From NCBI GenBank assembly GCA_030704615.1, contig CM060731.1:60388001-60452000 (forward strand): DNA of 64,000 nt. Reading direction: 5' to 3'. This document shows positions 1 to 64,000 of this stretch, piece by piece; positions within the stretch are counted from its first letter, which is position 1, and each line of letters begins with the position of its first letter. The notes below the pieces were generated by a model, which did not search any database, had not been told where the DNA came from, and saw only the letters and a list, made by a program, of their open reading frames with translations. Both the position numbers and the translations under genes were made by a program. The stretch is from Takakia lepidozioides (Eukaryota; Plantae; Bryophyta).

Positions 1-272
1 AAGTCAGGTGTCAAGTTTAGTTTGACACCTGAACCGTCTTATCTTCATGAGAGCGGCAGTCGCGCAGCTCATCTCTCTCAAGTTGAGCCTGCGCGACCGA
101 GCTCCTTCATGCGTTTAGATCTGAGTGTGCTTATGATGGGAGTGTAGGTTGTTGTGGGGTGGAGTCCCCTTAGCTTGGGGTGCCCCTGGCTTGACTTCTA
201 TTTTTAAAGAGTGATAGCGATGGATTTCATATTTCTTGTGTTGAGAGTGTGTGTCCTTTAGCTTTTCTTATC
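1..272 (+). repeat. 5' LTR (visible part)
   Basis: Ungapped match to 12915-13186 with 7 mismatches in 272 bp (6 transitions). Confidence 0.95.
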
Positions 273-287
273 ACTCGAGAGAGATGA
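273..287 (+). promoter_or_regulatory. Self-priming primer-binding site (Tf1-type)
   Basis: ACTCGAGAGAGATGA directly after the LTR is the exact reverse complement of LTR-internal TCATCTCTCTCGAGT (12983-12997; 69-83 with 1 mismatch). Confidence 0.8.
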
Positions 288-473
288 CCTGTATCTAGTT
301 TTCTAGTGCTAAGCTAGATGCGACGTTTTTGTTTTTAAGCACTATTATAATATAGCTTGGTCACGAGAGCCTGCAGGTAGACTGGCTATGTGTGCCTAGT
401 GGAGCATAACAGGAAGACGGGAAACACTTGAAGTGTCGCTGCAGCAGTTCAAAGCTAACAATATTCTTGTCTT

Positions 474-692
474 CCTGGCAGGCACTGCAGCAGGCTATCT
501 GCCTTGTCCTGAAAGCGTGGGGGGCATGTCCTCATCAACAGTTGCAGCATAGGAATGGCTTCTGCCGCTGCCATGGCTTGTGCTTTTCCCACCTCGGCAG
601 GACTGGAGGACCAGGCTTGACGTAGTAGGAACAAAGCCTCAAGTGCTGCTTCCTGTGCTCCTTCATTGCCAGCCTTTAGTGCACCCACCAGC
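474..692 (-). pseudogene. CSI1: Captured fragment of CELLULOSE SYNTHASE INTERACTIVE-like ARM/C2 gene
   Basis: [60 protein letters not shown] matches the pre-C2 region of plant CSI1/POM2. Confidence 0.8.
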
Positions 693-871
693 TGCGCGGA
701 GCTGCTCTAGTTACGCACAAACCTGTTCGGCATCTTTGATTTTGGACATGTCTGTATATTGCTCATTGTGTGGCTTCAGATTGAGTCCACCGTGACTTGC
801 AAGCACTCTCCCATGAATGAGCCTGTCCAAGCTTTTATGCACTTGGAGTTTCTCGCATGAATGTGTCAATG

Positions 872-1220
872 TGCAGCGGCGGTGAGAGAGGAAGGCACGA
901 GCCATGCCGGCAGGTCATGGATTGCGATCGCGCACCAGGGATCCGTTCTCGCGGCCATTCAGGCAGAAGGGGTACATTCACTTGACCACGTATCTGAGAA
1001 ACTACAGGATTGGAGATTATGTGGACATCAAGGTGAATGGCGCTGTGCACAAGGGCATGCCCCACAAGTTCTACCATGGCCGCACTGGTATCGTCTGGAA
1101 TGTCACCAAGCGGGCTGTTGGTGTAGTTGTTAACAAGCAGGTTGGTCCCAGGATCATTCGGAAGCGCATCCATGTGCGCGTCGAGCATGTCCAGCCGTCG
1201 TCCCGCTGCCGTGAAGGAGT
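872..1220 (+). pseudogene. RPL21: 3'-truncated intronless copy of 60S ribosomal protein L21 with 5' leader
   Basis: [19 protein letters not shown]...[12 protein letters not shown]...[14 protein letters not shown]; similarity lost after about 1215. Confidence 0.92.
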
Positions 1221-1399
1221 TTGTCCGCGCCACAACAGTGGCGCTTACTGCCGGTATTGTAGGTTTGTTTTGTTCCTCCTAAGTAGGGCATGAAAACACC
1301 GTGTTCTAAGGTTTCTCCTAGTGCATTGAAGCTACTCGGTAGGGTTGGCTTGTTCTGAGGAGGCTGGCCATTTTGGTTTTCGCTATCGCATATTCTCCG

Positions 1400-1467
1400 G
1401 ATTCTTGGGGAATATGTGAAATATGCCTCTATGCTCGCATAAGCCTGCTCACACGCTACCCAACCTC
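1400..1467 (+). mobile_element. Isolated right terminus of the MULE-like family seen at 44.3-45.8 kb
   Basis: GGGGAATATG...TGCTCACACGCTACCCAACCTC matches the ends at 45030-45082 and 45719-45777. Confidence 0.65.
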
Positions 1468-2185
1468 GAAAAAAAGGTGTAGATCCGCCCAATAGTGGTT
1501 CAAAGCCTGGTGCATGTCCGGCTCTCACATGTGCATCCCCCCAACACTGGTATCGACGGCATACATGGCACAATGGATATAATCAATATCGGATATATAA
1601 TGTATATAATGGATATAGATATCACAATCTGAATGTACATAGTTGGTTTTTTCGATACTAGACCAATATGGATAATGCCCCCGTATCAGCTTTTCATGCT
1701 ATTGGTACCACTAACACCACACCAATGATGTATTATTGATACCACCGTGGTATTCAAATATCAGATTTTTTCCATTATCAGTGCTTCCCTGCAAATTGCA
1801 ATCGCAGTATGATATGTTCAAAATACGATACTAATCCAACAGTGGTTGAAACCATGTGGTGGATGTCATAAAGGGTTCCCTTCCCACCGGAAGGTGGTAG
1901 CATGGAGTCATTTATTTATTACTATGATTTCCCTTGGGACCCAAGACTGACCTTTTCTTGTCTTGATCCATTTATTAAATACAATTAAATAATATAAACC
2001 TATATGTGATGCCTTGTGCGTTCAATTTGAGTAATAGGTAGGTAGAATAAATATGTCAAAATTTTAAAAAAATGGTGGGAAATTTTTTGGTCAATAGCAA
2101 TGTGGGAAGCCCTAAAATAGACTATAATAGAACAGCTAAGTTAAAACCAGCTATGCAACCATTACTGAGGGGGGAAAAAAAACTG

Positions 2186-2735
2186 GGGTAGCCTGTGCCG
2201 TTGGCCCTAGTGTCCAGTGTCATCTACGCGCAAATGTAAGATTTCTATGTATCCCAGTGTGTCTTCTATGTCGAGGCCCAAGTTCGACCTCTAGGATAGC
2301 CTGTGCCGTTGGCCCAAGTGTCCACTGTCATCTACGTGCAAGTGTAAGATCTTCTATGTATCCCAATGCGTCTCCTATGTCGAGGCCCAAGTTCGACCTC
2401 TAGGGTAGCCTGTACATTTGGCCCATGTGTGAAGAATTGACCAAGTGCAATTTCCTACGTATCCAAGTGCATCTCCTATGTCGAGGCCGAAGTGCAACCT
2501 CTAGTGTAGCCTATGCCGTTGGCCCATGTGTGAAGAATTGAATTATAAGACCAAGTGCAATTTCATATGTATCCAAGTGCATAACCTATGTCGAGGCCCA
2601 TCTAAGCCCAAGTGCAATCTTCTATTCATGTATCCAAGTGCATCTCCTATGTAGAGGCCCAAGTGTCCAATATCATCTAAGCCCAAGTGCAATTTCCTAT
2701 GTGTCCAAGTACGTCTCCCATGTCAAAGCCCAATT
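2186..2735. repeat. Degenerate tandem array of about 100-110 bp units
   Basis: Recurring TAGCCTGTGCCGTTGGCCC and CTATGTCGAGGCCCAAGT at about 2189, 2297, 2406 and 2507, decaying to shorter CTATGT/CCAAGTG subunits. Confidence 0.85.
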
Positions 2736-3889
2736 TATTTTTTTCCATGAATTTATTGAGTAGTAATATATCAATCACGATTAATATATCTCCCGTCGAG
2801 GCTCCAATCATTGTCCCAAGAAAGCCCACTTTGCTATTTTTTTAAGAATTTCCAGCGACAAAAAGTATTTGAAATTCCATATCTCTCACATCGCAAATCC
2901 AAAAATTATGAGACAAAGTCGGTGCACCCCTCCTCATTGAGGGCTGCTGAGCCGCATTTTGTTGGTTTTCTGAGACCACTCCAAGCTCGCAGCTTATAGA
3001 TATAAGTAGCACGCCTTCTGCTCCATGGGTAGATCTATGGTCGCCTGAAGTGTTTCAACATTCTACTGCCTATGGGATTGTAGGCAGAAATCCAAAAACC
3101 GAAAACAAAGACGAGGAGAAGCTCTGGATTCATGATGCAACTGGCAGGTGGATGTCACTGCTGCGTTGAGGGTTGCAAAAGGGTGTGCACCTTCATTGTA
3201 GATAAACGAGGCGCTTTGGACCCTTTAACGAGGCTTGGAGTTGGACGTTTTGAAGCTGGTTCCATGTCCAGCGCATGCTGTTGGAGCACCTGGTAGCCCA
3301 TCCACAATTGCAGTGGGGGCTGAGAGCTGGTGCCTTCGAGGATTCGGTGGTTCGGAGTACGAGCTGCCTTCGTTGCTGTTGATGGTGCTGGAGAATCGCT
3401 TGAGACAAGGGCCTGCGGGTACAAGCCCTGCTGGTGTGAGAGCTGCTGCAGGCAGTAGAGTCGGGCAGTAGAGTCGGCTGTTGGTGAGACGAGATAGAAG
3501 CACTTTGGGTCTTCAATCCTGAGTGCCTCAGTATTTGAGCGTTGTCGGCACCAGCTTGATTTTGCATAGACCTGGAGGGGAACGGCCTCGGGAACCCGTA
3601 GATAACCAGGGAACAGGGAACCAAGACAAGTATTGAAAAAGAAAAAGAAAAATGAGTTTTCTTTGTATTTGTTTTGTCTTATTTTTATTTTTTTTTAAAG
3701 GAAAAGAAAAGAAAAATGTGTTATGTTTAAAGAGCCTGGTTGGTCATATCTTTGTCAAATGAGCTCCGTTTGACTCAGTTTTTGGGGGGATAGCTGTAGA
3801 AAGGGGATATCTACCTATTTAGACCTGGTTTTTGTTTTTGGGACTCTGCTAAAAATCTATGGAATTTTTAGAGTGTGAGTGTGCCATGA

Positions 3890-4675
3890 AAGATCCACAA
3901 TCCTGTTTCTAGAACCTGTGTTGGTCTATATGAGAGACAAATCTGTGGATGTACTCCTTGTATGGCTGGGGGAAATGAGGACGTAATTGAAGGGCAGGTC
4001 TCTTCTCTTAGCCTGTGCACACAAGAGGACAGGATTTATGTTTCCCAAGGAACTTAGACTGATTTGAGTGGAGAACAGTTGGACGAGTTGATTGCATACT
4101 GGGAGTCAGGCATTAGCAGTGGACAACAAACTGCTGTAGTTGGCGTTGAGGGCCTCAATATTGCTTTGGACAGCCAGAACTCTGTTGGAGCCAGCAGTTC
4201 TGCAGCTGTAGGTGAAATACCAAAGTGGGTGAAAGCTAGGTTTGGAACACAGCCAAAGACAGCCCCGGGGACCAAGGTGTTCAGCCACAAGGCCGTGGTG
4301 TACTGAGCTACACAAGTTTGTGCAATCAGACAGCGTTGCAGCCGGACACGCTCTGCACAAGGCAACCACGAGCGGGGGTTCATTAGCGAGGACAAGTTTG
4401 TTCTGTTTGAAGGAGATGCAATCATTCGCAATGAGGACACCCGCAGCCGTCTCAAAGCTTTTGAGTTGAGAGACTATCAGACCCTACCTTTGTTTTCTTT
4501 AGTGTTTAGTGAGCGGGAGATAGGGGAGTATTGCTTTGTCTCTACTTGGCAGAAAGAGGAGGAGGGTTGGTTAGAGCGAGCTACTGTAGCTTGGGACAAG
4601 GTTAGTGGCAGGTTTCTGGACATAGATATACCTTCTACACCTTACCATCATGCAGAGCGAGGCACTTTGAGATAA
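3890..4675 (+). pseudogene. Decayed extra ORF (ORF0) upstream of gag, unknown function
   Basis: 262 codons in one frame with only two internal stops (TAG 4055, TGA 4304); C-terminus aligns with ORF 23832-24878. Confidence 0.65.
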
Positions 4676-5216
4676 GTCTGGCAGTTGATAGCATAGATCA
4701 GGATTAGATCTTGCTTGGTCGGGCTTCTATTCTTCCCCTCCATCTCTGTACTATTTTCATTACCTTGTACTTGTAGTTGCCAAAGCCTCTCTTGGTGGAG
4801 GCCAGTCAGTCCGGGGTTTTGGGCTGGGATATTCTGCAGGATCAGCATTGCAGCTGGATTTTGGTGTGGAGGTGTTGATGTTTTGATTTCTTGTGTTTGG
4901 ATCCCCCCCAACACCTGCATGCTTGACTGTGCGCCATGTTGGTTTTGTGTGGGCGCTTGCTTTCATAGGGATTAGGCCGGATTTGATCACCGGTCAATCC
5001 TAGAGTATGCTGTCGGTGGTGAGGCTGGAGTGATGACCAGCAAGACCACTAGTGTTTCTTCTATGGTGAGGCTGGGTTGATGACCAGCCAACCATAGGAG
5101 TTCTTGCGGTGGATGCAGGTGCAGGTGCCCTGAGCCATTGGAATATGACCCTTAAACTGCAACAGGTGCCTACCTGTGTCACTATTAGAATTAGTAATAG
5201 AGCCTTATAGTGTCAC

Positions 5217-6737
5217 GTGGGGGAGGTGCACATTGTGAGTGTCATCACGGAGTTACTCAGAAGTTCTGAGGGGAGTACAGCTACAGGCAGTAGCAGTGAG
5301 AGTGGGTTCACCAGACGAGGTGTTCGTTTCAGACCACCTTCACCTCCACCCTCAACTAGTGCAGAGTCAGACACAGACTCGGAGGCTTCATCAACAGGTG
5401 TACAGTTGCATTCGCCATTGTTGTGGGACGACATGGAGGAGATGTATGGAGCTACCAAGGGGCCTCGTAGGTACTCTGGAGCTGTGGGCACAATCGAGTT
5501 GGATGACTTTATCCAAGAGTGCGACAGCTGGTGTGATTTGCAGCAGATGCGCAATCCACAGCTATTCACCCCATTCATGGCGTGGAAGGGACTGTTCCAG
5601 CATTTGGAAGGCCCGCCTATAGACGATTACCACGAGTTCAGGCGAGGACATGAAGTAGAGATTGAGGAGTGGAGGATGTATTGGTCACCTGACTACGTCT
5701 CCATTACTCGAGGCACGACGCGACCAGTAGCTACATCAGTACCAATATCTCCCACTGCCAGCACTAGTAGTGGAACAAGTAGTGCCGGTACTTCTGCAGG
5801 TGGTACCAGTTCAAAAGGTGCTACTACTCCTCCTGCCACGACTACAACACATGTGCCTAGATTCAACCCGGTGGTGGAGTTCTTCCAGGAGTTGCGGAGG
5901 AACTACCAAGGTGTACGGACAGAGAAGCTGCGAAGTTTGCAAGACTTCCAGCGCAAACCCAGTGAGAGCCTGCGAGAGGCGTACACTCGTATGAGGCGCT
6001 TGATAAGTGTGACCCAAGGGGTTACTGAAGCTCAGGCAATCCAGTTTTGGTATGGAGTTTTGGACAAGGAGCTCAAGAGAAGGGTGCGAGATGCAACCCT
6101 GTTACAAGCAGCCCAACCCACATTAGCAGATGTGTTTCTGCTGGCTGAGCGGATTGAGCTCAACATGGTGGAGGAGCGAGTTGTTACCATTGGATTTGGC
6201 AAGGACATGCCTGCACGAGGCGCAGCTGCCAGCCCACAAGCACAAGGTACTACCCAGCCCAAGTTCCATGGAGCTTACAGTGGACCTCAGGTGCAGAGGC
6301 CCGTGGCATCTTTTGCAGGCCAACAGCAACCAGGGGTGATATGTTGGACATGTGGAGGACCCCATGTCAAAAGAGATTGCCCAGAGAGTGGCAAAAGGCC
6401 GGCACAAGTACAGCCTGCACAGTTGCAGTGTGGGCATTGTGGCAAGTATGGGCATGGAGATGCCCAGTGTTATGACTTGCATCCTGAGTTGCGCCCAGGC
6501 CAGTTCCAAGGGAACAATGGTGGCCGGGGGCAAGGTGGACCAGCCCAGAGAGGACGAGGTGGTCGGGCACGAGGTGCAGGCCAAGGGCAAGCTCAACATG
6601 GCCAAGGACGCGGAGGTCAGGGTGTTGACCAAGGCATGGCCAACCGGCTTCAGCAACTAGAGCAGAGGCTCGCTGCCATTTGCTACAGCTCAGGCGGTAC
6701 CGGCTCCCAGGTGGGATGGTCCACCTCCTGCTCCTGA
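5217..6737 (+). CDS. gag: Gag with two zinc knuckles
   Basis: Capsid-like QRKPSESLREAYTR, CWTCGGPHVKRDC, CGHCGKYGHGDAQC, RGG/Q-rich tail. Confidence 0.9.
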   Translation: MGEVHIVSVITELLRSSEGSTATGSSSESGFTRRGVRFRPPSPPPSTSAESDTDSEASSTGVQLHSPLLWDDMEEMYGATKGPRRYSGAVGTIELDDFIQECDSWCDLQQMRNPQLFTPFMAWKGLFQHLEGPPIDDYHEFRRGHEVEIEEWRMYWSPDYVSITRGTTRPVATSVPISPTASTSSGTSSAGTSAGGTSSKGATTPPATTTTHVPRFNPVVEFFQELRRNYQGVRTEKLRSLQDFQRKPSESLREAYTRMRRLISVTQGVTEAQAIQFWYGVLDKELKRRVRDATLLQAAQPTLADVFLLAERIELNMVEERVVTIGFGKDMPARGAAASPQAQGTTQPKFHGAYSGPQVQRPVASFAGQQQPGVICWTCGGPHVKRDCPESGKRPAQVQPAQLQCGHCGKYGHGDAQCYDLHPELRPGQFQGNNGGRGQGGPAQRGRGGRARGAGQGQAQHGQGRGGQGVDQGMANRLQQLEQRLAAICYSSGGTGSQVGWSTSCS

Positions 6738-8110
6738 GGGAGGAGAGGCATGGGATTTATATGCGGAGCAGCACTACCACTAGAGCGGGTGGAGTCTGCT
6801 GCAGCCGTGACTCGAGGAGCAGCACGAGTTCCTGAGCCACGAGGTGCAGAGGTGGAGTTGGATCCACAACGTGGGGAGGCAAGCCGTCAGGCGAGGCTTC
6901 CTCAGTCATTCACATTGGCAGAGACAGTGTCGACGCCATCCATGGCACCTAGTTCTCGCCCGACTGTTACCGAGGCGGAGGTTACTATGCCATTGGGGAG
7001 AGCTACACGTGCAGCACTGACACCTGCTGCCAAGGTCAGTGCAGCCGGTGTGTTGTTGGGGGCAGCCACCTCTGTGTGTCAAGCCCCACTGTTCTCGGCA
7101 ACCATGATTGCGACGCCGGGGGTAAGACCAGCTGCAGTGTTCAGACTAGCAGCAACACTCTGTGAGAGTGGGGAGGTCACTTCATCTTCTGCGGAGTTAG
7201 TGGAAGGTATAGTGGCAGAGGGATCCTCGGATTTGAGGGTCAAGACTGCCACGGCTGCGCCATGGCAAGCTGCAGTTGCCAGGTTGACGGAGCTGCCAGC
7301 TAGGCCAGCCTTTGAGCGCGCCATGGTGACACCTGGAGTTGTCTTGTTAGACAACCAGGGAGGCATTTTCACTTTGAGTGGAACGGCAGGCAAGAAGTAC
7401 CGGCCACTGCGGGTCTTGTTGGACTCGGGAGCTCAGCCACTGATGTTGGGCAGAGCTGCTATTGCAGGTTTGGGCCTCATGGAGGCTTTCAGATACAGAC
7501 ATCTCTGGGAGGATCAGAGCAGGCTCGGGGCATGACACGGCATCAGTTGGCCATTAGACTGCAGCCGGATCATCCTAGAGATGGCTCAGTGATGCGAGCC
7601 AAGGCCATTGTGACAGACGCGGTCTCTTACGATGTCCTCGTTGGTGGGGCAGTGTTATATCCCATGGGCTTCCCTGGACTTTTGGGAGGAGTCAGCATCC
7701 TACAGGCCTGGATGGCAGTCAGGCGATGGTCGCCGTGCACAGCTCCCTGTGACATTCATTGGGGGTATAGCGGCTGCCCAGCGGGGCAAGATGCCAACAC
7801 TAGCCGCCTTTACAGCTGCAGTTAGTTGGCCTGGAGAGTTGCTGGAGGGCAATGCCCATGCAAAGGATGTGCCACCTCCAGCAGAGCAGGATGACATGCA
7901 TGGTATGGCGGAGTTGCCTGCCATGGTTGCTCACACTCCATTGTGGGTACGAGCAAGGATTTGCAGCAGACTGCTGATGGACGGGTGCAACAAGCTTGGG
8001 TAGAAGCTTTCGTACCGTCAGGAGAGGAGGAGAGTGCGGTGATTGCACCAGGACCACCCCAGTTGTCGCCATTGGACACCACACCTCTTGTGTGGCAGTG
8101 CCCGGATGAA

Positions 8111-9060
8111 GGCATATGCCTTCTGGACTTGTTTGGCGGGATCAGCACTGGATTGGCTGCAGTGCTGCAGGCAGGTGTACGAGTTCGACGTTACCTGTAT
8201 GTGGAGAGGGATGAGACTGCACGACGCGTCTCACTGCGCCATGTTGCTCAGTTGGTACAGCAATACCCTGACTTGTTGCCAGTGTCTGCAGTTCGTGGAT
8301 ACCAACAAGCCTTGCCAGCAGACATTTCTTGCTGGGGGCGCAGGATTTGGAGCAGGTTGGCTCCATTGATCTGGTAGTGGCAGGTTGGCCCTGCCAAGGG
8401 CATTCATCAGCCGGGCATGGCAATGGATTGCGAGACTCGAGGACGGGTCTGTTTTGGGAGATGGTGCGGATTTTGCGCTACTTGCAGCTTCATCAAGCTG
8501 TAGCTCCAGCATACATCTTGGAGAATGTGCCACTGATGGGTGATTCTCGGGCCAGGGTGATGGCCAGTGTGCATCAAGTCCGGTCGTGGCATGGGTCAGC
8601 AGTGTTGCTGGATGCAGCTGTAGTGGGGTCACGGGCTCATCGTCCACGGCTTTGGTGGACTAACTTGATGCCACCTGCACTACTCAAGCGTGCATTTGAT
8701 GGGGTGCAGCGGCCAGCACACCTCACCGTGGATGACATTTTGGACACAGGGAGGCAGTCTCAACGTGTGAGACACGATGACCGTTCGCCTTTGGCAGTGG
8801 TCAACAGGGTGGGTCAACCACGAGCAGCATTACCTACACTGCTCAGCTTCCCAGGATCCCATGCTTTTCGGGATGGTGGACCTGGCCTCCTGTGGGATGC
8901 TCAGTTGCAGCAGTTAGTGGAGCCTAATGCCAACGAGCGAGAGCGGGCTATGGGGTTTTCCACTGGGACCACGGCGGTGCTTTCTCTTTCTGAGGCATCA
9001 CGACGTCAGGTGTTGGGGCAAGCAATGGATCTCAATTGCTTGACCTGGATTATCAGCTTG
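8111..9060 (+). other. DNMT3-type C5 cytosine methyltransferase domain inside pol
   Basis: Motif I LDLFGGISTG, IV AGWPCQG, VI ILENV, VIII AHRPRLWWTNL, IX ERERAMGF, X RRQVLGQAM; 1-bp frameshift at about 8329. Confidence 0.93.
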
Positions 9061-12000
9061 GCTATGGCTGAGCAACGTAGAGTGCGGAGTGCACTCCCCT
9101 TCATGGTCTCTCTGCCTACCGAGATGGTACAGGCAGCGAGTGGGGGCGAGCCGGTGAGGACCACGGGGTGTAGACATCCATGGCACACGTGGGAGGTGCT
9201 CGAGGTTCAGAGGGAGTTGGCAGCCAAGGCAGCTGTGATGGATGAGGTTGGGGATTCTTCTCGGGATGAGGAGGTTCTCAATGATGAGATGATGGGGCAG
9301 GATGAGGCCTTGTCATTGACTGAGCAGGAAGGGAGTACTGCTCAAGAGGTTGCAGCATAGCAACCACGGGACGCGTCCTCTACCTCTAAGCCCACTGGAC
9401 TTAAGGTTGCAGTTACGGAGGACAATTGGGAGCCTGACATTGGACCCATTGTCACCGGAGGAGAGAGACGATGTATACGGCGGTTCCTGAGGGCTTACAT
9501 GAATTGCTTTGCCTTCAGTTTGAAGGACTTGGGAGCACTGAAGGGTCAAGAGATCCGTATTGAGTTGGCCACTGACACGCCAATCTTTCGGAGACCCTAT
9601 AGATACAGTGACATAGAGAGGTCTTTGATTCAGATGAGGACTCAAGATCTCTGGGAGGCAGGTTTGGTGGAGCTCTCTGGTGGAGAGTATGCTTCAGCCA
9701 CAGTGATGCCAGCCAAGAAGGATGTCTATGGCAATTGGACGGAGAGACGTATGTGCGGTGATTACCGGCCTGTAAATCGTCAGACCAAGTCCGATAGGTA
9801 TGCCATGCCGACACCAGAGGAGATCTTTGATGCCATTGGGCATTCCAAGGTCTTTAGCACGTTGGATTTACGATCCGGATATCACCAGTTGCCGATCAAG
9901 GAGGCGGATAAGCAAAAGACGACATTCTGGGGGATCAATGAGCACGGGAAGGATTGCCTATACCAGTGGCGGTTCTTACCATTTGGGCTTAAAAACGCTC
10001 CCGCTGAGTTTCAAAGAGTCATGGACAGGATTCTAGCAGGGGTGGAGTTTGCTCGGTGCTACATAGATGACATCATCATCTTTAGTGCTACGGTGGAGGA
10101 GCATGAGAGACACCTTCAGGGGGTATTTGAGCGCTTGAGGGCGCACGGATTGAAGTTACATCCGGGAAAGTGCAAGTTTTTCCACAACCAGATTGAGTAT
10201 CTGGGTCACATGATATATCCTGGAGGATTAGGGGTACAATAGACTAAGGTAGAGTCCATTGCACAGGTTCCACGCCCCACGGATGTGAGCCGAGTTTGAG
10301 CTTTCATGGGGTTAGCAAACTATTACAGACGGTTTGTTAAGGGATTTAGTGCCATTGCAAAGGCTCTAACCAAGCTGACCAAGGTGGACTAGGAGTGGCA
10401 GTGGGAAGATGAGTAAGAACAAGCTTTTCAAGAGCTCAAGGCGAGGTTGACCTCGGCGCCCATCTTGAGACGACCTATCAGGGGGCGTCCTTTTCAGCTG
10501 CATACAGATTGGAGCATGCTGGGGCTTGGAGCGGTGCTCACACAGGTGGATGATGAGGGAAGAGAGTTCGTAGTGGCTTATGCTAGCTGCTCGAACAATG
10601 CTGTAGAGTCTAAGTATAGCTCATATGAGGGAGAATGATTAGGTGCAGTGTGGGCCGTGGCACACTTCAGGTGCTATCTATACGGCAATCTCTTCACCCT
10701 TGTCACGGATCACCAACCAGTCAAGTGGTTGATGGAGTCAGACAAGCTTACGGGGAAGCTTGCACGGTGGGCACTCATCCTTCAAGAGTATGACTTTCAG
10801 GTGGTGCATCGACCGGGTTTGGTCAATCGCAATGCAGATGGGTTGAGTCGCAATCCATGCACGAGCCAGCAGGATGACACTGGAGCTCGGTGGCATGGTG
10901 AGATGGACGAGGAGATGGTGCCCGGATGGCATGCATCTGCATTTCTGTGTATCTTGGCAGCGGAAGGCCAGGTTGGACCTGCAACAGGGATGACTGTAGA
11001 TCAAGTGTCTGAGGACCCTGAGGCCAGCAATGAGCAAGGTGGCGCCAAAGATATACATGAGGATTCAGTTGTGTTGGACTACCTCCGCACTGGAGACACT
11101 GCAGCCACTATGACTGCCAAGGAGAGGGATCGGATCCTACAACGAGCCAAGAGGTTTAGGTGGGAGGGGACACATCTGCTCCGAGTGTGGGAGGATGGTC
11201 GAGTGAGGATTGTGCCTCACCCAACACAGCGGGCACGGTTAGTGCGGCATGCCCATGAGGAGTTGGGGCATTTTGGGGTGCGACGCACTCATAGTCTACT
11301 GCAGGGGCAGTATTGGTGGCGTGGTATGCACACAGAGGTGCAACAATTTGTGGCTAGGTGCATGGTGTGTGACAAGGTGCGTGCTTCATTCAACGCCCCT
11401 ACTCCACAATTGCACCCTCTTCCGATCATGGGATTGGGCTACAGGTGGAGTCTTGACTTCGCAGGGCCGTTGCCACTGACCATGCGCCACAACAAGTACG
11501 TGTTGCTGATGGTGGAGCACTTCTCCAAGTGGATTGAATTGGTTCCATTGCCTGATAAGGCTAGTGAGGGAGCTGCGTATGCATTCTTGGATTGTGTGCT
11601 TAGCCGATTCGGTGCTCCAGCTGAGGTACTCACGGACCAAGGGAGAGAGTTCTTGGGGGAGTTTCAGGCTTTGTGTGACAAGGCCTTCATAGACCACCGC
11701 ACCACTTCTCGGGATCATCCTGAGACCGATGGCTTGGCAGAGAGAGTTGTTCAGACAGTAAAGAGGGGTTTGCGCAAGTATGGCTTGCAGAAGGGACACC
11801 TAGGAGATTGGGACCTTCAGTTATCCTGGTTAGCCATGGGCTACAGGTTCAGCAAGCAAGCATCACTTGTCTCCTTCTCACCATACTTTCTTCTCTTTGG
11901 CCGAGAGCCGGATTTGCCTACATCCATTCGCAGAGAAGCTGCTATAGTTCTTAACCTTGACGATCCGGACGTGTGGGCACGTGCATGTGAGCAGCGTGCA

Positions 12001-12351
12001 GAGTTGTTCAAGAGAGTCATGCCCATGGCTTTCGAGAACCTTGCCATTGCACAACACCGTGATACGTTGAGGTATGCTACCATACGTGGTGAGGGCTATC
12101 GTCCTAGGGTTCAGAGATTCAACCCTGGTGACTATGTCTATCTGTAGCAGACTGCTCCTACGACCCTGGATGTGACTACAGGACGTGTTATTTTGAGGGT
12201 TCGAGAGGTCTTGCCCTCAGGCGTCTTGGTCTCGGAGGGTCGGGATGGCATAACTTGGAAGGACCATGTGCGTAATTGTGCGCCATGTCACCTTCCGAAT
12301 GTCGATGGCAGGATTGACCAAAACCTGGCAGTGGTATCTGCAGGTTTGAGG

Positions 12352-12486
12352 TGCATGTTGTGTGGGTCTGCTAAAGGGGCAGCCACCATGCTGGTGTGTG
12401 ATCGATGCTCTAGAGGTTGGCATATGGGATGCTTGACTCCACCTCTTGAGATGGTTCCGGATGGGGATTGGTTATGTCCACATTGC
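12352..12486 (+). other. PHD finger at the integrase C-terminus
   Basis: C4HC3 pattern CMLC...VCDRCSRGWHMGCLTPPLEMVPDGDWLCPHC. Confidence 0.9.
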
Positions 12487-12740
12487 ATTGGATAGTGGGA
12501 GTGGATACAACCATGGAAGGCTAACAAGAAACGCAAATGAGACCTTGAACACACGAGGTCCTGGCTCAAGTTCACAGATTGCAAGACGGCGACTAACGAT
12601 GGGGCTACTCTTGTACCCGGCCTCTTGGTCTATAGAGTTTGAGTGCAATAGGGGCAGTGATAGAGGACTTAGTACGGCTGTGGCTATTACATCTTGTAGC
12701 TATCTGGAGGTAGAGGGACCTACCCACCAGCTAGGGGGGC

Positions 12741-13274
12741 GATTGTGGCAGACTACTTTATTGTGCATATATGTGTGGTGTGGTTTGGACAGCGATGTAG
12801 TTGTGTAGCGATACGTATGCGCACAACAGCTGTCAAGTTAAATAAGCACAGTGTGAAAACGACTAGAATAAAGCTAGTTATTTGTACTTAACACTTGGAT
12901 TTAGGTCAAGTGTTAAGTCAGGTGTCAAGTTTAGTTTGACACTTGAACCGTCTTATCTTCACGAGAGCGGCAGTCGCGCAGCTCATCTCTCTCGAGTTGA
13001 GCCTACGCGACCGAACTCCTTCATGCGTTTAGATCTGAGTGTGCTTATGATGGGAGTGTAGGTTGTTGTGGGGTGGAGTCCCCATAGCTTGGGGTGCCCC
13101 TGGCTCGACTTCTATTTTTAAAGAGTGATAGCGATGGATTTCATATTTCTTGTGTTGAGAGTGTGTGTCCTTTAGCTTTTCTTATCGATTGTGGCAGACT
13201 ACTTTATTGTGCATATATGTGTGGTGTGGTTTGGACAGCGATGTAGTTGTGTAGCGATACGTATGTGCACGACA
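12741..13274 (+). repeat. 3' LTR (12741-13186) followed by a repeat of its first 88 bp (13187-13274)
   Basis: Follows PPT AGGGGGG; 13187-13274 = 12741-12828, with homology ending exactly at CA. Confidence 0.9.
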
Positions 13275-13905
13275 ACAACAATTGAGGAAATCTACCTCCC
13301 CAAAAATTCACATACAAAACACCCCCACAAGTTTCTAGGTCTTTCACTCTGAAATTTTCAGAGAACGCCTTCTATGTGCCTCTAATTGTGAATCTGGAGG
13401 CCATTCGGCCAAGAGAAATATGGATATTGGAAAACTCCATGGTCAAACCATTTTTTATCATATAATTTTCATTTGGGTTCCAATTTGTATCATTTCTTTT
13501 GTTATGATCTCCCATTTGCAATGTTCAAACCTGCCCAAATTTTGTGATGGTGTTCATGTCGTCAGTAGCGATGAGGTTGTAAGTTCATCCAAGTGGGTGG
13601 ATGGGGGTAGGAAGATATAGCTAGTTCAGTCAAGTTATATACCGTTTTTGTGCAAAAGTGGAAAAAGTTAGCTCGTCCTTTAAGGGTTAATGCGTACTGC
13701 CATTTCTGATTTCCCCCGTTTTAGTTCTACATATGGCTTGCACCGGTGATCACCACCTCATGTAGATGAGTATTTTTCTACCCGATCTTGAGCTCTCCGA
13801 TCTCAAGAGCTCTAGTTGTCATTATAAGTACTAGTCCAAAAAATTCTTGTTCATCTACCTTGTGCGTGAAATCACAATTGTATGATTTTTGATAGCAAAT
13901 CAAAG

Positions 13906-14519
13906 ATGGGCCAAGCTTATCATCATGTAGGGTTGCAGCTCATCCTAATAATTGCAATGACATTCTTCACCCTTCTAGCGCTTGTAACATGCTACGGGAG
14001 TTATTTGCATGTCGGAGAAATCCTCCATCCAAGAGACTACATACCCGTGAATCCGGGTTTCAGCATAATCAATACTCAGCTTGGATGGGTACAAACTATC
14101 AATTTCATTTCATTAATGAGATGAACTTTGTGTGGTCAAGTACTCAAACGAACCTGAACAAGTGTTATGTGACCCTCCAATCTGATGGAAATTTGGTGAT
14201 CTACCATGAATACACACCGGTGTGGGCTACAAGTACTAATAATGTATATCCATGCAACGATTATGGAGGATATTACGAATTGCAATTTTGGGGACAAACA
14301 GGAACAATCCTTGCTCTGGTTTGCCACTTTCCAGGTTTATTTGGAATTCCATTTTTCGATTCATATGTAGTCTATGGGCTACTAACCAGGTCGCCAACTA
14401 GTTTAAAAGCCTTCCCAATTGATATAAGCATCTTTGGATTACTGGTACACATCATAAACTTCTACACTCACCATCTGATGGAGGAGCTTTGTTGGTTATT
14501 CAAATTACTCGACGGCTGA
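13906..14519 (+). pseudogene. Secreted bulb-type (GNA/B-) lectin-like gene, frameshifted
   Basis: Hydrophobic N-terminus in one frame; VWSS...LQSDGNLVIY...VWAT (QxDxNxVxY) in the next frame; shift near 14090-14100. Confidence 0.7.
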
Positions 14520-15139
14520 GGCATTGCCTCTTATTAGCTCATATGCAGGGGTCTATGCTTTCATATTAAGAATCTGAAACCAGCTTGTTAGTCTATTGTT
14601 TCATGAGCTTGCAGATATGGATGTGGGCAAAGGGAACCTATTGCGTATGGCGTCTTGATCTGGCCGCTCTCTGCAGTCCCGATTTCGGCCCGCTTGTTCT
14701 TGGTTTGGCATGCTGATGCTTACTTTTGACTTATGTTTTGCTGCCTTTGATGGAGCATTTCGGCCTGGCAAGCCTGTCTCTTGAAGCCCAACATCTGGAC
14801 CTTACCTTGTCTTGTAATCTTTGATAGCGGTGCCTATGGATTATTAAGCTAGGTTCTGTTTTGGCCTTAAAAAAGAGGTGAGTTTTATGGGTAAGGCCTC
14901 AGTGGCTGTCAGGTTCTAAGGAAGAGGAGGCCCTGATTCTTAAGATGGCAGCCTGATAAGGCACTGACAGGCCTCTTTCAGACTTGAATCTGGTATGGAA
15001 TGAAGCATAGTGAGGTTTATTTCTAAACCCTGGCATAAGGCTCCTGGAAAACAGTGTTGGTAAGCTCTACTGGACCTTTGCCAATATTAGCCTTGTATTG
15101 TCATCAGTCCAGTTGCATCAATGTATGGATTATTTTTTG

Positions 15140-15860
15140 GCCAAGAGGGCTTGGTCCCGGGCACTCAAGATATTTGTGTGTCCATATCTTGAATCTGTAT
15201 ATGGCAGGCCGTTCTTCCATTCCCAAGATGACTTGCATGATTCATGTCTTGGGGCAATTATGAATGGTATAGAATGAGGCTGCAATTTGTCTTGTCATGC
15301 CCAAGAGGGTTACTTGGTGGCATGTTTGGAAACTGAAAAACTGCAGGCTGGTCCATCAAGATGCTTGTGTATACATGTCTTGAATTTGTAGTATGCCAGA
15401 CTGTTCTTACCTATCCAAGGGGCCTTGCATGATGCATGTGTTGGGGTAATTACAAATGGTAAAGAATGAGGCTGCAATATGCTTTGTCATGCCCAAGAGG
15501 GTTACTTGGTTGCATGCTTGGAATTTGCCCAAACTGTAGGCTAGTCCATCAAGATGCTTGTGTGTACATATCTTGAATTTGTAATATAGGTTATTCTTAC
15601 TTGCCCAAGATGCCTTGCTTGTCTTGAGGTAATACTGATAAGGTAGTTGCAAATTATTTTGTCATACCCAAGATGTTTGCTTGAAGGGCATGTCTTGAAT
15701 ATGTAATATTGCAGGTTGGCTTCACATAAACAAGATGTTTTGCTCTAGAATGCATGTCTTGTTGTAATTATGATGCCAGGAAAGGGTATGACAGGCTGCA
15801 ACAATCTGATTTTTCAATACACAAGATGTTTGCTTATATGCTTGTCTTGTTGTCATGACC
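15140..15860. repeat. Degenerate tandem repeat (about 190 bp period with CAAGATG subunits)
   Basis: GAATGAGGCTGCAAT...TGTCATGCCCAAGAGGGTTACTTGGT at about 15272 and 15464; recurring CAAGATG and TGTCTTG. Confidence 0.7.
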
Positions 15861-16429
15861 TGTACATAAACAAACCCCGCCCTCCCACTCTGTTTTATCA
15901 TGAATGATTGGGTGAAATCAATTGGGAAGTCATGACTAGAATGGAAGTGTTGGATGGTGCCCTGTTATGGGTTATTTATGTCTTTAATGGACCATGACCC
16001 TAGTAGGATCTTGTCCATGTCTTGACATGACATGAATATCTTCCCACTCTTCATTTTCCAGTGTACTTGGTGGTTCTTGTACACACCATCTACCACTTTC
16101 CTTTCTGGTTATTTCTTCATCATGTTAATATACTAACATGGTTTTTTTCTGGCCTGGCAGAAGGTCCCTCCATGACAAAGATATGGAGCAATGACCTTCA
16201 TAAGGTATGTCCTCCAGCAAAAACTTGTTGGTGAAATTAAGCACGGAGGTCTTTAAGATAAGCATAGTGCTTTTGAGTGTTGTCTTCATACTGATATATT
16301 GAGCTAGGCCCAGGTAAAACCAACTGCAGGAGTATGTGTACACATTCTACATGATCCGGTCAATGCACACTATTCGTGTTAGATGGTATCCTATAGCTGA
16401 TGCCTTGTATTAGTTTTAGACACTCTTAG

Positions 16430-17952
16430 GCTCATATGCTTTCATACCTCTGACAAGTGACATTATCTTTATGTCTCCCACTCCTGCCACCCAGATTAGG
16501 CAATCGTTGGCCACTCTTACTCCCCATTGCCCTAGCTGTATTTTCCTCATTGTATGAAACCAATGTTTCTTATCAATCATATGCTGAGTAGCTACAGTGT
16601 CTGCATACCATGCTTCCTCATTGTTGATATAAGCATATGAGACTTCACTGATAATTCTTTCATTCTCAATTGTCTTGCCATGAGATTCTTGACGATCTCA
16701 TCTATAGTTACAAAGGGATCGCCCTCAACTATATGTGCCGGACTCTTTCCACTCCGGTTATCTTCTGATTTCTTGGGATATGGACACTCCCTTGACCAAT
16801 GTCCAAGCCTACCACAGTTATGACAAGAAGTTCTCTTCTTGAGATCAAGAAATCTTTGAGCTCTCTCTGCTCTTTGTTCTGCTGACAATTCTCTTTTCTG
16901 ACCAGCTACCCCCACTTGTTCATCCTGCAAAAGAACGCTTTATCTCCTTCAACATCAGTCAACCTGCTCTTTAGTTTCATTGATGACTCTCGCTTTAAGA
17001 GCCTTGCCTGAAAAGCCTTGAAGGTTTGCTCTGCTTGGGGTACAATATCCCACGCTAGTAAGAAAGGCTCATAACTTGGAGGGAGGCCTACCTTAATTTT
17101 CATCATCAATTGTCTCTCACTTACTACTTCACCAAGATCGCACAACTGACGTCTAAGAGCAGATATAGTACTCACAAACGTAATAATAGAATCGCTCTCT
17201 TTCATTTAGCATCTAAAAAATTTCTCATGCAGATGAGTTATATTCTCTTCTGCTGACTGCTCATGCACACTCTTGAGCATGTTCCACATTTCTGCTGACG
17301 TGGTGCAATTCAACAAATTGCTCCATGTGATGTTTGTCTACTGCACTCAATAACAACATCACCACTCAGCAATCTTTGCTATGCCAGGCTTCTTGATCTG
17401 CAGCGTCACTCATTGTTTCCTTGCCATTCACAATATTCCACAACCCCTTACCCTTGAGTATAAATCCCATCTGAAATTTCCATAAATGGAAACTCTCTCC
17501 CGTGAACTTTTCTATCCCTAGCGTCTCTCAATCTCGGTTCTCACTAGTACTCATCTTTGCTAGACTTTAATAACGCAACACTAAAGCTGTGTGTGGGCCC
17601 ATAACCTATTGAAGATCTAAAACTGGGAGATAGTGAAAAGTGCACGATCACATCGTGACAGGTTCAAAAGACTCAATGAAGGAGATCGATAGCAAACACA
17701 ATACAGTGTATGTCACACACATACTGTCAAAGAGAAGAAGAAACACGGCCTGTCATCTGCATCTAAATACAGGCAGAGAGCGGGAGATCTAACCAACTAC
17801 AAATTCAAAATGCTATTGCTTAGAGACTGCTACCTGTGTGACAGTTCGATGGATTGCACTGTCACCTGTCACTACTAGGTCTCTACTTCGTGTCACTACT
17901 TGGTGGACTGCCACCTGTGACTATGACTAATCTACAGTAATCTATTTCAACA
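16430..17952 (-). mobile_element. Ty1/Copia 5' fragment (LTR, PBS, gag, start of protease)
   Basis: LTR 17607-17952 with TGTTGAA/TTCAATA ends; PBS GGTTATGGGCCC 17595-17606; gag ATG 17554, GLPPSYEPF, CHNCGRLGHWSREC; many stops. Confidence 0.88.
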
Positions 17953-18789
17953 GCCTATGGAGCCCGGACTGGAACAGCGAACCAGCCCAACAAAGAAGAA
18001 CGTAACCGCTAAACCTTCAGAGCTGGTCTTTACGGACACCTGCAAGTGACAAGAACTTGGGCAAGCTGGTGGTTTCATGAAGCTAGGGATTTTGTGAAGG
18101 AGGGGCGACAGTGCGCGACAAGGGAAGAGTGGTTGTAGCGCGGGCTTATGGAGCAGGCCTGAATTGAGGAGAATGCACAGATGATTTGAAGAGAAGGCCT
18201 GAGATCTGAACAGGATGTGTGATATGTGCAGAGAGGAGATGAGAATATATATAGCATGGTGTGGCGGTTGGGTGGACCGGAAGAGTAATCTGGTACTGTG
18301 CTGTCAGGAATAGATAAGGTAGAGATGAGCGGTGGGTTTTCTTGCTGACTGAAATCAGAACATGATGCCTTCTCTACCTAGAGTGTACAAGTTGTGAATA
18401 GAGTTCCAGTAAGGCAGGTTCATACTGGGTTTGAACTGACCTGGATCCCTGTGATAGTGAGCAGAGGAGTGTCTTACACTGGCGTTGATTTTCCCTGTTG
18501 AATGTAATCAAGTGAACGCTCCTTCCTTTGAGCTTTTGGAATGATATCAACTGTATGTGACTTCATGATATAAAACTGAGAACTGGTTGGATAGAACTGG
18601 TGCTATTGTTGAGAACTGGACAGAACATGTAGAAGTGCTACAGTTGAAATAAAGACAGAGCTGTGATATATGGTGTGGTTGTTGTAGTCAATTGCTTCAT
18701 TTAGGATGCTAGACTGTTATTTTGGTGCAGCTTGTTGCTGAGTCAAGGTCTTTTTTTGAGGTGAAACTTCTTAGTAGATCATGCCATCT

Positions 18790-20830
18790 GACAAGTTGTT
18801 GGGTTAACCACTCAATTTTTTCGTTGTGATTTCCCGTCAAGAGCAAGTCATCCACGTATATAATTAGACTAGTCAGCCTATCTCCTTCTCACATTTAGTA
18901 GAGATTATGGTATGCATTACTTCTCTTGAGGCCTTGCTCCCTCATAAATTTATCTATTTCTTCATACCACGCTCTCGGTGCTTGTTTCAGTCCATATAGG
19001 GCTTTAGCAAGCTTGCAGACCTTCCCTTCTTGCCCACGAACCTCAAAGCCTTGGGCTGCAACATGTAGACCTCCTCCTTGAGGCTTCCATTGAGAAAAGC
19101 CGTCTTGACATCAAGGTGCGACAATTTCCAATTATTTTTCGCGGCAAGAGCAATCAATGTCCTTAGTGTGCCCCATTTCACCACTGGGGCAAACGTCTCT
19201 TCATAATCAATTCCCTCCCGTTGCTCATAGCCGCAAGCAACAAGTCTGGCCTTATGCTGGAGATGACCTCCATCTGCACCTTTTTTCTCCTTAAACACTC
19301 ACTTGGAAGAAATTGGACGTTTTCCTGGAGGCAAATCAACAAGCTCCCACGTACTGTTTTCTTGTATAGAGTCCATCTCCTCTTACATGGTTTTTCTCCA
19401 AATTGAATGGAGCACTGCCTGCTCAAAAGAGGTAGGTTCATTTGCATTTTCCAACACAACAACGTAATCCTCTAGTCTTCGTGGTATTCTTTGTTCCCGC
19501 ACATGCAACATTCGAATTTGAGGAGCAAGTGGAGCAGGTGGCTGATCAAGCAAGATAGCTTCACTAGCTTCACTTGACGTGTTTCCAAAAAGAGACGTCT
19601 CGGAGAGTGTATAAGGTGACTTGGAATCAGTTGAGAAGTCTGGCAAGAAGGTACTTGACGTCTCTGACGAGGATTGCAAAGAATCATGAGATTGAGAGGG
19701 TGCAGGAATAGCTGGTAGATTAGGAGGAGCACTGGGTCTTTGATCAACTTCTTGGAATATGAGGGCGGTTGTGTCATGATTGCATGATGCTCTTTTGGTT
19801 AGGTGCAAAGCTAGCTTGAGACTCGTCGAACTTAACATCCCTCGATACAAGTATACGTCTAGATTGAGGATGATAGCACGGAAAACCTTTAGACTCCTGA
19901 TCGTATCCTATGAAGTCACGAATGTCACAACTGGGTGACTTGGAGCTATATCTACGCATAGAATTCAAGTACTTCTCGAATGGGGTTTTTCTGACGCAGA
20001 GAGGGTATATCCAAGCCATGCTCAAGGAGCTAGGTCTTAGTGAATGCAACACAAGCCCAACTCCCATGGTTGAGAACTTGAAGTTAATTGCTGACATGGG
20101 AGAGGAGCGAGCAGATGAGCTTTTGTATCAAAAAATGGTCGGAAAGTTGATCTATTTAACAAATACATGGCCAGACATTTGTTACGCTGTAGGGGGTGGT
20201 AAGTAGATTTATGTCAGCACCTCAAAAGTCTCACATGGAGGCAGTCAAAAGGATATTCCGCTACCTAAAGGGAACTATGGATTTTGGATTGATGTTTTAT
20301 GCGGAAGGAGGAACATGTTTGGACGGGTTTGTGGACGCAGATTGGGCAGGTGATCGAGAAACAAGACAATCCACCTCTGGTTTTGTGTTCCGACTTGGGG
20401 AATCACCTGTAACATGGTCGAACAAGAGACAACCATCAGTATCTTTGTCCTCAACTGAAGCGGAGTATCGAGCCATAACTGAAGGTACCAAAGAATCGAT
20501 GTGGTTGCAGACTCTTACTCAGGAACTTGGCTTCCTCATTGGTAAGGCAACTCAACTTTCGTGTGATAATTCCATTGCTATCAAAATGGAGAACAACCTA
20601 GTGTTTCACGTGCGTACTAAGCACATAGAGGTGCATTACCACTTCGTTAGAGAGAAAATACTAAAAAGAGAAGTAAACTTAGACCATGTTGCATGAGAGA
20701 GTCAACTTGCTGACATATTCACAAAACCATTAGGGAAACAAAAGTTTGTCCATTTCAGAGATGCTCTAGGATTAGTCAGCCTACAACAAGTAATCAACCA
20801 ACAAAAGACTTGCTCTACTCGTGACTGCTA
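18790..20830. mobile_element. Ty1/Copia pol fragment with an inverted 5' part
   Basis: Minus strand 19915-18790: FIGYDQ, KARLVA, ETFAPV, LDVKTAFL, YVDDLL. Plus strand 19915-20830: MSQLGDL, DADWAGD, SSTEAEY, TKHIEV. Confidence 0.9.
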
Positions 20831-20913
20831 ACTAGTAGATCTTTCTTGTCTGGATCAGAAATAGGATAGGGTATTTAAGTATAACCAGTAGAACAGTATG
20901 CTCCTGTAGGATA

Positions 20914-22784
20914 GTACACAGATTCTATAAAAAATGGCAAAAGATAGTAGTCGGACAATAATTCTAAGTATCCAACAACCCAGCTTTCGAATTCTAGAAA
21001 CAATCAACACTATTTTGGTGCTTGTTGTTGGCAAAGTCATTTATAATGGGCCACGAGCAGCCATGACTGAGTACTTCATGGAGCTAGGCTAGCACATTCC
21101 TGGTCAGCCTGATTGTTATAAGGTAAAAGTTGTTTGCAATAATATAATATTTCAATGTTAACAAGCTTTTACGTGCAATGCTTATAAGATTCACTGACTG
21201 TAATAACATGTTACACATTTGAAGTGTTTTATAGTCTCAATCTGGTGAAGCAAAAGAATACTATGTCCATGCCAATCTCCAATAAGATCATTGAAATAAA
21301 AATCTCTTATTAGTAACGTGAGGACAGAAAGGTCACCATTTTTTCACAACTACTATTTCATAGTATGATAACTATTTTGTAACTCACCATACTAGGTTAA
21401 GACAGGGTTAATCGAGGAAAGAGTTGAAGAACTAAGAAACACAAACATCTTGATCTATAAGTATTAGTAATTGAACAACATGACGAATCTAACATTCATC
21501 AACATCCATTCAATTCAATCGAGGTTCACATTTAACAAGGTTTTGGTCAGGGTGCAGATGAATGCGGCGGAATATACACTAGACAGTCGAGAATTTTCGA
21601 GCTCAGCCACAAGGGCTTCAACCCCTCATTGATTATATTTTCCTTTCATTTAACTAAGGGGCTTGAGCTACAATATCAACACTCTTCTCTTTGACATTAG
21701 ATAATCATGAATATCTTTTACGTCACAACAATTTGTAATTTCATATGGAAGAAAATTGTTTAATGTCATCTTTTGTTGAGGAGGTGATCTGCAGAAACTA
21801 GAAGACTGAGGTGCAAAATATTACATAATGCTACAAAGATAGATATTATGCTAGGGTCGCAAAAGAGTTTCCAAGTTGATTGAACTGATTGTGTAGCAGA
21901 CGATGTAAAGGAAGTTCGAAATTTCAATGTCACCCATGACAAGGAAAAAGGTTGATTGGATATGATTGTCCTGACTACGCTACCTCTTTTATATCGGAGG
22001 TCCATGTGTTGTTGGATTGGAGCTTCATCAATATCTTTCGAACAAAAGAGCTCTTCTTGTCCCGCCTAGGGATTATGGTACATCATGATTTCAAATTTTG
22101 CATAGTTTCATCGTTATAGCTCATAACAAAAGGAATAAATACGTCGGTCAGAACTGTCTTTGTCGGTTTGGGCCTTGGCCTCCCCTACTTCCATTCTTTT
22201 CTCTCTCACAATGATTGACAAACTCGTGCCGCTATGCTAGATCAGTCCATTGACAAACCAACAATGAATATCTAGCTTATTTGACATTGCTACAACTTCT
22301 ACATGTGTGTTATTTTTGGTGTAAGAAAATGAAAGAAGTAGACCCGGGAAGTAATTAATATTTGAGGGGTCGTCATTGTGGGCTGATCAGATTTTGGCAG
22401 GGGTCACGGTGGGCACAGTGTTTCTCCATGCACCGTACAATTTGCAAGGGATTCCAGTGCAAAAATGTCATACACAAAGTCATGATACTTAAATCTGCAA
22501 AGAATGATGTGATTACTTAGTTTAAAAAAAAAGCATCAATTCAAGCAAACCTTCAACAGAAGTGTGGTCTATGTTTGCTTTTGGTCTAGCTATCCTCATT
22601 TTCAACAGAGGCTCTACCAATCCTTTTTGATGAGCGTCAGATTTTGATTCGGGAAACCTCTCGAGGATACATTGGTGGGTTGCAGCCATGGCACAACATT
22701 GTGATCATGCTTGCATTTGTTGTGGGTTATCGTACTCTTTCTTATGTGGCATTGCGCTTTCACACCAAAAGCATTAGGAGGTAA
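20914..22784 (+). pseudogene. ABCG half-transporter pseudogene (fragmented, internally deleted)
   Basis: RTIILSIQQPSFRIL...YFMELG (20.95-21.1 kb); YATSFISEV...NIFRTKELF (22.0 kb); TEALPILFDERQILIRETSRG and WHNIVIMLAFVVGYRTLSYVALR (22.6-22.78 kb). Confidence 0.8.
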
Positions 22785-23831
22785 GTTGTATATTTCTATC
22801 GGATGAGGCCCCACAAAACTCGCTCTTTCCCATTATTGGGTTGACGTCAAGATCATATAGCACCACACTTTGAGAAGATGATGGGCCATCACCGATGGAT
22901 GAGCAATGTTTAGTGGTAGACAAGAGCATGCGAGCTAGCGGGATGAAGTTGCCTTGCCATGATTTGAGAGGTTTAGTTGTATATGTAGGGTGAAAAAACT
23001 AAGCAACGTGCTTCATTGGTTTGAGCCCTTTGGCCTCGAGGGCAGAGCCTGAGGGTGGTTCTTTACCTAAAATAAAGATTTTCTTAAAAAAAGAACGAGG
23101 TAACATTTTGTGTACGTTTCTGCAAGCCACCTTGACCTGTGATGCCCTAAACTTTCCTCATCACAGATTTACCTTATTAATCCAAAGGGGCGATACTCAT
23201 TCGTAGTATAAATTTTTGGCTTAAAATACCATTGAACCGTTACAAAGATATCATAGCCAGGGTTAGTTGTGGCTGGTGGCTGCATCATGGCCGTTCAATA
23301 GATCTAGGGTTTTGATGTGGCGTCGGAGGCTCAGCCTGACACACCTCGCCACGCGTCAGGAAGGCATGCAGCTAGGGTTTGTATAAAGTGGCGGCTTGAC
23401 CTTGTGTCAGCTGATGTACTCTGGTGTATGTAGATGTGGAAAGCTGTCTGAATGCGATACGTGTGTATGACTTTCTGTCGGTTCGCTCGTTGAGATCCTC
23501 CTCTCGCGTGCATGCATGCTCCTCTTGTTCTCCCCCCGTTGTTTTGAAGAGCACTTGAGAGGATAGGCAGATATTCGTCCTGCTTCTTTTGTGGTGGAGG
23601 TCCGCTGGGTGTTTTCCTTGATCATTTAAACGGCGTGCTTAGGTTAAGATTAAGAGCTCCTCGGTGTCTTATAAAGATGGCGGCAACCCGCCACCCTACA
23701 GTGTATTTGCTTAGTGTTGAGTTCTCTCCATGCTTGCTCGTTAATCTTGCTTATGTTTCAGACTATGACGTCTCATGTGTCGATTACTAGAAGTGTTGTT
23801 AATCGTGAAGGAGAGCGCTCGCATGTAGAGC

Positions 23832-24878
23832 TTGATCTGGTCATTTCACTTTCTGCTTCATCTGCTAACCCTCCTTCTTCCAGCACGCCGCTTGGCACTC
23901 TTGCCTTGCCGGTGTTGCCGGTGCATGGAGATAATCAACACAGGTCTTGTTGTCCGCTTGAATTCACCTAGTCCTAGTGAAGAAGCTAATCTAGCTGCAG
24001 CCGAAGCTTGTTCGCCAAGCACTACGAGGTCCGGTTCACTGGATAGCTGTGATCCAGAGTATTACAATTTTGATAACTATCATGATCCAGGGCCCGATTA
24101 CGTCTGTCTCAGAGAGCAGGAGCGAGAATTTGAGAGGGACATAACTCGTTCACAGGAGTATGATGCGACAGTGTGTAACTTACTTTCTGTTGATCAATTA
24201 TGGTTTGACAAGATAGAGATTGCGGTGCAACGGGACATATCTTACTTCACTGAGAGTCGAGTTTCGGCGCCCAGACGACCTGACTTTGACCCAGCGGTGA
24301 TCATTGCGGACTCTCTCTCTGCGACAAGACAAGTTGCGGCTTCGAGGAACGCTGCTCGTCTGTCTCGTGATGTGGTCAAGTCTCGTTTCTTGAATCATCA
24401 GGCTCTGTCGTGGAAAGAACTGGGGCTTCATCTTCCTTTATCTATTGAACGTGTTCACCGTGATTGGCTGGTTTCCTATTTTGTCGAGCCATCTTGGCTG
24501 TCATTAGCTCTCCGAGGTACGGGCTCTCTCGTCCTACGTCTTCTTCGTTTTCATCACAAGCCCATCAAGGGTCTGCCACCGTCAATCGACCTACTTCAAG
24601 GACTGTCGTCGGATAGTCTGTTTGGCCGAGCTTCCGACATTGTCATTTTGCCAGGGACTTTATTTGAAGATCAACGGCTTGTCAGACCTGAGATGCTTGA
24701 AAATCTTGATCGCTTTCCTGTTGATTCAGTGCTATCTCGCATTTGGGAGAAGGAGAACTCTACCTGTGTGTCCTTTTGGGTTAAGACCACGAGCATGTGG
24801 AAATGGTGGGCGCTCTCCATGCACGATTTTGACTCTCACGACATCACCAAGGTGATCTCCTGTTCGACCTGGCCTTGA
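23832..24878 (+). CDS. ORF0 of the non-autonomous element, unknown function
   Basis: 348-codon ORF between LTR and gag; C-terminal VSFWVKTTSMW motif shared with 3890-4675; true start uncertain. Confidence 0.6.
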   Translation: MIWSFHFLLHLLTLLLPARRLALLPCRCCRCMEIINTGLVVRLNSPSPSEEANLAAAEACSPSTTRSGSLDSCDPEYYNFDNYHDPGPDYVCLREQEREFERDITRSQEYDATVCNLLSVDQLWFDKIEIAVQRDISYFTESRVSAPRRPDFDPAVIIADSLSATRQVAASRNAARLSRDVVKSRFLNHQALSWKELGLHLPLSIERVHRDWLVSYFVEPSWLSLALRGTGSLVLRLLRFHHKPIKGLPPSIDLLQGLSSDSLFGRASDIVILPGTLFEDQRLVRPEMLENLDRFPVDSVLSRIWEKENSTCVSFWVKTTSMWKWWALSMHDFDSHDITKVISCSTWP

Positions 24879-25108
24879 AGTAAGGATGATCATGGTATCG
24901 CGGGCTGCTGTAGCGGATTGCTACCCATCCCTGCTCGCCGACTTTGGCTTAATTAGAACTCTTGTTGGTATTCGTTGCTTCCAGGTTATCTCTCTACTAT
25001 TCCTATATCTTGACACAGTTTAATCAGAACAAAATATTTTCTTGTTCGTGTTTGGACTCGTTGCTTCCTGTTGTATGGTAAGAAACATTGTTAATACTTG
25101 GCTTTGGT

Positions 25109-26908
25109 CTAGGAGGCAACGTGTTGCAATGGATGCTCCCGATCTGGCCACAACGGAATTAGCCCCTGTCGAGGTCAGAGAGCCGGGTCTTCCATCACCT
25201 ATAGGTAAATTGAGTGACAATCCGCGAATGCAACTTGGGATGGTAAGTTTAGATGAGGGATCACCTCTACCAGAGGCCAGTCTCTATACTGATTTATCTT
25301 GTGAAGATGGTATTGTTTCCCAAGAATTAGATGATGTTCAGGTGACGCCCGCTGGTCTCACAAAGATAGTGCAATTTGAAGTTCCAGGGGTCACTATGTT
25401 GCCTGGCAATGGGCCTGTGGTGCCAAGTGTAGCTGGTACTGGTAATTTTGTCACTAACGAGGGCCTGTCCGCAGCTGCTGATCAGCTAGCCTCTACTCGA
25501 CATATGGCCATGATGCCTGGCCTGTCTCATGTTACAGGAGCCAGTCCTTTGGGTGGTATTTCCAGGCATGCCATCCATCCCCCTTCTTTAGACCCAATTG
25601 CTAGTAGTGTATGCAATGCAAATGTGCAAGTCCCAGTAGGAAGGGCTAATGTGAGCGGTATGCCAGCCCCATCAAATGCTCGTGTCAACGTAGGAACTGC
25701 TGCTGGTTTGCCTATTTCTATGATGCATGTTCCTAATCCCGCTCTTGAGGGAGGAATTGGTGTGTCTGTGACTTTAGTGTAGCGGTCATTCAACCCAGCA
25801 ATTGGGAAGGCCACCCATTCCCACCATGAGTGGAGTGGCTCCAAACCAAGCAGCCATGGTCGGTCCAGCTGTTCAGTCAAGGCCTGTGTTTCATGCACCC
25901 CAAGTGGGCGTGACAACATTACCGCCTAGCTTGCCATCTTTGTCATTTCAAGGTCCCTCTAATGTCATGAGTAACAACTATGTCCCGGTTACTAGTGGGG
26001 TCCATGCTATGAATACAACCACCAATCAGACTCAGGCTATGGCTCATTGTTGCCCGGCCCATGGATCTGCTAAGCCTGGTCACATGAATCATAGTCTGCC
26101 CTGTCATTTGCTTCCTCAGCTCACTACGCAACCCTATCCAAAATACACAATGGGAGAAGACTTTGATAGATATCTCCAGATGTTTGAAGTGATTGCTAAT
26201 GTGAATGGTGTGCTTGAGAATTTTAAAATGGCAATTTTTAGAATGAGCATGAAGGGACCAGCCCGTGACTTGTTGCATGCAGCTGTCATGGATGACCCCC
26301 ATCTCACTTGGGCATCCCTTGTGGAATGGGCTAAAACCGTATTCAAACCACCTGAAAGACCCTTGGACTGCTTCACCAAATTGAGCTCCAGGACTTACCA
26401 GCCAGGAGAGTCCTTGTGGAAGTATTACATGGATCTAAAATTTGCTGCTGCAGAAAATATCATTGATCTAGCATTATGTGATTGTATGGTGAAGACCTAC
26501 TTTCTCCTTGGCTTGCCCCATGGTATTCAAAATTGGGCCCAACGTCGTCATTTTATCAATGACAAAACTATGCTAGCTGAAATTAATCTTAAGATGGCAG
26601 ACTTAGCTGACAACAAATCTGGTAAGGCTCAGCTCACCCAAGCCCGTAATTTTAACAAGCGTGTCCAGTATTCTAACCTTTTCCAGGTGGGACAGACCAT
26701 GTGCATTCGGCTGCAGCATGGTAAGCATGCATGCAAATCTAAGCTTAAGATCGACGGTCCATACTTGATCTATGAGCTTTTACGTGGGCGACGTGCTCTC
26801 CTTCTTCCACAAGGGTTTAATGTCCACACGCATGATGAACCTGTTTCTCTCACGGATCTGGTGCATTCCGAGCTGGTCTTTGATCTTACATGCATCAATG
26901 TGGAGTGA
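25109..26908 (+). pseudogene. gag: Gag-like ORF fused to an integrase C-terminal GPY/F remnant (stop and frameshift near 25780)
   Basis: YTMGEDFDRYLQMFE...KGPAR...QPGESLWKYY...FLLGL, then FNKR...FQVGQ...DGPYLI; no PR, RT, RH or IN core. Confidence 0.7.
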
Positions 26909-28877
26909 CGTACGGTGGGATGATGTCTTGATTTTCTTCAGCTTGGCGGATTAGTGTTAGCTTGCGGATTTGGCACTTTACGGCTTTTCTGGCCTTTTGT
27001 TCTAGCTCTTGATACATTTGTAGACCTATGATATGTCACCACGTGTACTCCTTGCACGGTTTTCCTAGCCAAAGTTTTTGCCCTCGGCCCAATTTACAGG
27101 TGCCACGTTTTCCTTTGGTAGGTTTTTCACCCAACAGTGGAGGGTGATTTTATCCCAAACATTTTCTGATATTGTACTTCGCAGAGCTCAGGATTTTTCG
27201 TGGGGGGTAGGCTTCACAGATGTGATGCCCCAAACTTTCCTCATCGCAGATTTACCTTATTCATCCAAAGCGGCGATACTCATTTGTAGTATAAATTTTT
27301 GGCTTAAAATACCGTTGAACCGTTACAAAGATTTCATAGCCAGGGTTAGTTATGGCTGGTGGCTGCATCATGGCCGTTCAATAGATCTAGGGTTTTGATG
27401 TGGCGCCGCGGGCTCAGCCTGACACGCCTCGCCACGCGTCAGGAAAACATGCAACTAGGGTTTGTATAAAGTGGCGGCCTGACCTTGTGTCAGGCAGCTG
27501 ATGTACTCTGGTGTATGTAGTTGTGGAAAGCTGTCTGAATGCGATACGTGTATCATTTTCTGTCAGTTTGCTCGTTGAGATCCTCCTCTTGCGTGCATGC
27601 ACGCTCCTCTTGTTCTCCCCCCATTGTTTTGAAGAGCACTTGAGAGGATAGGCAGATATTCGTCCTGCTTCTTTTAAGGCTTCACAGACCTACTTGACGT
27701 CATTGCGCTATATTCCAGACTGAAGTCCGGAGACTAATTTTAGTGTAGAGCGTCATGGTTGCCACATCATCATCAGCCACGTCATCCCCGTCATTTCTTA
27801 AGCTGCCCAAAAGAAAAAAGACTGATTTGTGAAAATCGTCATCATTGTTGCCACGTCATTGTTGTCTGCCCAGTAGAGAAAAAAGAAGAAAACATACTGA
27901 TTTTTGAAATTTGTTTTTGCGAAGGTGCTTTGATATTATATTTTTCTTTTCTTTATTCACCCATTCAATGTTATAGCACTTCTACATATTAATTCCCCGT
28001 GTGATCAGGCCTCATGTCAGCCTTCATATGGGTTTTAAATTTTTTTTCCCCTCAATAATTTTATAAAGCTCTAAAGGGCTACCTCCCCTTTCCCTGATAA
28101 AAAAAAAAAACCCACTAAATAGAAATCAATGGTTTACCCAGTTTTTGAAACCCTCATAAGTTCAACCCCTTGGTTTTATGGTGACCAAGTTTCAACTTAC
28201 TAATATATTATGATAGTACACATATATATATATATTATAAATATGATAATGGTAATAATTAATATAATGTCAAAACTCTTAATATTGAATTTCTATCTCG
28301 TGTCTACACTTTATACAATCAAAGATCGTTAGCTCGTTAATTCTAAATGGAGTGTGTTTAATCTTCATAACTAAGAATAGTACCATTAATTGGTTGAAAA
28401 TATTTTTATTTTAAATTTAATAATTTATCTGAAGTGTTTTTTTTAATAATTTTTTTTTGTATTTTCTAATGTGAAATTTAAAATATAAAGATATATTGAA
28501 CCATTTAAGAAGGAAAGAAAGGAAGAACCTTTTGTCGAAGCACACGTAACTTATTATGGTCTCACTTCAGCTGAAAAGCTACTACTGTCTTGCATTTGGA
28601 AGGTAAACACCTTTTGACAGCCATAACCTGGGCAAGGTGAGAAGGTTAAGTAACCGTTTGTTCCAGTACCCCTTTTTCTTTACAAAGCTTAAGCTTAAGG
28701 AGCTTACGCTACCTGAATTTGGCGAAAGTACTGTCAATTTGCAAGCTTGCATTAAGTTCTTCTAATGTTCCTATAGTTTTTCCCATAAAATATATTTCCA
28801 ATAAAAAGGAATATTGTTCTTGAAGTCGTCACTAATAGTGCAGAGCAACACTTAGCCCTAGTGAATTTACATCCATA

Positions 28878-29072
28878 ATGCAGTGGCCTAATGGTATGAC
28901 ATCCTGTGCATTGGCATGTGGGTCTGGGTTCAATCCGGAGCTGTCTCTCTTCGACTTGGGGCTTGATGCTCTCCCTGTTTGCCTTCATGGCCCTGAGAGG
29001 GGGTTTCTTCGTTTATTTCCCCCCTGAAGGCCCTTGTGTTTCCTTGGAAACAAACAAAAAATAAATACAAAA
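28878..29072 (+). mobile_element. tRNA-derived SINE-like element
   Basis: Pol III box A TGGCCTAATGG 28884-28894, box B GGTTCAATCC 28927-28936, A-rich tail about 29049-29072; no TSD found. Confidence 0.55.
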
Positions 29073-29806
29073 TTGTAATATATCATGTACTACGCACCGG
29101 TCACATCAAACAGATCGGCTCAAATGTCTGCAACATAGATGAAATCAATCTATTTAGTCTACAAGTTAGAACCCATTAGAACACCTGGAAAAAAACAACA
29201 ACAACAACAACATAAGAGAATTCATGTAATTGATACGGCACAAAACCTATTATGGTTGGCAAGCAGAAATAAAAATACTCCATAAACCATAATAATGCAA
29301 TGCTTCACCATGCCTCATACTACACCTTTTGATGTGATATCTTTGCAAAGCAGCCATACTTGCCATTCAGCTCAGTATAGTGTTTTTCATTTCTGCTAAG
29401 AGTCTCCTGCCAGAAGTCATGCCAAAAAATGGGACAACACGACCTCTTACACATGAAATGAACCCTCCCCAGTTCCATAACACTTCCATAGCTGTGTGCA
29501 TTGAATGTCCTACCATGTCCTACAACTCTTCCGGGGGGATGTCACCACGCACTTTTCTCTCTCGAACCAGTGTTACTAATACCCTGAACTTCATTAAATC
29601 CAAATAACCAATAAAAGGACGACAGGATTTCTGACCAAATGAAGTGTCTTTAAAGGATCAAGATTGATTTAGCATAAGATGGTGCCAATGTAAGCTGGCG
29701 GCGTCCAAGATAGATTTGGTTCAGAAATTATTGATCCTGGCTAACGATAGCTGTTAGTGGCGCGGAATCCATGTATGAACCAGACACAGCCCAACCAGAC
29801 TCACAG

Positions 29807-32800
29807 CTACCTGCCTTTGTGAGTCACAGTCTGTGGCAAACCATTCCAGAGCTGGTGTTGTATGCATAGCCGGGTAGCCCATGGACTTTGTTCCGCCTCC
29901 CAAGTATCATCTGTACCCTGTACAAGCCCTCCCAGGACTGCTGTGTATGCTGCCTGCGCTTGAGGCTGTGCAGAAATTACTGCATCCTCTAAAAGCTCGT
30001 CCACTATGGTAGGTGACTCTTCATCTGACCCAACAGCTTCTTGTCCACTAGAATCTTTGTCCAGTAGCATTCGTGCACTGAGAACTCGTAAGGCTTCAGC
30101 AGCCTCATCCATGCGATCTTTGCGGATATAGACTAACAACACTTGTAAGCACGTGTGGGTGTCCGGCTGGACTTTCTCGAGCCTCATTTCCTCCACCAGG
30201 TACTCTGTTAGCTCCTCCCTTTTCTGCAAGAATTGTGATGCAAAAGTCAGCCTTTACATCCTATCTGCAGCCCTCATTACTGTTTGGATAGCTGTGCTAC
30301 ATTGACATAACCCCATTGCACAACCATTCATGGGAAGTCACTAAGATATACTTCAAGCAAGATCTCTTGATTTCTATCTCAAATCATTACCAAGTATGTG
30401 TTGGACGAAAACCCAGTGAAAAAGATATGGAGAGATTCACACATGAAAGGAGGCAGAGGCAAGCAGGGTGTTGTAGGTGGCAACATCTGGCTGCATGCCG
30501 GAGTCCTTCATTTCCTTCAACAACTCGAGCCCTACCTCCAACTCTCCACTGTGACATGTAACCTGTGAGAGCAAACAACAGCAAACCAATCAGTGCTACG
30601 CCCAACCACCTTTACTTTTTCCCAAAAAACCTTCTGCTTCAACAAAGGTTCATTCTAGTTGAGGATCAGCTGACTGACAGAAAACATCTCATTCACAATC
30701 ATTGAGATCTCCCAATTGTTCATGTAGATGCTACCAGATAAAAATGTACAGGCACTGCAAATGGAGGCATGGTTAATCAAGGCATTAGCACAGGAGCAAA
30801 ACAAACCTTGATCAAAGAGTTGTATGTGATCATGTCTGGAGCTATCCCCTCCTGTCGCATTGTATCCATCAGCTCAAAAGCAGCTGACATGCTTTGCCGG
30901 TGTGCGCATGCATTAATGAGGATGTTGTATGTATACCGATCTGGTTTTACTCCCAAGGACCTCATTTCCTTGAAGATATCCCACGCTACCTCAAACTGTC
31001 ACATGCGTCACATAATAAGGACTTCCAAACATGGACCGTGACAAAATGTAGCAAATTCTGTCTTGTGTAACCACATCTATGGCAAATTCAATATTTGCTG
31101 GCCTCAGCTCACCAAGTGCCAGACTCATGAGAACATCCTACCAAGCTGAACCTGGTCAATTCCTCCTAATTTCTGCCCTCAAACAAACCTGTTTGGCAAC
31201 GACACAGGAGTTGATAGCCGTGTTGTAAGTCACTGCATCCAAAAGTGGAACTTCAGTGGTGCCATCTTCGTCCTGTGAAGAGCGCAAGTGCTGGAGAACT
31301 GCCTCCACCATACCCTCTGAACCCAGCACATGCATCTGCAGGAACCCATCAGAGTCTATGAAATACCCTCCATTGGTAGTCAAGCATACAATGCCAAGAT
31401 TAATAAAGTCAGGTGGGATGCCACAAAAAGATAACACAAGACTAATCTGGTACAAAGATAAGATTGTGTGGCTAAGCAAAACAGGAGGTCAAAAAGTAGA
31501 ATCCGGATTGTATAAATTTGCCTCATCAAATGGTGTGAACTTGTGCCACTAGTGCCCTTGAATGAGATGAACCATGAATACTTGACAAAATATGATCAAG
31601 GATGGGAAACGGTAAGCAACCAACCAGAGCAGAGACCGATGCATGGGTGTGGCGCACACCGGACCATGCCATGTCCTTCTCAATGGCTACAACACGTTGG
31701 GCCACCTCCTTGCGTGACCAGCTTGTGTCTCTGTCAAGCCCCGCATTCACATTGCCACAGACTGCCAGCAAGGCACAATAGGTGTAGCTGTCAGGAATGA
31801 CCCCTGACTTTTTCATTCTTGCAAACACCCGCAATGCACGCTCTGGGTCATCCTACACACCATCATCAACATCCAGTGCAATCTGAGAGCTCTTCCCAAC
31901 ATCACCTTTCCAGAAGCAGACCAGAGGAATGTGAACTGGCAATTTGTTGCACGTCAATGACTGACACCTGAAGCATGGAACAGCATGAGGATGCAGGAGT
32001 ACGTCATAGCTTCCTTGGGGTGAGAGTGTCCAAATGCTTGAGTAGACCATGCAAAAGACATAATAGCATTAAAAGCAATTCAAAGTACAATTTACCCTCT
32101 CTTTATCACGATCAAACACACACAACTAGTATTTAAGACTGCAAGTCAGTACACTGTTAGTACCAGAGGGACACAGGCCCTGATGAGAATATTGAATGTA
32201 TATTGAGAAGGCCTCTGGCTTGGCTTGCCATCTTGCATTCGATCAAGTAAAGCCTCGGCCTTGTCCAACTGGGCTTTGCGACAGTATCCATCCAGCAGTG
32301 TAGTGAAGGTGTGGGTGTCAGGTTGCACTCCTACTGCCTCCATACTCCGAACCTGCATTCCCAACCACAACCTAACCCATAATTTTGCATCAACCAACAA
32401 CTCATCAAGTGCACTAGACTGTCTCCAAGCATATTTTATCCTAGACTCCAAAAACCCCTGGAATAGTAGAGTGGGTAAAGTAGGAAGTTCATGATTTATA
32501 GTTAGATATCTACCACTTCATGGGATAGAGCAGCTAGTGGATGGATCACGTTGGAATAGATTAGCTATGACCTATTTGGCCAAAAGTTATTAGAGAATCT
32601 CCTCTGACAATCTGACCATAACAGTAATGAAATTGCTCCTACAGTGGCCAAGTGGCTTGCATAGCTCACTGAGTAGTGCGATGTGCACAATGTCTGACGA
32701 AAAATAGAAAGAGTAAGAAGAATTTCTTAAAAAAAATCTGTAGACGTGGTGCAACAAGTATAAACTATGTGGAAGTATCAGGTAGCACAATAACATCCAA

Positions 32801-35800
32801 GAAGAGACCATATCTTAGCAAGTATAAGTTGATTCACCACTCCAGACCTAGGAGGGCAAAAATTGAATCATATCCCACTTGCTTCGGTGGGGTTCAGATT
32901 GAAAGAACAGCTCTTCCTGTCTCCTCCCTGGTACAGCAGGAAAGGAACATTTTGGACAAGACAAGCAGAGGGTAATATCAGCTTACAACTCGGAGAGCGT
33001 GCTCGATGCCTCTCCCTTCCACAACAGCTCTCAAAAGTGCATTGAAAGTATAGATACCGAGTCGTAAACCCAGGCTCCTCATCTGTCAGCAGAACACCCC
33101 AAGAATCACTTCAAGTAACACACATCTACACTCACCAAAGTGGCCGATGCCACCCAATGACCTCCACAACTCCTGCAACCAAAAACTTGATCCACTAGTA
33201 AGGGGCCAGCAAACATGCAGAAATTTCCAGGTTTTTGTTCAAGCCTGCAATAGAACTATAAAACCCACTGTGACAGATCTTCAACACTGGTTACAGCTGA
33301 ACTTGGAACAAATACATGAAAATAACAGGCCCAGTCATTGCACTTCCACTAGAAATGCTGTATGGTCTGAATGGACATCCCAATGAAAACCAACACTGAG
33401 GAGGTCATCCAGTGGAGATAAATTAGCACCTCAGAAAACAAGGACTCCGCCAGCTTGTGCTTGCCAGCCTGGCCAGCAGTGTTGATAAGAGCATTAAAGG
33501 CGTCCTGTAGCTCCTTCCGCACCTCCCAATGAATGAATCCTTCCAAACTCCCCACAGCTTGTCCCTCTTGGTACCCAGCTACTTTCACTTGGCCAGACCC
33601 TCTCTCTTCTTTTGCCAGCTCTGATTGTGCAAGGGATTGTTCATCAGATGATGGTTGTGACATGGATTGGGCATCAACTGATTGGGTTGTTGAGGGTCTA
33701 GGCTTCTTGCCAGGCAAAAGATGGAAAGGAGTGTTTTCAGAAAGGACATGGGACATTTCCTGCAGGGCCTCAAGAGCTTCCGGAAGAGCCTTAGAGCGAC
33801 AGAGAGCAACAATCATGACGCACCGAGATGATGGGCTTGGTGAACCGTTCGTCACAAGCTCCTCCCACCATCGGATTACCCCTTCAGCATCTTGAAGCAG
33901 ACCAGAAAGCTGACCAACACGCAAGAATTCACACAAACCATAGAAAAGCATTTAGGTCCCTGCTAGTGATTTGCTCTATAATATTTCTTACATTTCAAAG
34001 AAGAGTGTCCTTCATAAGTAGCAAGTAAGTACTTAGCAGAAGAACTAGCACCTGCCACCCTTGTTGACATCACAGGCTGCAGTGATCAATCCAGTGGGCT
34101 CCTGCTCCATAATACATCATTTTAGCAGAAGACTCCAGCAAAGAAACGGTGTTCTAAGTCCACACTTGTGCTCCCTCCTTTAGAACCGCTAATAGATTAC
34201 ATGTATATTCGTCACAGATGAAAGATGAACAAATATTATAACTTGCAAAACCTGTAGTCTTTTAAGCACTGACAGACCATATTGTGAACGCTAACATCCT
34301 TTCTCACATAACCAAATTACAATCTCATGTAGACGTGGAAAGATGACCGTGAGGTTACAAACAAGGCACTATTGGCGACCAGACAAGGTCGGCTGGAGGC
34401 ATTACCTTGATAAGCTCAACATATGACATCTCATCTTTGGGCACACCTTGGTTGTCCATCAAATGCAGGCAGCAATCAGCATGTGCTTTGCTTTTGAACA
34501 GACAGCAACCATTCAGCACAGTATTGTACATCACCACATTTGCCTTCACCTCTTCTTTGCTTTTTGCCAGCACCTCCAACAACTCCACTGCCTGTTTGAC
34601 AATAACCCAGCCAGGGTCAATCCTCACTTTGGTTCTTACGTTCTTACAGTCTATTTCCACCACGAAAAGACTAGATATTCTCGAGCCATATTGCTGTCAT
34701 ACATCTTGTCCTGCTGCGAGTTCCTAGAAGGCACCCCACTGGATTATCTAAATCAGCATTGATACACAATGAAAACCTTTTAAGTAAAAGCTGAAATGTT
34801 GACAATCATGTGTCGTGTGACCTCTATCCTCATGTTACTGAGCAAGCTAGGGAGTGAGGGTCAGATCACAACATGCCTCATCAAGAGATCCACCACGGCT
34901 GAGTGCACGAAGGAAGCAGCCATATGAGACATCGTTCATCTTCACTTCATTTCTTTCCATGAACTTACAGACCTCCTTAGCCATCTGCACACTCAATGTC
35001 TGCTCCTTTCAAAAGAAACCATGACTAGAAAAGCTCATTGAGGGTTCTAAATCATCAATCTTCTAAAAGATGAAGGATGGTGCTGCAAAACCACTAGTGT
35101 GACAACACAGATTTGCTTATTGAAGACCGCCCAAAAATTTCCCACACACAAAGGAATAGCTAATCCTGACACCAAGATGACCCTTCAAGGTTCGACCAAC
35201 TAGTCAACACTTCAGAATGCAGGACGGTGCAGGGACAGAGTTAGCATTGGAACAGGACCAGTATCCAAGACTCTGGCTGAATGGGATGAGGGCAACCAAA
35301 CTTCGAAAATGCCGACTCACTGTTGGGTTTCTGGCACGGCTACAGCTGTTGAGTAGATAGTTGTAGAAAACAACTGTCGCTGGCCCTTCCTGTGATGCCA
35401 TTTTGGGAAGAAGCGTACAAGCCACATCTTCTTTCCCCAGCTTTATAACTCGCGAGACATGGCGTGTCAAAGTCTCAATTCTCCAATTTCGGTTGTCTGG
35501 TGGTCCCTTGCGGCTCGTTTCAAGTTCTGTGCGCACACAATTACTGCGTTGTAAACACTTTCCATGATAAGACAGGAACAATTCTAACTGAGAATTCTAA
35601 CTAAAACTTGAGTACATCTTCTTTAATGAATGGGTCAGCAGACCATTGCCGAGTGGTGTGGTACAGGATTGAATGACCCAAAGCTAAACCCTAAACCCCA
35701 ATAACTGGAAAGTTCACTAAACCCTGAGACCATGCAGACTGAAATTCGCTTGATTCTGTATGCTGTGCTGCAACCTACAGAGAGCAGAAAAATTCATAGC

Positions 35801-36671
35801 TTGCCAGCGGACATGATAAGAACGAAGCCAGTAAAAGGGTTGATCTGAAGCAAAATGGATACCCCATTTACTGGTGGCCTCGCAACCAAGAGTCACACAA
35901 CAGTCTTGTTTTGAACATAGGAACAGAGACTATCACTCTTATTCCAGAAACTACTATAGGAGTCCACATGAGTTCGACTTTTGATGGCCTCTGAATCTGC
36001 GGATGCCTACACTGATAGTGCGGTATCAACATCAGTTGATGTACAGTATTCTAGCAGCTTTATCCACAGAACACAGACAGCGACAACCAGCAGCCAGGGC
36101 TGATATCAGATGCAGTTTGAGCAGAAGGTGTGATGAATTCGTTTACAGAACTGCAATGCCTTCTGAACGGTGGATGACGAACGAAACAAATTGCATCATT
36201 ACTATCTTCAGCTTCTCCCTCGAGCCACGAAGTGTACATCACTGGACTCGTGGTCAGAAGCTCTTAGGGTAGGCCTGCCAGCGATTGGTATTTGGCACAA
36301 TGCATTACATTGGTCTATACTTGACCTTACATTCCTGAACCGGAAGACACTGCTTAAGGTATTAATTCTTCAGGACAGTGGCCGAAAGTTTTGCAGTTCA
36401 ACTATCACATGAACGCTGCTCACCACCCTCACTCAGAAAATCCCTCCTCGAATTTCCAGGAACCGCGTGCCCATGATTGCGTCATCCCTCAATACTTCCA
36501 AAGATTCAACAAAGGCTTCTCGGTTCATACGCGCAACCAGCATTGGGAAGACGACGATGAGGGAGAGTACTTACGCGACACAGTGGAAAGCAAGGCAGAT
36601 TGAAGGTGAGTAGGGCAGCCAGTGGCTTTGACGCATCGATGCAGCCGCGCTGCCAGGCATCGTTGTCGCAT
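29807..36671 (-). CDS. Multi-exon P-class pentatricopeptide repeat protein
   Basis: Exons with PPR motifs (VVFYNYLLNSC, VVMYNTVLNGC, PDTHTFTTLLDGYC, PDSYTYCALL, VTYNTAINSC, PDRYTYNILINAC, PDTHTCLQVL); start ATG 36671 (MRQRCLAARLHR) is tentative. Confidence 0.85.
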
Positions 36672-39600
36672 TCTGCTGCAATCGCATTCCACTCTTTCGC
36701 TGCTCCTACCTTCCCACCATGCTCACCTTCCTTGCAACCCACTCATCTTCGCTTCCGCATAGCCACCTTCTTCCATCATCTTTCACAGCGGTGTGCCACA
36801 TCCAGAACGAGCCCAAGGGATTCATCCGTAGCATCATTTTAGCATATTCCGGTCAGATTGAACGAGTTTACGGTCGTCCCTAAGGGGTGCTTACAGACGG
36901 AATTCAAAAACTTGCTTTGCTGCCATGGGATTTTGCAGCGCACGCTTTCTATTGGGGTCGGAAATTTGGAATGGGGAAGAACAAAGACAAAGAAGGAACT
37001 GGAATGCATCACATCTTCTATGGCTCGAGCGAGAAGAAAGAAATCACCAGTCACTCTAGATGCAGAGATTTGAATTGCTTCGTCTAGATAAAACTGTGCA
37101 ATTTCACATCTCGCTTTGATGCAAAAAGGAGTATGGTCCACGGGATCTGTGAGAATCTTATGTACATCAAGGTACGGTAGGGGCAGCCAAACCAAGTTAC
37201 TCTGTGGCAGTCAGAGGACCCTTCTTGTAAATTATCACTGATCCAAACAGAGAAATCAACGTGTGCAATCCTTCATGAAATGACGGATGTACTTGAAGGG
37301 GAAGGAATCCGAAGGGTGCCGTGCTGGAATGTCAAGTCGACAGCAACCCACCATCCGGATCGAGGTAGCGCACTTCTGAAAATCTGCCACAAATTCCATC
37401 ACTCTATCTAGAGCTGACTTGCCCGCATTCAACAGAACCGGAATCCAATTCCAAAACTGAGTACTAGTAAGAATCCTCCCTGTGCAGCGAAACCCGTTTG
37501 TCAACCGATTTAATCCAAACACCCGTCTTGCACACCTACGATAACGCTTCTGAGGTTGTTAGTACCCCTTGGACTCTTCTCGTTCCTCGAGCACTTGATG
37601 TCCCTGATTTCTCCCATTTCCCCCGCCGCTTTCGTTCAAGGAGATTCATAAGAGGAGTACTTCCTTCTACTTGGAACTAGTAGTCTTGGTTGTCAAATGT
37701 TTCCACTTTGTCCACAATGATGTTCAAGATCGTGCAAACGTTTAAACCAAGAACTGAGATCTCAGTGCCCTCGACTGATCATCACAAGTGTTGATCTCAA
37801 CCCTTCTGGTTCGGGTAGACCTCAAGTAGATTGTGAAAATTTGACTTCAGATGATTTGGTGAACTCAAGAGCAGACTTCTTCACCTAACGAGCTGAATTA
37901 TTGGAACTAATAAGAATTGACTGGGTACGCTGGTACATCTACAATATGAGTACGACGTTGCAACTGAGAACTAAATATGTCAACTGAAGGTGCAGGTCTC
38001 GCTGAGGATGACGAGCAGACATGATCCCAAATGCACTCTTCAGCATAATGCTCAAGATAGTCCTGGAGCTTACCTTAGATCCTCCTTAGATCGCAAATAG
38101 TGACTGCCACCTGCACGACATGGTCCGGTTGAAAATGTTTGGGACACGCGATCTCACCAGTACAGTAACCCGTTTGTCCATCACAACCTTTCGATCTGGA
38201 CATCGTTGCAAGAACATGACGAAGCTGTAGTGAGCACTCATTCATGCTAACCTCCTCCAGCTGAGCCGTGCCTATGAACTTAGATTCGCCTCCAAAATCA
38301 GCCTGACTGACAAACCCCTGCGGAAAGTGTTAACCGCAGCTTTATGATAGTGCAAGTTATTTGAATAGAGCTCTCGACGGTTCTACAGGAGCGCAACGTG
38401 TTCGTATACGTGCACGCGTGTCCTTCTTGGCTACACAAGTGAAGAAACTGACCAGTATTGCTCCATCTCCATGAATTCGCTCGAAAAATGTCGAGCATGC
38501 TACACACATCGAGGTCACATGTCACCTGTACAGTTTCAATGTAGACGGAATCTATTTTCGTGAAATGACGTACACATGCAAAGAGAGGAAAACGGATTCA
38601 CGTGATGGGTGAGCTGATCAAGGTTCCCTTCAAGGACCTTCCGTCAGTACATGTAGATAGATCTTTATCCCTGAACCCCATGTCCACACTCTGCCTGCAG
38701 GCAAGTTGAGCAATTGCTATGTACATCGTTGTTGAAGGGACTCGTGACAGTACAATATAAATCAACTGTATTTACGATCGTCTCGCCTAGGTGGCTCCAG
38801 GTGCAGATAACCATATACCATTTACTGTCATAGCAGATCTATACACGGAGCAGCTGACTCTGACAAGTGCGTCCAAAAACGGGAGATTGATATCATGTTG
38901 CCCCCGCGACTGCACTGCACGAGCTTTCAGGTATTGCGAGGGAGCGAGACTGGACAAAATCCATTTCGTGCTGATTCTTTGTTCAGAGCTCTGCCTATAT
39001 TTGATGAGTTCTGGTCAACTGTTGATCAATTAGACTCGCAGATTCCAGTACTGGTTGAGGAGAGTGATATTGTTCAAGTGGGTCAAGCAGCACTTGCATT
39101 TTAGCTAAGAGAGAAATCCCGGTGAGATAGAAGCAAGGCCGCTGCCTCATTGCAGTTACTCCACTCTGGTAGTTGCTTACCTGGCGTCGTAACGAGTATG
39201 ATGCGATCGCGGCGGCCAAGACTTGTGAGATACGAGATGGATAGAAAAGCAAGACATGTCGTGGATGAATGCGTGAAACAAAAAGAAACAGACAATCTTG
39301 AAGAAGGATCCGAGAGCTCGTCGATTCCATGGGGTTAACTGGGAACCAAGTTTTCCGAAACAGGCCGTAGCCTGTAGTGGGTTGCCGAAGCCGGTAAGTT
39401 TACCAGCATGGCAGCTACCAGTATTCTGTGCACAGCCTTCTCTCGCACATCTCTCTCTCTCTCTCGCATCCTTGAAGGCTCCATGTATCTATAGATACAT
39501 GTAAAGGTCTCTCTTTGGTTGTGCCGATGCATCGACCTTACCTCGTGGTTTACAAGAGTCTACCCTCCACCCACTCGTGGCCTCCAATTTCTTTGAACAA

Positions 39601-40053
39601 TCTGGTCGGGCCTTGAAAATGGTTGTGCGGTTTTTGGGTCTTTCAGTCATGTTGGATCTCTAACAAACCCGCGGTTTTAATATCGATAGCATGGTGATGG
39701 CCTACACGTTTGTAGAGAATCGAGGTCCGACATCTCGTGCTCAGCTTGTGCAGCGGGTGCTGATGAATTCCTCCAAAATGGTTCTTCTCTCAGGGTCTAA
39801 ACTTGTCGGTCTCTCCCGTTTTGTCTATCAGTTAGCCGAATCCGATGCTCCGTTTAGGTTATTGTACGCACGTACTTTGTAACAACAGGGGCCTCGGATC
39901 TCAGGTCGGGCCGACTCATATTTTGAACAATTCTTGCTAGTTTCTCTCCCGCCTCGACTCTCTTTCCCCATTTTCAAGCGCAACCTTTCTTTCCTAAATC
40001 CCTGTAGATCTGTCTCTAGTTGGGTCCCTTGTGTGCGTTGAAGCCTGTAAAGA

Positions 40054-43000
40054 ATGGGTCCGGGAGGGGCGTTGCCGTCGTTTCATGACGCATATCTTGA
40101 GATATTGCAGCAATTGGACACGCTAAAACGCGCACATGCTTTACACACGAGATCTCCAGAGCCAGGGAAGTTGTTCTTGGAACCAGGTGATGCGAGCGAG
40201 CGACGAAGAGATACCTGGAGAGGCAATGAGACCTCTGAGGCTCGCAAATTGGTTGCAGTATCTCGTGTTGTGGTAGAGTTAGGCGGCCTGCAGAGCGAAA
40301 GCGGTCATGGGTCGCAGGTTCAGACGGGCGGGGGGCAGTGTAAGGCGTCGCCTGTCACACCGTCTTTCGAGAAACTTTTGTGTCATGGGAAACACCAGAT
40401 TGAACCACATCCCCACAGGGAGGAAAAGGATTCGGGTCGTTCCGATTCCAACAGACACCGCAACGAAACAAAAGATCCTTGCTTTTACAAAGATGTGGAC
40501 GGAAGAGGGAGCGGTAAGGACCAGAGGACCTGTGGTGAAGATGAGGATCAAGTGAGGGAGGAGGTAAAGGAAAAAATGGAGAAGGAGACAGAAAGAGAGA
40601 GTGCAGAAACAGACGAGATCATGCCCGACTCACGTGCAGTGGACTTTGAGTTCGAAAGAAAAATTAATGGAGCTTCGAGAGACGTCAATCTAGACCAATG
40701 TGCAAGGGGCCAGGCTGAGAAGGAAGAAGGTGAGGAATACCCCCTTCGGATGGGCAGCAATATCTACGCAGGTACCGAGAGGGAGGCTGGCGGCCGGAGG
40801 CATTCGATGCGGCTGGAACTTCGAAACGAAACAGTGAAGAGAGAGGCCCGTCGGGAGGTGTATAAAGAGCTCAAGAATGTATTGGGCGGGTATATACCAT
40901 TGGAGGAGGATGAGACTGGAGACCTACGACACACAGTCATAACGCAGATTGGGCACTTCATGCGGGACCACTATGATGTGTTGCAGCGGGAGGAGAACAG
41001 GAGCGATGCCTTGAAAGAGGCGCTGACCAGAGAGCATAAAGAAAATGAGCACTTACGCAGTGACAACAGCGCACTACAATATAAACTGGATGTCTTTCTC
41101 TCCACTGTGCAACAGGGCAGTTTGTATGTTTCCCCCTTGGCTTCCTTTTCTGAGTGAATTTACACATATCTCCTCATTCCTCCGTGTGAATTTCTGAAGC
41201 TTGCATATATTTGTTTCTCCCATGTGAGGCTAAAATCAACTTGGGCCTCCATGCACCTTTGGAGAGGTTCCTGGACTTCCATTGTTTATTTTGAGACTGT
41301 CAAACCTCTAATTGGTTTACTTTAGCTTCTGTTTTCGTCGTTGACTGAGTAGCTTACTATAGCTTTTGTTTTTTTCTCTAGCTGAGTAGCTTACTATAGC
41401 TTTTTGTTTTCTTCTCTTGTTCCTTAATCGTCCCCCCCCTTTTTGGGAACATCGTATGCACGTTCACCCATTGGACATGTTGTAAATAAAGTCTTACAGG
41501 GTTTCATCTAATTGACAGTCTGATGAAGAGGTTTATATAAGGTTCAATGCTCCAGGTTGCATGCAAGCCAGTTTGTCACAGGATTATGTTTCTGCCATTC
41601 AAGTTCTTTACGTATGTAAGCCAGTAACAACTACAATGAATGTAAATCGACGAACTGAACAATGATTCATGTTCATTGTGTGCATGCGAAGAAGGTGCGA
41701 ACATTGTCGATCAGTTTGTCACAAGCTCATCAAAGAAAAATGCATACAGAGAGGTGTTACGCCTCTCAAGAAGCAAAAGGCAGTAACTGTGTCTGCACCA
41801 GAAGTCGGGGAGGAAGTTGCTGCGGAAGTGATGCGCTCCTTGTCCAGGACCCAAAAGCATCAGTCCGCCACCGCCAATTCTGTAGTGCAAAGGTTGATGG
41901 CTGCTTCTGTAACACCTATCCGGCCTAAACAGGGAAACGATTTTAAGAGCCCAGGAGTTTCAGCAGGTAGGTCCTTATTTGAAGCGGGCTTAAAAATTCC
42001 AATTAGCACGGCAAGCTGGTTCCGTTTAGGTGATGGCGAAGTAATATCAAAGAGAAAGAGAGGACCCGAAGTCTTTGATCCTCTCGAGGGAGGGAAAGAC
42101 ATGGTGGAGAAGAGCAAATGGTTGTCTGATGTTGAGAGGGAGCTAGTGGAAAGAAAAGGTGCACCCTCACATGCAGAACTACGAAGATCGTCAAGGCTTT
42201 CCCAGGTCAAAAGGTTTATTCGACATCACAAGCGCCCCAGAGATGATGGTGATAGTGACAGTGATAGTGACAGAATGATAATGGTATTGAGAAGAGCAGA
42301 CAAGAGAGATATGCTATGTATGAAAGAGAACACACGTAGCAAGGAGCATGATGAATTGGTGGTGTCCACTGCTGTAGAGGGGGGTCTACATTCGCATTCT
42401 CGACAACAGGAAGGGGAGGCAAATAAGAACGGTGATTATCCATCGATAACGGACGGAACAGCTGGGAAGAAAGAGTCTTTGGACAAAATGATTGAATCTA
42501 CTACAGAGGCCCGGGCACTTATTAGTGGGTGTGGTCCAGAGCTGGAAGATGAGGCTGGGCAACAGGAAGACGAGGGTGAGAAGGAAATGGACGAGGTAGG
42601 GGTGGGTAAGTACACGGAGTTCGAGTGTGGGGTCACCAGCAGAGTGGGGGAGACCAGCGGTGTTCTCCGTGTCTACGAATCGGGTGTGTTCCAGGTCTTC
42701 TGCCAGTGCTCTGTGGCTGGTTGTGTCAAAGGTCCGTTCCTGACCTTGTCCTTGTTAATCTGTTTGCCTGCGAATATAACTGGCTTCACATAACTGGTTC
42801 ACACAAGGGATACAGCATTCTTCTTCAAGGCTTTGATACATTCCAAGGTTGGTTGTGTGACAGGCAAGGCAATGACTCCATGGGCCTTCGAGAAACACGG
42901 AGGACGGGGAGCCTCCAAGAAATGGAAGGAATCGATCTGGATAAAGTCGGAAGATCAGAAAGTCCCTATCTCGCGTGTCAAGGAGCTTGATGGCTACATG

Positions 43001-43219
43001 CAAACCCACCAACGCCGCCGTGAGGGCAAGAAGATGCAATCTTACCCAAGTCAAGATGAGAGGCCTAAGACCCAACAAACTCATATAGATGAGTTCGTGA
43101 TGTGTATGAAATGCAAGAATCAGAGACGCTTCCCACGTCGCAATCCAGAGGAGCGTCGTCTCTACCACGCTGCCACTCTTGACCCCAAATGGGAGTGTGT
43201 CCATTGTCACTTTTCCTGA
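40054..43219 (+). CDS. ULTRAPETALA-like protein (SAND + Cys motif) with a long N-terminal extension; multi-exon
   Basis: EFECGVTSRVGETSGVLRVYESGVFQVFCQC, intron 42732-42863, MTPWAFEKHGGRGASKKWKESIW, HIDEFVMCMKCKNQRRF...WEC; linkage of 40054-41157 to this gene is uncertain. Confidence 0.7.
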
Positions 43220-43475
43220 TGACAACTTCGTCACTCTCTGCAGTTCCGAACTACCGACCTTCATTGAGTTTCAAATTCCTGCCACTGAATATGCTCTGCT
43301 CCTGAGTGCAATCATGCTTAGAATTATTACATGAGTTCAATGGGTTTTCCTTACATTATCTTAGTAATCTCCAAGATTGTGGGCATTGTATGAGTGCAAT
43401 TGTATAGGATTAAAACAATTAGGGAGAAGTGATAACGGAACAGCCTGCCATGCAATACAATCCTCTCTCAGTTCC

Positions 43476-44091
43476 AACTTACAGACCTCTGAGCCATCTG
43501 CAGACTTACTGTCAGCTCCTTTCAAAAGAAATCATGACTAGAAAAGCTCACGGAGGGTTCTAATAAATCACTATTCTGACAGATGAAGGATGGTGCTGCA
43601 AAACCACTTGTGTGAGGACACAGATTTGCTATTGAAGATCGCCCAAAAACTTCCTACACAAGATGGAATAGCTACTCCTGACACCAAGATGACCCTTCGA
43701 GGTTCCAACAACAAGTCAAGACTTCAGAATGTAGGAGGGTGCAGGCACAGAGTTTGCATTGGAACTGGAACAGTATCCCCGCCACTGCATCCAACACTCT
43801 GGTTGAATGGGATGAGGGCAACCAAACTTCGAGAAGGCCGACTCACTGTGGGGTCTCTGGCACGGCTACAGCTGTTGAGTAGATAGTTGTAGAAAACAAG
43901 TGTCGGTGGCCCTTCCTGTGATGCCATTTTGGGAAGAATCGGACAAGCCACATCTTCTTTCCGCAGCGTTACAACTCGAGAGACATGGCGTGTCAAGCCT
44001 CAATTCTTTCATTTTGCTTGTCTGTTGGTCCCTTGCCGCTTGTTTCAAGTTCTGTGTGCACACAATTACTGCCTTGTAAACACTTTCCATG
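43476..44091 (-). pseudogene. Partial genomic duplicate of the PPR gene (exon parts plus introns of 34963-35567)
   Basis: Collinear match including intron sequence, e.g. CTCCTTTCAAAAGAAA.CATGACTAGAAAAGCTC and TGTAAACACTTTCCATG. Confidence 0.9.
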
Positions 44092-44315
44092 TTAATTAGT
44101 CAACATAGATAGAAGCAAACACTGGATTTCATACCGACATTTGTCTATATTCTCATAGACCTGGCGACATGTATTTGTTTTTTATTTCATTATGTATAGG
44201 GGAAAGTCCTGAGTGGAGGGCATTATTGGATTTAAGGGCCCCAAGCTGAGGCGGCAGCCTGAGGCGCGGGCCTGAAAATCCAGTAATGCCTGATGGCTTT
44301 CCCTTGCGTAAAGAA

Positions 44316-45082
44316 GGGGGGTGGTATCCTGTGAGCAGGAGTGTGAGCACAACCCACGGTCATGGGAGTTTTATGTTTTTTTAACCTCAGTCATAGGAGT
44401 GATATGTTTTCAAAACGGAATAAAACCATAAGCGGGTATAGTTTTTGGTGCATTTGTACAGTATATCTGCGCCGATTCAATGAGGCGAAACCTTCAGTAG
44501 TGTCACCAAAAACCCTAAATCTATAGCAGCGGCGCTGAATTTCGCACTGAGAAATTATATGTGCTATGGGCACAAACTGAATTCGCAGTGAGAGATGATA
44601 GTTTAGGTGAATTTCGCATTGAGAAATTATATGTGCTATGGGCACAAACTGAATTTCACAGTGAGAAATGATAGTTAGGTGGTGAATTCGCAGTGAGAGA
44701 TGATAGTTTAGGTGAATTTCGCATTGAGAAATTATATGTGCTATGGGCACAAACTGAATTTCACAGTGAGAAATGATAGTTAGGTGAATTTCGCACTGAG
44801 AAATTATATGTGCTATGGCCACAAACTTAATTTCGCATAGAGAAATGATATGTGATATGGGCACAAACCTAAGGAGCGGTGGGTTTTGCATTGAGAAAAA
44901 GCCACGCCTATAGGGTACATGTTCATCAAATATAGGGGCTACTTGTTCTTTATATGTTCGTTTTGCATAATTGTCAGTGTCGCCAATTTCATTTCGTTGC
45001 GGAAGCTTCACGGAAATTTCCCAAATATTCGGGGAATATGCCCTTGTGCTCACGTGAGAGTGCTCACACTCTACCCAACCTC
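44316..45082 (+). mobile_element. Non-autonomous Mutator-like element with 9-bp TSD
   Basis: TSD CGTAAAGAA at 44307-44315 and 45083-45091; G...C termini; weak TIR with GTGAGCAC motifs. Confidence 0.8.
44535..44868. repeat. Tandem repeat inside the MULE-like element
   Basis: Alternating GAATTTCGCA.TGAGAAATTATATGTGCTATGGGCACAAACT and GAATTCGCAGTGAGAGATGATAGTTTAGGT units. Confidence 0.9.
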
Positions 45083-45164
45083 CGTAAAGAAATGGGTTGA
45101 TTTCTTTTTTCTTTTCATCCTTCTTTTATGCTTTCCCCCCATCGGTAGCTTCATGTTAGAAAAG

Positions 45165-45777
45165 GGGGATGGTATCCTGTGAGTAGAGCGGGAGCATGCT
45201 CATGTGCGCACGGCGTGAGCACAACCCACGATCATAGGGGTTGTATGTTTTTAAACCGCGGTCATAGGAATTACATGTTTTGAGGCACGGTGCATTTATA
45301 GGGTGCAGTTGCACCAAAACGATAAACTATCTGATCTATCTTTCAGTTTCGCATTGAGAAAATAAAATTGAGTAGAAGTTTGGGGAGTGAGAGTTTTAAT
45401 TTCGCATTGAGAAAATAAAATTAAGTAGGAGTTTCAGGAGTGAGAGTTTCGTCTCGATAAATTATCCATGGGATGTGACAACCTTTAAGGTCTCTTGGAG
45501 TCTCTGCGCCCTTTCTCAAGTCTATCATGGAAAGGGCCGAGTATCGGGTGAGCATAAAGGAAATCCCATGCCTATCGGATAACATGTTTATCATGTATAG
45601 GGGTTACTTGTTTCAGAAGTGTTGATGTGAGGGCCTATGTGAGCAGTTAAAAATAGTTTCGCAAATTTTTTAGTTTCTCAATTTTAGTTTCGCTGAAGAA
45701 TATTTGAAAGGCATATTAGGAATATGCAGTATATTCGCTTGTGCTCACGTGAGCATGCTCACTCGCTACCCAACCTT
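45165..45777 (+). mobile_element. Second copy of the MULE-like family
   Basis: Same ends (GGGGATGGTATCCTGTGAG...CTACCCAACCT); flanks TTAGAAAAG and TGAGAAAAG (8/9). Confidence 0.65.
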
Positions 45778-46210
45778 TGAGAAAAGATCTTGGAGGTGAG
45801 GATAAAGAAAAATTGTAGGTGTGCACTACGTGGGTGTGTAATGCACTGGTACTTGTGTGGCTGGCTATTACGACCTATAACGAGCAGATATTTACAAAAG
45901 AGAAATCAACTCTGGTTCTTTACGTAAATGTTGTTGTCTGCGGATAACTCATTTTCACATGCAATATTTGTCTTCGTGTCTATCATGTTCATGTTTGGTT
46001 CATGAGTGTCATATTGTAGCATTTGTTTGTGTTTGTGGTGTTGTAAGAAAAAATTGCCAAGCCACAAAAACCACTTTATTGTAATGCTAGAGTACTTCTC
46101 CGAGTTGTATCTATGACATGTAGTGGTATGTATGTTAGTAATAAAGTACTTAAGCATGGTGATGAATCATAAAATATATGACTAGAAATAATATCAACAG
46201 TTTTTATTTC

Positions 46211-46460
46211 TGGCAAATTTTCGCAATATTTTGACCTAAAAAATAAAATGGAATATTCTGTCGTAAATTCCTTGTTTTCTGATGGATGAAATCGCCAAAC
46301 TTCTCCAAATAAAATATAAATCATGGATGAATTTGCCAAATATGGATGATATACATGGATGAAAATACAGAGGAGGATGATTCTATCAAAATTTCAGTGG
46401 ATGAACAGAAAATATGGCTATTTCTTGCAAAACTCAGTAGCCACTCCTGTTATTTTCCAC
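46211..46460. repeat. About 250-bp dispersed repeat (copy 1)
   Basis: Matches 53479-53728; starts TGGC.AATTTTCGC.A; repeated TGGATGA. Confidence 0.8.
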
Positions 46461-48338
46461 TTTAAAAAAACACCACCATATAATACACTAAATAATCCCA
46501 TGTTCTAGTATATACAACACTGATCTTATTTGAGGTTTCTTTTAATTATTGGATCGTTTAGCATTAAAAAGTTCAAAAGTGCATAAGGGCAAGGTTGAAG
46601 AAATCAGAACTGAACTAAATTGCCACTGAACCTTGAAGTCCCGTTGACAACGATGCCGGTCCCCCTAGCTTGACTTCGCCAACGCCAAGCACTCTATCTT
46701 GAAGACGATCCCACTGGGCCACCCTGCACCCGCACCAAGCCCCTCACCAAGCCCCAACCTTCCTTGCATCCTGCCACTGCTCCCCTGTACTCCTATAGCA
46801 GCCACAACCACAACGACTAGTGAGTTGCTTGGCCCAGCCTCAAGATAGAAACGAACTACTCTCTGGCTCTGAAACCACGATGTTGAAAATACAGATTTGA
46901 AGCCACTAGTGAGTTGCTTCAAACCCCACCGCCATAATAGTTAGAACTATCTAGAAAGTCAACTAATGAGTTATGTAGAAACTAGAACTACGTAGAAAGC
47001 CCACGCCCTACATTTGTGGGGCCCACCGACTACACCCTATATTCATAGGGTCATGTGCTCCCTGCTTTTATTTCTTGACCATACTCGTGGCCTTACTGCA
47101 TAAGCCCCCACTCTAATTCCTAGACCACTCTAGAACACGGCCCGAATGAAAGTGCTCTACATATTATGTCAGTGGTATGTATGCAAGTATTATACTACTT
47201 GGGCATAATAATGAATCATAAAACAAACGACTGTAGAAATAACATCAACACCATGTAAATAATTTAAATTATTCCCCAACGACTGTTGTGATAAGCACTC
47301 CCAGTTGCATATATGACATATATAGCGTTGATCTAACGACTGTTGAAGTACAAATTTATCATAAATTTTAAAACGACTATTAAGTCAATCCTATCACTAA
47401 ACATGCACCAATAGGGTGAACAAGTATGAGTTGAGAGGACAACATATAACACTGCAACTGTGAAAGATGTATACTGCAAATAGAAAACAGTTGTGGAAGT
47501 TGTGGAAGTGTAGTTTCATGCTTCACATGCCATCAATACAAAGTGAACTCAGATTGCACTACATGGTATGTCAGTGAAGACTGTTGCAGAGGGGTTGTAT
47601 TGTACACAACAATATGACACCAGGAGACAATTCTCAAAAAGTTTCCATGTTGATTTGAAGAGAATTACACAGAATTCAGCTAACATACACAGTCCAATAG
47701 GACCATTTCCCAACAGGTAACATCCTGCAATATATGGATTAGGCCACTGCAAGGGTGGCCTCGACACAAGCAACACTGCGAAGATGCTGAAGCTGACGAA
47801 GTTCCACACAGACAAGGCCGGCGTGAATCACCCCCAGTGTGCTGCAAAGCCACAATTGAAATAGTCAGCTATTGTCATCCGTCCATCTCGCTGGGTTAAA
47901 TAGGTCTCATGTCGCCTGCTCCTAACTAGCTAGGTTATTACACTGCGCTGAAATGTCATCCACTAAATGATTCCTTCGAAACAAGAGGAAACTGGCTCTC
48001 CCACAGCAATTCAAGCTTGGGAGTCGTGGAGCAAAAAAGGAGGAAAAGAAATTATCATCCCTTCGAAGTTGCAGACTTTCGCTCCGCGTGCTGCTTCTTG
48101 ATAATCTGTCGGCCAGTGATAAAAGACAGGCTGGAGATAGGGTCCAAATTAACAGGTTCAAATCAGGGCTCAATGGGGATGGGCATGCATCCTCTCATCA
48201 CAAAGGTCCAGTGTATCCTAGTTCCAAATGAATGACCATGATGTGCCTCCTAACTGAGTCTCATCCCAACATTGCGATAGTGCACTTGATCCTCCTCTGC
48301 CCCCCAGATCGTTACTCCCGAACCAGAATTCAGCAACT

Positions 48339-51300
48339 CTATAGAACTGAATACTTTCCAGGTTGACTTGAGCCTGGAAGTGAGATGGCTACAGATGTGG
48401 ACTCCTCTAGGATGCGTTTTATCTCTGCTTTGGCTTTCTTGACAGATGCCTCAGTGGGCCCTTCAATAAACAAAAACAGCTTTTGCTCCCCAGGAGCAGG
48501 GACCTTCCCTGGAGGAAAGTATTGACCGCGCGTAGTAATTGCTGCCCCTGTCCACTCACTGATCTGCCCTAATGCCTCTCTGTGCGTAACCTTCCAGCGA
48601 GCATGTTGCGGGAAGTCGTTAATTTCAAGCTCTGCCTCATAGCTCTCAGGGGTCGCATCAGCCTGAATTTTAGCCAGGCTATGTTGCAGGTTGAATGCTG
48701 CTGCCTTTGCAGCTGCCATGGCTGACCCATCACTCATGCCTACCATGGATGGCATACCGGTCAGGCCAAACACTGGGGAGCCAAGGTGACCCATGGCACC
48801 TGCCATGTTAGCAAGAGCCATGTGATTAGCAAACTGCGCCATGCTAATGTTTGGCACTCCACCAGCCATACCCATGCTAGCCATACCCATGCCAGTCATA
48901 TTAGGCATGCCAAGTGGAAAACCAGGCATCCCCAGTCCAGGGAAACCAGGCATGCCCATTCCAGACATCCCTGGCAGGCCCTGGCTAGCAGCAGCAGCCT
49001 GTGCAGCGGCCAGCGCAGCTTGTAGCTGTGAGTTTCCAGCCGCAAGTGGATTGATTGTTTGACCAGCACCAATCCCTGCCTTAGCAGCAGCAGCAAGAGC
49101 AGCAGCCTGCACAGCAACAGCCTGTGATGCATCACCCCCTGCTTTCCGGATTCCATCATCATCTGATTCTGAGTCTGATTTGTCTTCCTCTTCTTCGAAC
49201 CCATATTCCCTAGCCTGTGCTTTCTTGGCCGCCTTCCGGGCCTCATCCTCCTCTTCATTGAACTTAAACCCACTCCCACCATAGCCACTGCCATGTGCTT
49301 GTTCACTACCCTGTTTCACTTTAGCCATAAAATCATCAGCCAGTTTCTTCAAGTCATCAGGGACCGTCTGCTCTGAGAGCTCCATAGCCTTGACAAGGTC
49401 AGGTGCATATCTTTCCTCATCTGTGGAAATGAAAGTGATGGCACACCCTTTGCGACCTGCACGGCCTGTGCGACCAACACGATGCACATAATCCTCATAA
49501 TGATTGGGCACGTCATAATTCACCACCAGCTCCAGCTCCTTTACATCCAGGCCTCGAGCAGCGATACTGGTAGCAATCATTAGATTACACACATTGGTCT
49601 TGAAGTCTGTGATCGTGGACTCTCGATCTGTTTGATCCTTGGCACCATGCAATGACAGGCATGGGTAGCCAGCCTTTAGCAGATCCTTAAAAAGACTATC
49701 ACACTTCTCTTGAGAGTGGACAAAAACTAGAATCTTTCCTTTCTCATACCACTCCCCGAGGAGCTCAAGCAGTCTCAAGAATCGCTCACCATCGGGTCTC
49801 ACTTCCACCGTCTGTGTAATGTCACTGTTCACAACACTTCGCCCTCCAACTTGAATCTCCACAGGTTTGATCAGAACTTTGCGGGCAAGGACCTCCACCT
49901 GCCTGCAGGCAATCCAAAAAAATTTCATCCGATTATAATCCACAGTAATGAGTGTCCAAGATCTTGAACAAAGTGGCCATCCAATGGCACATACACATGC
50001 AACCGCCACAGCACAACTGGTCAAGCAGATAAAGCCAGAATCTAACTGTTGCACCCCATGCAACATTTGTCACATATGGAAACTCTCTTAAACGTCTGTC
50101 TTCTGAACAGAACGTATGCCAACATCATATACCTGGGGAATGTCGCAGAGAAGAGCACAGTCTGCCTTTCTGGCCTTGTATTTTGTACTATCCTTGTAAT
50201 TTGGGGCTCGAAACCCATGTCAAACATACGATCAGCTTCATCCATCACCAGATATGTGACGCGGCGCAAGTTGGTGATCTTCCCAGCACTTGTACACAGA
50301 ACATCGATCATCCGACCAGGTGTACAAACCACCATCTCCGCTCCTCTCTTCAAATCACTGATCTGCTGTGCAACCCCTGATCCTCCATAGACAGGCACGC
50401 AAGTCAAACCCAGCACTTTCGAGAATTTTTTGATGTCATTGTATATCTGTTGAACCAGCTCTCTTGTTGGAGCCATGACTAGACCAATTGGACCATCCCC
50501 CTGGGCAAGAGGGGGCTGATCCATGATGTGTCGCATCATGGGTAAAACAAAAGCCAGTGTTTTACCAGATCCTGTCTTTGCAATTCCAATACAATCCCTT
50601 CCACTCATGATGATTGGAAGTGCTTGTGCCTGGATTGGCATGGGCTTCTCAAACCCTGCTTTTTTAATCACATCCAAAACTTTGTTGCTGAGGCCACTTT
50701 GATTCCAAGTTTTGAGAGGCCAGGGGACATCCTTGCCTCGAATTTTTAACTCCATCTCCTTCCTATATGCAGCAATTTCCTCCACAGTCATCCGAGATAT
50801 CTCTTTCACTTGAATGTAGAAGTTCTTCCGGAAAGCAGGATACTGGATCTTAGTGTGGTCCACAATAGCAAGCTTCTCTGCCTTGGTTTTCTTAACTCTC
50901 TTCAAAAAGTCCTCGTCGTCTTCATCTCCAGAGCCACCTTCAAACGATATCCAAACTGTCAACTGTGTAACCAAGCAAGTCACAGACTATAAAAATCTAG
51001 CAAACTAGGTGATATGCCCAAAAACACAAATGGTAAGTGTCAAGCCAGGGTGAGTGTCAAGCCCTGGAATCATTGGTCACCATTGCTGTCTCATATATTT
51101 CACAATAAGAGTTTTCAGTTGCTGCAATGTGTATAGATTTTGTTGTGCTACTCATGCCCCAATCTTCTTTCTCCACAGAGGACCAAATCACAGCCCCTCT
51201 AGTACTAAGCATAATTGGAAATTATATCAACTTAGTAAGTGCTATGTCTTGTACAAGCTTCAAAAAGAGTTCTCTGCATGCCAGCTGTCTACCAGTGGTG

Positions 51301-53312
51301 TTGGTGATTTGGGCACAATTCTTACAGCAATTATACTCCCAGGACTGGCTCTGGTAAGTTTTGTGAATGACACTTTAGATCTTGGCAAAGTCACTTTGGG
51401 TAGGATCTCTAACAAGACACCAACTGTCTCTGCTGCGAACTCTCAGGCAAAGTGGGGTGGTGGTGCCCATTCCATTGCATGCATTCTCAGTTTTTATGTC
51501 CTGCACCACCTTGTGCAATTCAGCTGTATATGATCCATCTACACTATGGAGTGAGTTATGGGTGGATATGCTGCCTACTATTTCCTGAATTTGATGCTAA
51601 AGGAGTGACCTCTTGGTTGTTCACGGCGCCACCAGATTGAGATGGCAAATGTGTCTTGTCCAACATGTCTGATGGGGCGGTCCATCTTGTCATAGGATTC
51701 CAAGACACAGTAAAGTTACATTTGTTCTTAATCTCATGGGGAAGTGCACAAGCTCGGTAGTCAGCAATCCAGTATGGAGAATCTGCACAAGTCTTGCTGT
51801 CTGATAGCCCAGTCCAGTTCGGAAGAGAGGGAGAGCTCTACTCAATTGGCGTGCTCTCAGTGTTGTGGCCACACAACCATGCCTGTTTGGGAAAACGGAA
51901 AAAGGATCACACTAGGATTTTGTGCTTGAGCAACATTACCTTGCCCCTCCTCGTGTTCGTCATCTGAAAGTGATTCATACCCAGGCATGATTCGACCAGT
52001 GCTGTTTCTGCTACCGCGCTTTATCTGCCTGCGCTTCTCCACACTTTTCTTGGCATCCTCTGTACTATCTTTTTCCTCTGGAGCCTCTGCCATCGGGGTA
52101 TCAACGGTGTTAATCTGCACATCTCGGGCAAGGGTACATCAAATCTGTTAAAATTTGACATTGGCTCTGGCTCACTGCAAACATATTTCCATTAAGATAG
52201 TTTGCACCCCCACTATAGATATTTCGGTGGAATGTCTCCTTTACAGGCTCAAGGTATGGAATGTCCCTTTTACTAGTGGAAAGTACTTTCAGCCTGTGGG
52301 CTAACCCCACTTGTAAATTAAGATCGACAACAAATTCCAACAAAATTTCAGATCAAGTGTATCAAAAATGTCAGATACTGACCTCAGGCACAGCAATTGA
52401 CTCCATGAAAGCGTCCAGTGGATCAACCTCCTCTTCTGCAACTTTACTTTCCGAGGCATCCGTCAAAGCACCAGCTTTCTCCACATTGCCAGCCCTTTTT
52501 CTGCGATCTTTATGCCCCTTTTCAGGGTAGGCTGCATCGGCCACCCCATCCGCCATGACAACGTCTCCGTTTTCAAATGCCGACACCCTAGTGGCCCCAG
52601 CACTCTCTATCTCAGCCTCATCATCATCCGATTCCTCGCCTTCGAGAGTCCAAGCCTTCTTACCAATTCCGGCTACAGCGGAAGCATCCCCTCCCACCTC
52701 TGTGATTCCCCTCTTCTTCCCTTCCTCCTCTTCTTTTCTACGCCGAAGCTCCTGCCATTCCTGCACTCGCCTTCTCCGCTTCTCCATGTCCTCATCTAAC
52801 TTCTTCTGCTCCTGATCAAAATCATCCTCATCGTCAGCCTCCTTTTTCACTTTTCCTTCTTCCCGTATTGTTTCCTCAATTTTCCCTCTCACCTCATCCC
52901 TCCCTGCCTCTTCCTCCTTCCGCGCCACCTTCCGATCCCGCTCTCGCTCCCCCTCTCCCTCTCCATCCCCCTCTCTCCCTCTCTCTTCCCTAACCTTATC
53001 CCTCCCCGTCTCCCTATCCTTACCCTCCACCTCCTCCTCCTTTTTCCTCCTCTTCCGCTCACGATCGTCATGCCCGTCTCTCTCCCGCCGCGACCTCTCT
53101 CTCCCCTTCTCCCTATCCTTCTCCTTCACTTCCACCACAGCCCCTCTATCCCTATCATCCTGCCGCTTGCTGTGCTTCCTCTCCTGCTCCTTGTCGTCCT
53201 CAACCTCACGCCCCCGCTGCTTCTGCTTCTCGCGATCTCGGTCGCGGTGCTTCTTCTCGCGATGCTTGTCTCGCTCGCCTCCTCGCGGCCTCTCTCGATG
53301 CTCGCGCGCCAT
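48339..53312 (-). CDS. DEAD-box RNA helicase PRP5/DDX46 (RH42-like), about 4 exons
   Basis: RD/RE-rich N-terminus, RRRRVQEW, DPLDAFM, AKTGSGKT, PTRELV, TPGR, DEADRM, SAT, HRVGRTGRAG, C-terminal EINDFPQHARW; introns about 52382-52115, 51939-50939, 50132-49904. Confidence 0.95.
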
Positions 53313-53478
53313 CGCTACTCTCCACACGCTCTCCCACAACAACCGAACATTTAGGGTTTCGTTTCTCCTGTTATTATTACCCCCCATTGTTTTGCCCCCA
53401 CCTTCCTTTATTTTTTTATTTTTATTTTTATTTTTATTTTGGAAAACAAAGGCAAGTCTGAGCTATGGTTTTTTTAAA

Positions 53479-53728
53479 TGGCGAATTTTCGCCAGATTTT
53501 GACCTCCCCAAACCAAACGTAATATTCTGTAATAAAATACCCTGTTTTTCCATGGATGAAATCCCCAAACTTCTCCACATAAAAAATAAATTATGGATGA
53601 ATTTGCCAAATATGGATGATATAAATGAATTATAGTACGGATGTGGATGATTCTATCCTAATTTCAATGGATGAACAGAATGTACGATATTTCTTGCAAA
53701 ACTCTGTAGCCACTCGTCCTCTTTTCCA
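53479..53728. repeat. About 250-bp dispersed repeat (copy 2)
   Basis: Matches 46211-46460; begins with the palindrome TGGCGAATTTTCGCCA. Confidence 0.8.
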
Positions 53729-56700
53729 AATTTTCTACAAAAAAACACTGGTCTCTAAGCCTCTGAGGGCTTCTTGAGTCCCCTCTTTATTTTTATTTTT
53801 TTTCAAGAAAACAAAAAGGCAAGGCCCCAATAGATTGATCAGAGGGGAAAAAAAAAAAAAAAAATGATCAGTGGAAAAAATAAGGTCAAGAGCCATCAAC
53901 TTATCTTTTACCAACCAAACCCTGGGGTTCATGGGACTCATAACTAATAACCAACAGAAAAGACACACAGACAAGCGAAGGTCCTAAGAGACCCAAAAAA
54001 GCAGGAAGGATTGCACCAGAGGACCACGCGAAGTGCTTCAAAGTTGGTGAGGCTGTGGTTCAGTTTTGTTCTACAAACCAGCTTCTCTAGTGTACCTGCT
54101 TGGAATCCTTGAGGTTGCTATCTGTGAGGAGGAACCAAAGCTGGGATCAATACATAAGAGGACTTACAGGATTTCTTGGGGAGGTTCAAAGGCATTAGGT
54201 ACATCCGGTTTATATTGAAATGACAAACAACTTTTAAAAGTGGTTTTATTACAAAAAACTCAATTTGGTATAATTGCATTATATTGAAACTAATATTTAT
54301 TATTTTGATTAAAATAGGGATCCAATCTTTTTGTATACTTGTACCATTGTAAACCAAGGTTTTTTAGTATGATATATTATTCTAATATATTCAGGTGTAG
54401 AATTATTCATGATCTATTTTATTTCTGATCAATCTCTAAGTACTAAATTGGAATGTTGAGAAAGAAAAGAATCGACTTGAAGTGTGATACTTTTAACAAC
54501 ATATCAATGTTATGGCTGCTTATTTATCAACTGTTTAGTGAACCGATTTTCTACCAAATGCCTACATTTGGATATCTAAAATCTACAAATACTTGTATAG
54601 TGTGGCACGTCGAGATATTAGGCCGCCGGGTTTAGACTGCGCCCAAACGAGCAGCTAAAACGATGGTGGTCAATGATTGGACGAATTTCAGGTTTTGGCC
54701 TGTGGATAGTTTAGACATGGCCTGTCAATGAAAAACTCCCAATCTAGGTGACACTGCTGGATGCATATGTGGCACTTTTGAGCCGCCAAACTTGAGAACG
54801 AGCTTTTAGCTCATCCCAAGAATGGTCCAGCGGCCAAAAGGTTTCACCGATGTTTCACCAAGTGGTTACGCTCCTGGGATGGAGATGGAGTGCAAGTCGT
54901 GGAGGCCGTCCGATCGTTGGCCGTCCACGTTTTAGCCTGTCGACACTTTACACACGTTTCACTTCAGCCTGTCACGTCATCCCAACGAGCGCCTGAGATG
55001 AGGGGCCAAACGATTTTGGCTGCTCATATCATGGCCTGTGTCATATCATGTATGGAGCAATCGAATACCCCTATTTAGTGTACAATACAATCTTTTGCAC
55101 CTTGAGGCATCCCAAGGAACAACTCACTTCACCTACTCCCCAATGTGTAACCCTGCCCTTCCTCCATATCCATACTAAGGTGGTACTAATTTCCACTCAT
55201 GACAATACACTAAACCACCAACTAATTCCTTCCAACGCTTAGCATGCCATTGGTTGGCTTGCTTCTTGGTAATAGTGAATTGTGGTGGTTTTGGATTCAA
55301 TGAAGGGTGAGTCTATGGGGAAGGAGGTGGTTATAATATAACTTAGGACAGAGTTATCCTAAAAGCCAATCAAAGTACTATGAGTTTTGCTCTCTTATGC
55401 TTCTTTATACCATGAGTTTGCTTCTCTAAATAGTAGAAGAGCTTGGTGGTATCTCCATTGGAGTCATTATTAGGTGTGCGAGAGTTTGGTGGTCTTCAAA
55501 CTCAAGGAAAATTATTTTTGCTTTCACAAATGACCGCAAAACTAATTTAAACCCCTCATTCTGCTTCAAGTGAATATTCATGCCTTTTACAGCTGTTAAA
55601 GCAAGTATTGTACCTTTCTTCAGAGTGTATGTGCCATGGTAAGTATACCTTTCATAGACAGTGTACCTAATTATAATCTTGCAGGATAAGTAAATATTGA
55701 TTGTGAGAATGTACAACATCTGAACATCGAGTTTTTTTATTTTTTTATTTTTTTAACACAAAAGGAACAATGAACATCAAGTTTAGTGTCACTTTTTGGT
55801 GCACATTTTTAAAATTTTATAACTTATTCATATGGTGTCCAAAAATTGTAGATGTATGTTTCCCAATTATTTGCGGCTAGTGTTGTTAATTATTGCTATT
55901 GTTTTAATTACCGTTATTATCATTAAATTCACTAATCAGCTCAATTAGGATGACTACTAAGATGGCATGTCGATTTCTCACAATAAATAAATAAAAACAT
56001 TGCTATAATGTTTTTAAATGTTTTTTGGTTTTTATTTTTTTGGAATATGATTAATTAGTGATAATGCAAAGATCTTATCCAAATATAGAATTTTTAATTA
56101 TATGTATGTTAGTCTTGGCAGATTTACAACATATTTATTTGAATAACTACCTTTTGAACTATAGGGGGCTCTGATCTTTGCATATTACATTTTCTTCAAA
56201 TATCCTTGTTCCTTCAGAAATTACATTAAGCAAAAAAATGTTACAAAGTTTCAATTTTTTGCAGAACTTTTTTTCGAGTATAGCCCAATTGAGGAACGAA
56301 TCCCATATTCCCATCATCTTCGGACACGTGGACATTTTCCTCAGGGTCAATAAAATGCTCTCCCATCTCCCGCCTTCCTAGCTCAGTAGTGTGACTTGAT
56401 TTTGCTTCAACTTCACGGCCCTCTCTCCAAATTCACCGTATGATCTTTAATTTCAATGGAAACAAGTTGAAACTGACTTGTTTTTGCTTTCTGAATCAAG
56501 CCTTGGATTGGAAATGAAGTAGAGGGGTGTAGTTTTTATTTTCCTGGTCCATCAGGTCACGAGCCAAGAGCTTGATCCCATGTATTCGAAGTGGCTGTAT
56601 AGTTTTAATCCTCGATGAGTAGCAGTGTGGTCGTTTCATCCTGTTACATCTAACTAAGGTCATAAGCAATCCACTGCAAATCAAATGCCATTTGGACCTC

Positions 56701-58254
56701 GTAAATGCAAGCGGACTAGGTTTCAATATTAATCCTAGAAGGCTTAGTTAGTCCAAGTTCCAACCTTGTTATGTTTCTCCGAATCTGGCTGCAGCTCCAT
56801 GGTGCTGAGGCTCCCCACTAAGTTACAGTAGAGTATAGTAAACACAGAGAGATCTGGCCTCAAACTACAGAATGCTGCGAGTCAGAATTGCATTAAGGGT
56901 TGTGTGTTGAAAGAGCTGATGCATGTGGATGTTGTCGAGTAAAGGAAGATCTTTCTGGTTAATTTGTGATTGTGTTTGTTTAAAGGACCTGATGGCCATT
57001 TGTGTTCCTCGGCTCTTGTGCAATAATTAACTTGCTGAGGGTTACCCACCTTTTTGCAACTCCGATTATTTTCACGTCATACACATGAACTTTCTAGCTC
57101 GGCTATAGGTAGTATGAAAAGGTGAACTCTCTGTGAAAGTGTTTCCACTATGCTCATGAACCCAAGTGTTCTATGCACAGTCACTGATGAGTAGGGAAGT
57201 TATCATTGTTGTGAAATATCACTCGATCATCTTTCGGTCAGTGCAGTTTTTATCATGAAGCTGGAAGAGTTCATGCCATACTTTAAAATAAAAAATAAAA
57301 AATTACACTTCATATTTCAGGTTGAACCTGAAAATAGGTCCTTCAGGTTCATTGTGGGAATCCAGCCAGTTGATGGCAAGTACTAAGGGGCTACAGTTTA
57401 TACACTGCCTACATGTAGTCTCAGTTGCTATTGGCTCTTGGAAATCGAAACTAATTGGGCTGTGAATTAAAGATTCCCAATTGAGTTGGGAATTGCACCC
57501 ATTTCTCAATTGCCAATTGAGCAAGATTCCCAATCGAGAAATGGGGCTGTGAAGGCTTATTGTGGGGAAACTACCCCATCTGAATCTGCAGACTAATTCT
57601 AATGCGAAAATATGAAGCAATAAGTTTTTCCTCCCATTATTATAGTTTTCTGTTTCTTTTTTGCTTTGTTGGCCCTGCCGTCTCAAGGCAGAACTACGAA
57701 AAGGGTTCAGGAGTCGAGAGGCCCAGGAATTTTTCATGGAACCATTCAACATCTGACAGATATAAATAAATCATATACTTCAGATGAATGGATAAAATAT
57801 TAAGTAATTGATGAAACTTCAACGAACAGGACTGAGGGCGCGATGGCGGAGCTGCGAGACAACCTCCAACGGTCATCTGAAACTTCTTCCATCTCTATCA
57901 GATCCTTTCGACTTCCTGCTTACTTTACTTGCATCAACTAGCAAATACTCCCAAGCTTAGCTTTCAAATGATATGCACATTAGAAGTTTTTGTTTGGTTC
58001 TCTTTCAATACTCTCTTCTACAGTGTTCATCCTAACACCTTGCTTCCTTTCATCTCCATCTCGGTTACCTGCATCATCCCTAATCTTCCCACCACAGCCG
58101 TCTTTAGCTATTAAGCCGTTCGCTTTCTACAGTGACATTTCCCGCCTATACCCACCTCCTCTACTTTTTCCGCCAACTCCTCTCTTAAGCTCCATATCCC
58201 TCACACCCAGCGGAGTCCTTAAAACACCTTCTGTTTTTTCCGCATCTGTTAACT

Positions 58255-58726
58255 ATGGCTCCCGGAAGCAACCAGCTGCGTAACAACGAGAAGATGGTGA
58301 CTCGTGGGAACATCAGAGGGCAACAGAGTAATCACAGAAAACCCACCCCATCGTCTGGTACGGGCTTTTTTATAGCACACCAAGCTCGATCTAGGATAGC
58401 TTCTGCCAGTGGTTCAGTAAGACATCCCTCCCCTCCCATTCCCATCAACCCTCTCTCTCCTCCCCAACCACTTCTCAAAATGCCCAGGGTAAACTCCTTC
58501 ATTCCGAACTTTCCAAACCCTCCAATTGTGGAGGAACCACCAACAGACTGGGAGGAAGAGAGCGCTCTTAATCAAGATGATCTGGACTAGGACTACCCCA
58601 AAGTGGATAGGGCAACAGTCAGAGAGGGCCATCAGACATCTTGGCGGTAATGGAGAATTGAGGCAGCTGTTTTGCCATGCCAAAGGAAGAGGGTTTTTCT
58701 CTATCATCTTTGAAACAAAAGATTAG
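58255..58726 (+). mobile_element. LINE ORF1-like 5' fragment, decayed
   Basis: Low-complexity N-terminus, then LFCHAKGRGFFSIIFET, resembling the RRM-like (DUF4283) region of plant L1 ORF1. Confidence 0.45.
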
Positions 58727-58990
58727 AACACCGGATCCACGCTGGATACACCTACGGCTGGCCACTAAAAAGTCAGGGGATAGGGACTCGGCCGCGTGAA
58801 GTGCCATTGCTTCGGCATAAACAGGAAGCAGAAAATTGGAAAGGGGGCTGTCGAAAACAGACTCGCCAGAAATGACTGTATCTCCTGAAGATCCACCGCT
58901 GCCTTTCCTGAAAGACAGCCTGAAAAAGTTATTACTGTAACTTTGATGTTATCGAGAAATTGAGTATGACTCCCAAAGAGGGTTTAGCAC

Positions 58991-60860
58991 TTACTCACAT
59001 GAAAAGTCGTTGTCGACCTGCTTATCTTCGGGATCGTCATCATTTCGAATTTGAATCCGATCAGTCTGTGTGCCTGAAGTGGAGCCAGACAAAAGGGGGA
59101 GGAGCACGGTGTTGTAGAGGTCAGAATCACCCTCCATGCCAAAAAGGCTTCTTCCGCCTGCCTTGCATGCGTGGTAAGTTGCTCCTGCACCAGACAGGAG
59201 AACATGAACAGTTTGGAGGGGGGGATTTAAGCAGATGGAACTGTTGAAAGGAAACCAATTCGGAAGGGAAAAAACGAACCTGTGGACACAGAAAGATCGA
59301 CCACCCGTGCAGAGCGGTGGCTGCATGACTCCAGCAGTATTTGCATGAACGCTGGTGACTTTTCCTTTGCACCTCTCCAGGGAGTGCCATCTGGTCTCTT
59401 CAGAGTCTGACTGGACTGCATGAAGTTGTACAAAATGTCATCGACATGGGGCTCATAGGGGGGGTTGACGAAACAACCCTGGTCAGAAATCTCAAAGCTG
59501 CGGATGGAGGATGGTGTCTTTGATGTGCGAATCCTCCGCAGGCAGATCGCCTCGAACATCCTCGTCTGGCAAAGATAGCAGGTTAGTGTGGTAAACACAA
59601 TCTATAGTGGAAGTGTGTACATCGGCTATTCAGAATTCTGACACAAAAAAATCATGAATCGTTGATGATCGGTGTCGATCATAAAACATTCTACTAGAGT
59701 GGAGCTACAGAGAAAATTGAAACTCATGATCAAAGCACAAGCAGAAGGGAGACGACATACCAGCTGACCAGGGAAACCCCCTTTCACAAGGTAGAGGCTG
59801 TTCACACAATTCCATGTGCGCAAAACTTCAAACCCTGAAGACTGAGGTATGATGCCAATGCCCGACGACTATCATTGTCACATGACTGAAAAAAGCAGAA
59901 GTGTCCCTGCATCAGAGAGGAAATTGTTACAGAACCCGAACACCCAACTCCAGTAGTTGTCCTCGAATTTGTTCCAGCCTGGCGTCTTGCCCTTTGGAAG
60001 AACTTCTGGCACAGCCTGGCCATCCGGGATGTCGAGAATGACAATGTCGGCCGCATAAGTTTTCTGCACACCGCACACGAAGGTGGGACCTGTGCTCACC
60101 TGCAACAGACATGTTTTTATAAAACGATGGCAAGAATGTTTTCAAAGAACGAGACTGAAATACTGCCAACGAAACTTTCAGAGAAAAAGGAAAGAAACTG
60201 GAATTCTCACCAGATTGAGGAATGAGATTATATTGTCCCAGGTAGGGGATGGCACCCAGTGTATCCTCTCTTTCGACTCTACAATCATCGAAAGCCAACC
60301 CTCATTAACACTTTTCATCTCTCCTGCTGAATCAAGAACGGGAAGGGTGTGGCTTGGCATCGAACCGCACTGAAGAGTGCGGGTATATCTTCCAGCAGTA
60401 AAGTCCTACCCACTCTCCATCTCCTTTTCATTCTCCTTCCCCTTGTCCTTTTCCTTCTCTTTGGACTGTTTTGTCCTTTGGATTTGCTGGTGAGATGGCT
60501 ATGACATCAACAGCCTTGTCTTTTGGTTTGCGGCCCGCTTTCTTCCTTCTGCGGCTTCCCTGAGCATCAAGCTCCTGGCAGCCAAGGTTGCTATGTTTCG
60601 TTGATACTCTTCGTCAGTCAAAGGCGCCACATCTCAGCGTTATTGTTCAAGTATTTCAATATGTGTTCTTGAAAGGTCGTGTCCAGGTGGGCAGTCAAAG
60701 GTACCACCACACAGTCTCTGAGTGAGAAGGGACTCCAGTCCTTCAATATCCCGGCAGTATACATGTTGGATCTTGCAGGGTCCGACCACATGTCAAGATA
60801 GTCGGGAATTCCGCTCAGGTGATTTTCCTTCCATAAGCACATATTTCGTGTACTGAAAAA
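58991..60860 (-). pseudogene. Intron-containing beta-class amino (N4C/N6A) DNA methyltransferase-like gene
   Basis: Spliced reading: ADIVILDIPDG (motif IV position), FLSDAGTLLLF, TRMFEAICL, WRGAKEKSPAFMQILLESCS (X), VVDLSVSTG|ATYHAC..GRSLFGMEGD (I-II); GT-AG introns 60210-60100, 59760-59566 and 59279-59185 preserve frame. Confidence 0.7.
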
Positions 60861-60992
60861 TGAGATAAATCCCAACCCACAAAAGCGCTCAGTGAGTAAG
60901 ATGCAAGTAGAACAGAAAGAATAAAACATAGATGAAATGGGCTCTTACAACTGCTCCAAGGACCTTTCAGGACCACACTACTGCTCCAGATA

Positions 60993-61609
60993 TGAATGTC
61001 GTCAACGCCATTCAGACATTCCATTCAATGACACTGTAAATACAATCCTAATCACTGTAAATACCCTAACCAGGTGAATGCAAATAATCGTTTAGAAATG
61101 ACACAGACATAGAAGTGAAATGTCGTCAACGACATTCAAGAATGAAGCCAATTATTACTTAAATGAAGCAAAATCACAGGATGGAAATCAAAAATTGAGT
61201 AAGGAACCCTCCAGGCAAACTCAATGCACATTCATAACGAACCTATCACTGAGGACCTCACAACATCACTGTATGTGAATGGCGTCAACGCCATTCACAA
61301 AAATACAAAAAAGAAACCAATTACTTAGCTCCCCAATCCATGTAAATTGAATTTGTCGCTGTTTGAATAATACAACACAGCTGTGAGTCGTCAACGACAT
61401 TCACTTTGGATTTCCTTAAACAGAGCTTATGAAGCCTCCACATTCATCGCAAGAAGCAAAAACAATGCAGAACAACTGAATGTCTGCATTGACATTCAGC
61501 AAAATGAAGTGAGGAACCCTCACTGTAACCTCTATGGACATTACAAAAATTTAAATAACTCTGAGGACCTCTCAACAACTCCGTATGTGAATGTCGTCAA
61601 CGCCATTCA
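60993..61609. repeat. Dispersed array of a 22-bp palindrome
   Basis: TGAATG(G/T)CGT-CA-ACG(C/A)CATTCA at 60993, 61116, 61276, 61384 and 61588; variant at 61477. Confidence 0.85.
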
Positions 61610-61651
61610 AGGACATTATCAATTCTAATCAGGGACAATATAATTTCCGTA

Positions 61652-62236
61652 GTGATGAAGCCATCTCCTCCAACCGTTTGGCCCGTGAAGGTGGGAACAC
61701 ATCTCAGCTTTCAGGAGATTGAAATGCTGGAGGAGGCAGGTTTTTCCCTTACGAGACAACCCCAACTCCATGCATGTGCTACTACTTTTGCGTCCTCCCG
61801 GGTCCCCCCGACAAATCCTGACTTGTGGCCAACCAAACGAGATGGAAAGCTCGTTCGGCGTTTCCCTCCAACCGCTGAATACTTTGGCAAAGTGGAGTCC
61901 GCAAGAATGCTCCAAGCTCGTGTCGGAAGCACCACGGAAGTACCCGATCCAGGATATGGTCGGGTATTCACAATCATCACTTCCACATCTGCTGTTCATG
62001 ACAGGACCTACGACATCACGGTTTCCAATTTCCCCAATTGCACATGTCCTGATTTTGTGAATATGCTATCAACCAGTTTGGGCAAGAGAGGTAAATTCAT
62101 ACCCTGCAAACATTTGTATTTCATATTTTTGAGGAGGATGGTTTGCGATCCCAAACGTGACAACTTCATTCACCATGCCACTATGAGTTTCAACGAGGTC
62201 GATACTCTTTTGCAGCGGGATACAACACATGGGTAG
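61652..62236 (+). CDS. SWIM zinc-finger protein (probably 5'-truncated, transposon-associated)
   Basis: YDITVSNFPNCTCPDF...PCKHLYFI = CxCx(n)CxH SWIM motif. Confidence 0.75.
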   Translation: MMKPSPPTVWPVKVGTHLSFQEIEMLEEAGFSLTRQPQLHACATTFASSRVPPTNPDLWPTKRDGKLVRRFPPTAEYFGKVESARMLQARVGSTTEVPDPGYGRVFTIITSTSAVHDRTYDITVSNFPNCTCPDFVNMLSTSLGKRGKFIPCKHLYFIFLRRMVCDPKRDNFIHHATMSFNEVDTLLQRDTTHG

Positions 62237-62639
62237 CATGAACTATGTAATGTGGTATGTGGATGACCATGATTTGAAATGTGTAATTCACATCAATTCG
62301 TCGGCTGTGCAATGATATGGCCTCCAACTATACGGAGTGAGCTCTGAGTGACAACTTTTAGGTAGTGCACATTTGTCATTGCACCGTTCGAAGTCTACAT
62401 GTCTTGCTGTCGCTATGCACTACAATCATCTTTTGAAGATGATCATAACTCTCATTGTTATTTGAGGAGGGAGGAAGTCTTCTCGTGGCAGCCTTTATGG
62501 CGCACACTTTGTGAGGATATTTTGTCGTCTTCGTAATTGTAAAAGTGAAACAAGCATTTGTAATTGCACAATGTTGGATGCTGCAATTGTAGGCCTCAAC
62601 GCTCGTCTTGATTCTATTTAGGCAAGATTCCCTGCATTA

Positions 62640-62899
62640 ATTCCACGGTCATAGGACCATCCACGGTTATAGGCGCGCATGTTAATGCTGACGTGGCAGT
62701 TGACGGACAGTGTCACGTCATCATTTACCGCCACATCAGCATGCTGACATGACGCTCACGCCACGTCAGCGTGTGTGCAGGCTCACGCCACGTCAGCTGG
62801 CGTGAGCGTACGCTCACGCCACGTCACTCCTGCGTGAGCGTACGCTCGCGCGCTCACGTGCAACGCTCACGCCATTCGTCATTGGATAGCTCACCCCTC
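62640..62899. mobile_element. DNA-transposon-like terminus with subterminal repeats
   Basis: Tandem GCTCACGCCACGTCA and GTGAGCGTACGCTC units; ends GGATAGCTCACCCCTC, whose reverse complement resembles the GGGGGGTGGTATCC start of the MULE-like elements. Confidence 0.55.
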
Positions 62900-63138
62900 G
62901 GTTTTATCTGTAACCATCTCTACAGTGTCTATAGAACAATTCCTTTCATCCCAAGAATTACCCAAAAACACAAAATAAAAGAGGGGTTTCATACTCATCC
63001 AAAACAAAACTCGCAAGCCCCCGGACAATTATGTCTGGAAAAATTCCCTGCGACCAAGAGACAATAGGGTTAAATTCTTCTACCGCACTTCTAGACTATC
63101 AAATGAGACTGTCAGCCTCAACCTACCACAACCTACCA

Positions 63139-63725
63139 ATGATCTTTAACCTCCATTCATGGAATATAAGAGGGTTGGGAGCAGACCCAACTTCTCTAAA
63201 AAAGCTGAAAATTAAAACCTAGCTGACTCCCTTCCTTGCAAATCATTCCATTATTTTTCTACAGGAGCATAAACTAGATCAAGGGAAAATAGATAGCCTC
63301 TCTGATTATTTATGGCCATTAGCCAACTCGTTAAAGAAACCCACTTCCATGGGAACGAAAGGAGGTATTGCAATACTTCTTTCACCTACCATTCAACCGT
63401 TCCTCACTACGCATGACACTTGACTCCCCGGAAGATTGCAATTTTGTGCCTTATCCCTACCCAACTCAACAGGTCCGATTGGGCTGGTGAATATCCATGC
63501 ACCCAATAATTCTACTAACAGAGCAAAATTTTGGAACACTCTCAACACCAAAATGAGGGAACAACCTTCAATAGATAGCTGGGTAGTGTCTGGAGATTTC
63601 AATATGATGGAGATGAAAGAGGATAGAAGAGGCGCGGGGTTATTTACCTCAAACCCAGAAGAAATGGACCAGTGGTTCAACTGCATGCAAACACATAACC
63701 TCACGGAAGCTGTCGCGCACCTCAC
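63139..63725 (+). mobile_element. LINE ORF2 AP-endonuclease region, decayed
   Basis: SWNIRGL, FLQEHKL, KGGIAIL, VNIHAPN, VSGDFNM; two in-frame stops. Confidence 0.9.
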
Positions 63726-64000
63726 TTCGGTAAGGTCCCCTTCAAGTCATAGTTACTCGCTTTGATGCACGCGCCTAACTCCCAACCTAGCCGCGGGGGC
63801 AACTTGGAGCTTTGGCTGCTCACCGAGACATAACGGTCCCCCTTTACTCTTCCAACAGACCCTCCACCAATTTGGGCCTAGTGGAGATCCCCTTTGGTAG
63901 ATGGCAGTCCGGAATAGCTCCCCACTCTTTGGTCGCTTTCCGGCTCGCTTGCTTACTCACTAGTTTTTGGTCACCAACGGGCTTGCACCGTTCTCGGGGT

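Follow-up and report, generated by a model that had tools for sequence, protein, structure and literature searches.

A decayed Ty3/Gypsy retrotransposon of Takakia lepidozioides carries a DNMT3-like methyltransferase ahead of a probable readthrough stop

What is a cytosine methyltransferase doing inside a retrotransposon polyprotein of a land plant? The question is raised by a stretch of 64,000 nucleotides of Takakia lepidozioides DNA (GCA_030704615.1, contig CM060731.1, positions 60,388,001 to 60,452,000), here called the window. An earlier sequence-only reading had placed the enzyme between the protease and the reverse transcriptase (RT) of a Gypsy element, and the motifs in the window together with a Pfam match confirmed this location. 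The element is a defunct member of a high-copy Ty3/Gypsy retrotransposon family and carries a DNMT3-like methyltransferase (Table 1). The Gag-protease-RT-RNase H-integrase order of Ty3/Gypsy was found by Pfam, tblastn and reading of the window, and in the Klebsormidium relative P0351 Pfam Asp_protease_2 was found upstream of its DNMT. The chromodomain that follows the integrase in the chromovirus Tcn1 was not found at this C-terminus, which is a PHD finger. A DIRS/Ngaro identity was rejected because the integrase is of the rve (DDE) type instead of a tyrosine recombinase and target duplications are present. In addition to a local frameshift pair near 6680-6746 in the Gag region, six stops beyond the TAG at 9358 lie between RT and PHD (10240, 10297, 10390, 10414, 10636, and 12145). 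With these frameshifts and stops, the window copy is unable to code. The breaks near 7944, 8328, and 10636 are absent from the contigs of sibling copies. The 5-kb stretch at 273-5210 gave no tblastx match among the loci compared.

Table 1. Features of the DNMT-bearing Gypsy element in the window
Feature	Position	Strand	Evidence or remark
Left repeat A, 3' part (begins upstream of window)	1..273	+	97% identical to 12915-13186
Primer-binding site, complement of a stretch within repeat A	274..287	+	predicted self-priming
Gag, two zinc-knuckle-like motifs (6342, 6429)	5433..7400	+	Pfam Retrotrans_gag E 0.0016; tblastn to Marchantia ORF1 P0123
Aspartic protease (LLDSGA)	7416..7760	+	frameshifted near 7490 and 7670
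DNMT3-like C5 cytosine methyltransferase domain	8090..9069	+	between protease and RT; one frameshift near 8328
Stop + CAR-YYA hexamer (TAG CAA CCA), ORF1 end, likely readthrough site	9358..9366	+	conserved context
Reverse transcriptase (YIDD 10060) + RNase H, five stops	9526..10860	+	Pfam RVT_1, RT_RNaseH
Integrase (H2C2 + rve core), single stop at 12145	11200..12340	+	profile match + window reading
C-terminal PHD finger	12352..12495	+	Pfam PHD E 2e-11
Polypurine-tract-like motif AGCTAGGGGGG	12729..12739	+	same place in relatives
Repeat B, first copy, ends ACA	12740..12828	+	repeat comparison
B-GC-A junction (ACA GC TGTC), att-like, near-palindromic	12823..12836		GACA-G[CT]-TGTC in four other families
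Repeat A, complete internal copy (TG...)	12831..13186	+	repeat comparison
Repeat B, second copy = element's right end, ends GACA	13186..13274	+	repeat comparison; contig depth

The DNMT motifs I-X run in non-permuted order: LLDLFGG (8120-8140), YVERD (8198-8212), AGWPCQ (8380-8397), and ILENV (8515-8529) in the first half, and AHRPRLWWTNL (8635-8667), ERERAMGF (8935-8958), and RRQVLGQAM (9001-9027) in the second. They include the catalytic PC, ENV, and RxR of a C5 methyltransferase. Motif I is in a different frame, with the break near 8328, and Pfam DNA_methylase matches 8272-9357 (E 1.1e-12). In both PDB rankings, DNMT3 is nearer to the domain than are DRM, DNMT1, DNMT2, or bacterial enzymes. 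By sequence, DNMT3A/B came first with E 3e-19, whereas a DRM reached 9e-11. By fold, DNMT3A/B again came first, with DNMT3B at Z 28.9 and rmsd 2.6 over 278 aligned residues; this main fold was that of the intact relative P0001 (pLDDT 92), and the C-terminal piece from the window folded only at pLDDT 66. The DNMT3 type and the non-permuted order that had been read from the letters were thus borne out. Among 185 aligned DNMT domains, the catalytic C is kept in 183 and the ENV glutamate in all 185, and the R-x-R arginines in 180 and 179.

The DNMT is a fixed, integral part of the family, co-inherited with RT. Relatives with a DNMT-Gypsy were found in Marchantia, Riccia, Calypogeia, Sphagnum, Closterium, and Klebsormidium, and the DNMT has the same position in the liverwort, moss, and algal relatives. 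It is at a moved position in a Scenedesmus relative, and between RNase H and integrase in chlorophyte-type relatives. Sibling contig depth is continuous over the domain. The DNMT and RT trees (FastTree with SH-like support) are congruent (Mantel rho 0.52, reached in 0 of 999 permutations, 36 elements). Absence from siblings or a secondary insertion had been named as what would undo the sequence-only reading; the domain is instead kept in siblings and relatives at the same position. Neutral evolution, the other such outcome, was not borne out between families, where the DNMT is under purifying selection, with omega of 0.09-0.16 where dS was not saturated. The constraint in the Sphagnum-type family is weaker on DNMT than on RT. 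There, the N/S ratio of shared variants is 0.51 for DNMT and 0.35 for RT, and that of singletons is 1.06, which is near neutral, against 0.57. No relative was found in the viral contigs.

The frame read from 8329 on extends across RT, RNase H, integrase, and PHD, and between DNMT and RT it is interrupted once, by the TAG at 9358. The earlier observation of a single TAG in a shared frame stands, but the stop is conserved. The motif of a stop followed by [CT]A[AG]YY, in the RT frame and 50-57 codons upstream of RT, occurs at 38 of 51 distinct loci and in 7 of 9 families. Among stops arising by decay, 9 of 601 have this context and none of the 601 the strict CARYYA. A random lesion was rejected because the same place and context recur at those 38 loci. 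No variant of at least 8% was listed among siblings over 9356-9366 in any of four runs, and Marchantia ORF1s of 1278-1281 aa terminate here. TMV-type readthrough is used by the SIRE1 and RIRE2 retrotransposons. UAG CAR YYA is the TMV-type (type I) context, and in the assay described in the available text of PMC2754532 the TMV stop is read through at 32%. The context at 9358-9366 is exactly this one, but the TMV stop controls the viral replicase, whereas the Gypsy stop follows protease and DNMT. The stop at 9358 is conserved and probably programmed for readthrough. The DNMT would then be part of the ORF for Gag and protease, not of a single broken Pol, so that ORF1 is likely Gag-protease-DNMT and RT-RNase H-integrase-PHD the readthrough product. 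In family 7, the stop context is present in 0 of 10 and DNMT is fused in frame to RT without a stop, as in several algal-type proteins. These stop-free fusions indicate that a high dosage is not required across the lineage.

The ends of the element have the form A-internal-B-GC-A-B or A-internal-B, and two identical flanking LTRs were not found. The A-internal-B-GC-A-B arrangement is a circularly permuted two-LTR form. On the right, contig depth drops to background past the second repeat B. On the left, repeat A ends in TCA followed by CTC, as in relatives, and probably marks the 5' end of this element or of a like-oriented sibling. Relatives have the TG...CA ends and short target duplication of Gypsy elements. 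Both ends were located in 5 copies, and 4 of these carry exact duplications of 4 bp. The primer site is a perfect complement of 14-15 nt to 12983-12996, a match reached by none of 300 shuffles. It pairs with the LTR itself, and self-priming is predicted. In the self-priming Gypsy elements Tf1/Sushi and Tcn1, too, the primer site pairs with the LTR and not with a tRNA, but these have ordinary paired LTRs and chromodomains where the window element has permuted LTRs and a PHD (Neumann et al., 2019, available text of PMC6317226). Foamy virus integrase cuts the palindromic CA..TG junction of 2-LTR circles (PMC1180852, in part), a parallel to the cut proposed here. There, however, an LTR-LTR junction is cut and normal ends are restored, whereas the att-like site of the window element is internal to the LTR unit, and its integrated copies are permuted.

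We consider it reasonably probable that the window holds a decayed member of an ancient Gypsy lineage of green plants, in which ORF1 encodes Gag-protease-DNMT3, RT-RNase H-integrase-PHD is made by readthrough, and DNMT is packed at Gag-like numbers and likely methylates new cDNA. The conserved stop would be read through at a few to tens of percent. Because DNMT is on ORF1 before a likely leaky stop, many enzyme copies would be packed beside the new DNA. The protease may release DNMT within the particle, where reverse transcription would be self-primed from the LTR-complementary site. Circularization would give one- or two-LTR circles, and the integrase could open them at the internal CA-GC-TG site. 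DNMT would methylate the circular double-stranded DNA, probably at CG, before or at integration, and the PHD would direct the integrase to chromatin with unmodified H3K4. Methylation of cDNA by the element's own DNMT is predicted and likely. Against this reading stand the yeast result for the Klebsormidium enzyme (below), the weaker DNMT constraint and the CAA CCC hexamer of the Sphagnum-type family, the stop-free fusions, and the CpG content. The CpG observed/expected ratio is 0.50 in the element against 0.46 and 0.53 in neighboring DNA, so depletion is no stronger, and neither CpG nor CHG ratios separate the element from its neighbors. A fuller version is put forward only tentatively: a chlorophyte-to-bryophyte lineage with an active DNMT3 loaded at Gag stoichiometry, pre-methylated cDNA, a circle opened by the DDE integrase at an internal att site, and a PHD reader choosing unmethylated-H3K4 chromatin. 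If true, the element would mark itself and integrate by way of a circle, and it would be present with open ORF1s in the model plant Marchantia.

Alternatively, DNMT may act in the nucleus on host chromatin, at the target site or at existing copies. It would then be an abundant enzyme that silences the element itself or marks insertion sites, and would not act on particle cDNA. PHD fingers of the CHD4, KDM5 PHD1, and PHF21A types bind unmodified H3. Those are the types closest to the PHD that the integrase bears (PDB matches were CHD4, PHF12, KDM5A/B, ATXR5, and PHF21A), and the chlorophyte-type DNMT adjoins the integration machinery. The available text of de Mendoza et al. (2018, PMC5890265) raises both the cDNA and the host-chromatin options. 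In the clade of the window, however, DNMT is on the Gag ORF and not with the integrase, and the Gag fusion points to the particle, which makes this alternative rather unlikely. We give little credence to a second alternative, in which ORF2 comes from reinitiation or from splicing, with some other cause behind the conserved stop context, or DNMT is kept as a nucleic-acid-binding module or acts on RNA. The Sphagnum-type family would fit reinitiation, with CAA CCC in place of the strict CARYYA in 28 of 32 copies and an in-frame ATG two codons past the stop. But the window copy lacks a post-stop ATG, as do families 1, 3, 4, and 9, where the hexamer varies only within CAR-YYA (CAACCA, CAACTA, CAGTTA, and CAATCA), and the stop is always in the RT frame. 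The Klebsormidium domain gave no methylation in yeast, a result that its authors call inconclusive (PMC5890265, in part), whereas every catalytic residue is kept. The idea of a passenger or secondarily inserted host DNMT3 in neutral decay agrees with the singleton changes of the Sphagnum-type family, but it is largely refuted, and secondary insertion was rejected, by the conserved position, unbroken sibling depth, low omega, and congruent trees.

The reading as a DNMT3-bearing Gypsy lineage also connects the window to a published element. The window element shares DNMT and RT clades with Klebsormidium nitens KFL_013780020 (Gag-protease-DNMT) and KFL_013780010 (RT), with SH support of 1.0 for the RT clade and of 0.99 in one tree and 0.80 in another for the DNMT clade. 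We assume from organism and architecture that these are the published KnitGypsy-Dnmt3. The window element belongs to that lineage and has its Dnmt3 inside a Gypsy polyprotein and its DIRS-like split repeats. A land-plant element had been proposed at the outset; land-plant members were found, but a separate capture was not, since the RT and DNMT clades include the Klebsormidium DNMT-Gypsy. The available text of PMC5890265 describes the same Gypsy domains, non-permuted Dnmt3, DIRS-like A-coding-B-A-B repeats, and purifying selection. It places the element only in the alga, with DNMT in the Pol ORF, whereas DNMT and RT share a frame with the conserved stop between them in the subclade of the window and are fused in others. 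Land-plant members are absent from that text, as are a readthrough stop, self-priming, target duplication, and an internal att junction. SymbioDIRS-Dnmt3, which methylates CG de novo in yeast, also combines a retrotransposon Dnmt3 domain with split repeats, but it is a tyrosine recombinase element and an independent capture (PMC5890265, in part). The EpiLTRs/DAM-LTRs likewise combine DNA methyltransferases with a chromatin reader in an LTR element, but these are of DNMT4-like, adenine methyltransferase, and chromodomain types; the available text names the streptophyte Gypsy-DNMT3 a distinct acquisition (bioRxiv 10.64898/2026.05.21.726589).

Three features, namely the stop context, the permuted ends with an internal att-like junction, and self-priming, were not found in print. 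In the openly accessible literature text, including PMC11244446, PMC11982613, PMC10952607, PMC6317226, 10.1101/363937, and the Chlamydomonas v6 preprint, neither a land-plant DNMT-Gypsy nor readthrough in one was reported, and a permuted-LTR Gypsy appeared only in the 2018 legend (PMC5890265). DNMT-bearing retrotransposons are extended from algal curiosities to land plants including Marchantia, a genetic model in which the use of a silencing enzyme by a transposon becomes testable. The conserved stop predicts the dosage and location of DNMT, and the permuted ends predict circular intermediates. With such ends, the family would probably escape tools that search for LTR pairs, and DNMT-Gypsy copies could be miscounted as host DNMT3 genes. 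The Marchantia annotation lists open ORF1s as hypothetical genes, among them Mp4g09160, Mp5g06330, and MpVg00370.

The window holds a Gypsy element in which Pfam searches and translation identify gag, protease (PR), a C5 cytosine methyltransferase (DNMT), reverse transcriptase (RT), RNase H (RH), integrase (IN) and a terminal PHD. A sequence-only reading had listed methyltransferase motifs in non-permuted order, a reading frame from 8329 common to RT through PHD, and TAG at 9358 as the sole stop between DNMT and RT; we found every motif in that order and confirmed the frame and the stop. The observation is real and the copy is dead, with frameshifts near 6680-6746, 7490, 7670, 7944 and 8328 and six stops besides TAG 9358. 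Contigs from four public sequencing runs match the element in large numbers (90,488 in one run, X1), and the breaks near 7944, 8328 and 10636 are absent from them, indicating that the element is a member of a high-copy family. An intronless ribosomal protein L21e fragment (886-1210, +; Pfam E 4e-44), which is a retrocopy and may travel within the element, is flanked by the left repeat A and gag. A 122-aa open stretch in the high-depth 5' region (4307-4675, +), without a Pfam match, may be the remnant of an upstream ORF. By-eye comparison of distant families found similar motifs directly 5' of gag (GATGACC repeats, GCAGGTGCAGGT) at 5030-5130 and in the leaders of the metagenome loci L039 and L042, a possible packaging or splice signal.

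Features of the window (A and B, repeat parts at the element ends; PPT, polypurine tract)
Feature	Position	Strand	Location or remark
Terminal part of another A, then internal sequence	1-273	+	left edge of window
gag	from 5433	+	Gypsy element
Protease, LLDSGA	7416	+	Gypsy element
C5 methyltransferase	8090-9069	+	Gypsy element
B, first copy, after PPT	12740-12828	+	3' end of element
GC between B and A, then A	A 12831-13186	+	3' end of element
B, second copy	13186-13274	+	3' end of element
Decayed element	16500-20700		presumably Copia-like, by motifs
Second gag-like remnant	25000-26900		
PPR gene	29800-35600		
ULT1-like SAND gene	41666-43219		
DEAD-box helicase gene	48339-53462		
ORF	61565-62236		taken by motifs as a possible SWIM-finger

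The enzyme resembles DNMT3. With an intact relative (P0001, 73% identical) and an 11-relative profile as queries, DNMT3A, 3B and 3C topped the PDB sequence ranking above DRM, DNMT2 and bacterial enzymes. The predicted P0001 model (pLDDT 92) matched DNMT3B (Z 28.9, rmsd 2.6, 278 aligned) and DNMT3A (Z 27.8), followed by the CpG enzyme M.MpeI (Z 25.9). Of 185 near-full domains, 183 retain the catalytic Cys and all have the ENV Glu. The dN/dS comparison proposed in the sequence-only reading was made between and within families. On the favorable side, DNMT omega between families was 0.09-0.16, or dS was saturated at pN 0.19-0.21, and omega was 0.13 inside the L039/L041 family. Evidence against selection on the domain comes from the decayed family of Sphagnum type (84-88% identity to a Sphagnum protein), with pairwise omega of 0.61-0.74 for DNMT, 0.39-0.54 for RT and 0.59-0.74 for integrase, and a singleton N/S of 1.06 for DNMT versus 0.57 for RT. 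The L006/L050 and L045/L077 pairs gave 0.49 and 0.64.

The stop after the DNMT is shared by relatives. Many relative proteins terminate 72-130 residues past the DNMT core, five Marchantia ORF1s (1278-1281 aa) share this end point, and many RT-RH-IN-PHD proteins lacking Gag begin about 30-120 residues ahead of RT. We surveyed the window and the best 80 of 302 metagenome loci; 59 contained the end of the DNMT as well as the start of RT, leaving 51 after collapse at 98.5% identity. In this set, 38 of 51 loci, from seven of nine families, have [CT]A[AG]YY after an in-frame stop that lies 50-57 codons 5' of RT, and two of the 38 appear decayed; the arrangement is absent from family 7 (0/10) and family 6 (0/1). 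The strict CARYYA follows the stop in eight loci of six families (CAACCA, CAACTA, CAGTTA, CAATCA), and CAACCC in 28 Sphagnum-type loci. Among 601 decay stops within domains, CARYYA occurred at none and the loose pattern at nine. The variant table, which was complete, lists no variants of at least 8% at 9356-9366 in any of the four runs. The stop-bearing families form one clade in both the DNMT and RT trees. UAG CAR YYA is given as the TMV readthrough signal (PMC2754532). Judged from sequence, ORF1 would be Gag-PR-DNMT, with DNMT probably produced in amounts like those of Gag, exceeding RT several-fold or more. Relatives that lack the stop show that the lineage does not require a high DNMT dosage.

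Liverwort and moss proteins are the closest of the named relatives, which come from Marchantia polymorpha, M. paleacea, Riccia, Calypogeia, Sphagnum, Closterium, Klebsormidium nitens and Scenedesmus. At 50% identity, 476 clusters reach E 1e-30 or better, the best 150 of which were examined. The DNMT tree separates elements with Gag-PR-DNMT 5' of RT from those with DNMT between RNase H and integrase. The latter is the layout of a second large clade (P0151-P0166, P0331 and others, including a Scenedesmus pol), so the position of the domain has changed within the lineage. K. nitens KFL_013780020 (Gag-PR-DNMT) and its neighbor KFL_013780010 (RT) fall inside the window's DNMT and RT clades, and the window lineage is most likely the published KnitGypsy-Dnmt3 (PMC5890265). 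DNMT and RT distances are correlated across 36 elements, with 14 sampled elements representing the algal layout (rho 0.52, 0/999 permutations); since kinship alone yields such a correlation, it indicates co-inheritance only. A Coleochaete scutata transcript protein (P0175) has a complete RT-RH-IN-PHD ORF 66-71% identical to the window, nearer to it than many other relatives, a closeness that might reflect horizontal transfer or contamination. The Gypsy-DNMT3 kind was published in 2018 (PMC5890265), and a streptophyte Gypsy-DNMT3 is mentioned in a 2026 preprint (bioRxiv 10.64898/2026.05.21.726589). Our literature search on DNMT-Gypsy elements turned up no report from land plants and no mention of a readthrough stop, self-priming, target duplication or a permuted LTR.

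The ends of the element are built from repeat parts A and B. Complete relatives occur as A-int-B-GC-A-B (L049, L062) or A-int-B (L056, L058, L028), int being the internal part, and the 4-bp target duplication is exact in four of these five; L028 matches at three of four letters. The B|A junction in four other families is a near-palindrome, GACA-G[CT]-TGTC, and the outer ends of the element, TGTC and GACA, have the same letters. Among Sphagnum-type loci with a located right end, eight have the short form A-int-B (L019, L026, L028, L029, L033, L034, L056 and L058) and four the full, long form A-int-B-GC-A-B. Short copies should be dead ends, as they have no 3' A. The LTR unit may be B-GC-A, between PPT and primer site. 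If so, opening a two-LTR circle at a single internal junction would give the long form, and opening a one-LTR circle in this way would give the short form. Short copies could also stem from later B-B recombination or from linear cDNA cut at both junctions; a linear two-LTR cDNA, we infer, cannot yield the long form without end joining. Circle opening has a precedent in foamy virus integrase, which is reported to cleave circle junctions (PMC1180852).

Priming may also involve repeat A. In the window, a stretch of 14-15 nt that follows the left A is complementary to A position 152-167, and 0 of 300 shuffles were as good. The Sphagnum-type family has an unrelated primer-site sequence, and its best complement lies at A 163-165 in 11 of 13 copies (at most 4/300 shuffles in nine of 13, some copies being duplicates). 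The single scored copy of family 7 (1 of 4) has a complement of 14/15. A primer-site complement inside A fits Tf1-type self-priming (PMC6317226).

Most likely, the particle would be packed with the DNMT3-like enzyme, which would methylate double-stranded cDNA, so that a new copy might look like host DNA or enter pre-silenced. CpG depletion gave no support for this methylation mechanism, and the Klebsormidium DNMT is reported as inactive in yeast, as was the DNMT3B control (PMC5890265). The PHD, closest to the fingers of CHD4, PHF12, KDM5, ATXR5 and PHF21A, would most likely direct integrase.

Past the 3' end of the element, an ORF without a significant Pfam match (13896-14519, +) contains QSDGNLVIY, which we take to be a motif of bulb-type mannose-binding lectins.
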